A stretch of 64,000 bases of DNA, taken from Marsupella aquatica (taxonomy: Eukaryota; Plantae; Marchantiophyta). The stretch is from NCBI GenBank assembly GCA_973895155.1, contig OZ316897.1:4915976-4979975 (forward strand), read 5' to 3'. The notes beneath the pieces are model-generated. The model worked only from the letters and a program-made list of their open reading frames with translations. It was not told the origin of the DNA and searched no databases. A program made the translations under genes and the position numbers. Shown here one piece after another: positions 1 to 64,000 of this stretch (positions are counted from its first letter, which is position 1; each line of letters begins with the position of its first letter).

Positions 1-2823
1 CCCAAATCCTGCCAGAAGGTTGAGATTGAGCCAGGGAAATTCCTCAATATCAGTAAACATATTCAAGGAGAATTGAGGGAAAAATATATAGATTTGCTAA
101 AGCAATACCGAGATATATTTGCATGGAGTCACAAGGACATCAAAGGAATTCCCCCTTACCTTGGGCAACATCGAATTGACCTCATTGAAGGATCAATTCC
201 GATCCGGCAAAGACAATATCGGCTCAACCCTAAGTATTCCATGATGGTAAAAGAGGAAATTGACAAGTTAACGGAGGCCGGATTCATTTTTCCAGTCCTT
301 AGCAGCGAATGGGTATCACCCATTGTTATTGTGCCCAAGAAGTCTGGACCAGATGGCAAAGTGAAGATTCGTGTGTGTCAAGATTATCGGAAATTGAATT
401 CTGTGACAAGGAAAGATCATTATCCCTTACCATTCATTGACACTGTTCTTGATACAATAGCTGCTCATTCTCTTTACAGTTTCCTTGATGGATACTCAGG
501 GTATAACCAAGTTTCAGTACGAGAGGAGGATCGGGATAAATCAACGTTCACGACGGATTGGGGAACTTATGCATTTAATGTGATGCCTTTTGGGTTATGC
601 AACGCCCCTGGAACATTTCAACGAATAATGATGATCATATTTCAAGAGTACCTCCATAGATTTATAGAAATTTTTATTGATGATTTCTGTGTATATAGTT
701 CAGACAAAATCCATTTAGAAAAGCTCGGATTGACTTTCCAAAAGTGTAGAGAATCACAACTCTCTCTACACCCTGAGAAATGCTTTTTCGGCATGAGAGA
801 GGGTATCTTGCTAGGGCATGTCATATCTAGCCAGGGAATTGAGGTTGATGCTGAGAAGGTCAGAGTTATCCTACAACCTCCTTCTAATCTAAGAGAGTTG
901 AGGGGATTTCTAGGTTATGTAGGATACTACCGTCGATTTATTCGCCATTACGCTAACCTTGCCATGCCACTTACTCAACTGTTGAAAAAGGATGTTGATT
1001 ATGAGTGGACAGCCTTGAGACAGAAGGCCTTTGAAGAACTCAAAGGCAGATTAACCCGAGCTCCTGTTTTAGTTCCACCAAATTGGGAAAAGGAATTTCA
1101 CGTTTACATTGATGCTTCAGCTTTCTATATTGGAGCTGTCCTAAGCCAGCAAGATGATGATCAGAAGGATCACCCCATTTATTTTGCAAGTCAACAAATG
1201 AATGCAACAGAGAAGAATTATACGGTGACAGAGAGAGAAGCTTTGTCGGTAATCTTCTCATGCAAGAAATTTTGCCACTACTTGTTGGGGTACAAAACCA
1301 TTTTCCACACTGACCACTCTTCACTTAAGTACCTTGTTAACCAAGCAGATCTTTCAGGAAGGATTGCACGTTGGGTTTTGCTTCTACAAGAATATGATTT
1401 TGAAGTACGGGTAAGACCTGGGAAGCATCATGACAACGCTGATTTCCTCTCACGATTGGAAGGCGATGAATCTAGAGAGCCATTGAATGATGATTTTCCA
1501 GATGAGACATTATGGCACATCGAGGGTGAAGAATCATGGTATGTAGACATTGTTCAAATGCTAACTCAAGGAATGTTTCCCCCTAACCTCAACCCCGAGC
1601 AACGTGCTGTTTTCTTGCATAAGGTTGGACCTTATACCTTGAAGCAAGGAATCCTCTATAAACTTTCCCCGGATCAGAAACTTAAGCGATGCTTGGAAGA
1701 ACGAGAAGTCAGGAAGGTTATTGCTGCCATGCACACGGAAGAAGCTGGAGGCCATTATGCAGTCAATGTTACAGTAAAGAAAATATGGGATGCCAAATAT
1801 TGGTGGTCCACCATGCATCGAGATACACATCAATTTATCAAGTCATGTGATCCGTGCCAACGCATGGGTAAACCCACCTCTACTTCTCATTGGCCTTTAA
1901 CTCCCATCTTACCTTTAGCTCCTTTTGAAAAATGGGGAATTGATTTTATAGGGCCTATTCAACCTGCAGCTGCTCACACTGTTAATCGATACATCATCCT
2001 AGCTACGGATTACACTACTAAATGGGTAGAAGCACGAGCCACCAAGCAAAATGATGCTGCCACTGCTGCTAAATTCTTATTTGAAGACATCATTACACAG
2101 TTTGGGTGCCCATTAGAACTAGTCAGTGACAGAGGCTTACATTTTCTAAATAATACGATCGCACATATCACTGACAAGTATCTAATTAAGCATAGAAAGA
2201 CTACCCCCTATAACCCCAAAGCAAATGGCTTAACTGAGAAGGCTAATGGATTAATGGAGAGAATTTTAATTAAGGTAGTTTCTGCACATAAGTCGGATTG
2301 GGATCAGAAATTACACTTTGCTCTATGGGCCTACCGCACCGCAGAAAAGATTACAACGCGTCGAACTCCATTTTATTTAGTCTATGGCTTGGACAGTATA
2401 GTACCCATTGAATTCGAGGTACCCACTGACCGAGTGGCCAATCCTCAACGACTCGATGTTGAACAAAGTCAAATATTAAGATTGGAAAGTTTGGACAAGC
2501 TCGAGGAAGATCGACACTTCTCCTTGGTTGAAACGGAGAAGCAACAGAGAATCAGGAGCCAAAGATTTGATAAAAAATTGAAGAAGGTGGAAATACAGGC
2601 AAATGATTATGTGTTATTATATGATAACCGGTACATGATATTTCCTGGGAAATTACACACAAGGTGGCTTGGACCTTATAAGGTGCGACAAATTTTCCCT
2701 AATGGATCCTTAATCTTGGAAGATTTACAAGGTGAGGAATTACCTACCCGAGTAAATGGGTCTCGAGTCAAGAAATATCATCTTCCTTATTCAGCCGGTT
2801 TGCGAGGGCGCGACATCGTTTGA
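1..2823 (+). CDS. pol: Ty3/gypsy pol (RT-RNaseH-integrase), 5'-partial, open frame, no chromodomain
   Basis: Frame is open from base 1. RT motifs LDGYSGYNQ, MPFGLCNAP, FIDDF; RNase H IDAS...EREAL...TDH; integrase H-H-C-C, WGIDFIGP, SDRG, NGLTE; GPY motif. Domain order is RT-RH-IN. Confidence 0.96.
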   Translation, partial: PKSCQKVEIEPGKFLNISKHIQGELREKYIDLLKQYRDIFAWSHKDIKGIPPYLGQHRIDLIEGSIPIRQRQYRLNPKYSMMVKEEIDKLTEAGFIFPVLSSEWVSPIVIVPKKSGPDGKVKIRVCQDYRKLNSVTRKDHYPLPFIDTVLDTIAAHSLYSFLDGYSGYNQVSVREEDRDKSTFTTDWGTYAFNVMPFGLCNAPGTFQRIMMIIFQEYLHRFIEIFIDDFCVYSSDKIHLEKLGLTFQKCRESQLSLHPEKCFFGMREGILLGHVISSQGIEVDAEKVRVILQPPSNLRELRGFLGYVGYYRRFIRHYANLAMPLTQLLKKDVDYEWTALRQKAFEELKGRLTRAPVLVPPNWEKEFHVYIDASAFYIGAVLSQQDDDQKDHPIYFASQQMNATEKNYTVTEREALSVIFSCKKFCHYLLGYKTIFHTDHSSLKYLVNQADLSGRIARWVLLLQEYDFEVRVRPGKHHDNADFLSRLEGDESREPLNDDFPDETLWHIEGEESWYVDIVQMLTQGMFPPNLNPEQRAVFLHKVGPYTLKQGILYKLSPDQKLKRCLEEREVRKVIAAMHTEEAGGHYAVNVTVKKIWDAKYWWSTMHRDTHQFIKSCDPCQRMGKPTSTSHWPLTPILPLAPFEKWGIDFIGPIQPAAAHTVNRYIILATDYTTKWVEARATKQNDAATAAKFLFEDIITQFGCPLELVSDRGLHFLNNTIAHITDKYLIKHRKTTPYNPKANGLTEKANGLMERILIKVVSAHKSDWDQKLHFALWAYRTAEKITTRRTPFYLVYGLDSIVPIEFEVPTDRVANPQRLDVEQSQILRLESLDKLEEDRHFSLVETEKQQRIRSQRFDKKLKKVEIQANDYVLLYDNRYMIFPGKLHTRWLGPYKVRQIFPNGSLILEDLQGEELPTRVNGSRVKKYHLPYSAGLRGRDIV

Positions 2824-2831
2824 GGAGGGGG
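2822..2831 (+). promoter_or_regulatory. Polypurine tract of the gypsy element
   Basis: GAGGAGGGGG overlaps the pol stop and lies 3 nt before TGTGATA (2835). Confidence 0.8.
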
Positions 2832-2834
2832 TTA

Positions 2835-3980
2835 TGTGATAACATGGTTAAGAAGAAAGGAATAAAGAAAGTGGAAAAATTAAATTTTTTTGCCTTTGAA
2901 GCGGGAAAGAAGAACCTTAAATGCTAAGCAAACCATTATTGAAAGTCTAACAACCATTCAAGAGATTAAGAGAAGGAAAAGAGGCTCAACCGGAAGAAAG
3001 TATTTCTTGGTAAAGAGAAGGAAACCGGACCACAAACCGGAAGCCGTAAAATCGTCTCCGGACGCTATCAAGAAAATCTAACACCAGGTTCTTGAAGCCG
3101 AGGCTACGCTCTTCGTCCTGGGGAAAACCCATAAGCATTGGACTCCTGACAGTGAGCCGAAATCCCTCTTAAGGCCGAACCGGTTTTGCTCTTCTCACAC
3201 CTCTCAAAGTTGAACAGATTAAGTTTTGAGCTCCCGAGTGAATAGGCTTGTCGAAGCAGTAGTGAAAGGAGGCTCTTCCCTTCCGATTGAGGATCTTGGG
3301 TCCGGATTATAGGACCATTCTAGTTTCTATGAGAGAAAGGTATAAGAGAGCCTTGACATACTCGTGTGAGGTGGCAGCCTACTCCTACGCTTGGAGGGAA
3401 GGCTGGGGATGTGGAGATTGGCGCTAAGGCCCCCTATTTTGATAGTAATCTACTTCCGGGGCTTGAGCCGGTTTCTGAACCGGAACTGAACCGGTGGCAA
3501 ATCGGTTTCTACTATATCTCGCTTGCTGGACGTTCATTTTCGCTGACAGTGTGCTGAGATCGAGAAGGTTGGCTGATATACATGATGGAGTAATTATAGA
3601 GGCTATATTCACTTCTAGCTCCTACCTTCTGCTCTCACCGGTTCAAATCTGTTTGCTACTCCAACTACCAGGCAGTATGAAGAGTGCCAAGAGCAGTCCT
3701 TCTTCCAAGACTCAGAGTGGGACTCCAGTAAAGCCTGAAGTACGACGTTCAAAGAGGAAGGAGACTCAGATCACCATGAAGCCCTTGAGACCCCTCATTC
3801 CTACTGATGCAGCTGAGAAGGAACAGCTCTGAAAAGATCGTACACTAATGGGCTATGCCTCCTTGATGGATCTTACTTGGGGATTTATGAGTGAAGACAT
3901 GGTGAGGGAAGTGCTGGCAGGAGTTCCTCCCATAGAATTTCAGAAGACTGCACGAGCTCGACCAGAAGCTTGGACCAAGG
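2835..3980 (+). mobile_element. 3' LTR (truncated) of the gypsy element, containing an ORF
   Basis: Starts TGTGAT right after the PPT. Cut off at ~3980 where the protease of another element begins. Confidence 0.7.
3677..3980 (+). pseudogene. N-terminal part of an LTR-encoded protein of unknown function
   Basis: MKSAKSSP...EKEQL*KDRTLMGYASLMDLTWGFMSEDMVREV...PEAWTK reads in one frame across a single TGA. The GYASLMDLTW block resembles GLEAFVRLPW of the 4.7-kb element ORF. Confidence 0.5.
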
Positions 3981-4561
3981 CAGACTCTGGTGCCCAACCC
4001 TTGATGTTGGGGAAGGCAGCTTGTATTGGTTTGGGTATTCGGAGGTCAGAGTTGGAGCCATGCCCATTCCAGATTCAGACATCACTTGGAGGAGCCAGTG
4101 ATAGGTCTCACTTCATGACACGGGAGAGGGTGTCAGTGCAGATGAGGCCAGATCATGCGACTGATAGCTCTACATTAGGAGTGACTGTTGTGGTGACATC
4201 AGCAGAGTCGTATGATGTACTAGTTGGAGGTGCAGTGTTGTACCCGATGGGTTTTCAGATGGACTATTGGACTGAGAGAGTAGCCTTTAGACCTGGTTGG
4301 CAGTCTAGTGATGGACGTTTGAGCCAGGTGCCTATGAGGTTTATTTCTCGGGTTAGACCAGGAGGGACTTCCCCAGAGGTATTGGCATCAGTTGCTGGTT
4401 TTAGTGGAGTGGTCACTTGGCCAGATGATTTGTTGGAGGGTAACCTCTTAGCCATGGATTCTCCAGTCTATGAGGAGGTAGAGGAGGTCTTTAGTTTGGC
4501 GGCAGTGGTACCCTCCTTGTTGGATGTTCCACTTTGGAGTTCAAGTGGAGTGTTGAGGTAG
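3981..4561 (+). pseudogene. Retroviral-type aspartic protease region
   Basis: DSGAQPLMLG and YDVLVGG motifs; homologous to LDIGAQPLMLG / YDVLVG in copy 2. Confidence 0.75.
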
Positions 4562-4573
4562 AAGGCTGATCAT

Positions 4574-5680
4574 TTGATATCACAGGCTTGGAGTACACCC
4601 TTTGTACCTGTGGAGGTAGAGGAGGCTCCAAGACGAGCTCCTACTGGTGGTCCAGTGGGGTTGTCTCCTTTGGATACAACACCCATTGTTTGGGAGTATC
4701 CACCAGAGGGTATTTGTGTGTTGGACCTCTTTGGTGGGATTAGCACTGGTTTGGCTGCAGTGTTGCAGGCCGGGATACTTGTGAGGAAGTATTTGTATGT
4801 GGAGAGAGATGAGACCTCGAGGAGGGTTTCATCACGACATCTTGCATTGTTGATGCAGAGATACCTTGAGTTGTTGTCACAGTCCGCAATTCGAGGGTAT
4901 CAATGGAGTTTGCCATCAAACATTTCATTGTTGGGGGCGCAAGACCTTGAGAGGGTTGGCCCTATTGATTTGGTGATTGCTGGATGGCCATGTCAGGGAC
5001 ATACTCGGGCTGGTCATGGTGGAGGGTTACGTGAACCTCGTTCTCATATGTTTTGGGAGATGTTGCGGGTGTTGCATCATCTTCAAGTGCATCAGGCACG
5101 TGCTCCAGCTTACATTCTGGAGAATGTCCCTTTGATGGGTGATACTAGATCTCATGTGATCACGGCTGCACATGAGGTACGGTCATGGATTGGGCCAGCT
5201 ATTTTGTTGGATGCAGCGAGGGTGGGCTCACGTGCACATCGTCCACGGTTGTGGTGGACGAACTTGTTACCCAGGGAGCTTTTGAGGCGCGCCTATGATG
5301 CAATCCAGCGGCCGCTATCTCTCATCGTGGATAGTATTTTGGATGGTGGACGACGTTCTCAGGTGGTGAGAGCAGTGGATAGGTCACCCATGGCAATAGT
5401 GAACCTTGTGGGGCAGCCTAGAATGGCTTTGCCTACATTTGTGAGTTTTCCCTCGTCACATGCCTATAGGGATGGTGGTCCTGGGCTTGTATGGGATTCT
5501 CATGTGCGCCAGTTGGTGGAGCCCAACGCCGATGAGAGAGAGAGCGTGCTATGGGGTTTCCTACCGGTGTGACATTAGTCTCTTCAGTTTCAGAGGCATC
5601 ACGTCGCCAGGTGTTGGGTCAGGCTATGGACCTGAACTGTTTGACGTGGATTGTGAGCCTTGCAATGGCCGAGCAGCGGA
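4574..5680 (+). pseudogene. C5 cytosine DNA methyltransferase domain (DNMT3-like), frameshift near 5540
   Basis: Motif I VLDLFGGISTG, II YVERD, IV AGWPCQ, VI ILENV, VIII HRPRLWWTN, IX EPNADERE, X RRQVLGQAMD. Confidence 0.9.
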
Positions 5681-5913
5681 GACTTAGGACCATGTCTGTG
5701 GTTACTTCACCCCTGGTGATGAGCTCGTTGCCTTCCGGGATGGTAGAGGCATCGGCTGGGGGCAAGGAGAGTGGTAGTTTTCATCCTTGGAGTACATGGG
5801 ATGTGATGGATGGGCATGTAGAGTTGGTGGCCCATGTTGGTGGAGGAGTTGTTTGCTCAAGTGATGGTGTAAAGGAGCATGTGCCATCGTCTGAGGAGGT
5901 GGCATAGCAACCA

Positions 5914-7540
5914 ATGGCATTGTCCTCTTCCTCTAGTGTACCGGTAGAGGAGACTTGGGAGCCATCACTTGGACCCAAGCTGACAGGAGGTGAACGACGA
6001 CAGTTGACACAATTCCTACGTGCTTATAGGAGTTGTTTTGCCTTTAGCATGAAGGAGTTGGGTGCTTTGGTGGGACCTGGTATACGGATTGATTTGGCTA
6101 GTGATACGCCAATGAATCTTTTGTCGTCCCTACAGATATAGTGATATGGAGAGGGACTTGATTCGGAGTAAGACGTTGGACCTTTTGGAGGCTGGATTAG
6201 TGGAGTTGTCGCATGGGGAGTATACGTCAGCCACTGTCATGCCTGTCAAAAAGGATGTGCATGGCAACTACACAGAGAGGCGGATGTGTGGAGATTACCG
6301 TCCTATCAATCGGCAGACAAAGGCCGATAGGTATGCCATGCCCACACCTGAGGAGATCTTTGATGTGGTGGGACCTGCAAGGATTTTCAGTACTTTGGAT
6401 CTTCGGGCAGGATACCATCAGTTGCCAATTCGAGTGAGTGACAAGGCCAAGACAGCATTTTGGGGAGTCAACTCATATGGCAAGGATTGTTTGTATCAGT
6501 GGCGATTCTTACCCTTTGGGTTGAAGAATGCACCTGTCGAGTTTCAGAGAGTGATGGACAGGATCCTAGCAGGATTGGATTTTTTTCGGTGTTACATTGA
6601 TGATATCTTGGTGTTCAGTGATACTGTGGAGGAGCACCAACAACATTTGCAGATTGTGTTTGAGCGATTGAAAGCTCATGGTCTACGTTTACATCCAGGA
6701 AAGTGTAGGTTCTTCCATGAGGATGTTGAGTACTTGGGTCATGTGATCTACCCAAGTGGTTTGGGGGTCCAACAGGCAAAGGTTGAGGCTATTGCACGTA
6801 TTCCTCGGCCGACAGATGTGAGTAGAGTTCGGGCATTCATGGGATTGGCGAACTACTATCGGCGATATGTGAAGGGATTTAGTGCTATAGCAAAGCCTTT
6901 GAACAAGTTGTTGAAGTTTAATCAGGAGTGGCAGTGGGGAGATGACCAGGAGAGAGCTTTTATGGAGCTCAAGGCCAAGTTGGTGTCTGCGCCTATCTTG
7001 AGGAGACCTATTAGGGGTCGCCCATTTCAACTGCACACTGATTGGAGTATGTTGGGGATTGGAGCGGTGTTGACACAACATGATGATGAGAACAAGGAGT
7101 TTGTGGTGGCCTATGCAAGTTGTTCAAACAATGCAGCAGAATCAAGCTATGGTTCGTACGAGGGAGAGTGCTTGGCAGCAATGTGGGCTGTGGCACACTT
7201 TAGGTGTTACTTGTTTGGCACAGAGTTTACCCTTGTTACTGATCACCAACCGCTCAAGTGGTTGATGGAGTTTGATAAGCTTACAGGAAAGCTTGCACGG
7301 TGGGCTCTTATCTTACAGGAGTATGACTTTCAGGTGGTACATAGACCTGGAGTTACCAACCTTGATGCTGATGGGTTGAGTAGGAACCCATGTCCTAGTC
7401 AGGAGGATGATACTGGAGCTAGATGGCATGGAGAGGTTGATGAGGAGATGGTGCCAGGATGGCATGCATCTGCCTTTTTGTGTTTGTTGGGTGTGAACTC
7501 TAGTATGGAGGATCACCTTACACCCCCTTCCTCTAGTTAG
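5914..7540 (+). pseudogene. Reverse transcriptase + RNase H
   Basis: LDLRAGYHQ, LPFGLKNAP, YIDD, LHTDWS, TDHQPL, DADGLSR; frameshift near 6120. Confidence 0.93.
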
Positions 7541-7615
7541 AGGGTAGATGGCCAGCCTGCAGATCCGGAGGTTGGAGATGGTGCTACAGATCAACGTGAT
7601 ATTCATGATGATGCG

Positions 7616-8699
7616 TTGGTGTTAGAGTTCCTACGGACCAGTAGGGTGCCAGGCATAGTGAGTGCCAAGGAGCGAGACCGTGTTCTCCAACGGGCTAGGA
7701 GGTACCGATTGGAGGGAACACATGTTCTCCATGTGTGGGAGGATGGTAGAGTACGAGTGGTACCCCATATAGCTCAGAGAGAGCGCATTGTGCGACATGC
7801 TCATGAGGAGTTGGGACATTTTGGAGTAAAGCATACGTATAGCTTACTTCTTGGTCAATATTGGTGGCATGGCATGCACACTCAGGTGAAACAGTTGGTG
7901 TCACATTGTATGGTTTGCGATCGGGTGAGGGCATCGTTCAATGCCCCTACACCACAGTTACACCCCTTACCTATTATGGGGTTGGGTTACCGTTGGAGTT
8001 TGGACTTTGCAGGACCATTACCGTCTAGGCGGCATCATCGGTATGCGTTGGTGATGGTGGAGCACTTTTCTAAGTGGATTGAGTTGGTGGCATTGCCTGA
8101 CAAGGCAAGTGAGGGAACGTCGTATGCATTTCTTGATAGAGTGCTTAGTCATTTTGGTGCACCAGCGGAGGTGTTGACCGACCAGGGTATGGAGTTTCAG
8201 GGTGAGTTTCAGGTCTTGTGTGACAAGGCGTTGATTGATCACCGGACCACATCTCGAGATCATCCAGAGGCGGATGGTTTGGCAGAGCGTGTTGTTCAGA
8301 CGGTGAAGAGGGGATTGTGCAAGTATGGCCTACAGAAGGGGCATCTTGGAGATTGGGACAATCATTCAGTTGCCATGGTTAGCCATGGGGTATAGGTTCA
8401 GTCGTCAAGCATCCTTGGCTTCCTTCTCACCTTATTTTTTGTTGTACGGCTGAGACCCAGACTTGCCCACAGCAATTTGTCGAGATTCTAGTGAGGTGGT
8501 GAACCTTGATGACCCGGAGGTGTGGCTGAGGGTGTGTTCTCAAAGGGCACAGCTCTTTCAGAGAGTTATGCCAGCAGCCTTTGAGAACCTTGCCATTGCT
8601 CAACACAGAGATACGTTGCATTATGCAACCATCCGGGGTGGAGGTTATCAACCATCCATTCGTAGGTTCCATGTGGGGGACTATGTCTATTTGCAGTAG
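7616..8699 (+). pseudogene. DDE integrase
   Basis: HEELGH...CMVC, WSLDFAGP, TDQG, DGLAER; frameshift and stops after 8360. Confidence 0.92.
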
Positions 8700-8714
8700 A
8701 CTGCACCAACAACG

Positions 8715-9041
8715 TTGGATGTGACGGCAAGACGCACTATCTTACGTGTGAGAGAGGTGTTGGCTTCTGGAGTTCTCATGTTGGAGGGTCGTGATGGTGT
8801 TGTTTGGAAGGACCATGTGCATAATTGTGCGCCATGTCACCTCCCAAACGTGGATGGTACAGTGGACCCCAGCTTGGCAGTGATACGTGCTAGCTTGAGG
8901 TGCATGTTGTGTGGGTCTGCTAGTGAAGCAGCCCGTATGTTGGTTTGTGATAGATGTTCTAGGGGTTGGCATATGTCATGCTTAACTCCACCTATTGATG
9001 TTGTGCCTATTGGACGGTGGGTTTGTCCTCAGAGTACTTAG
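8715..9041 (+). pseudogene. Integrase C-terminal region with PHD finger
   Basis: CMLC...CDRC...WHMSC...W.CPQ(S) fits the C4-H-C3 pattern, with the last Cys mutated to Ser here and intact in copy 2. Confidence 0.85.
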
Positions 9042-9211
9042 GAGGTGGATGATTTGATCTTCACATGGTATGGATTGCAGATGGGCGATTAACGATGGGG
9101 CAACATAGCACCCGGCCTTCTGATCCGTGCACCCACAAAGGTGTATAGCATGTAGTAGATGGATAGGGCTACCTGGGAGTTAGAGGGACCTAACTGCCAG
9201 TTTAGGGGGCG

Positions 9212-9801
9212 AGTTGCGGTACACTGTCTTGTATTTGTGTATGCTCTTGTCCATGTTATGCATGTATGTGAGTATGGCATGACCAGCAATGTATGTTGTA
9301 TGACGATGTGAATTCGCACGACAGCTGTCATGACCATACGTAGCGTGCTAGACTATGTAGTGTGCTAGCGGAGTCCATACCTTAGATGGGCCGTAGTGCC
9401 TAGTTAGGAGTCTGGTTCCATGGTAGAGGGTTAGAGGGGGTGCCCTGTTGAGGGTGACTCCTCTAGTAGGACCCGCCCTCAGGGTTGGAGGGTATAGTGT
9501 GGAGAGGCTCAAAGGACGGTTAGTTCTTTGAGTTGAGCCTTTGGCGTTGGGAGAGCCTTGGTAGTGAGTGGAGCTCCTTGGCTATGGTGTCCCGTTAGCT
9601 TCGACCTAGATTCTCCATTGTGGAGTGGGTTTAGCTTGACTGTGTGTGTTCTTACGTGTTTTATGACAGTATGTCTTTCACGGATTTCTAGTTGCGGTAC
9701 ACTATCTTGTATTTGTGTATGCTCTTGTCCATGTTATGCATGTATGTGAGTATGGCATGACCAGCAATGTATGTTGTATGACGATGTGGATTCGCACGAC
9801 A
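9212..9801 (+). repeat. Terminal A-gc-B-A structure: 112-bp direct repeats 9212-9323 and 9690-9801
   Basis: The two copies differ at 2 positions. Junction CACGACA-GC-TGTCATG at 9317-9332. Confidence 0.9.
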
Positions 9802-9879
9802 AAGAGGGTTCTGCCTAGTCAAGCCTAGGTATGTGTTGTGGACAATCACTAGAAGAATCCGAGGTGAACTGAGACCGCA

Positions 9880-10185
9880 ATATATGACTCATTTTGGCTC
9901 ATGTGACTTCATTGTGACTCAACGTGACTTGACCCACGCTGTGACCCTTGGAGTTGCAAAAGTTGAGACCAAAAAATGGAAGTCACTATTGATACTGGGC
10001 TTTGCAACTTGCTTGATACCCATTTGTGACTGATCTGTGACTTTATTGTGGAGTCTAGCCTTGTTTCGACGTGACTGCAATATGACTTCAGCGAGTCACA
10101 TCGTAAGTCACATACATGACTTACCCGCATTCAACAACGACTAGCGTGTGACTATTTAGTGTCACAGGAGAGACCAATGGAGACC
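9880..10185. repeat. CACTA subterminal repeat array (TGTGACT/AGTCACA core, both orientations)
   Basis: More than 10 copies of (T/C)GTGACT or ATGACT and their reverse complements within ~300 bp of the terminus. Confidence 0.8.
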
Positions 10186-10701
10186 CTGGCCCGCGTCACA
10201 CAACAGAACCATTTGGGACTCTATATACTCATGTTTATAACTAATAAGGTTCACATGCAAGTTATAACCATGACTAATGAACACAGAGGGACAGTTCATA
10301 AGAAGAGAGAGCACTCGACATTACAATACATAGAAACCTGATGTTCTAACTTTAGAAATATAACACATTGAATACAAGAAATGAACATAGCATGAATGAC
10401 ATCCACATGAAACAAAGCATCATATAAGCAGATCCTACATAAAACATTCATAAGAATTAAACACAATCACAATCTTGCTAAAAAATGAAGATCATTTGAA
10501 TTCCAATGGAATAGTTTACAATGTGATCAATGTAATTTAGACAAAACAGGAACTCATAATTGATGACTGTAGGATGAGATAACTAAAAGCACATGCATGA
10601 TACTATGAATCTCCAAGAGGACATGATTCTTGTACTGCTTCTTGACATCTAAAATCTACATAACATGACTCACACTACAAACAAATAATGGCATGACATT
10701 G

Positions 10702-13700
10702 TTATGGATCCTCTATGAACTTGCTTGGCCATAATACCAAAGAACCTGCAGCATCTCCAAGTGTCTTTTGAGGAGGATCATCATTTGTGTTTGGAATGGG
10801 AAGGACAGCTTTAGGTTTCACTAGTAATGTGACTAACACTACTGAATAACCTGGGGGAATCCTCTTGCCATGGAACGTTGTGGAACCAACCTGCACTCTG
10901 GCAAATCCTACTCGTGTTCCACTCTCATCAACAGCTAACAAGCCACTTTGTCCCTCAGCATTAGGTGCTTTCCCCACTTCCACCTTAGATCTTTCTGCCA
11001 GCACTGTTCTTGGAGGTTTGTATGAAACCTTTGACGTGGCTCTGCTCCCACCAGCAGACTTGCTTCGTGTGCGCATGCTTCCTCTCTTCATAGTAGTGAA
11101 GCTAGGCTCAGTAGGTTCCTCTGTTAGGACTGTCACAGTAGCAGGTTCATCACCTGGGAGTGTCATACCAACTAACTCTTTGGTTGGATTTATCTCAACA
11201 AGAGGCACACCTGTCATTGAGAATGATACATTCTGCAAATCATTTATCTCTGCAATGGAGTCAAGATCTACATAGCATGAATCTGGCTCAATGGTATCAT
11301 TGTCATGCTTGCTGATATCCTCATTTGCCCCAACATTGATATCATCCACTCCCTTGCCAATGTCATCCTCATCCAAACATGGTTGACTGCCCTCTGTCAA
11401 ACAAGTTGCTTGTACAGACTGCAACTTTGTTGCCTCTAAATTACAGCGAGTATTTGCCAGGTTCTCATACTTCTTCTCTGTAGCACCTGTCTTATTCTCT
11501 ATGGACACAACAACCACAATATATGTTACTGAAAATAACACATTCAACAAACAATGTCAATTCAAACTATACATTTAATAATCATATCCCACATAGTTGT
11601 AAAGGCCTTACCTTCAAGCCTACATGTCGTTGGCATGCCAGAAGAGTGCATCGACTTTGCCACCTCAATGGTGATGGTGGAACTCCTGCAGAATTGGAAT
11701 CAATTTTATCTCTCACCGACACAACAGCTTCCATTAATGTCTTGAAGTTCACATGGAACAAGTCAGTCAATGAATTCAAACGTTCATTGATCTCTGGAAG
11801 ACATGTTTCGACAGCCTTCAAACGACCACTTATCTCTGTAAGTGACGATCCACCTCCCTACATGACACAGGGGTATAGGTGCAATCACTCCATATGAAAT
11901 GTTGGGCAATATATGCACAATCAATGTTATATACAGTGTACACCTGAAATTCAACGCAGGTCATTCAATTACCAATCATAACTCATATAACTTACATGCT
12001 TGGAGGATTCAGATGCACCCTCTTGAGCCCGGGTGTTCACAATTTCAGCCCTCAACTCTTCTTTTGAAGGGCTTTGCCCCAATTGGGCTTTCTGCACATG
12101 CATGGCAAACACAAGTTATCGATCAATATTCAGGGAACGTACACTAAAAAACAAAGTTTACATGTATGGGTTTACACTAAAAAATAGTACATAGTGTAGC
12201 ATAAATTACATAGCTAGGCCATTCATTCTTACCAAACGTTTAGCTGTCGGTGCAGTGCCGGTCCTTCCTGTCAGATTAGGGTTCTGAACACTCAACCTGG
12301 CCTCGGTCATCTGTGAACTCTTCTTTTTTGAAGCATCTGTTACAAAATAAGCTACTAACCTTGCCCACACTTTATCATCACAACTGGCTGGTGGAGGCAT
12401 ATCTGGCTTCTCCCCACCTTCCTTCCAAGCCTTATGCATTCTCCACCTCTCTTGCTTGATAATTTTACCTGCTGTACTCTCTAGGCAACCTATGTCCACG
12501 CCATCATCACTGCCCACATAATTCCATTTGGCAGCAACATTTTCACATACAGTCTTCCAATCTTTTGGATGCTGTTTTTTAAAATTAATAACACTCACAT
12601 CTAACCAACGCAATACTTCAGCTTTCAAATCAGCATGCCATCGGTTCTTGCGAGGACACTCAGCATCCACCCATTGTCTCTCATTCAACTTTACGTTCCC
12701 TTTCTTTGTCACCTCCCCTCGTGCACTGCTCTCGGTAGTACTGGGCGTTGTATTGGCCACCCCTTCATTCACCCTACCTGGGGTTCTGAAGCCACCTGGG
12801 AAAATACAATGCCATTCATGCTTGAGAACTACATATAGCAGAATGGATGACGGCAACATTCAATGCTTCACTTCAAGAAAAATTCTTCAAACATACATAC
12901 CTGTAGCTCTGCCTGTAGATGCCTGTGCAGGGACTGCACTCTGAAATTGTTGCGACCCTGGACCACCTGTCCAGCCTAGTACAGGGGCCGGATGATGTCA
13001 CTTTCTAGGTATGTGTGTGCAAACATATGTACTGAAAACTAAGTACAAACTGTAGGAAAACAACTGAACATTCACCGACATACCTGTCCCCCTTCCGTGC
13101 TGCATCTGCATAGGGGCATTAGTGAATACTTGAGTCGATGGTTCGACTGTCCAACCTGCACACATACATTTTCTATCATTATACATGTGCAGAGTCCCCC
13201 CCACGTGAATGGACTCCACATATAATGAGTTCTTCCATTGCTGACAAGATCAGACATTACCTGCTCCTCTTCCAGCGTTTGTAGGTACTGAATTTTGATA
13301 TCCCTGCCAATTACCTTCACCACCTTCCCAACCTTGTTCATTCCACGACCCACCACCATCCTCCCAACCTGGTTCAACCCATGTCTGTCCTTGTGGACAT
13401 TGGAACTGATCATTACTAGCATTTGCCCAATCAGGTTGGGCAGAATCTGCATGCAATGGCAGGTGGACAGAATTTCATGTTGTCTGAATCCAATACATCC
13501 CAAACAATGTCAAAAATTGATATGCAGTCTGAAATTCAGGAGTGCCATGCCTTCACAAAGAACTGGCATATAGATATATACTCACATCCCCACGGTTGAG
13601 GTGGACGTCCATACCCACGAGATTGTGGGTTTGGACCTGCTCTGCCTCTACCACGGGCATAACCTAGAGCTTGCCCCCTGCCATAGTATTGGGCACCAGC

Positions 13701-14491
13701 CTGGGATCTACCACTACTACCACCTCGCCAACCTTGATCAGAGGTCAGCCCCCCCTGCTGGTATGGTGCATGCACAGGCTTCGAAGGCAAAACAGAACTG
13801 GCAGGACGCTGCATCACATCACCAACTACAATGTCAGGAACTAAGCAAGGTACATATGTGTAGTACTGAACATATGAAACCTCTAAACAAGAGTTTTTAA
13901 CTCAAAACCTTGTTGGGAAAACTACTTACATGTTTCTTTTGGGGCTGCTCTGCAATGTATTCATCTTCATAACCCCCATCCTCATCCATTTCCTCTGGAA
14001 AATACTCATCATCTGCATCTTCTTGTCTAGTGTTTGCACCCACCTGTGCAGCATCAATGTCATCTCCACATTCTGCCATTGTAGGTACGACCTTCTTGCT
14101 CAACCTGTCACTCCGACGCACAGGCCCAGAGATAGTGTTGGTCACCCTTCTTGCGTACTCCTTTTGTTTCTTTGAAAATGCTGTGGCTCTGCGACATTCC
14201 AATATGAGAATACAGTCACAATTTCAGTGCCACATTGAACTATTCATGTCACACAAACTCAGCGGAGGGGTGTAGTTGAGAATCGTTCCCTTACAATTCA
14301 GCCACATCCTTTTCCAGATCCAGTTCTGCGATTTTGGCTTTCACGTATGCTCGTTGTTCCATAGCTTTCCTTTCATACTCACACATCTCTGTGTCACTCT
14401 GTTCCATCCTACTGGACCACAAAAACATGTCATCTATGGTCACCCCGTATAACACAATGCAACCACAATCACCAGGCATCCATCCATACAT
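10702..14491 (-). CDS. Multi-exon TnpA-like (Ptta/En-Spm) accessory gene; exon boundaries approximate
   Basis: 12206-12859 RWRMHKAW..PPASCDDKVWARLVAYF..KKSSQM..NLTGRTG resembles the Ptta/En-Spm family. Last exon FHGKRIPPGYSVV..LPIP..TLGDAAGSLVLWP is typical of CACTA accessory proteins. Exons are separated by AT-rich intron-like gaps. Confidence 0.65.
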
Positions 14492-14563
14492 CTGTGTTGC
14501 TTCAGAATTACTTTATTACACATCCTTCCCCTCACTAATGTCTATGCAAACAATTCACATTAC

Positions 14564-15095
14564 TCATGGCACAGGCACACTGTTGGCATCTGCATCTCTG
14601 AATTCGCCTCCTTCAGCAAATGCATCTACCCTTGTCACAGGAATGAAGTCCCCGCTATCATGAACTACAGGCACTTGGTCTGAACGCCGACGATCAAAGG
14701 CACTATGAGAGTGTAAATGAAACTCAAGGTTTGATCCTTCCATCCGGCGTTGCCTGGCCTGTTTATGACACACTACACGCCAACCTGGGGAGTCTTCCAC
14801 ATCCAGGAAGAAAGCTTGCTCCACCTGACTAGGAAACACAAATGGCTCAGACCATTTGGGCAATTTCCCTCTGAAATTGGCCAGCAAGAAACCGTCGTTG
14901 TCTCTCTTCATGGTAGCCCTGTTACCAAGCCAATCCTGCCGCACCCATGAACCTTTCATAAGAATCACAGGACTGGACACCGCCCCATAGTCCAGAGCCC
15001 ATATGTCAACTAATTCTCCCACATATCCCATCTCCATCCAGGCCCTGTCGTGATTGTGGCTCTGTTGCTCAAATACAGTGATGAGCCCGCAGTTC
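14564..15095 (-). pseudogene. C-terminal part of CACTA TnpD transposase (DUF4216-like)
   Basis: YVGELVDIWALDY...MKGSWV...EPFVFPSQVEQAFF...GWRVV. Confidence 0.85.
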
Positions 15096-15180
15096 CTCAA
15101 GATCAATTGGTTAGGCAGAGGTCCGTGTTGTGGACAACGCGTATTGCTCTTTGGGATAAATTGGCAAGGGTAGTCTATAG

Positions 15181-16034
15181 TTGACACAGCAGACACGCAA
15201 GAGGACTAGGATGATGCAAGGACTTGAACCACCTACGCAGACTACTCTTGCCCATATACCAATTTTTTCTCCGGCCCCAGCCATTCCCCAATCCAGGAAA
15301 AGACCCACTCCCTCAGAGCAACACTGGCTTGCTATCCATAATCTGCGTTCCCAAGGAGCTACGACAGACAAGTCCCCAACCCATGCAAACTATCTCAAGG
15401 AGCATCAACTAGACAAATTTGCGTATTTAACCTGGCGGTCTTACAGCCTTTGGAGCAAGGGAAATGCAAGAGTTCATTGAGAACTTTGACATTTAGACAT
15501 TGGCTAATAAGATGTTGAGACAAACCTTATCCCTCATGGAGTACCGGTTAGCCTAGATCTTTTGTCTGCCAATAAGACCAGTGTCGATGGAATTCTAGAT
15601 CCGGGATAAGGATCGGAGTATGTACCCCGACATTTCAACCCCAAGGGTAAGACGGACAATGGGTACAAGCAAGGCTCATGTACCAATCTGGTCTGAATGG
15701 AGCGGCTAAACTTCATCTGGACCACCTTACACATGATCGGGCCTCAATCCAAGATCTCCCTCTACATGATTATGCAGGTGGAGCAGTGCAAGAAGTGGAA
15801 TTGGGCCCAGTTCTTTGGCCACCATATCTCGGGGGAGCTTAAGCGGGCTAAGACAAACATGTATATTGGTGGAAAGACCTACCTTGGGAGCCACATAGCA
15901 ATCATCCTAGAGTGGTATAGGCAACAGTGCAAGGTTAGGGGAAAGAATACTAAGGCCTTGACCTTGGTTGGCGCCTGCCCTGCCCCTAGTAGTACATGAG
16001 ATACCCCGACAACTACATCTTGGGTAAACCCCGC
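15181..16034 (+). pseudogene. Degenerate distant relative of the LTR-encoded protein; target of the 16035-20779 insertion, continuing after 20784
   Basis: LDKFAYLTW ~ LEAFVRLPW; NGYKQGSCTN ~ NGFFQNTCTN; ERLNFIWTTLH ~ EMIDFLRVTMH; YLGSHIAIILEWY ~ RLGYHMPLLCRY. Confidence 0.65.
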
Positions 16035-19000
16035 TGTGGTGCGTCCCATGGCTCCCTAAACCCCAGAAACCCCCCTTCACAAGCCGATTCCCGCAGGTTT
16101 TGCGCTTGGCGAGGCCGTTTTCGCGGCTTAGTGGCATGGGACGGTGCTAACCTCCTTCTACTATTACTATTAACATTTTACACACATATACTGGACAGAT
16201 CCTTCATCGGGTCATGAGATATGTAGCCGGCCTAATCTAGGCCTTCCCTTGTCTTCCCCTCCTTCTTGTTAGGTATATTTGGATTCCGCCGCCGGAATGA
16301 TCCCCAATAGGCTTGGTTAAGCCGCTAAGACCTCTCTCAGCTCGACACATCCAACTCTCACTCCCTTGCTTACTTCCTTCATCTATTAGTTGATGTGGGC
16401 ACTCTTCACACAAGTTAATGCGACACACAAATAGCAAAATGACTCCTTCTGACTGAGTCATACCATGCACTTGCCATACAAATAGTACATCTCATACACA
16501 GGCTCTGCGAACTAAGCCGTGAGGCCAACTCTATTCAGCTCTTAGGCATGAGGAAACATGAATATACACAAGGGTCACTGTATGACTAACCGAGAGCTTC
16601 TCTTACTACTTGATCCCAGCCCGGCTGGTGCAACTAAAAACTTGCTAAAGAAGAGGCCCTGAGCTCCCCGCTGCCCAGGTACTTATCCTGGTAGTGGATC
16701 CGCCTAATTCTTTGCAGCGTAAGCTTAATCTACCTAACTGAATCTACCTATGTACAGCGAGGCAGGAGTACAAGTGTTGCTCCTACCAGTGGAACCGCAA
16801 TCCCACTAAGCTAAGTGTCAGGGCCGCCTCCTAGTCCTGATCCTAATCCTAAACTTAGAGATCTGAGCCCGTCCTGCCCACTCACGCCTTCTCCCTCCAC
16901 GTCCGCCCTCCTTGAAAGGAGCAGCCCTCCACCACCGTCATGGCAGCGGTGTCTGTTCCTCAGTGGACGCCCCCAATGCTTCCTCCTCAGCCACTGCCGT
17001 AGGTTCGTTCTCTGACAGATTACCTGCCCTTGACTGAGTCAACTCTCCATCGGCCTGACTGGGTCCACCCCCGGCATCGGCATCGACTTCAACATCAGCC
17101 TCGGCTACGGCCTCAGCTTCGGTTACGGCCTCCCCTGCACACTCAAGTGGCGGATTGGGTACCTTGGCTTCATTACCGAGTATCCTGGCCTTGGCTTTGT
17201 CATCCCCTTCTTCTAGGGTAGTTGGATCCTCTGCCGTAACCCTGCCTGAGGTCGGTGCTGGGTTTACCTCCTTGGTCACCACGGCCTGTGGAGCCGTATT
17301 ACTCCCTGACCCTGAAGGTTTCTGCTTCTTCTTCTTTTCTGGTTCGGCAGCTGGCCCCTTCCCCTTCCCACTTACTTCCGACACTGGTGCAAATGGCGCG
17401 GCTTGTCCTTCGGCCAGTACCACTCCTGGTAACTTAGTGGCCTCAATTTGAGTTGGCTCTGATGAAGCCAAGCACTTAAATACTGTGGCTTGTTTCTTCA
17501 GCCGCTCCGTTTGGTTGTCGGCTCATCGTTGTAAGTTCTCTAGCTTCCGCGTGCTTTCCTCCAACTCTTCCTGCACTTCGTCCAGGTCCTTGCGCGCCTC
17601 CTCCAGCTCCTTCTGGGCTTCCTCCAATTCCTTTTTAAACGCAGCTCTCTCCTCCCGGGTCGCTCTTAACTCTTTGTCGAGCTCTGCAATGATGACAGAC
17701 TCCATCTGGTTCATCTCGGCGTAAGTCTGATTGAGCATATTGTCCTTCTCACGCAGGTCGGCTTTGAAGCTGGCCGTCAGGGACGCAAGCTCCTGCTGCA
17801 GCACAATAATCCCTTGATAGGATTTCCCTAACTTGGCCTCCTTCTTCTCAAGGGCTCCGCAGATAACCTCGAGCTCCCCCTTCAATGCCCTTTCCCTTCT
17901 CTGGGTCTCCGCCATGGCCCGGTTGTTGGCTGTTATGTGGGCCTCCTCTGCATCCCTCAGCTCTCGCTTACACTTCTCCCGCTCCTTGATCGCATCGGCC
18001 AACTCTTCTTGGGTTTGAGTCAGTTTATTCTCGATAATCCGATTATCAGACTGTGCGGTATCCAATTGGCCCTGCATGATAGATAGCTCATGCCGCTTAA
18101 TCCATAGCTCATCTTGGGCTTTCTTGGCCGCCCTCAGGTCTTTGATTTTGGCTTCCCTTGCCCTAAACCGACAGATGACCTTGTCCTTCTTGCTTCTTTC
18201 CAAAGCCACCGCTTCTTCTAATTGGCGCTTCTCCAACATCTCCCTCTGAAAAAAGGGTCCTTGCTCCAACTCCTCCCCAAAGATGCTGAGCGCCAGCTCT
18301 CCACACATTTCCCCGTACTCCATGGCTCTATCCTTAGCATAGGTGGAGTAACTAGAAGTCATCGGCATCAACCACCGCAGCCTCTGGTCCCAAGCCGTCT
18401 TGCGGATTTCTTCTACGGTGGCAAGAGGGTTGCTTCGTTTTTCTGCAAGCCGCCTGATGTCCTCTGGCCATTCTCCTCCTGGTAAATCCTTTTCCCTAGC
18501 CAGGGCTGCCTCCTCTTCCTCCCTGATTCGCTCCTGAAATTCCTGCACCGTTTGTTTTATGCCGTCAAAGCTCGGGGGAGCGACATCTGGTGGGGGAGAC
18601 TCGGGGCTGCTCTGCTGGCTTGGGTCTCCTCAAACTACTCTTGGGAGCGTGGGGATGAACCGGCCACGGGTCCTTACTCCTAGAACATGATGATCTGACC
18701 CGTAGTCGGAGTCATCATTGTTGTAGTCCTCTACCGCCTCCTCCTCGGCTTGGACTACCGGCTTCTCCCGCTGTTCTCCTGGTTTTGTCGTAAACACGGC
18801 TTCACCTCTCACCGGTCTTGGTTCCTCCTCCGGCTTCCGTGTTGATCTCTTGTTCTTCCTTGTCGTGGCCGGGAGCTACGGCCTGCTTCTCCTCGGCTTC
18901 GGGACTTGAGGCTCCTACATACATCCGGACTCCCGGCTCGTGTTCTGGCCTCCTTCTCTCCTTGACCCCAGTAAAGGGGTTTTCCCTTGTAAGCCGGCTT

Positions 19001-20779
19001 AGGCCCACCTCTGGAGCAGTGTCCTGCATTGGTGCCGTTGTCGTTGTCGTTGCTGGAACCGGTCTCCTTTCCTTCTCCAGCAATTTCAGTAGATTCTGCA
19101 TGCCTGGTTGCTGCATTGGCAAGTCTTCTTCCCTTGGTCTAAACACCTGCTCGATCGTCGTACTGTCAGGCTGGTTGGGCTTCTCTGGTGCCGGCCTCTG
19201 CTCTGGGACCTCCTCCGGTGCTCTTGCCGATAGGGGAAGTACTGGGGCAAAGATTTGACTTCTGGCATACCGGCACAACAGCGGCATGTGATAGCCAAGC
19301 CGGGACACGCTTCCCATGCCGATCACCTGCTGTTCCTCTTTCAAGATCTTCTTCAGTTGGTTGAGGAGGTACCCGTTGTAATCCCGGCTTGGATCTGGCC
19401 TTTCTACCAGGTAGACCTGAGCCTTGCCGATCTCTGCCCTCGGCAAGTTACAGTGCATGGTCACCCGCAAGAAATCGATCATTTCTCCGATGTGCGGGTT
19501 GGTGCAGGTGTTCTGGAAGAAGCCATTCTTTGTTGATGGTCCTGGGAACAACCAAAACTCCTTGTCAGGTAAGGTCTTCCTGGTATCAACCTTGGTCTTA
19601 TTACCCATCGGCAAGCCAAACACTTTAGCAATCACCCGGGGAGTGAGATAGAAATCCTTCCCATACACCCTCGTGGAATTGGTCTCGGGTTCCCATGATC
19701 CCACGAATTCTAACAAGTCTGAGTCCGGCACCTCCGGCTTCAGCCATGGTAATCTTACGAAGGCTTCCAAGCCGGATCCGGCCATGAAGCCTTGGTACTT
19801 CTTGGTCTGTATGGCTGTAAAGCATGCATCCTCCTCCCGTGCAAAGTGTAATTGCACTTCCTCCGGTAGGGTCGCCGCCCAGCCTTTCCAGGTGTCATTG
19901 TTTGTTGGAATGGCATTGATGGGGTCAACCTCCTCCTCCTCGGCTTCTCTCTGCCTCCTGCTCTACTATTCTGCTGGCTTCTTTGGTGCCGTCGACCTCA
20001 TTCTTTTTGCTGGGGTGGCCTCTTCGTTGTTGTTCCCCTTCCTCTTCATCTCGGCTGCCGTGGATGTCTCTCCTAGCATGGTTGCCTTTGTCCACCCCTC
20101 CATGCTACCCTTCAACTCCTAGTGTATGTCGTTGCAGCGTTTGATGGCTTCTCGGATGCCGACGACTCTGTCTTCACAAAACAGCAGGTCGTCTAGCTCG
20201 TTGCCAGTAGGCGTCCATAGGAATTCAGCCTTGATGAGTTCTCCTCCTAAGAAGGTAGCTTTCTATAGCTCCCACAATCGGGCGAGCTCCTGCCGTTCTC
20301 GAGCTGCTCTCTCCGATTCTTCGTCCTCGTAAGTCCCAATGTACTCAGTTCCCCGTTCGAACAGGCATCCCCAAAAATGTGCCACTTGATTGACGTTGCT
20401 CATACCCTTCTTGAGTTGATAGTCGGTATCTGTTCCCACCCTGAGCGCTTGCCTAAGCAGTTGATAGTAGTTGGCCGCCCGTAGTCGCCTGCCCAGTTCG
20501 TGCTTGCAAATGAGCCACTACTCCTTGCGAGCGGTCCTTACCCCTCTCCTCCTCTGGTTCTCCCTCCCGTTGGTTACCCCTAGCCACCAGCACTTAGCGT
20601 GCCCTAACCCTAATCGTATTCTCTCCCCTGGCGTCCTTACTTCCGGCCTCGGCTCGGGTTCCATAGTCACCCTTAATTGTTTATATTTTCCTTATTTATG
20701 TAACTATACTAAGGTGTTTCTAGGGTACACTTCCCTTTTCCCCTTAAACTAGCCCAGTGATTCCTGGCTAGGCATCACA
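16035..20779 (-). mobile_element. 4.7-kb solo-LTR-like element with internal ORF, copy A
   Basis: Ends TGTGGTGC...GCATCACA; 5-bp TSD CCCGC (16030-16034, 20780-20784); collinear with 51990-56678. Confidence 0.93.
16938..20664 (-). pseudogene. ~1200-aa coiled-coil protein encoded inside the solo-LTR-like element (several stops/frameshifts)
   Basis: ORF pieces 18802-19857, 17523-18548 and 16938-17471 match the long ORF 52066-55209 and 55143-55757. Confidence 0.85.
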
Positions 20780-21990
20780 CCCGCCCCTAGTCGGTCACAA
20801 CCCGCTCCCTCGCCTACCCCGTTTGGAACCATTTTGAACAATAATGGGGCCTCGCCACCTTCCCGTGTTGTGGTGCCCCCACTACCTCCAACTTGACCAC
20901 CCCCAATTCACCACCCCTTACGGATCCCATTCCCTCACCCTTGCGTACTACCAAGGAAGCAATAGCCCCATCCATGCGAGCATCCATGGAGGAGCCTTAC
21001 GTTATGGCTCAGACCATGGATGAGTACCAAGTCTGGGACCTTAGCCTACAAATTGGTACAAAAGTTTAGTCAGAGCCTTTCAATGGAGATAACAGAGTTC
21101 ATAGCCCGCCAGGTCACGGACCATTTCCAACAGACCTTCTTCACGTTGGAACACCATTCACGGCTATAACAGCGGTGACAGGAAATAGGTAACCGAATTC
21201 TGGTTATCAAGTAACTCTTAACTGGTAACAGGAAAGTCTCATGGTAAAAGTGTACTTTTTGGCTAAGTTTGCCAAAAATTAACGTCATTTTCCACCACAT
21301 CATCAAGTTGAATGTCTTCTTAGTGCCAAATGTGATGCAGTCAGATATAAGCCTGGCAAATGTGACGCAGTCAAAATGATTACATATAGGCCAAGGTAAT
21401 TCACATGATTTCATCAGCGCCTGGTGCTACCAAAAATTCCAGCATTTATAAGGTTAGAATTCAGTCACACACTAGACTAGCGCCGGGCGCTAGCATTGCA
21501 GTGGACACCAATAAGTCTTCCTTTTTGAATCTAAAAAACCAATATCGTCCAAATTTAAGCACAATTCAGGGACATATGTACTAGCGTCGGGCGCTAGTAT
21601 TGGAACACCATATTTAGGGACCAAATGTGAATGAAATTAAACTTCCTACGCCTAAAGTTCTTCATTTTCAAAAAAATTCACATAAACTGGGACCAAAAAC
21701 AGAACCGTGAATAGCCCACAGAATGGGTAGCGCCGGGCGCTATCTATTGAACACATTTCACTTTATGACCAATGTGGGTAAAGTTTGACTAGCGCCCAGC
21801 GCTAGCAATGCATTGCCAAGTTTCAGTAGTCTGGTCAACGGTAATATTTAACGGTAACTACGGTAAGCGTGATCTTCACAAAATAGTTTAGCGGATTTTA
21901 CATTAATATCTGTCACAGTTCTTAGATTGTCGCTTTGTTTTAACGATAAGTACTACCCAATTTCATTGTAACGTCTCTTAAATAGATTGC

Positions 21991-24900
21991 ATGGAGGGAG
22001 ATAGCGCTGATCAATCGGGTATAATACTCCATCAACTGTTAATTTGGTACGGAGATTCAGTACTCGATCGTGAGATTTGTAGTGTACGACTATTCGTACA
22101 ACCCTCATCGCGGGAGACAATGGATGCAGTCCCCTCCTCGTCGAGGGGGTATAGTGTTGTTGGGGATCGTGATCATGGCTATTGCGAGTCTTCTGAGTGA
22201 GTCTTCATTTTCAGGTTCAGTGTATACACGTCGAGTGACGAGGTCAAGCGCATCGCTTCTTCCCATCTCAAGTAATTCATTTCCAAAGCCGACGCGCAAA
22301 AGATGGAGAATGTTGACACATTTGCAATTGGAGATGTCTCGTTCTCGGAGACCGACCTTATTTCGAAACATGTCATGTTCTTTGGGAAGGATTTCCGAGG
22401 GTTTAACAAGGAGCCTCCTAGGATTCCGCTGTGTCGGTTGGTGGGTATAACCACCGTGCCAGGAAACAGTAAACAGGAAACAGGAAACAGGAAAATGGAT
22501 GAGAATTTTTTTTAATTTTATTTTTTAATTTTATTTTTTAATTTTTTAATTTTTTTTGGTTTGTATTTTTGACATTTTTTTACTAGCGCCCCAAGCTAGT
22601 AATAGTGCCAAAAATGATCGTTTTTTAAAATATTTTGAAAATTTTGAGTTTTAATGAGAAATTTTTTAAATCTCATTTTTGCTGATAACAGTAAAATTTT
22701 GCTCATAACAGGAAATCATTTTCCTATTTCCTGGCACGGTGTAAAGCCTCTCGGTTGGTGCACATGGAGGTCGTCCGCACTTTGCAGAAAGATAGCTCCT
22801 CCATTGACAAGTTGAAAGACTCTTTTTGTAGTATGGGATACAATTCATCGATAGGAATGAGGTTTTATGTTCAGCCGACAGACACTGAGGGTGTGACGCT
22901 CACTTGCACACAGGAAATTCGTGATAGTTGGGATCCAATATGGATATCCAAAAACGAAAAGTTTGAGGAAGAATGTGCGGTAGACCCCGATTTTCTCATT
23001 TTGAAGGATAAGATGTTCTCAGTTTTTGACGGGAACCATCGGTTGTACTCCTGGACACTTGTCACTAAGGAGAATCCAGAAAACACAAAATACCACCCGC
23101 GAGTGCTCTGTACTATCTTCAATGGGGACAAGGGTTCATTGATTGAAATTGAAGCGGCGATGCACACCGTGAACCAGTAAGTTTGTCTTTTTAGCATATC
23201 TTGGAGAGCAATTGTTTTACGAGCGCCCGACACTGCTTGAATGTTTTTCTAATTGCTTTCTTTTCCTTCAGGCTTGGACAAGCCGTGGTCGAACCGTCAT
23301 GGATCCTTGACGTAGATCGAATCAAGAGGATTTTGATTCACGACCTGGAGTACTATAGTAAGCTCATCGACCCTGTGAATTATAAGAAGTTTGAGCAGAT
23401 CAGGCTGAAGACGCGGAAAGGATCTTGGTACACGAAGAAGATGCCTTAAGAGGCTCTTGTCTATATTCTATGTGAGAATAAGATTAAATCATATTCTAAC
23501 CAGTTCAAGCTTGACATGGAGTCCGTTGCGGCCCTAGGTACCCCTTGGTCGGCCGAGGAGGTTTCCACAAGGCATGCCGTAATGATGAAGGAGGCCACCA
23601 AGGAGTGGGCAGTGAAAACATCAAAAATCACTCCTTTGTTGAGTCCAGAATTTAAGGACTTTCTCTCTACATGTGCATAAATGTATGCTGTGACGAAGAG
23701 AAATAAGCGAGAGAAGAAACCAGATACTGTCTTGTGTACGATGGACCGATCCAGGCTTTTTACTACTGTTTCTGCACTCGACTCCAAGTTCAGGAGTACT
23801 TTGCTTGTCGCCCATTGCAATCCTGAGCTCCGTAGGCAATTCTTCCATCCGAACAGCGTCAATGATGATCCAGTAAAACAGTGGTGTCATACCTGGATTA
23901 CGTGGAACAATGTAGAGGGGATTGCAGTGGGGATGTTATAGTGTGCTTTGAGAGAGGTCCAACAAATCATTCTCGAGAATTGCTTGCAAGCTTGGGCATG
24001 TGAATCTTTTGAAGCTCTCATTGATATAGTTACTAATGATTTCAAGAGATACGGAGACTTGGTGAAGAGTAAGTTTTTTAATACAATGTGGCCTTCGAAG
24101 TATCCGGACAAAGAGGACTACTCTTTGAAGAACCAGAAGCGAGCAAAAAGGTACCTCTACCGATTTTACATCCACATGGAAGTAACTAGACCTGATTACT
24201 TCTGGGCATATCCCGTTGCTTTTCAGAAGTGGACAGTAATATCAGAAGGTGACATTTATGTGATTTGTACTCTATGTACCCCGCGGAGGGAATTTTCCCG
24301 GCGAGACCTTTAAGTGAATGGGAAAGAACCCATTGTCCATGGTACCTAGATACAGACAGATGGGACTCGCCCTTTGATCACCGAGAAAAGGATGCTTTCC
24401 ACAAGCTCTCTAAGTCCCAGATACCAGTCAATATTGTTTCTGACATGAAGCAAGGACTAGCGGACGATGTAGATAAGTCCACAACAAAATTGCAAATGAA
24501 CTGTGAGACCACAGTTGTTCACGTTGACCAAAGCCGGAAGCCTCGCGCAAAAGGGAAGCTGATACTGTTGTCCCAAGTGAATCAACAAGGTCCGGGAAAA
24601 AACGTAAGTATAATTTGTAGTTCTTTGGTTAGCGCCTGGCGCTGCTATGCCATTCAATATATGTTAGATTGCATTTGTCTCTTTTGTTCCATAAATATAT
24701 ATATATTTGCTTCCATCTCTTCGAGAAAGTTTGGCCAGCGCTGGGCGTTAGTATACTTTGCATTTTCCATACGCTCAAAATCTAAGATCGCCTTCCATTT
24801 GATCAGGGAGAAAGTCAGACGCCATCGGCAATGGCGATACAAAGATAGATGCCACCCCAGAGGCATCTGAAGCCAATACATGGCCTCCATTTGACCCACT

Positions 24901-26577
24901 TACACCCGTCAAGAAAGGGAAGTCAATTGCTCCAGTAGATGCGGTCAGTACTAGAAAGAAGCAAAAAAGGGCAATTGAAGGTGGATCCTCCTCCGCTCGG
25001 GAAAGTGCGGCTCCAACGGGTGTTCAACGTGAAGTTGGTGACTTCAAAAACACTCTTTCAAGGCATTGCATGGTTGAGTCTAGCATCTCAGAATTCTATG
25101 ACACAACGTTCAACAAAGAGGAGAAGCCTGACTGGGTAAATGGTGTAGAGAAATGGGCAAAGGACCTCATGAAGTCGGGATATCGAGACAAGGGAATTGT
25201 CCGTGGGGGGAAGGAAAGATCCTTTGGAGTACACGCGGGATTCATTTACCTTCCTACGGGTCTGAAACCATCGCTGCTAGACAGAAAAGTCCCGAAATGG
25301 AATAACCCTGACCACACATTGGCAACATCATTCTTTCGTGGAATGGACCCATTTTTATCAGATGACGGAATGCTAGCAGTTTTGCATAATGGGGAGTACG
25401 ATCCTATGTCTCAGGTTATATCTGCATGTCAGGAATCAAAGAAGTTTCATTACATCTCCACACACAATGTTGTTATGTCGGTTCCTATGTACGCGCCGAA
25501 GACTGACCGATAGGTAAATTCCAAGACATGATCTCTGTTTTTTACACTCAAAAATGTGTATGAATGCAAGGAATGACATATCATTCTTGGTTTATCTCGC
25601 AGATATTCACGCTCAGGCTAGACATCTTTTGCCGAGTATCTCAGAAAGGGAAAGTACCCAAGGACTAGAGGTTTAGACCTCTGTCTGTTACAGAAGATCC
25701 CTCCATCACTAATTTAATTGGGCTTCCAACTCTCAATATAGATCCAACACCTGAGATGGAATTCGCAGGGAATGCCCGTTTGTCGGTTGGATTCATGCAG
25801 TCTGTGATAGAGCTCATCACTCAGCCTCGGGATATTTTCATAGATTGGGCAGTTGGTTCAGGTAGCTCTTTTGTAGCTGGAGACTATTCTGGGAGGTTTG
25901 TAATTGGACTGGAGAATCGGAAGGATTTCGTTGAAACTGGTTCCAAGGTGTTCTTAAATCTACTCTCTTCTAAGGAAGTAGAAACCTTGCCTCCCCCAAT
26001 TCAACCACCGGAAAAGAAAAAGAGGGACAAGCTCCGGTCTCTACTTAATTTTGACTCTGATGATGAGTCAAGTGGGGGGACAGCAGATGAAGTGGACGGG
26101 GAGACAACTCAGGGGGGTAAGGAGCAATCTGCTGGCGAGAGTGATAGCGATGACTCTTCCGAGTAATGTTCTGAAACTCGTAAGCTTCTTTCTCTTTTCC
26201 AACTCCTTCATGCATTTTGTGCTATTGATTGTATCTTTCAATCGGTTGTTGTACTTGGTTATCTACCCAGGTCCGAATGGAATACCAGAAAGCGCTTCTA
26301 ACTCAGAAGAAAAGTTGCACGTTTTGAAATGGATACACCAGAGAAACCATTTGTTTTGCTGTCTTACGCTGAGAACGTTGCGAGAAAGGAGGATAGTCAA
26401 AGGACTCCATGCTGGGAAAACAAAGGTCTCCGCCTTCGAAGAGGAGTTGACAGAAAGTTTGTTAGAAACCCGTATGTAGACGACGTTTCTAAGAGCAAGT
26501 ATGTCGATGACAAAGCAGTATCTACGGACAGATCACAAAGCTCTGAATTGGAATCTCAATCAGAAATAGATAATTGA
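21991..26577 (+). pseudogene. Intron-containing gene: ParB/sulfiredoxin-like N-terminal domain + beta-class N4C/N6A DNA methyltransferase-like C-terminal domain
   Basis: RIPLCRL|VHMEVVR...FSVFDGNHRL (ParB/Srx signature). FIYLPTG..W...LSDDGMLAV...IELITQPRDIFIDWAVGSGSSFVA...GRFVIGLE (beta-MTase motif order). Candidate GT-AG introns ~23177-23271, ~24604-24806, ~25514-25602. Several in-frame stops. Confidence 0.7.
22443..22750. mobile_element. 308-bp Mutator-type MITE
   Basis: 9-bp TSD TCGGTTGGT (22434-22442, 22751-22759); G...C ends; TIR core CACCGTGCCAGGAAA. Removing it with one TSD copy restores the host reading frame. Confidence 0.9.
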
Positions 26578-27009
26578 TGTACATTTCTTTTCCAGCTTTT
26601 ACTAGCGCCGGGTGCTGTTATGAAAGGACATATATTTCATTTCATATGCTCATAATAAAATTCTAAAAACCACTTGTTGTCTTCAGTAGCGCCGGGCGCT
26701 GTTATCGAGATACATGTATTTCTTGTATAAAAGGTTTTAAATTGGTCTCTTCCTTTAGTAGCGCAGGGCGCTCCCCAAATGTGCACGGTTTTCTTCGAAC
26801 ATTTACATCATAATATCGTTCATGCGTTCTGTTGCCATCTTGTCGCCATTCGTATATTGTCGTTACGTAATTAAGTCGGGTCTATTTCAAAATAATCATA
26901 TCGCGATTGGACTGTTTACTCACCGGTCCTCTGCCTGTTGAAGCTCGCATGTTATGGGTGTCCACCGATCACCGTCCTTTGGTAGTCACTATATCAACCT
27001 TTTGGAGTC

Positions 27010-27172
27010 ACTAGGTCGATAAAGGTGCTGACCTTGTCGATAAAGGTGCGGACATTGTCGATCTTGTTGCGCACTTTAAGGCAAGGTGAGAACGTTGTCA
27101 AGCTGGTTGCGGACCTTAAGGCCAGGTGCGGACATTGTCGAGCTGCGTGTGGACGTTGTCGAGCTGGGTGCG
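27010..27172. repeat. Degenerate 21-bp tandem repeat (TGTCGA...GGTGCGGACAT)
   Basis: GTCGA / GTGCGGAC recurs with ~21-nt spacing over ~160 bp. Confidence 0.65.
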
Positions 27173-28989
27173 ACCACATGGAGAGGAAGGAACCAATGTC
27201 GTTGGACGAGATGCTTGCTTTCTTCAGTCCTTCCCGAGTTCAACCGATGGAGAGCCACTTCAGCTCCTTCAAATCAGTTCGTGTTGACACTGAGACCGAG
27301 ACATCGACTTTTCAAAACCATAATTCTCTTCCTTATGACAAGGCGATTAGTCCTGGGGAGAGAAATATTACGTGGACTGGCGACCAACAGACTCCACGCG
27401 AATTTGCGGATCGGTTCTCATTTCATCAAGTCATTCCTGCTGATGGTCAGCAGCCCATTTAACATCGGGTGCAAGAGCGATTGGGGCGCATCCACTTCCT
27501 TGATGCAAATTTTCCGGGCCCCAGCCAAGCTCATGCTGAGCATCGAGTTCCCTCTTCAAATTATATTTGGCTCAGGGGTTTAGGATTCAAGAGAAACTAC
27601 AAGCGAGCGAGGGCGGGAGTCGATGATGACTGTCAATCACAGAGCTAAAGGTGTTCCAATCGCAGGCGCTTAGGTTATTTTGGAGTGCATCCCTATGGTG
27701 ATTAGGTTTCTAGGTAGAGATATTTACGCTAGCGCCGAGCGCCGAGTACTGAATGTTTTGTTAGGATTTGATCATCTGGGTAATCTGTTTTCGCCCATTT
27801 TGATAGGAAATGCTTTTTGGATCGACCCATTTTCCTCTCCATGGCGTTACACATGGAAGGGCGGGATGATTTGTAGTTTTAAGCTAGCGCCGAGCGCTAC
27901 TTATACAAATTGATTTTTGTCGCCCATGTAATCTCGGTGATATGTTTTTGCCCATTTTTGAAGTAAATGAATTTTGGATCGGCTCAATCTCTAATGTCTG
28001 GTTTTCCTCTTGATGCCGTTAAACATGGATTTTAGGATTTTGAGGTTTAAGCTAGCAACGAGATCCGGATATTGTTGTTGTATGACCCTGCCTTTGTTGA
28101 TTTGAATTGCCTCATTTTCAGCCGCTCATTGTCTTCTTGATTGGGGTTACTTAGATTTTTGTTGACGTTTCCCTTCTTCTATGAAACCCTACAACCTTTC
28201 CATTCGCTTCATTGATACCAGCGCTGGGCGCTGGTAATCATCGCAAATTTGGGTCGGACTACCCGACGGGATATTTCCTCAGGAATGAGACCTTTTTAAT
28301 GAAAATGACTCAAATGGGCTTTAATTTTGATTGTTTGGAATCCTTTTTTTGGTCCGATGTTTTCGGTTTTTACCTCCAATTCTCCTGGTAACAATAACTG
28401 TTTCTTGTTACTGTTTCTTGGTTCCTGTCTTTTGTAAATACCCCCTTGTAACCCTCGCACATGTTGAGCTCATGGCCAAGGAATGAGATTGGAGCCATCC
28501 AAATGACCATGGAGGTCCTAGAGTTGGTGGCAACAGCCACCCAAGGGAATTTAGTTGGCGTCAATTGCAGAACTCGACTACCTTAACACTTAGCTCCAGT
28601 CTTGCTGACTCCGACGCCGAGCTCCCTTATGGTCCAGGCCCGGATAGGCTAGCCGGGGAGGACTTAGCATGGGGAGACCTGTGGGCAATGAGACGTGGCA
28701 CTAGCGAAGGCAAGGAGCCAAGCTGGTGACGCACACTAAGGACTTAGGCTAGCTGACAGCTGGTCGGGTCAAGGGGAAAAGGGGTTGGGCTCAAGGTCGA
28801 CCATTTGGACCCCCGGACAGACTTTGAGTTCTGAGGGCTTGACTGTGAGCTCCTCTTGGGCTCACAGCCAATGGAGTTGACGTCATGGGCAACGGACGCT
28901 TGGGGCGCAAGTTATGGACCGATTGGGGACCTCAAGCGGCAATGAGATCTGAGGGCCTAGGCATGAGCACTGGGTCGGCCTGATCACAA

Positions 28990-30030
28990 CAGGCTAAGGC
29001 ACTCCGCTTGCAGACGCCTAACGAGAAAGTTATGAGCATTGCCAGTTAGTGGCGCGCCCAGTATGCGCGATAAGATCCGGGTTGGAGGCCAAAAGTTTAG
29101 GGACCAAAGTTGGTCTGAGGGTGGCAAGGTCTTGAGAAGCATATATGAGGGGAGTGGTGTCTCCCTGGGGGCCAAGGGCGAGCCGGAGTCGTGAGCAGCC
29201 GCGGTCGCAACACTAAGGAAAAGCGCAAAACGGAAATGACAATATTTTCCCAACGGGAAGTCAGTTGGAGGACTTATTGGGTGCATTGGAAAGCTCTCAA
29301 GGAGGGCTACGTCCTCCCAAGGTCATCTGGGTCTGGGGGTGCCATGGGTTTTTGAGGTTTGTGGGTGTTAGCTTGCCCGCTTGCCAAATCCTGTCAAACA
29401 ATAACCAAGCCATGTTCAGTCTCCCAAGCTTGCGTTGGGGAGGCAAGGCCAAGTATACGTGGAGGTTGAGTTCCAAGGGTGATTGGCCCTAGACCATGAG
29501 TGGGGTGAGAACCGGGAGTTGGTTGCTAGAGTCGGGACATTCGGGTCCCGGCGTGTCGGGGCAAGCTTTAGGACAAGCTACGCTATTTGGGCCATGAGCA
29601 TGTCCTGGGGTCAGGGCGGTTAGTTGGTGATGGATAGGTACAAGGGGGAACCCGGGCTGCTTCCAAGGAAGGAGCTATTCTAGACAAACAATGGGCGTGG
29701 GTTCTAGTTCCGGCTTATGGCATCAGGATGACCTATCGTTGACCTATTTACCAATGTTTGTTGAGCTTGAGTTAGGATGCTAGACTTGGCAAATTCTAGA
29801 TCCTGAAGGGTTACTTACCAAGGCGCTTGGTTGCTTGTGCAAACAGTGAGGACCATTGAGTAGCGGTCGTGTTGGAGAGCAAGTGCGGCTTCATATGGGA
29901 GGGGCCATGGGTTGGTGCAAGGGGCACTAAGTTGCTTGCTCGAGGTATTCCGTGGAGGTGTTCGGGCACAAGGGGCACTTAGGCGTGGGTGCCAGTATTG
30001 GTGAGGGCGCTGGGTGGCAAGGTCCGCCAC
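28990..30030. repeat. Dispersed non-coding repeat, copy 1 (related to 45180-46205)
   Basis: Collinear shared blocks GGCTAAGGCACTCC, AGAAGCATATATGAG, TTGCCAAATCCTG, GGGTTACTTACCAAGG, GAGGACCATTGAG. Confidence 0.75.
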
Positions 30031-30670
30031 TGCATCTCAGATCAACGAGATGCCTGGAGTCCTCACTTCTTTTCTTCCAACCCATGACACACAAATAAGT
30101 ATAGGGTTTTTTATTGGGTTTAGTGAAATACTTTTAAATTTTTGTTGAAGAACATTAGGGTTATTTTCCTTTAAACATGTTTAGAATTTTTATAACTTTT
30201 GTGGGCCACGCAAACCCCATGGCCGGGGGGAAACAAATAGAAAAGTCACCACCAATACCAGCACAACAGATCCCAGCCCAGCACACACAACTGCTATTCG
30301 CTTACCAGCAGCACAGGTAGCATGTATTCCTACCAGCCATCCGGCACCAAAGACCATCCTAACAACCTTAACAAACTTATTCTACTGCAATCCATCCACC
30401 TAGCCAGCCTACTACCCTTCCATCAGTCATTCCTACACTATCCTGATGTGATCCAGCAGTCTCTACGCCTCAACCAAGTGAGCCGCTCCTGCATTGATAA
30501 TCTCTTTCACTCTCAGCAGCTACCGGTAGCATCTGCTATTCCGGCAGTGCAAGCCCGACCACAGTGACATGGTCCACCGCCTCCGAGAGAGTGAATCGCA
30601 TATCAAACCTCCGGGCCCCGCTCATCACAAACATATGCTCATTTCGACCCAACCAGATCATCCACAATAT

Positions 30671-32688
30671 CTAGTATAAGACAATCATTTTAACTATCTT
30701 CCTATATTCCTTACCCACAGCAGAATTTATCATCCCAAGCAGCCCCCCAGAATAATCTGCAAATATGCCCTCAAAGCTTTGTGCACAGAGCTGCCAACAG
30801 CGCTGTGCATGTTGACAAGTCATGAACAAGTGTGAAATAGTCTCCAGTGTTCCAGGACATAGCTTGCACTCTCCATTTCCTTTACCAATTTTGACCGCCC
30901 TAACCCCGGTGAAGAGCCCCGATGCTACTACTCGCCACATAAATATCTTAGCCCTCATTGACAAGTCCGATCCCCACAGCCCCGCCCACCTTCCCCTCCA
31001 TTCGTCGCCCGTGCTTGCTATTCCCCATGTCCTATTTAAACTCTATAAATTTCTCACCTCCTCTCGCAACATCTGATATGCTCTCTTATTTTATACTCTG
31101 AACCTCTTGAGAGCAGTAGGGTTGTCAGCCCAACACCAGCTCTCTGGCCCAGGCTCCAACCCCCACTCACAACTGGGGATGTCAGCTAACAGCCCAATGA
31201 ATCTGCATCCAAGTGTTAAGTGTTCCTTTGAGAATCCACGTAGATGTAACCACCGTCCTGCCAGCCCTCGCCATCCATTCCTTTCACTTGACCATAAATC
31301 TTGCGTGCTCCTGATACCCAGTCTTCCACAAAGGACTGTCACTGCTTCCCTGTTGCCACTGCTCCACGCTTGCGTTCCCTTTAAACATCGGAGCACATCA
31401 CAAATCGACCATCTACCAGGTATCCGCTCAGAGGGACAAAAAATCAGGTTGGCTTGCAGCAGTTCCCAGGGCTTCCAGAGATCCCTTGTATATGCCATTC
31501 CGTGGAGTCCCTCGGGACAGCCAAGTACCATTTTGTCCCGGAAGGTATACCCATTCCTCCGCATCTCTTTATAGTTAGTCCATCCAATCCTATTCAGATT
31601 TTCAGCAAACATTCTAGCCCATTCCGTATCCAGGTAGTCCATTGCACAGGTAAACCATTTTGATAACAGCGCATCCGAGTGACCGCAGAAATCTTTAAAC
31701 CCCAGTCCGCCATCCAACTTGAGACGTGAGAGATGTGCCCAGGAAACCAGCGGAACTTGCTTGCCCCCGTCCTTGTTATGACCCCATAAAAAATCCCTGC
31801 ACAGTGCAGTCATTTTCCTAGCCAAACCAGCAGACGCCTTTAGGAACATTGTATGATAAATGGGAATTGCTTGAAGTATGTGCCTAATCAAAAGCGAGCG
31901 TCCTGTAAAGGTAAGCATTTTGTTCGACCAAGAAGATAACCTCTTCCCAATTTTATCCAGACAAAAGCTATGCAGTTGTTCCGTTTTCAGGTCCACCCCC
32001 AAAGGAGCACCCAGATATTTCTGTAGCTCTCCTTTCTTGCTAATCACACATCCAATCTCTTGTAACCATGCTGGAATACTCAACAGTGCTAGCGGGATGA
32101 CTATTGATTTACGCAAATTCAGTCTGGCCCCCGTGGCCAATTCATAGCACTGTATCACTGCTGTTGCTTTCAAGAAACTCCTCTGCTTAGCCGGAATGAA
32201 CATCCCCAAGTCATCAGCAAAGAACCTATAGCATATCCTCAAGTCCGCTGAGACTTGAATGCCATCTAAACGCCCTGTCCATCTCAGCATCCATAAAATC
32301 CATTAAAGGCTGAGTTGATATCACAAATAAAAGAGGTGAAAGAGGGCAACCCTGCCTAACACCCCTCGACAGTCCAATCTCAGAGGAAAGCAACCCATTC
32401 ACGTAAATCCTTGAGGATGCCTGTTGTAATAGCGCCTTGACTAGTTTTATGAACGTTCCGCTTATCCCCAACAAGTGCATAGTTTCCCATATATAGCTCT
32501 GATCCACTCTGTCAAACGCTTTCTCAAAATCTAGCTTAAGGAAAAGTGATTCAACCTTCCTATTTTTCACCCAGTCAAACATTAGCCAAGCCAGCAAAAT
32601 GTTCTCCAGTATATTTCTTCCTAGAATGAAACCTGTTTGTTGAGAACCAATAACCTTCGGTAGGATTTGAATTAGCCTTAATAACTTT
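30671..32688 (-). pseudogene. LINE ORF2 C-terminal half (RT + zf-RVT-like)
   Basis: LDFEKAFD, GVRQGCPLSPLLF, FADD, KYLG, C-x2-C...ETISHLF..C. Confidence 0.92.
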
Positions 32689-32693
32689 GCAAT

Positions 32694-32834
32694 TGTTGTA
32701 AACCATAGTTTACATATAACCCTAAGCTAAGGTTACCTTTAACCTTAGACCATGTAACCTCATGGCTATATAAAGCCACACCTTAATGAAGAGTGGACAC
32801 ATTATTCCAAGCATTGGTATCCCAACTCTTAACA
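32694..32834 (+). repeat. Copia 5' LTR
   Basis: Identical to 38568-38708. Confidence 0.97.
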
Positions 32835-32848
32835 CGTTATCAGCACGA
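32835..32848 (+). promoter_or_regulatory. Primer-binding site complementary to the anticodon arm of tRNA-Ile (half-tRNA priming)
   Basis: CGTTATCAGCACGA; its reverse complement TCGTGCTGATAACG matches plant tRNA-Ile TCGTGCT(A/I)ATAACG as I recall it. Confidence 0.7.
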
Positions 32849-33291
32849 GTATGCTCTAGTCATTTTTTTTCTGAAATCAGTCTTTTGGTAATTCGATCAC
32901 CTCGATGTTTTCACGAGTAAAATACTCTTAAAAGGCACCTTTTTTTCTCCCTCCTCCCAATAACCGCCCAAACCGACCCCACCTTTTTTTTCCCCTCTCA
33001 GCGCTAGCACATCGCTATTTGGGCAATGTACAGGCGTTGAGAACATATAGAACACCTCACCAATTAGAATTACTCCATATCGCTTGTTTAGCCCAAAATT
33101 TTTCCCCATCAACTAGAAATCGCTACACATCCAATTGAGTGCAATTTAATACGAGACGCGCCATCGAAGATTCATCATACCGAAGACCAAGGATAGACAC
33201 ACGACAACCATAATTGGTATACCAATATCAAATCCCTGCAACCTCCATATTCAATTGTAACTAAACATTACAATCCCAAATTGTATTAAGA

Positions 33292-36200
33292 ATGAATACC
33301 ATAGAGAAATTACACTTCCGTGCATTAAAGGTAGAGAGATCGAACTACCTTACATGGATCACAGATGTCGAAACATATTTTGCATTTCAAGAACTCAAAG
33401 ATACACTATATAGAGATGCAAATCTAACCCTCAAACAAAAAGCTAAAGCCGCGTTTCTATTGAGGCAACACCTATCACCACAATTGAAGAACGAATATAT
33501 GAATGAGGTAAATCCCCGCAAGCTATGGGATCAACTCAAATCCAGATTTGACCACATGCGCGAAATATGGCTCCCAGAAGCACGCAGGGACTGGCACAAC
33601 CTGCGAGCCATGGACCACACAACAATTGCAAATTATAACAACGCCTTATTCCGAATCACATCTCAACTAGAAATGTGCGGCCACCCAGTAAACGATAACA
33701 ACCGCATTGATAAAACACTGTCAACATTCCCAGAAGCTAATATAGCCCTGGGAACCCAATACCAAAATATGAATTTTATGACCTACTCCGACCTCATTGC
33801 ACATTTATTAGTCGAAGAGAAACAACAAATTGTAGCCCTACATAACGCAAGAAAAAGACCAGCAGGATCAGAACCACCACCCAATCGACCCGAATCACAC
33901 TATGGAAATTACCAAGACGGGCGATGAGACAACACAAGAGGAAGAAAACCATTCAGGGGAGGCAGAGGAAAATTCAGGGGACAAGGGAGATACCCCTACC
34001 AGGGCAGAAACCCGCTCCCCACACAAAGAACTACCTGGAACTGTGGCACCAACAAAAGCAGGGGCACATGGCGAAACCCACAAAATCACCAACAAACGAT
34101 AATCAGAAACTATGCTACAGATGTGGTAAGATCGGCCACATCAGGAAGATATGCAGAGCATCTGACCAAGTGGCACAACGCTATACAAATGAACGCATAT
34201 TAACGAGACAAAACCCACAAGGCAACTATATGGAAATCGAAGAAAATATAGCGACATACCAAGATCCTGCAGACGCCCCAATTGAAACACATACTGCTAT
34301 CTCACACTTGTATACATCACCATTAACTGACCCCAATATATGCATTATTGATAGCGGAACGTCACATACAATACTGACACAAAGCAAATATTTTGACTTT
34401 ATCACCCTATCATCTAGACCGATGACAACTATCGCAGGCCCCAACCAAATAGAAGAAGGCAAAGGAAAAGCGCATATTATATTCCCAGGCGGGACCAAAA
34501 TTATGATAGCAGCAGCTATATACGCCCCTACAGCTACCAGAAACCTCATCAGCTTTCAGGATATCCGCGCGAATAATTATGAACTAAGAACAACAAAACA
34601 AGGCGAAACTGAAATCCTACAACTAATACAGAACAAGGAAGGATTACCACATATTATGGAGAACTTACCACTAATCCCACCTGGACTATATGCAGCTAAC
34701 ATACAATCATACCACATTGAAAAGGATACATCAGATATCACATATACCTGGCATTGCAGACTCGGCCACCCAGGCATTAATATGTACACCAGAATAATTA
34801 GGGACTCCAAAGGAATCCCACAGACGGGCCAAACCAAACGCCATGGCCCCACAGTGCATGGCCTGCTCACAGGGCAAGATGATAACACGCCCATCGATAC
34901 CAAAAACAGTCTACAGGATCCCCAACTTTTTGGAGCAGCTCAATGCAAATGTATGCGGCCCCATCGACCCTCCAAGCGGGCCATTCAAATATTTCCTGGT
35001 ACTCATCGACTCCTCCACAAAATGGCTACAAATTTCCTTACTCTCCACCCGTAATATGGTATTCGCAAGAATACTTGCGCATATCTTAAAATTAAAAGCT
35101 CAGTTCCCTGAGCACCCCACACGCATATTATGAGTTGACGGAGCAGGAGAATTTACATCCAAAGCCTTCGACGACTTCTGCTGGACAGCAGGTATTGATA
35201 CTCAGTACTCTATACCCCACGTACACTTTCAAAACGGAATAGCAGAATCCGTTATTAAAAGACTCCAAATGATTGCCAGACCACTGTTAATGCACTCAAA
35301 TTTACCATTATCAGCATGGGGCCACGCCATCCTCCACGCATCAACACTACTGAAATACAGACCTTCAGCATATAATTCGAAGACACCTTATCACCTAGCA
35401 TTCGGAATGCCCCCCGAATTATCACACCTACGCATATTCGGGTGCAAGGTCATGGTACCGACCTTAGGGCCTAAAAAGACCAAAATAGGACCCCAAAGAC
35501 ATCCAGGCATATATGTAGGATTCGATTCTACATCCATTATTCGATATCTGGAACCCACAACATCTGATCTATTCAAAGCTCGATATCAAGACTGCCACTT
35601 TTATGAAGACCAATTCCCTGCATTATCAAACGGATCAACTCTATATAACCAAAACCGCCAGAACTTAAACTGGCAAAACCAGACCCTCATCAACCAAGAC
35701 CCGAGAAGCAAGAGAGCAGATGAAGAAGTGAGGCGACTCATTCACCTCAATGAGATGTTAACAAAAATCCCAGACGCATTTAATGATGCTTCAAACGTGA
35801 CAAGGTCACATATTGAAGCATCAAACATACCTGCATGCGTGCAGATATCCAAGGATCTCGCCACAGAGACAGCCCCAAGAACAAAAAGGGGTAGACCACC
35901 AGGCGCAAAAGATGTACATCCACGGCAGCGAAAACCCACCTCAACGAAACCTGTCACCACACTAAGTACGGTACACCCAGACCTTACCCATACCCATATT
36001 ATGGACAATGAAGAGATATCCATTCAATATAACCATACGGGACAAATATACAACAGACATTCCATAGACATAAATACACAATTCGTATACCACATAGTAC
36101 AAGAAATAACCGGTGATACACCAGATCCACTTACCCTGAAGGAAGCCCAAAAGCGAGCAGATTGGCCGAAGTGGCAAGAAGCCATCAACACTGAGATGGA

Positions 36201-37932
36201 CGCCCTCATCAAGCGACAAGTCTTCGGACCACTCATACAGGCTTCCCCAGGTAACAATTACACTGACTCTTGCTTTACATTCATCAGAAAACGGAATGCT
36301 AAAGGAGAAGTCATACGATACAGAGCACGGTTAGTGGCAAAAGGGTATACACAAGTCCCAGGCAGGGACTATGATCTTACATACTCACTCGTGATGGACG
36401 CCATAACATATAGATACCTCATATCATTTTCCATACAACATCAACTTCTTAATATCCTAATGGACGTGGTAACTGCGTACCTGTATGGCACCTTAGACAC
36501 TGAAATATACATGAAAGCACCTCAGGCATTGATCCAAAGAGTGAGAGAACATACTCAGGGGGAGACGTCCCAGAACCTGAATCCATAAATCATGTCGGGC
36601 ATACGACAGATAGTACCTGATACACAGGTTAAAAATCTTCTCATGCAAAGTGGCAATACAACATATATGCAGAAGAAACAAACTGGAAATACAGGACAGG
36701 GCCAACCAACCCTAGCAGTTAGAGTGTTACGCTCTATAAACGGATTAAAGCAGAGCGGAAGGATATGGTATAAAACGTTCCAAACGGAGATGATTAAACT
36801 CGGATTCACCAATACAGATATAGCTCCCTGTATCTTCATCAAACGGGAACAGCAGGAATTTATAATCCTAGCATTATATGTAGATGATGTGAACCTATTC
36901 GGGACACCTACTATAACCAAAGAAACTGTCAAAACACTGCAAGGAGTATTCGAGATGAAAGACCTCGGTGAACCCACATACTGCTTAGGCCTACAATTCG
37001 AGCACCTCCACAATGGCACTTTCATCTGCCAATCAACATATACAGAGAAAATCATCAAACAATTCAATATGCAACTATCCTACCCGGTATCGACACCAAT
37101 GGAGCTAAGGTCTCTTGACCCTGAAAAGGATATGTTCAGGCGCAGACAGGAAAATGAACCCATATTAGGCTCAGAGAAGCCTTATCTATCTGCAGTGGGG
37201 GCACTGATGTACCTTGCGAACCATACCAGACCAGACATCTCATTTTCAGTTAACCTCCTCGCCAGACACAGTGCTCAACCAACAATCCGCCATTGGAACG
37301 GCCTCAAACGGATATTCAGATATCTCCAAGGTACAACTGACCTCGGCCTTTTCTTCCCAAAAGACACCACTGATACCCTCACCGGATACACTGATGCAGG
37401 ATATCTATCAGACCCACAAGATTCAAAATCTCAAACCGGCTACGTCTTCCTGCAAGGCACAACTACGATATCCTGGCGTAGCACTAAGCAATCTATGACC
37501 ACAACCTCATCCAACCACTCGGAAGTCATCGCATTATACAAGGCATGCAGAGAAGCAATCTGGCTCCGAAGCATGATTAACCACATCAGAACCAGCACTG
37601 GACAACCACCGATCACTACGCCCACTGTCATCTATGAGGATAACAAAGCCTGCATCGATCAAATTGTTAACGGCATCATGAAAACAGAAAGAACGAAGCA
37701 TATAGACCCCAAGTTCTTCTTTACCCAAGAACAACAAGGCAAGAACATACAAGTCGAATGGATTCGCTCACAGGATAACAGAGCAGATATATTTATGAAA
37801 CCTTTACCACCCGCTACCCACCGTGAACATGTAGCAGGTATAGGAATGATAAAGCTTTCAGCATTACTCCAAGAAAGACAAGGAAATACCTCAACGACGA
37901 CCAAGGACGAACACAAGAAACGAAACAAATGA
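33292..37932 (+). pseudogene. Copia gag-pol (gag, CCHC knuckle, PR, IN, RT, RH) with frameshifts and stops
   Basis: CYRCGKIGHIRKIC, IIDSGTSH, WHCRLGHP, YRARLVAKG, LYVDD, YTDA, YEDN, ADIF. Confidence 0.94.
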
Positions 37933-38567
37933 CAGAACCTGGAACGAGTTGCCGCCCATAGTGTCGCAACCCCCGCACACAAATAACGAGCGCGTTTACC
38001 TAAAGCTCAGCTTCCCAAGTTCCAGCAGCTCACTTCTGAACGCTACCACCACGAATTCAGTCGGCTCTGAAACAACACCAACCAGGATGCGAAACAAAAA
38101 GCCATGGCGCAACACACTAGAGAAGCATCGCCAGAGACTCCAAGCACACAGAGCTGCAACAACAACACATCGCACACACCAACAAAAAGCGACACGGAAA
38201 TCCGATCGATACACACTGTCTCTATTTTCGTCGACAAACTATGAACTAACGAACCCTTTGTGAGCGAGTTTTAGTTTAGGTTACAATTTTACATAGAGGC
38301 AGGTTCATCTTACACGAGTAATTCCATATAATGGATAGGTAATTGCATCTTACACATGTAATGGCAAATAATTACCCCCCATAAACTATAGGAAACATAA
38401 AATAAATGGATACAGATTGGATCCCCACATGTAATGATGGTAGTACTCTTTCCTTGAGAAGAAAGCAGCAAGGTTTTAATGAGGCTACATCAAAGGGAAT
38501 ACCAATTTAATTCCTTAGGGTTAAACACATGGTTACTTTACACCCCCATAAACTAACCAAGGGGGAG

Positions 38568-38708
38568 TGTTGTAAACCATAGTTTACATATAACCCTAAG
38601 CTAAGGTTACCTTTAACCTTAGACCATGTAACCTCATGGCTATATAAAGCCACACCTTAATGAAGAGTGGACACATTATTCCAAGCATTGGTATCCCAAC
38701 TCTTAACA
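38568..38708 (+). repeat. Copia 3' LTR
   Basis: Identical to 32694-32834. Confidence 0.97.
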
Positions 38709-38723
38709 GCAATCAGCTTGTAG

Positions 38724-40455
<1,732 letters not shown>

Positions 40456-40484
40456 CCCCTCCGCCCTCGGCTAGCACCCATGAG

Positions 40485-42238
40485 CTAAATCCACATTTGC
40501 CCACCCGAAGAAGTAGCCGAGCTCACACTCCTCCCCTTATGGCACCTTGGTGTGCCAATGGCTATCTCTCCGGTCTCCTCCATCTGTGAATCTACTATTA
40601 GCAGCGAGGAGCCCCGCAGCTCAGTCGAGCCATCCACACTCTGCGCAGCAGCACTGTTAGCAGTCCCTCCAATCTCCTTAATCTCCACTTCTCCCCCTGC
40701 ATCAACCGTTATACTATGTGAGAACTTTAGAGACCGTTGTTTTTTAGAGTCATGCACTGCCCGATCCTTTTTTGTGGCCGGCGGAGTTCTCTTCTCTAGC
40801 TTTCTCGCCCGTTCTTTTCCTTTAGTTGATACATACGCCTCATATTTTGACATTTCCATGTCAGTGTCACCATGATATGAATATGCATCTGAATCCATAT
40901 TGTCGCTGCGTGCATCCCTTCTTATTTCAGTCTCCTTAGGAGCTGTCCTCGAACCAGAGGGTTCATAGCATTGTGCCTCCGCATCAAGCCTCGAATTTGC
41001 ACTGTTTTCCTCCACATCTGGCCCTAGAGATATTAGCTTTGTTCTTTTTCCCTGCCTCTTCTTCCAACTGCTCCCGCCCTTCCAAGGGCAAGGATCCCTC
41101 CTTGCCCGCATCTTCCCCCTGCCCCATCTCCAAAGGTGTTTCTCGCAATTGTACCGGGGAAGAAGTCCTTTCCTTACTCATCAGCGATTCAATAGCTACT
41201 ATATCAGCTGTGACAGTGTCCTCTCCTCGCATTGCCATCAGCCCCGCTCCTTGTCTTACTCGCAAGTTCATTTCAAGTTGGGTTCTAAGAACCTCCTCCG
41301 GATCCCCCTCCGCCACTGCATCCAATTCCTCAAGAGTTCCCACCAGGTCCTCATCATTATTCTCTTGATCTGCCTCAGCCACCACATCTCTTCCCTCCCT
41401 GCAATCCCTCGCCAAATGTTCCTTCTTATTGCATCTGAAACAATGATAGGGGATGTTTTTGAACACAATTGGTTGCCATATAATTATGTCTCCACGAATC
41501 TCCACCCGAGCACTATGCGGCACCTCCCGTTCAGTGTCCCACAGAATACATGCTCTATCATGCGGATAGGAGCTATAATCATCTCCTTGTATATAATGCA
41601 ACAACTTCCCAAGTGATTCTGCAATTTTCATACGGCATCCTTCCAGAATCAAAGCCCGAAATGGCAGCTCTATCCATACAGGCAGCTTGGTGAACTTCTC
41701 ATTCCGGATATCAAAAGAAGGGTCCCGTGGGAACATATACCAGTTTATGTTCCAAAAACCAAGGTGCTGAAGTTAGCGCCAAATCTCTATGGTCTGCATT
41801 CTCAAAGACCACTAGATAAAAACTCTTACCAACAAATTTAATTTGCAAAACTGGCCAATTCCTTTCTTCCACCATACGGCCCACAATCCAAGCTCGAAAG
41901 CTTGGCAGCATCGGAGTCCAATCCGTAAAATAACAAAGCATACCGCAGTTATACAGCTGCCTCGCATTGTTCGCTACCTCACCCAAACTCCATTCCACTG
42001 ATGTATACAATTTAGTACTCCAATCTCCAGTAGTAGAAGCCGTCACCTCCTTGAGTATGTTGATACATTCAGCCGATACCACCCCCTCATCCTGCTCAGA
42101 CTCCTCCGTGTCCGCAGCATCACTACCTACGCATGCCGAGTTAGTTTCCTTTTCCCTATGAGGGACATTCGCCACTTCTCGTCTCCCCCCCGTAGTAAGA
42201 GCAGTTGACTCCCCTCTCCGGTGCTCCTCATTCCTCAA
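40485..42238 (-). pseudogene. LINE ORF1 (DUF4283-like + CCHC knuckle)
   Basis: APWF, LPVWIELP, CFRCNKKEHLARDC. Confidence 0.8.
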
Positions 42239-44479
42239 CTATGACCCGCAATTCTTCCCCTTCTCCCGCTCCCGAGTTGCTTTCATCTCTCCCGGATCCA
42301 AAATTCTCTATCGAGCACGATCCGAGTTCGCGTACAGATCAAATGGTTTCTTCATAACTACACTTGATCTAAGATTCTATCCCCGCCCGCCTGAGGGGAG
42401 CGCATAGCTTCTCGAGTCCTGTCTACTATACCTTTATGGTGCCTCCACTCCTAATTCCTGCTATTGTCTCACCTCACTGCAAAACCTCTCTTGTCTATCC
42501 TCTTTGTGTTCCAAGTTGCTCCCTCTCGCTTTCATTTGAGTATACTTTTCAGTATAAGCAAATCTCCAGCTAATCCTATCAAGAAATTAATCTCACCTTA
42601 CGTTAGCACGTTACTCGTCCTCTCTCCAACGTTTCCTTCTTGCCCTCCGCTAGCTCGTATGTCCGGTCTCCAGCCTGCTTTCCGTTCCCGTGATTCCAAA
42701 CCATAGACCGCGTAATCACAGCCTACCCAGCCCACCGACACAGTCTCAATCTTCTTCTATCCTTTGAGCCCCCTCCCAATCCTCCCTTCCTGCTCTCCCT
42801 TCTTCCTCCTCTTCTTTCGTTTCCTCAATTCTCTAAATACCGTTTGTGTTCATGCAAACATCCCTTTCTCCATCATAATCCAAGCCACTTCTCTTCCATG
42901 AGATCAAGCCATCTACTCGTCTGATTCCCGATCTTCGTTCCTCCAAACTCGCCTCACTCCATTCTTATCCCGCTTATTTGACCTTCTCTACTTCCAACCC
43001 CTTAAGCCCTTGCGCAATTTTTGTGTAGAATCCGTGAAGTGAGATTACACTTGTGCAATCCCAAGAAGCACCACTCACCTCCTGCATCCCAATATTGTCT
43101 GTCACCAACTGAAGATATATAGCGCCGCGGCTTGCTTGCTTGCTACAGGACCATGCAAAAATTCCTCCTCTACCTCTTATGTTACTGTATCATTTCTAAT
43201 CTCTCCACTGTGGTTTAACTGCTAAAAAGTGTGTAAGTGCTTCTTTTCTTTCAGTGTAAATCTCCCGCTACCGAGTACTTCCGAGCCCGCAGCCAAGTGC
43301 TTAAAGCCTATTCAACCCTAAACCTAATCAATCATCCCGTAAAACCATTAGCAGGTTGTTGCTAATCTGAAAAAGATTGTCCCGTAAGTAGAACACCTCC
43401 CAATCTTAGATACATCCACAAAAGTCCACTCCTCCCATCAATAATCCCCCTAAGATCAGTCTCAAACCCTGCAAACCTTGTAACTAGTTCTCCAGCTCCG
43501 TCAGTTCCCAGTTCAGTTAACATTAGGGTTATTTTAATCCAATCTTAAGAATTACAAGAATCATAAGGTTTTTCAAAATTAAATTTGGGAATATTATTGG
43601 AATATTCCATTAAGTTAGGGTGTAAAAATCCCCCAGAAAAAAACTTTATTGACTTAAGTTTTAGGGTGTTTATTCCCCCAAAACTTTGTGCGTGATATGG
43701 AACACCCCTTGGATTGAGGCCCCCAAGATGGGATGGACCAAACCAAGAACTGCTTAAGGTTCAAGAGGACCTTAAGGAGCAAAAGGCTATTGTGGCTTGA
43801 CTGGAGGAGTTGGCGGCTTGAGTTAAGAGTTTAAATGACCTGAATAACCAGTTTGTGCAGGCTGCTTAGCAGGTAAATACCGTCACCTTGGATCGGGATA
43901 AGTGGTTGGCGCAACATTAGGCCAACCTTAAAATAATTGGCAACCTCAACAAGAGGTGGAGCCTCTACAAGTCAAGGTAGATGAGGTCTCCAACGAGGCA
44001 GAGGAGGGAACCCGAGACAATCAAGCCCTGTAGTCTCGAGTTACTCTACTAATGAGCTAGCGGGATGGGGCGAGAAATACCTCTGACCAAGGAACTCAAG
44101 GTCCCGGTCCGACAAAAGGACAAACCCAAGGCCAACATCATAGCACGAGCAAGGGATGCTTAGAGAAGGGGGCGGTCAGTCAACTGCAAGGTACATCAAG
44201 AGGGCAATGGCATCTTTTGGCTACCTTTAGCGGCAAGACAACTACCATTAGACACCGATTAGCGACGCAATAGATAGGTTTAGGAAGGCACTCAGTTAGG
44301 ACCATCAAAGGTAGGACAGGATGCCAATCAATAGGTTAAGAGTGATTGGTAGTAAGTTCTAGGGATTAGGGTTGTAGTCAACCATGCCAACATGCTGAGA
44401 GTCAACTAGGTCAGTTTGCTGACAATCATTCACGCCAATTTTGAAGGCCGCGCGACTAGTTAGGTACTTAGACATGGAT

Positions 44480-45176
44480 TGTACAAATAGGAGGTAGTGT
44501 CTCCTCCGGCCCTTTGGCAAGTAGTATTTAAGGGTCCCCTTCTTGCATGGAAGGGGGGCTTTTTGGTTTATTTTAGTACTAGGCAAGATTGCATGGTGCA
44601 TGGGGAGTCCCGGCCTGAGTAGGACTAGAGCACACTAAAGAGTGAGAGCTAGAGTTTGACCTTGTTGGGCAAGTGTTAGACAGGGTCTCGTAGAGACTGG
44701 GCATCAACTACCATTAGGCCTGAGTCGCTTAGAAGACAAGTCAACTGTGTACATGTCAACTTCTTTTTCTGAGTACACATAGCCTTCTCCTGTGATCTTT
44801 GCGGGTAATCTATGTATTGAGCATACCTTGTCTTTAACAAAGGCTCCATTTCAAATGATGCATCGGGTGCGGACTAATGGTTGGGATTGTAAGGAAGTGT
44901 ATATTGAGTACGTTGCGAGTTCTTGTTGTTGGCAATGGCTTGGAAGTCCCAAAGCCGGAAGTTAGTCTGAGTCACTAACTGTGGGTGTATTCCAACAATG
45001 GAATCCAAACATACCTATGATATGATCTATATACATACACATATACAATAATAGTCCAACTTAGGCTAGTATGAGTAAAACTACACCCTCCTTGCCCAAA
45101 ACCTCACCCCTACTGGTGGTTGTACGCACTTAAAGAGTGTTAACCCAAAAATAGGGCCCAGGTTGTTAGTGCAACA
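44480..45176. repeat. LTR-like fragment related to the 58047-60668 solo LTR
   Basis: Shared blocks CATGGGGAGTCCCGGCC, GTCAACTGTG, GAAGTCCCNAAGCCGG, TACCTATGATA; ends GCAACA. Confidence 0.55.
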
Positions 45177-45179
45177 AAC

Positions 45180-46205
45180 GGGCTAAGGCACTCCACCCAA
45201 GGACGTCTAGCTAGAATGTTATGGGCATAGCAAGTTAGTTGCATGCCCATGTGTGCGGGTTGGATTCCAGGTTAGGGGCCAAATATAGGGGGCCAAAGCT
45301 AGTCTGGGGGTGTCGGGTCTCTAGAAGCATATATGAGAGGAGTGATGTCTCCTTGGGGGCCAAGGGCAAGCCCAAGTCATGAGCCATGACACTCATAATA
45401 CCAAGAGGAAATGCCAAATGGAAACAATGATAACTTCTCAATGAGAAGTTCATTGGGGGACTTCTTGGATGCGTTGGAAATCTCTTGCAGAAGACTACAG
45501 CCTCTTGAGATCAGCTGGGTCTGGGGGTGCTATGGATAATCAGGGTTTACGGGGGCTATCTCGCTCACTTGCCAAATCCTGCCAAAACAATAACCAAGGC
45601 GCATTCAGTTTCCCAAGGGAGCTTGAGTTGGGAAGGCAAAGACGAGTAGCCATGGAGGTTGAGTTCCAAGTGCACTTGGCCCCTAGTTTATCAGTTGAGC
45701 AAAAACCTTGGAGTTGGTTGCTAGAGTTGGGGCCAATCTGGTCCTGACATTTTAGGACAAGCTAAGCTACTTGGGCCATAAACATGTCTTGGGGATAGGG
45801 CAGTCAGCCAGTGACGGATAGAAAGTGGGAAGCCAAGCGACACCCAAGGAGGGGTTGTTCTAGATCAATAGTGGGTGTTGGCTCTGGTTTTGGCTTATGG
45901 CGGGCCCAGGAGGTTCTATTTGCTAATCTACTTACCAAAATCTGTCGAGCTTGTGTTAGGATGCTAGTCTTGGAGGCCCTAGATCCTATGGGTTACTTAC
46001 CAAGGTGTTTGGTTGCTTATGCATACAATGAGGACCATTGAGATTGTTAGGGGAGCAAGTGCAGCTTTGTATGGGAGTTGCCGCTGGAGGTGCAAGAGGT
46101 ACCAAGTTGCTTGCTCAAGGAGTTTCATGTAGGCGTTCGCATACCAAGGGCACTTAGGCAAGGGTGTTGGCATTAGTGAGGGTGCTGGGTGGTGAGGTCC
46201 ACCAC
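45180..46205. repeat. Dispersed non-coding repeat, copy 2 (related to 28990-30030)
   Basis: Same collinear blocks as copy 1. Confidence 0.75.
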
Positions 46206-46626
46206 TCAACATTTTTCAAATATTAAACTGAAAGTCAAAAATTTGAAAAGTAACCCAACTAAATTCCCTTGGAAAAGTTGTTTTACCTATCCCACTCTTT
46301 GTGGTTTGGGAAGTCATTTTTTTTTTGTTTTGGGGGGGGGGGGTTTGATGATGTTGAGGCATAATTGTTTTTCCTGGCCTTACTTTAAACACCAATGCCA
46401 TTTGTTTATGACAACTTTAAACATACATGTTTGGGTTTGGGATGGAAATAGATGACATGGAGCAATGATGTGCCAGGAATTTTGCAAACATAGCATTGGC
46501 AAGGAAAAGCTTGAGTTGCCAAGCATCTTGTTATTTATAACACTCCTTCCTGGCAAAAGTGTGGTAAAAGCGGGAAGCTCGTGATCGGCTTCTCTGAATT
46601 GAATAAAGGATGGTCCGCAAACGATA

Positions 46627-47952
46627 ATGACAAGTGCTCTTCTGTCGTTTGCTTCTTGGAACGTATGCAGATTGTGTGACTCAAATAGGAAACAGATGGT
46701 TAAGAATTGGCTCATCTCATTGAAGATACCACTTACAGCACTTGCCTTACAAGAAGTTAAGGTTGACCAGTTTAGATTAGACATAGCCTTAAGAGCTATT
46801 TTGCCCAATTACCAACATTTCTCTTCTGAACCTGATGATGGACGTGGAGGAACATCTTTACTGCTTCACCCATTGCTCACTGTTATCAAATCAGGGACCA
46901 TTGACAAGGGTCGGGCAGTTTGGGTACGAGTGGACCACCAAGAGGGCAAATTTGGCCTGGTAAGTATCTACGCACCTAATCTGGCTAGGGAGAGGGTGCT
47001 ACTTTGGCATGAACTGAAGGCCTCACTATTGCAAGATAATTGGATAATGTGCGGAGATTTCAATATGACATAAAGGTGTAATGATTCTTTGGGTCCTTCC
47101 CCTCTCATTTGCGGGAGGGAGGAGGAATCCTGGAGATTTTTGAAAATGCGTGTTGACTTAGTGGACGCCATTAGCATTAGTAAGAAATGTACTGGTCCCA
47201 ACTTCACTTGGAGAAGGATCATCAATGGTAGGATTGTGCAATCATGACTTGACAAATTCTACTTCAGCGAGCGGGGATGGTGGACAGGAAGTGTAGAAGA
47301 ATTACTGCATGAGGGGAGTTTGGCTCTTTCAGACCATGACCCATGTATCATTAGATGTTGGCTAACAGTTGCAAATACCCAAGATACGCATCTTCAAGGC
47401 TAATGCGGGCCTACTCAAGGATGTAGATAATACGGAAAGGCTCAGGTCTGCCTGGAGAGGGGTCGATGTCAGCAATGCAGAGCCACACATCATGTTTCAT
47501 CAAGCTTGCAGAAGACTAAGGCAGGAGTATATGGCCCAAAGGGAATTGTTGGGCAGAATGGAGGAAGTCATGATTCTCCGTGAGTGGCTATGCTCTCTGA
47601 AACTAGAACTCTTGCACAACTACTCTGATGATGATCTGAAAGATTTTGCTACCACTAAGGAGCAGGTAAGGATTGCGATGAGGATGCCACGCAAAGTTGA
47701 CGTCTCTCACGTATCAAATGGCTGGGCCAGGGAGATGAGCCGTCAAAATTCTACTTTGCCACGCTAAAAACCAAGAGACTAAGAGAGACCATGTCTATGC
47801 TGCTACTCGATGATGGTAGGTCAATTACTCAGGAGAGCCTAATGATGGCGGAGATCGAAAAGCAATTTGAGGCATTATATGAGGCACACGACAAAGTGAC
47901 AAGTAGTGAGTCACGGGAGGTTTAGGCTGCACGGAGGAGGCTGTTCTCCAAC
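46627..47952 (+). pseudogene. Second LINE ORF2 fragment (APE endonuclease), interrupted by DNMT-gypsy copy 2
   Basis: SWNVCRL, LQEVKVDQFRL, IYAPN, CGDFN, SDHDP; clearly homologous to 39862-40455. Confidence 0.9.
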
Positions 47953-48559
47953 TGTCATGCGCATACACATCGCTACACAACATACATCGCTTGTCACATA
48001 CATCCAGACTTAGTCACACTGCCACATCACAAACACAAGAGAATGGAATACAAGTGGAACTCATGTCCACACATGTCCAAAACCCACAATAATCTCAATA
48101 CAATCGGCACAACAATCCCGGTCCATAATACCCCATTGATCCCGCACCGATCTGATCACACATGTATGTCAAGCCAACGCACCTTGCACTACTCAAGGAA
48201 TCCACGTTACACAAGCGGAGCTCACAACCACCATAGCCACACTCAAGCTCCTCTCTCTCCAAGGCTCAACATTGAAAGATGACCTTTCAATGCCTCACAA
48301 GTGAGAAGTACCCTCTCACACAAACCTGACGGAACCTTATCGGCTCATATAGCACACATACCAAACATACAGATCTAGATAATATGATACACTCTAACAC
48401 TACCTAGAATGGTGTGACAGCTATCGTGTGCATACACATCGCTACACAACATACATTGCTTGTCACATACATCCAGACATAGTCACACTACCACATCACA
48501 AACACAAGAGAATGGAATACAAGTGGAACTCATGTCCACACATGTCCAAAACCCACAAT
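47953..48559 (-). repeat. Terminal A-gc-B-A structure: 138-bp direct repeats 47953-48090 and 48422-48559
   Basis: About 6 differences between the copies. Junction (rc) CACGATA-GC-TGTCACA. Confidence 0.9.
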
Positions 48560-51500
48560 TGCCCCCCTAGCTGGAAGTAAGGTCCCCTAACTCTAGCTAG
48601 CCATGAGTTCTACAAGGTTGATATACACCTTTTTAGGTGTGAAGATTAGGAGGCCGGGTGCAAGTGAGCCCCATCGATCACTTACCTGCAATCCATATCT
48701 GCCAAGAGAACACAAATGATAACTAGTCGGCTTCACCGACACTGAGGACACAACCATGATCCACTAGGAATCACCTGCAATGGTGGTGTCAAACATGACA
48801 TGTGCCATCCTCTAGAACACTTATCAAAAATCAACATAGTAGCTGCTCCCTGCGCAGATCCACACAACATACATTTCAAGCTAGCACGAACATGTGCCAA
48901 ACTTGGATCTACTATACCATCAATGTTGGGAAGGTGACATGGTGCACAGTTGCGCACATGATCCTTTCAAACCATACGATCGCGTCCCTCCAACATCAGG
49001 ACACCAGAAGGCAACACTTCATGCACACGTAAGATTGTTCGGCCTACGGTCACATCAAGTGTTGTAGGTGCTGTCTACTGCAAATAAACATAATCACCAA
49101 GATGAAATCGTCGAATGCTTGCATGGTAACCTCCTCCACAAATAGTGGCATACCTCAAAGTATCACGATGTTGGGCAATGGCAAGGTTGTCAAAAGCCAT
49201 GGGCATCACTCTCTGAACCAGAAAAATCCAAACTCCAACGATATCCCAAACCCATGATCGGCAACGGGTGCAACTGGGGAGTGGGAGCATTAAATGATGC
49301 TCTCACTCTATCACATACCACACTTAGCTATCAACTGCTGGACATGAGTGTGCATACCACCCACCAATACTGTGTCTGTAGCAAGCTGTAAGTGCGCTTC
49401 ACACCAAAGTGACCCAACTTCTCGTGTGCATGTCACACCAAATGTACTCGTTGTGATGGTTTTGGTACCACCAACACCCTACCATCATGCAGTACTCTCA
49501 AAAGATGGTTTCCCTCCCATCAAAACCTCTTGGCTCTCTGTAGAACCCTGTCACATTCTTTGGCATCAACATTGCCAACAATAGAACCACTGCGCAGATA
49601 TTCCAACACTCTCACATCATTGTGAATATCTTGTTGTCCAGAAATTACCTCACCAACATCCACATTTGAAGACTCATCATCCACTCCATCCAATGAGATA
49701 GAGTCCATAGATCCATTGTATGCTGGCACCCAACAAAGAAAGGCAGATGCATGCCATCCTGGCACCATCTCCTTATCTGACTCATCATGCCATCTGGCTC
49801 CAGTCTCATCCTGCTGACTGGTACATGGGTTGAGGCTTTGTCAACCCATCTGCATCCAAGTTCATCTTTCCAGGTCTATGTACAACCTGGAAATCATATT
49901 CCTGCAACAACAATGCCCATCATGCAAGCTTCCATGTAAGCTTGCACGACTCCATTAACCACTTAAGAGGCTGATGATCAGTGATCAAGGTGAAGGGGTT
50001 ACCAAACAAGTAGCAACGAAAGTGTGCAACAACCCACACTACTGCCAAACACTCTCCCTAGCCTCATAAGAGCTATACTTAGCCTCTGTTGAATTGTTTG
50101 ATCTACTAGCATAAGCCACAACAAACTCATTCCCCTCATCATCCTTTTGAGTCAGCACTGCTCCAAGTCCTACTCCACTCCAATCAGTGTGTAGCTGAAA
50201 TGGTCTGCCTAAAATGGGTCTTCTCAAAATAGGGGATGATGCCAACCTTTGCTTCAACTCCTGAAAGACATGCTCCTTGTCATCACCCCAAATCCATTCC
50301 TGATCCAACTTAGTGAATATGGTCAAAGGTTTAGCAAGCTGGCTAAATCCTTTAACATACCTCCTGTAGTAGCTCGCCAATCCCAAGAATGCACAAACTT
50401 TACTCACATCAGTAGGACAAGGAATCTGTGTAATGGCCTCCACTTTAGTCTGCTGTACACCCAATCCCCCTAGGTATATAGTGTGGCCCAAATATTCAAT
50501 CTGGTCTTGGAAGAACCTACACTTGCTAGAATGGAGCTTCAACCCATGTGCTCTCAATCTCTCCAACACAATTTGCAAGTGCTGTTGATGTTTTTCCACA
50601 ATAGAAGAATAGACCAAAATATCATCAATATAGCATCTGACAAAATCCAAACCTGCAAGGATTTGATCCATGACTCTCTGGAACTCAGCTGGTACATTCT
50701 TCAATGCAAATGGAAAGAATAACCACTAATACAAATGATCTTTGCCATAAGAATCAATCCCCCAGAATGCTGTTTTGGACCTATCAACGTGCCTAATTGG
50801 AAGCTGATAGTACCCTGCCCTCAAATCCAATGAACTGAAAACCTTTGCATGCCCCACAACATCAAAGATCTCCTCAGGTGTGGCCATGGCATATCTATCA
50901 GATTTTATCTGCCATTAATGGGTCTGTAATCACCACACATGCGCCTATCTGTGTAATTGCCATGCACATCGGCAATATCCTTCTTGGCTGGCATCACTAT
51001 GACAGATGCATACTCCCCATATGAAATCTCCACCTCCAAATCCAGCCTCCAACAAATCTTGAGTTTTGCTTTGAATCAGAGCTCTCTCCATGTCATTGTA
51101 ATGGTATGGCCTACAAAAGATTGGTGCATCACTAGCCAATTCAATCTGAATACCAGGACCCTTTAATGTCCCCAAATCCTTCATGCTAAATGCAAAACAA
51201 TTCCAGTTCCTCTTCAGGAATTGATGCATGCGACGTCTCTCCTCCCCTGTCAACTTAGGGCCAAGCTGTGGTTCCCAACTCTCCACCAAATCCCTAATAT
51301 CTCTTTGTAGGGTAGAAGAGATAGCCGACGATTGCTATTTAGCAGTAAATTGAGCAATCCCTTTCTGCTCAACAATCTGTCCAGCCTTGGCCAATCCTGC
51401 CATAGGTCCATAAATTGTCTGCTCGCCCCCAGCTGTGGTCAATACTGTCTCAGTGGACCACAAGCTCACCAAGGGACAATCAATAATTCCAGTAGAGCGC

Positions 51501-52104
51501 ATCCGTAATTGTTCAACTACTCCCAAGCTGATAATTCAAGTCAAACAATTTAGATCCATTGCTTGACCAAGAACCTGGCGCCACAAACCCTCTGACATAG
51601 AGGCAACTGCAGTGGTGCCAGTAAAAAATCCCATAGCATGCTCTCTCTCATCAGCAGTAGGTTCCACTAACTGCTGGAGAGCTGTGTCCGACACAAGTCC
51701 AGGGCCACTTGCTATGAATGCATATGAAGCATAGTGGCTTACAAGAGTGGGTAATGCACAACGTGGGCGCCCAACTACATTGACCATTGCCAATGGAGGG
51801 CAATCAGGGTGGGTCACACCCTGTGCATGACGCCCTATATCCAAAATATCATCCACCACTAAGGCTGGTGAGCGTGGAATGTTGTCAAATGCACGCTTGA
51901 GCACCTCACATGGGATCAAATTAGTCCACCACAAGCGTGGACGATGTGCATGAGAACCCACACGTGCAGCATCCAATAAGACAGCAGGTTGTGATGCCTA
52001 GACAGGAATCACTCGGCCGGTTAAGTGGGTAAAGCAGGAAGGCACCCTAGGAACACCTTAGTATAGTGACAAAACAAGGAAAATATAAACAATTAGGGGC
52101 AACC

Positions 52105-55100
52105 ATGGAACCCGGGCAGAGGCCGGAGGTAAGGCTGAGGGTGAAAACCCGATTAGGGTTAGGGCGCGTTAAGCATCGGCGGCTAGGAAGGATCAACGGG
52201 AAGAAGGACCGGCAGAGGAGAGGGGTAAGGAGCGCTTGCAGGAGATGGTGGCTCATTTGCGAGCACGAACTAGGCAGACGACTACGGGAGGCCAACTACT
52301 GTCAGCTGCTTAGGCAAGCACTCGGGGAGAGAGTAGATACCGACGATCAACCTAAGGAGGGTATGAGCAACGTCAATCAAGCGGCACATTTCTGGGGATG
52401 CCTGTTCGAACGAGCAACTGAGTACATCAAGACTTACGAGGACGAGGAGTCAGAAAGGGCAGCTCGAGAACGGCAGGAGCTCGCTCGATTGTGGGAGCTG
52501 CAGAAGACGGCTTTCTTAGGAGGCGAACTCATCAAGGACGAGTTCCTGTGGATGCCTACTTCCAATCAACTCGACGATCTTCTGTTTTGCAAAGACAGCG
52601 TCGTCGGCATCCGAGAGGCCATCAAGAACTGCAACAACATACACTGGGAATTAAAGGGTAGCACGGAAAGGTGGACCCGGGCAACGGTGCTAGGAGAGAC
52701 CTCCACGGCAGCAGAGATGAAGAGGAAGGGAGCCGTCAACGATGAAGCCACCCCGGCAAAAAGAACGAGGTCGGCGGCACCAAAGAAGCCAGCCGAGCAG
52801 CAGAGCAGGAGGCAGGGAGAAGCCGAAGAGGAGGAGGTCGATCCCATCAAGGCCATTCCAACCAGGGATGACACCTGGAAGGGCTGGGCGGCAACCCTAC
52901 CGGTGGAGGTGCAACTACATTTTGCACGGGAGGAGGATGCATGCTTTACGGCCATGCAGACCAAGAAGTACCAAGGCTTCATGGCCGGATCCGGCTTGGA
53001 GGCCTTTGTAAGATTACCATGGCTGAAGCCGGAGGTACCGGAGTCAGACCTATTAGAATTCGTGGGGTCATGGGAACCCGAGACCAATTGCACGAGGATA
53101 TATGGGAAGGATTTCTATCTTACTCCCAAGGTGATTGCCAAAGTGTTTGGCTTGCCGATGGGCAATAAGACCAAAGTTGATACCAGGAAGACCTTGCCTG
53201 ACAAGGAGTTCCGGTCGTTCCCCGGGCCATCAACGAAGAATGGCTTCTTCCGGAACACCTGCACCAACCCGCACATAGGAGAGATGATCGACTTCTTGCG
53301 GGTGACCATGCATTGTAACTTGCCGAGGGCAGAGATCGGCAAGGCACAGGTCTATCTGGTAGAAAGGCCAGACCCAAGCCGGGACTACAACGGGTACCTC
53401 CTCAACCAATTGAAGAAGATCTTAAAGGAGGAGCAGCAGGTAATCGGCATGGGGAGCGTGTCGCGGCTTGGCTATCACATGCCGCTGTTGTGCCGGTATG
53501 CCAGAGGTCAGACTTTTGCCCCGGTACTTCCCCTGCAGGTAAGGGCACCCGAGGAAGCTCCAACGCCGAGGCCGTTGGCTGAGAAGCCTCAACCACCTGT
53601 TAGTCCTACGATCGAGCAGGTGTTTAGGCCCAGGAAGGAAGACTTGCCGATGCAGCAACCAGGCATGCAGAGTCTGCTGAAACTACTGGAGAAAGAAAAG
53701 AAATCGGCATCGACAACAACAACAACAACGGCAACGGCAACAATGCAGGACACTACTACAGAGGTAGGCCTACACCGGCTCACAAGAGAAAACCCCTTTG
53801 CTGGAGACAAGGAGAGAATCAGGTCGGAATCCAAGCCAGGTGTTCGAATGTACGTGGGAACCTCAAGCTCCGAATCTGAGGCAGAATTGCCTGAAGCTCC
53901 TACCGAGGAAGAGGAGAGGGAGAAGCCGGAAATCCAAGAGGTAGAGGAGGCAGTGGAGGACTGCAGCCATGATAATTCCGGCTATGGGTCGGACCATTAC
54001 GTTCCAGGAGTAAGGACCTGTGGCCGGTTTGTCCCCACACTTCCAAGGGTAGTGCGAGGGGACCCCAACCAGCAGAGTAGCCCTGAGTCTCCCCCACCAG
54101 ATGTTGCTCCCCCGAGCTTCGACGGCATAAAACAGACGGTGCAGGAATTTCAGGAGCGAATCAAGCAAGAGGAAGAGGCCGCCCTGGCTAAGGAAAAGGA
54201 TTTACCAGGAGGAGATTGGCCGGAGGACATCAGGCGGCTAGCCGAAAAAGGAAGCAAACCTCTAGCCACGATTGAAGAGATCCGCAGGACGGCTTGGGAG
54301 CAGAGGCCACGATGGGCGATGCCGATCACTTCTACTTACTCCACCTACGCTAAGAATAGAGCCATGGAGTATGGTGAGATGTGTGGGGAACTTGCGCTCG
54401 GCATCTTTGGAGAGGAGTTGGAGGTAGGACCCTTTTTCCATAGGGAGCAGTTGGAGAAGCACCAATTAGAAGAAGCGGTGGCTTTAGAGAGAAGCAAGAA
54501 GGACGAGGTCATTCGGCGGCTTAGGAGGATGGAAGCCGAGATTGAAGATCTAAGGGCGGCCAAGAAAGCCCAAGATGAACTGCGGATTAAACGACATGAG
54601 CTGAACATCATGCAGGGGCAGTTGGACGCCGCGCAGGCTGATAATCAGAATATCAAGGATAAACTGACTCAGACGCAGGAAGAGTTGGCCGACACGATCA
54701 AAGAAAGGGAAAAGTGGAAGCAAGAGCTGAAGAATACAGAGGAGGCCCACATAACAGCCAACAGCCGGGCCATGGCAGAGACCCAAAGAAAGGAATGGGC
54801 GTTGAAAGGGGAGCTCGAGAAAATCCGCGGAGCCCTTGAGCAGAAGGAGGTCGAGTTAGGGAAATCCTATCAAGGGATTATGGCGCTGCAGCAGGAGCTT
54901 GCGTCCCTGACGGCCAGCTTCAAGGCCGACCTAAGGGAGAAGGACGAGATGCTCGAACAGACTTACGCCAAGATGAACCAGATGGAGTCTGTCATCATTG
55001 CAGAGCTCGACAAGGAGCTAAGAGCAACCCAGGAGGAGAAGGCTACCTTGAAGAAGGAATTGGAGGAAGCCCACAGGGAGCAGGAGGAGGCCAAAAACGA

Positions 55101-55757
55101 GCTGGAGGGGGCACGTAAGGACCTGGATGAAACCAAGAGGAGTTGGAGGAAATCACGAGGAAGATGGAGAACCTACAGCGGCGGGCCGACAACCAAACAG
55201 AGCGGCTGAAGAAACAAGCCGCAGTATTTAAATGCTTAGCTGCAGCAGGTCCATCTCCCGTTGGGACAAACCAGTTACCAGGGGTGGTAATTGCCGAAGG
55301 ACAAGCCGCGCCACCTGCACCAGTGCTGGAAGTAAGTGGGAAGGGGAAGGGACCAGCTGCCGAGCCACCAACGAAGAAGAAGCGGAAACCTTCAGGGTCA
55401 AGGAGTAATACGACTTCACAGGCCGTGGTGATCAAGGAGGTAGACCCAGCACCGACCCCAGACAGGGTCACGGCTAAGGATCCAACTACCCTAGGGGAAG
55501 GGGAAGCCGAAGCCGTGGGAGTGGCTGAAGCCGAAGCCGTGGGGTTGGCTGAAGCCGAAGCCGTGGGGGTGGCTGAGGCCGAAGCCGTGGGTATTGCCGA
55601 GGCCGGTGTCGAGGCTGAAGCCGAAGGTGGACCCAGTCAGGCCGATGGAGAGTTGACTCGGTCAAGGGCAGGTAATCTGTCAGTAGGCGGGCCAACGGCA
55701 GTGGCTGAGGAGGAAGTGTTGGGGGCGTCCATTGAGGATCCACCACCGGTGTCGTGA
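52105..55757 (+). CDS. ~1200-aa protein of unknown function (globular central domain, acidic linker, long coiled coil, low-complexity tail); one frameshift near 55130
   Basis: 1047-aa open frame plus 55143-55757; conserved with copy A; no RT, IN or transposase motifs seen. Confidence 0.8.
55500..55625 (+). repeat. 24-bp coding tandem repeat (AEAEAVGV)x~4
   Basis: GAAGCCGAAGCCGTGGGNNTGGCT units; copy A has a different, more degenerate version. Confidence 0.8.
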
Positions 55758-58046
55758 CGGTGCAAGGGCGCCGTTCCTTTTAGGGAGGGCGGACGTGGAG
55801 GGAGGAGGCGTGAGTGGGCAGGGCGGGCACGGATCTCCACGTTTAGGATTAGGATCAGAACCAGGAGCGGCCCTGACACTTAGCTTAGTGGGATTGCGGT
55901 CCCACTGGTAGGAGCAACACTTGTGCTCCTGCCTTGCTGTACATAGGTAGATTCGGGCAAGTAGATTACTGTTAAGTAGATTAGGCTTACGATGCAAAGA
56001 ATGGCGGATCCACTACCAGGATAAGTACCTGGGCAGCGGGGAGCTCAGGGCCTCTTCTTTAGCAAGTTTTTAGTTTGCACCAGCCGGGCTGGGATCAAGT
56101 AGTACGAGAAGCTCTCGGTTAGTCATACAGTGACCCTTGTGTATATTCATGTTTCCTCATGCCTAAGAGCTGAATAGAGTTGGCCTCACGGCTTAGTTCG
56201 CAGAACTTGTGTATGAGATGTACTGTTTGTATGGCAAGTGCATGGTATGACTCAGTCAGAATGAGTCATTTTGCTATTTGTGTGTCGCATTAACTTGTGT
56301 GAAGAGTGCCCACATCAACAGAAGGAAGGAAAGTAAGCAGGGGAGTGAGAGTTGGATGTGTCGAGCTGAGAGAGGTCTTAGCGGCTTAACCAAGCCTATT
56401 GGGGATCATTCCGGCGGCGGAATCCAAACATACCTAACAAGACGGAGGGGAAGACAGGGGAAGACAGGGGAAGGCCTATATTAGGCCGGCTACGTATCTC
56501 ATGACCCGATGAAGGATCTGTCCAGTATATGTGTGTAAAATGTTAATAGTAGTAGTAGAAGGTTAGCAGCGTCCCATGCCGCTAAGCCGCGGAAACGGCC
56601 TCGCCAAGCACGAAACCTGTGGGAATCGGCTTGAGCTGGGGGGTTTCTTGGGTTTAGGGAGCCATGGGACGCACCACACAGGTCCAATCCAAGACCTCAC
56701 TTGGTGAACATTGGCAACAATCCGACTATGATCATCACCTAACAATGGCACATTCTCCAAAATATATGCTGGAGACTGTGTTTGATGTAGCTGGAGATGA
56801 CGTAGCACCCGTAACATCTCCCAAAACAATGCAGAGCGTGGATCATGAAGTCCATGCACAACGCCAGCTCTAGATTGGCCCTAACATGGCCAACCAGCAA
56901 TCACCAAATCAATGAGGCCAACACAATGTAGATGATCCGCCCCCAGCAATGAAATATTAGCAGGTAGTGCATGCTGATAACCATGAACAACATCCACTGG
57001 CAGCAACTGTGGATATCTATCCACCAACATAGCCACATGTCGCAATGAGACCCTCTGTGCTGTCTCGTCTATCTCCACATACAAATAATGACGCATAGGA
57101 ATTCCTGCCTGAAGAATAGCAGCCAATCCAGTGCTAATCCCACCAAAAAGATCCAACAAACAAATACCCTCCGGTGGATAGTGTCAAGCAATAGGAGTGG
57201 TATCCAATGGTGAAAGAGTCACCGGTCCATCTGCAAGAGACTGCTCTGCTCATAACTCTGGTGTAAAAACATGACACCATGCATTATGTACCAATCGTGT
57301 TGCTACTGCCTGTGGCAAGGCTTGTGTAGTGCCCCACACTGGTGGCACAACACTGCCAACAGGTAATCCCCGCATGATGTGCTCCTCATGAGACTCCTCC
57401 AATGGTGGAACATCTGTTGCATGCGCATTACCCTCAATCAAATCATCAGGTCCAGTAATTACACCATTGAATGCTGCCAAAGACAATGGTGTGGATTTAG
57501 GGCCTTCCACAGGTCCACTAAATCTCACTAGCAATTTGCTCAATCGACCATCTTCTGACTGCCAATCAGGTCTATATGACACTGATTCCTCCCAAAAATC
57601 AAGAATAAATCCTATGGGGTAGAGCATTGTACATCCCACCAACACATCATATGACTCTGCCTTAGTCAAAATAGCTTGTGCTTGTATCTGTGAGCTATCT
57701 ATGGTATGACCTTCCTGGATCCTCAAATCAAGAGGTCTCCTGGTAATGTGCTATGTGTAGGTCCCCCCAATGAAGTTTGAACGGGAAAGGGACAATCCTC
57801 CAAATCCTCTGGACGCAATCCCAATCCACGTATGGCAGACTTACCCAACATCAAGGGCTGAGCACCAATATCCAGTAACACCCTCTCTGGCTGGTATACT
57901 GCTCCAGAAGGCCCAACTAATTGGAAGATACCACTCCGATTATCCAATGATATAACACTAAGTTTAAACCTAGTCCTCTCAAATGCAGGGCGTGCTGGTA
58001 AATCCACCAACCTTGCTACTGTTGCATGCCATGTCTCACTAGTAGT

Positions 58047-60668
58047 TGTGACGCCAATGACATGGTCCTTATTCTATAATCTGAGTAACTAGGTTGCTAT
58101 ATGCAAGGAGTAGCTATTGATACCGCATAACAATTAGCAAGCTGGCAAGAATAAGGGCAATCATGGTGTTAAGAGTAAGGATAAAGGTATTTCAGCTTGA
58201 AGACTGCACAACCAAGGCAGACACAGTTGAGGTAGTCACTGTCAAGGCCACAAAGGAGAAACTGGGGAAGAGAGGATTCAGCTCTTCAAGCATACCATCT
58301 TCTTGACAAGCAAGATGGAGCATGGAGGCTGTTCAAGACGCCGGTACGGAGGTAGGCGTGGTAATTCAAGGAAACGAGTCTCCATAGCTGAATATGAAGC
58401 TGTGGGGTATGGTGATTGTGCTCAGGATGAAATCTAAATGTCTTGGGTGTGTAGCTTCATTTTGTTATTTGGGTTAGTGGTTCATAGTCTAGTCTTAGAA
58501 TGTTAGGGAAATAAAAGCTATGTTGTGGGTGGTCGGTGACCATATCTCTTTCAATACGTCACCAAATCCAGATCTGTAAAGAGCGTTGGAAAGATCTGGT
58601 CAAGGCGAGTAAAATCGATATAAAACACTTGGGAAACGGAGATGTATTAAGGAAGATATGGTCTGATTAGTGTGATAGGTTAACTTGTGGCCGGAATTAG
58701 CGGATTCGGCTTCGGTTTCGGGTTAACCTAAGCTCGGCCACGGCTTAGCTCATGTAAGCACGGCTTCAGCTTAGCTCATGTAAGCACGGCTTCAGCTTAG
58801 CTCAGGTCAGCACAGCTTCAGCTTAGGCTTAACCCGTGTTCGGATTAGATTGATCCCGAGTTAGACTGAACTCGGGTTAGCCTAAACTCGGGCTTGGGTT
58901 AGCATAGGTAAGTTCGGGTTCGGGCTCAGCTTAGCCTAGGTTAGCGGATAGCGGGTAGCGGGTGCATAACTTTCTCTGTATTTGACCAAATCGGCTATAA
59001 TTGACCTCGTTGGAAAGAGGAGCTCAAGCCACTCCAACGTTGCTATCCACGCAGCAAATGGCTGAATAGAGAAATCAAGAGAGGAGGCGCAAGCTCGCAA
59101 AAACCATGGAGGAGGGCCAAATCCGAAGAACATAGCCAATTCGAGATAGAAATAAAGTTGCGAGTTAGGGTTCAATAGTTAGAGATAGTGGCGGCTCTGT
59201 TAGGGCTGAGATGGGGCTCCAGCAACGTAGTATCCACCCATTTGGGCTCAGTATGAGAGTATATAGAGCAGCCCCCCGGTAGAGGCAGGGGGGACTTTAG
59301 TTGTGTGATCTCACGTAGACTGAGCAGCAGGGAGGAGCTTTGTGCAAGGAAGGCTGGGCTTGGAAGCTGTGTGTTGGGGAGAGCTTGGTTGTGCTATTAC
59401 TCAGGGAGTAATCAGCCACGCTTCACAACAATAGTTGGCCAGGTTTGCAAGCTGGATTGTGGCTCTTTCTAGTAGGCAACACAACTGGGTTCTTTTCCCC
59501 CGATACAGAGCCTTGATAGGTGATGTGTTGGTGATTGTAAATTGTGGGGAGGATTTCAATGTGATTTGCGGTGAGCACATTAGGAAGGCTGAGACACTGA
59601 TTGAGGGGCAGCAGGAGGAGCATTTACAGTTCAGTCTGGCAAGGCTACGTGATCCATGGGGAGTCCCGGCCTTTGTCTGGTAGAGAGCACTAAGGGATTT
59701 ATGGCCAGAGCTGAGCTTGCAGGGCAAGCGTGAGGCCGGGCCTCATTGCAGTCTGGGATAGATCGTCGTTAGGCCTGGTACCAGCTTTGAAGTCGAGTCA
59801 ACTGTGCATGCGTAACTTGACATTCTGAATTGGAGGTGTGAGATCTGTATGTGCCCCCAAGAATGAAGTGCAGTGAAGGAGGTTGAGTTCAGGATTGAGT
59901 TTGCAAGGCAAGTACGGGATTGGTTTGAGTCCAATCTGCCGTTGCAATCTGGAGTGAGTCGGACTTAGGTTCAGGATTGAGCTTGCATGGCAAGCACGGG
60001 GCTTGCGAGGCAAGCACGTCGTAATCTGGAGGAGACAGCCTTCGGGCCTAGTGTTCGGATCAAGTGTTCTCAGTGAACTATTGTGCACATCTTTGAATCT
60101 AATTGAGTTTTCCTCTTCGGCCTCATTTCTCTCATGGATGTGTGTGTGTGAGGCAATCTGAGTGTATGATGGGACTAGCAGCGCCACTGAGAGGTGTACC
60201 GGGTGCATTGAAGTGGGTTGGGTGAGGGCTATCACAGCTCTGATTGCTGAGAGTGGAATGGCAGAGTGGTGGGGCAATGGCTTAGAAGTCCCTAAGCCGG
60301 GAATCAGTCAGGAGTCACTGGTTTATGGGTACATTCCGGCAGCAGAATAGAAATATACCTATGATAGTAAGCATATGTATAGACATATGCGCACCGTAGT
60401 GCTAGGCCCTGTGTGTACGGGCCCGATATGAAGACCCCTTCTCACCAGAACTATCATGAGCACAGGATCTGAATCCCAACCTTGGTTCCTAGGGATTGAG
60501 CTTGGGTGATGTGTGATAGAGTCTTGCTATGATAGTCTGGTGTTAAGGGCATAAACTGGTGTTTACCGGCCTTCACAGCATCCCTTCGTGATCCTCAGGT
60601 ACAAGGAGATGGTTTTGGCACCCAATAGTGACGGTTTTGGTGTTGAGACCCATGTCAATTGCGTGACA
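58047..60668. mobile_element. 2.6-kb solo LTR inserted in the gag-pol of DNMT-gypsy copy 2
   Basis: Ends TGTGACGCCAATGACATGG...CCATGTCAATTGCGTGACA (16/19 inverted match); TSD GTAGT (58042-58046, 60669-60673). Confidence 0.92.
58741..58825. repeat. 26-bp tandem repeat x3 inside the solo LTR
   Basis: GCTTAGCTCATGTAAGCACGGCTTCA units. Confidence 0.85.
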
Positions 60669-63180
60669 GTAGTAGTAGGTGGCATGGTCTTCACTACTTC
60701 AACACTGCAAGCTGCTTCTGCATAGGAAGCAACCACTGGAGTGTCCTCACAGAGTGTAGCTGCCAATCTGAACACTTCTACAAGACCAACTCCCAAGTTC
60801 AGCATGTCTATCACTGAAAATAATGGGGTGCGTACCATGGCAGTAGCCTCCCCCAGCAAGGTACCTGTCATCCGTGTTGCATCACTACCTGATTGTGCCA
60901 ACTTACCCACGCCAAGGTTTGTCCGAACCGGGTTCATAGAGGTACTCTAAACTGCCTCTGACAATGTAAAAGAGTAAGGAAGCTTTGTCTATCGACGTGC
61001 ATCCCCCCTCTGTGGATCTAACTCCACTACTGCTCCTCGGGGCTCAAGAGCTTTGGCTGCCCCACGTGTCAAAGCTGCTGATGCATCAATATGTGCAGTG
61101 CCACACATGAATCCCATGGTGGCAAGGTCTCCATCAGCTCCATAAGATGTGGAAGGACCATGGGATGTGGAAGGTCCATAGGACGTAGATGCCCCATCAC
61201 CAGAAGTAGGTCTCACCTGGGAACTAGCCATGGGAGCTAGCTGTTGCTCCAATTGAGCAATCTTAGCATCCTTTGGATCTATGGTTATAGCAGGGGCAGC
61301 GTCACCTCCCTGTATCCCTGCATGTGGCATGCCACGACCACATCCACCACCTCTACCTCCTCCTCCTCTTCCCTGATCATGCGTACGAGATCCTCCTCCT
61401 CTCCGTAACTCAGGATGGAGTGAGAAACACCTATCCTTGGTGTGTCTAGGAGCTCCACAGTGATCACATTGTTGCTGATCAAGCGCTGATGCTCCCCCTG
61501 ATCCTCTATGATCTGGGCAATATATCTGTGCATGATCCCCACCATAGGTCCAACATCCTGACTGTTGTCCAGCATAAGAGGGCATAGGTCTCTGGCTGGT
61601 AGACTCTTGTGCAGTAGGCTTCTTCCTCTAGCTCTTCCGTGCAGTAGGCTATGGTGTGGATGTAGATGCAGCCTTTGGTGCTTCCTTGGCAAATCCGGAA
61701 GTCACCACCTTCTCATTCACCATATTGAGCTCAATACGCTCAGAAAGGGTAAAAACAACTACTAGTGTGGGACTGCATCCCTAAGTAGAGTGACATCTCT
61801 CACTCTGCGTCGTAATTCTCTGTCCAGAATTGCATACCAAAACTGGACTGCCTGAGCCTCTGTCACTCCCTTGGTGACAGTGATCAATCTGCGCATACGA
61901 GTGTATGCCTCACGTAGACTCTCTCCAGTCTTGCGCTGGAACTCCTGGACACCCTTCAACTTATCAGTTCTCACACCCTGATAGTTTTGCTTCAGTACCT
62001 CAAAGAATTCCACCATAGGGTTAAATGCTGGTGCAGCTCAAGTCCCTGTCACAATCACACCGGCAGGAGTAGCGGTGGATGCTGGTGGAGTGCTGGTGGT
62101 GGATGGTGTGCCACTCTAGCTAGTGCTACTAGAAGAAGCATCAGCTATGGCAATGGGTTGGGCAGCCGCACTAGTGCCATAGGTGATGGACACGTAATTA
62201 GGCGACCAATGCTGCCTCCATGCCTCAATCTCAACCAAATGAGCCTTCCAAAACTCATGGTAGTCATCCATGGGTGGCCCCTCCAAATGTTGAAATAATC
62301 CCTTCCATGCCATGAAAGGGGTAAACAACGTGGCATTACGCAATGTCTGCATCTCGCACCACGTATCAAACTCCTGGATGAAGTCATCCAGATCAATCGT
62401 GCCAACTGCACCAGAGTATCGTCGTGGGCCCTTCGTAGCCCCATACATCTCTTCCATATCCCACAACAAAGGTGCAATCACCTGATGATGAGGAGAACTG
62501 CTCACAGAGTCCTCGTCAAAATCACTATCTGAAGCTGTGTTGTTGACTGCTACCAATGTCACTGGCCAAAACTGCACCCCACTCTGAGTGAAACCGGTCT
62601 GTCGTCCATCGGGTAACCCAGCAGCGCCAGAAGAATCCGTGGTGACCAATCTAACCTAATCTATATGCTAACCCTAAGGGCAATCTGCTAACCCTAAGGG
62701 CAACACAAGCACTCACCATGGTGTGTTGAGCATCACTCCAACATCACCAGGAGAGAAATACGTAGCACAACTAGAATGTCCGGTTGCAAACCCGGATCAC
62801 TCCTATAGAATCAAGTGCCCACGCCAAACTAACATGGCGCATAAACAGGAAGCATATGTGGAGAGGATCCAATCAACAAGAAGAGATCCACAATAACTCT
62901 CCACATCAATAGTGATCATACATCAATCAAACAATGTTCATAATGTTCAATGTGGGGCCTTCATAATAGGCCTCTCAATGTTCAATGTCGTAGCTAAGGA
63001 TCCATGCACAATTGGTTCAATCCATGCATCTAGATGGATTAAGAAGCATCAAAAACCCCAGGGAGTTTAAGATTTGGCCCAAAATGGCAATCTAAACAAA
63101 CTAGAATGTGTATAAAATGTCTAAGTGCTCATTCCATTAACATCAAAGTGGAAAGGAGTGTGTGTACACAAGAGCACTTA

Positions 63181-63234
63181 AGAACCACATAGTTAAGCGC
63201 GTGGGGAAGGAATAGCTTTGGGATGGGTGACCTC
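63181..63234 (+). promoter_or_regulatory. 5S rRNA-derived internal Pol III promoter core (A box to C box); not a full 5S gene
   Basis: AGAAC....AGTTAAGCG...GGATGGGTGACCTC, collinear with plant 5S AGAACTCCGCAGTTAAGCGTG...AGGATGGGTGACCTC. Confidence 0.7.
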
Positions 63235-64000
63235 TCACTTGTAACTATGCACCAAAATGGCCGCTCCAAAATCAGTAGCTTGCAACTACTCCTCACGTAC
63301 CAGCAAGCTAGCTTGCTGGCCCGCCCGCTCCTACTTCGCTCTCACGCCCCTCATCCCGAGTAACCACGAGTTGCCTCGAAGCCTCCAAACGCCGAGATGA
63401 GCCAAAGAGTGAGCTCGCAACGCTTCGCTACGCCAAATCGAGTTTTGGATTCGGCAACATTCAGACTTTGGCTACCTTTGCACAACATCGCGGATAGGCT
63501 GCGATAGCATACAGTATGGCCTTAAGAAAATAGTCAAAGTTGGCAACATCTGCGACCATCAGCAAACACTTTCTTCACAAGAAAGGCGATCAGAATCCAA
63601 ATCTCAATCCCGCAACAACACAATTGCGCCTATGTTCCCTTCACAAAACCGTGATGGACAGCCTCCCGCGTCAACGCCTTGTCGGACCAGATCCGTGAGT
63701 TGCAGCAACTTTGCGAGTTGTTTCCTTCATAAAAACGCGGATTGGCCCTTCCACATAACCGCGCGGAGCATCGGCAGATCCATTTCCCTCAGGAAAATAG
63801 TCGTCACTTCACTTGCCCCTTATCACAGTCGTGACAATAGTCGGAAATCAGATCTGAAGTCTCACGCATTGACTTCCACTGGCCGACAATTTGCCAACAT
63901 TCGCGGAGTGCTTTCCTCCACGAAAACCAACATTCAAACTCGGCTACTCATTCAATAGTAGCGTTATGTGCCCAGATTGACACAATCTCCTTACAAATCC

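Follow-up and report, generated by a model that had tools for sequence, protein, structure and literature searches.

The window, i.e. the whole 64,000-nt stretch of DNA that was analysed, holds two decayed copies of one Ty3/Gypsy lineage at 3983-9801 (+, copy 1) and 47953-62655 (-, copy 2), and no host gene was found within it. Both copies share the order protease (PR), C5 DNA methyltransferase (DNMT), reverse transcriptase (RT), RNase H (RH), integrase (IN) and PHD finger, with Gag additionally present in copy 2, and they are 66-74% identical at the DNA level. An initial sequence-only reading had already placed a second, diverged copy of the same arrangement at 47953-62650, in agreement with the span found here, whereas the right boundary of copy 1 lies at 9801, beyond the 9041 end first given. 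The features are as follows.

Copy 1:
3983..4380 (end approximate), +, protease, beginning at its catalytic Asp (DSG); tblastn with P0001 begins at residue 638, which corresponds to 3983, the junction being set against relatives
4697..5690 (ends approximate), +, DNMT3-like C5 methyltransferase by sequence, motifs I-X unpermuted
4721, 4982, 5117, 5234 and 5617, +, DNMT motifs I (LDLFGG), IV (GWPCQG), VI (LENV), VIII (AHRPR) and X (GQAMDL), respectively
5905..5913, +, conserved in-frame stop followed by CAA-CCA, end of ORF1 (Gag-PR-DNMT); putative readthrough site
5908..7400, +, linker, RT (YIDD at 6593) and RNase H (~7025), ORF2
7541..9041, +, integrase (HHCC/core 7802-8300) with C-terminal PHD finger (8901-9035)
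9212..9323, +, repeat B1, with a purine-rich tract ahead of it and GACA at its end
9326..9689, +, repeat A2, starting with TGTCA, with GC between B1 and A2
9690..9801, +, repeat B2, with 2 mismatches in 112 relative to B1, forming the right end of copy 1

Copy 2:
60669..62655, -, Gag with zinc knuckles (tblastn with P0001 residues 1-578, 43-65% identity)
56679..58046, -, protease plus the N-terminal portion of the DNMT with motifs I-VI
48735..51989, -, remaining C-terminal portion of the DNMT, the conserved stop (51335-51337), RT, RNase H, an integrase with a partial deletion, and PHD
47953..48559, -, 3' repeats B1-GC-A2-B2

Copy 1 is truncated at the catalytic Asp of the protease, with the upstream protease part, Gag and the 5' repeat gone, and carries premature stops at 4559, 7538, 8451 and 8697 as well as frameshifts near 5555 (ahead of motif X), 6112 and 8376. 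Copy 2 is interrupted by two nested insertions, one of them within the DNMT, which also has a stop directly after the catalytic Cys. Both copies are thus dead, with an open polyprotein in neither, and the mechanism considered below consequently applies to the family. By sequence, the element is a Ty3/Gypsy retrotransposon of bryophyte type. Pfam matches in copy 1 comprise DNA_methylase (E 3.8e-08), RVT_1 (3.4e-31), rve (1.6e-13) and PHD (8.3e-11), the Ty3-type order PR-RT-RH-IN is present, and the top PDB match is Ty3 RT/RNase H (E 9e-74). The integrase is of the DDE type, as seen from rve and H2C2 integrase Pfam matches, as opposed to the tyrosine recombinase that defines DIRS/PAT elements. 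The protease of copy 1 was not detected by Pfam; it was assigned from its DSG motif and from homology with relatives, in which Asp_protease_2 is a sub-threshold match only.

The C5 motifs I, IV (PC), VI (ENV), VIII, IX and X are all present and unpermuted, and their coordinates agree with the earlier proposal that the catalytic PCQ and ENV lie between protease and RT. The domain is DNMT3-like, as judged from profile matches (DNMT3A 3.6e-27, DRM 2e-14, HhaI 6e-08) and from the predicted fold of a natural relative, P0192, which matches DNMT3A/B. Comparison of this predicted fold with DNMT3B (VIA) gave Z 28.0 and rmsd 2.6 for 276 aligned positions, a small margin for DNMT3 since bacterial M.MpeI follows at Z 25.7. 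The related loci used for comparison (80, of which 15 were removed as near-duplicates; L026 and L072 were left out of within-family counts) were all fetched with a DNMT query, and the presence of the DNMT in 33/33 spanning loci is therefore a biased count. The catalytic Cys is conserved in 63/64 loci and the Asn of ENV in 65/65. Between copies 1 and 2, dN/dS is 0.20 for the DNMT (CI 0.13-0.29), 0.13 for RT and 0.17 for RH; the DNMT median for copy 1 against 61 loci is 0.26, the within-family value is 0.61, and between lineages it is 0.17-0.26, comparable to RT, with dS near saturation between subfamilies. The DNMT is thus under purifying selection, and the neutral evolution of the domain that would have counted against the initial proposal is not observed.

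The view of the DNMT as a family feature rather than a chance capture is supported; the "at least two subfamilies" suggested from the window become at least three diverged ones (copy 1, copy 2 and L026). That the DNMT is a chance capture or neutral passenger, with the stop at 5905 reflecting ordinary decay, is scarcely credible. The broken state of both window copies and the within-family value of 0.61 could be cited for it, but the RT-like dN/dS between lineages (0.17-0.26), the 633 protein clusters (50% identity) that match the DNMT profile at E<=1e-30 and a stop fixed across subfamilies all contradict it, and as regards conservation of the DNMT domain chance capture is refuted. DNMT and RT tree distances are correlated (Spearman 0.69, p 0.001). 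As to monophyly of the DNMT-bearing elements, type A as one clade was not rejected (p-AU 0.52), a test with too few outgroups; the last tree was built with only half of type B and with 9 rows removed. A viral origin was dismissed on finding a single weak match in viral contigs (33%, E 2e-7). CpG depletion was likewise discarded as a sign of self-methylation, the values of 0.27-0.45 in the two copies versus 0.34-0.68 in other window elements being confounded by age. C-to-T rates in the loci (CG ~20%, CHG ~25%, CHH ~7%) are compatible with host silencing and uninformative on the element's own enzyme.

The element had been described initially as a Gypsy polyprotein PR-DNMT-RT-RH-IN-PHD. The domain order stands, but a single polyprotein does not, as a conserved stop closes Gag-PR-DNMT ahead of RT-RH-IN-PHD. 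This in-frame stop is found in both copies and in 46/47 de-duplicated related loci covering the site, whereas stops elsewhere reach at most 38% at every codon position (1,676 positions scanned) and the other stops of copy 1 are mostly sense codons in relatives (42/55, 25/25, 15/22). The stop and the following CAA match at 6/6 positions in every one of the six pairs formed by copy 1, copy 2, L026 and L059, whereas in the five cross-subfamily pairs just 8-14 of the 30 nt upstream agree, and no alternative letter occurs at 5905-5910 among the variants listed for seven distinct contig runs. Moreover, all 15 bryophyte-clade database proteins picked terminate 76-98 residues past motif X, and motif X, stop and RT lie in one unshifted frame in 18 of the 26 rows in which the two landmarks could be located. 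Rather than decay, the stop at 5905 is a feature of the family.

The context of this stop suggests that it is probably read through. In TMV, readthrough is signalled by CAR YYA after UAG, and this signal is functional in plants (PMC2754532); the full type I context UAG-CAR-YYA is exact in copy 1 and L026, while copy 2, with TCG, and the large loci family, with CCC in 44/47, depart from it at the sixth context base. A stem-loop 3' of the stop was not significant in 7 sequences (z +1.1 to -2.1), and the post-stop window did not rank in the top 10 of 143 for stability. Reinitiation of ORF2 at an ATG six bases past the stop, by termination-reinitiation or from a shorter RNA, is very improbable; this ATG is in good context in copy 1 and 46/47 loci, but it is absent from copy 2 and L026, and runs X21 and X23 have different letters at 5914-5915.

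Splicing is a more serious competitor, albeit an unlikely one. According to this explanation, RT-RH-IN-PHD would be made from spliced RNA with the conserved TAG as 3' splice acceptor, and the DNMT would be produced only with Gag, or skipped in Pol. There is precedent in Ogre, where splicing occurs between Gag-PR and RT (PMC6317226), and the loci family, as well as runs X10 and X23, has a T-rich run ahead of the TAG. TAA variants (14/46) are scattered on the tree, with 11 changes versus 12.1 in shuffled data, and are in the range of other TAG sites. They had been considered as an argument against splicing, which was dropped as they do not cluster; TAA is decay and TAG the functional triplet, and an AG acceptor stays compatible with the data. 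However, copy 1 has just 4 T in the 20 nt before the TAG, the T-rich run encodes Val/Phe/Leu, ORF1, TAG and ORF2 share one frame, and splicing has no need of CAA as first exon bases. In addition, the three gene models spliced across the junction (P0008, P0014, P0030) have their acceptors elsewhere. The Ogre ORFs are separated by an intron of ~274 bp, as opposed to one codon here, although ORF1 closes after protease-side domains in both.

Readthrough remains our preferred explanation for the stop, and we favour, with moderate confidence, a scheme in which the family would make its DNMT mainly at the Gag level. ORF1 (Gag-protease-DNMT) would terminate at UAG-CAA, low-rate readthrough would yield RT-RNase H-integrase-PHD, and many DNMT copies would be loaded per particle, where the protease may free the enzyme. 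The particle DNMT would then methylate new cDNA ahead of integration, and the PHD finger may steer the choice of insertion site. That cDNA is the substrate is only slightly favoured over its negation. In deeper relatives (P0235, P0365, P0038 and Closterium models) DNMT and RT lie in one frame, and a high DNMT dose is hence not needed family-wide.

Alternatively, the DNMT may be kept for a target other than particle cDNA, i.e. the insertion site, other nuclear copies, or nucleic-acid binding without net methylation. The DNMT domain of the Klebsormidium nitens Gypsy element showed no activity in yeast, which would favour such a role, although its authors deem the result inconclusive (PMC5890265). 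A Gag-level DNMT product would also be abundant enough to act in trans, and the PHD finger hints at chromatin contact. Conversely, the conserved catalytic Cys, ENV and motif VIII speak against a dead enzyme. Domains fused behind Gag-PR in Ty3 elements end up in the particle, and by analogy the DNMT would be expected there as well; we consider a non-cDNA target improbable, about as much so as splicing.

In complete relatives the repeats are arranged A-coding-B-GC-A-B, where A1, the twin of A2, sits at the 5' end; the ends are TG...CA, the window copies being without left ends. Among 8 independent insertions of relatives, a 4-bp target duplication was exact in 5, had one mismatch in 2 and was absent in 1. 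These split repeats differ from the canonical layout of two complete LTRs and a tRNA primer site, and no primer site starting with TGG was seen after A1 in the 4 loci viewed. A search for the 5' A repeat of either window copy gave nothing above shuffles; copy 1 is truncated, and that of copy 2 may lie past the window end. The internal B-GC-A junction might serve as template for restoring both ends, the shared GC providing the two extra bases trimmed by the integrase, a model to which we give an even chance. Split repeats would explain why the family is overlooked in surveys that demand a duplication on either side of paired LTRs (PMC6317226).

Elements of this kind are already published from algae, and retrotransposons have captured DNMTs repeatedly; the algal precedent invoked at the outset is genuine (PMC5890265). 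KnitGypsy-Dnmt3 of K. nitens shares the Gypsy domains, the unpermuted Dnmt3-type DNMT, purifying selection and DIRS-like A-coding-B-A-B repeats with this family, but its DNMT is encoded in one ORF together with RT and RNase H, where a conserved stop intervenes here (PMC5890265). No Klebsormidium protein was among the named protein matches, and the comparison uses the published description. SymbioDIRS-Dnmt3 likewise carries a Dnmt3 within a retroelement, with CG methylation shown in yeast (PMC5890265), and PAT/Ngaro/VIPER elements have similar split direct repeats A1...B1-A2-B2 (PMC6681497); SymbioDIRS, PAT, Ngaro and VIPER have a tyrosine recombinase, in contrast to the DDE integrase, TG...CA ends and 4-bp duplications found here. 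Related DNMTs occur in Closterium. Chlorophyte Ty3 polyproteins (Scenedesmus sp. PABB004 pol, Chromochloris model) have a DNMT 35-41% identical and share the integrase-PHD end, but their order is PR-RT-RH-DNMT-IN-PHD, with the DNMT behind RNase H; several are one ORF of ~3,000 aa, and they form a separate group in DNMT and RT trees. Among host enzymes, PpDNMT3a/b have the same DNMT3-type catalytic domain, but host DNMT3 contains DUF3444 (PMC6453930), which Pfam does not find in this element, and DRM is permuted, unlike this DNMT.

The nearest named relatives are from liverworts and Sphagnum, in keeping with the proposed extension to land plants, and a bryophyte is accordingly the probable host. 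Hypothetical proteins of Marchantia, Calypogeia and Sphagnum (e.g. Mp4g09160 / BBN08134.1, CAM6115131.1) have DNMTs 68-77% identical, with an RT 88% identical in a Marchantia model, and their Gag-PR-DNMT terminates at the same place; their annotation is that of host genes without a known function, several of them have an uninterrupted ORF1 of ~1,280 aa, and the Marchantia proteins are already in public annotations with a Pfam hit. The literature search returned no report of a DNMT-bearing retrotransposon in land plants and no match for four Marchantia gene ids; PMC5890265 does not mention land plants, and unlabelled bryophyte copies may be present in supplementary trees of PMC5890265 and PMC12344493.

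A broader scenario can be offered only tentatively and is rather doubtful as a whole. One Ty3 lineage with an active DNMT3 would predate the chlorophyte/streptophyte split, the DNMT would have shifted between two polyprotein positions, and tRNA-primed LTRs would have given way to split repeats. In mosses and liverworts, readthrough would throttle RT and integrase and give DNMT-loaded particles; new copies would be premethylated, and the many annotated copies would be an unrecognised source of de novo methylation in bryophytes.

Since 2018 it has been a puzzle why retrotransposons retain the class of enzyme by which they are normally silenced, and neither of the hosts known so far (Symbiodinium and Klebsormidium) is easy to manipulate. 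From the conserved stop, a large number of DNMT molecules would be predicted in each particle, a dose unlike that of the one-ORF algal form. Marchantia polymorpha offers genetics, methylation mutants and annotated close relatives with uninterrupted Gag-PR-DNMT, which makes the question testable. Five host DNA methyltransferases have been counted in Marchantia (PMC5784723), and the element-borne DNMT domains fall outside this count.

The window carries two Ty3/Gypsy copies with a DNA methyltransferase (DNMT) domain:

3983-9041, plus strand: copy 1, encoding protease, C5 methyltransferase, RT, RNase H, integrase and PHD, in that order
47953-62655, minus strand: copy 2, Gag present, DNA 66-74% identical to copy 1

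The sequence-only reading had placed the DNMT between protease and RT in copy 1 and had proposed a second, diverged DNMT-bearing copy, both of which were borne out. No host genes were seen in the window, the content of which is transposon debris throughout. Both copies are dead; copy 1 contains 4 premature stops and 3 frameshifts, and copy 2 is interrupted by two nested TG...CA insertions, each with its own 5-bp duplication and one of them within the DNMT. The left end of copy 1 is the protease catalytic Asp, where it is fused to the 3′ part of a different Ty3 element. In 1-3982 this element shows an open pol (1-2823) and no DNMT or PHD match in its visible part, and next comes an unknown ORF at ~3678-3982, fused in frame with the protease Asp.

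The DNMT motifs I, IV, VI, VIII, IX and X occur in the normal, unpermuted sequence, and the solved-structure profile matches were led by DNMT3A (3.6e-27) and DNMT3B, followed by DRM (2e-14) and bacterial enzymes. P0192, a database protein modelled by AlphaFold without alteration, is 82% identical to the DNMT of copy 2; its model was confident across the DNMT domain and matched DNMT3B with a Z of 28.0 and an rmsd of 2.6 over 276 residues. Among 65 de-duplicated related loci the catalytic Cys was present in 63/64 and the ENV-Asn in 65/65. Neutral evolution of the DNMT, which had been raised as a possible objection, is not what was observed, the dN/dS being 0.20 between the copies (RT 0.13) and 0.26 as the median of copy 1 against 61 loci. 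The value inside the family of decayed loci was 0.61, as expected where post-insertion decay dominates.

A continuous PR-DNMT-RT-RH-IN polyprotein, as originally described, is contradicted by a conserved stop that separates DNMT from RT. In copy 1 the frame following motif X is closed by the TAG at 5905, with CAA CCA as the next two codons, and resumes in the direction of RT; TAG CAA recurs at the equivalent site in copy 2 (51335-51337) and in the diverged locus L026. The survey covered 80 loci, 65 after de-duplication, and 46 of the 47 spanning the site have a stop there (32 TAG, 14 TAA; the remaining one TAC). Stop frequency was ≤38% at every other codon position (1,676 scanned), and the remaining stops of copy 1 are mostly sense codons in relatives. 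The six bases TAG CAA are identical in four sequences (copy 1, copy 2, L026 and another locus, L059), with flanks mostly near random similarity. Likewise, 15/15 picked bryophyte-clade proteins terminate 76-98 residues past motif X, several Marchantia ORFs of ~1,280 aa among them.

The stop is probably passed by readthrough, judging from its conservation and from a context resembling the TMV signal UAG-CAR-YYA, as given in the available text of PMC2754532. Against this, two subfamilies depart from that signal at the last context base, the sequence after the stop shows no conspicuous stem-loop, and the TAA variants represent decay. A role of the conserved TAG in splicing appears rather unlikely, even if the T-rich run present in many relatives could serve as part of an acceptor. 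Reinitiation at an ATG after the stop is very unlikely, since copy 2 and L026 lack that ATG. Under readthrough or splicing alike, the DNMT is predicted to be produced together with Gag, not with RT. With readthrough, Gag-PR-DNMT would most likely build the particle and the protease would release the DNMT, while a minority readthrough product would deliver RT, RNase H and integrase-PHD. The released DNMT would then probably methylate the cDNA; cDNA self-methylation was put forward for the algal elements by de Mendoza et al. (available text of PMC5890265).

Complete relatives span ~9.2 kb and consist of split direct repeats around the coding region, in the order A1, coding, B1, GC, A2, B2. A begins TGTCA, B terminates GACA, and a purine tract lies upstream of B1; no tRNA primer site was present after A1 in the four loci viewed. 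The GC spacer was found in both window copies and in 6/9 loci. Both ends could be called for eight independent insertions: the 4-bp duplication was exact in five, had one mismatch in two and was lacking in one. We infer that the internal B1-GC-A2 junction serves as the template for both element ends, with the GC accounting for the two terminal bases trimmed by integrase. Four loci (L045, L036, L035, L064) end after one B repeat with the duplication retained, the outcome to be expected of recombination between B1 and B2.

Close named matches come from three Sphagnum species and the liverworts Marchantia polymorpha, M. paleacea and Calypogeia fissa, the RT of copy 1 being 88% identical to a Marchantia model, which makes a moss or liverwort the probable host; Closterium models with PR-DNMT and DNMT-RT are more distant. 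A second layout, RH-DNMT-IN-PHD, occurs in Scenedesmus and Chromochloris, the named sources among the Ty3 polyproteins P0209, P0042 and P0203-P0215, and no description of such polyproteins was found in the literature search. Matches at E<=1e-30 comprised 633 clusters, the best 150 of which divide into 88 of the second layout, 15 of the first and 47 with DNMT alone. The DNMT tree splits the two layouts (SH-aLRT 99), the RT tree sets the second apart (98/99), with a correlation of 0.69 between DNMT and RT tree distances; the trees neither establish nor reject one single origin. A Tetraselmis model (P0216) reads Gag-PR-degenerate DNMT-RT-RH, its DNMT-like part having 23% identity and seemingly no PC motif.

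By its published description in the available text of PMC5890265, KnitGypsy-Dnmt3 of Klebsormidium nitens shares the A-coding-B-A-B layout and would work similarly, whereas it carries DNMT and RT in a single ORF. That text treats its DNMT as an acquisition within the K. nitens lineage and contains no reference to Marchantia or liverworts. In their available parts, two citing works mention streptophyte Gypsy-DNMT3 (10.64898/2026.05.21.726589, PMC12344493). The available portions of PMC5784723, PMC6453930, PMC8566409, PMC10952607, PMC6317226, PMC5009743, PMC6681497, 10.1101/2021.02.12.428880, 10.1101/2021.11.30.470311 and 10.1101/2022.06.16.496473 describe no bryophyte DNMT element, and none was found in a literature search whose scope excluded Repbase and most subscription papers. 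New here are a DNMT-bearing element in land plants, a conserved putative recoding site following the DNMT, integrase-type ends combined with split repeats, and two DNMT layouts spread across green algae and bryophytes.

The insertion dividing the DNMT of copy 2 (51990-56678) is a 4.7-kb unit, 85% identical to another at ~16035-20778. Both have TG...CA ends, 5-bp target duplications and a long coiled-coil ORF outside all Pfam families (at 52051-55209, open over 1,052 aa); both lack an internal repeat pair, and they may be ORF-bearing solo LTRs of giant size. The other insertion (58047-60668; 2.6 kb, TG...CA, 5-bp duplication) separates copy 2's Gag from its protease and is partially similar to 44582-45044. 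The window also has a 1-kb direct repeat, its two arms (28988-30031 and 45177-46206) being 73% identical. A decayed Copia element at 32694-38717, with short LTRs (~150 bp, 98% identical), interrupts a minus-strand LINE (31091-32726 and 38829-42238), and another LINE fragment lies at ~46600-47070. Remnants of a CACTA-like DNA transposon occupy 10702-15205 on the minus strand (weak Transposase_24 and DUF4216 matches). Broken ORFs at 22695-26166 on the plus strand include a weak, under-cutoff N6_N4_Mtase Pfam match (25669-26163, E 2.5e-4), and are perhaps the remnant of an adenine or N4-cytosine methyltransferase carried by a DNA transposon. Marchantia possesses 4mC enzymes, in light of which this candidate remnant is of note.
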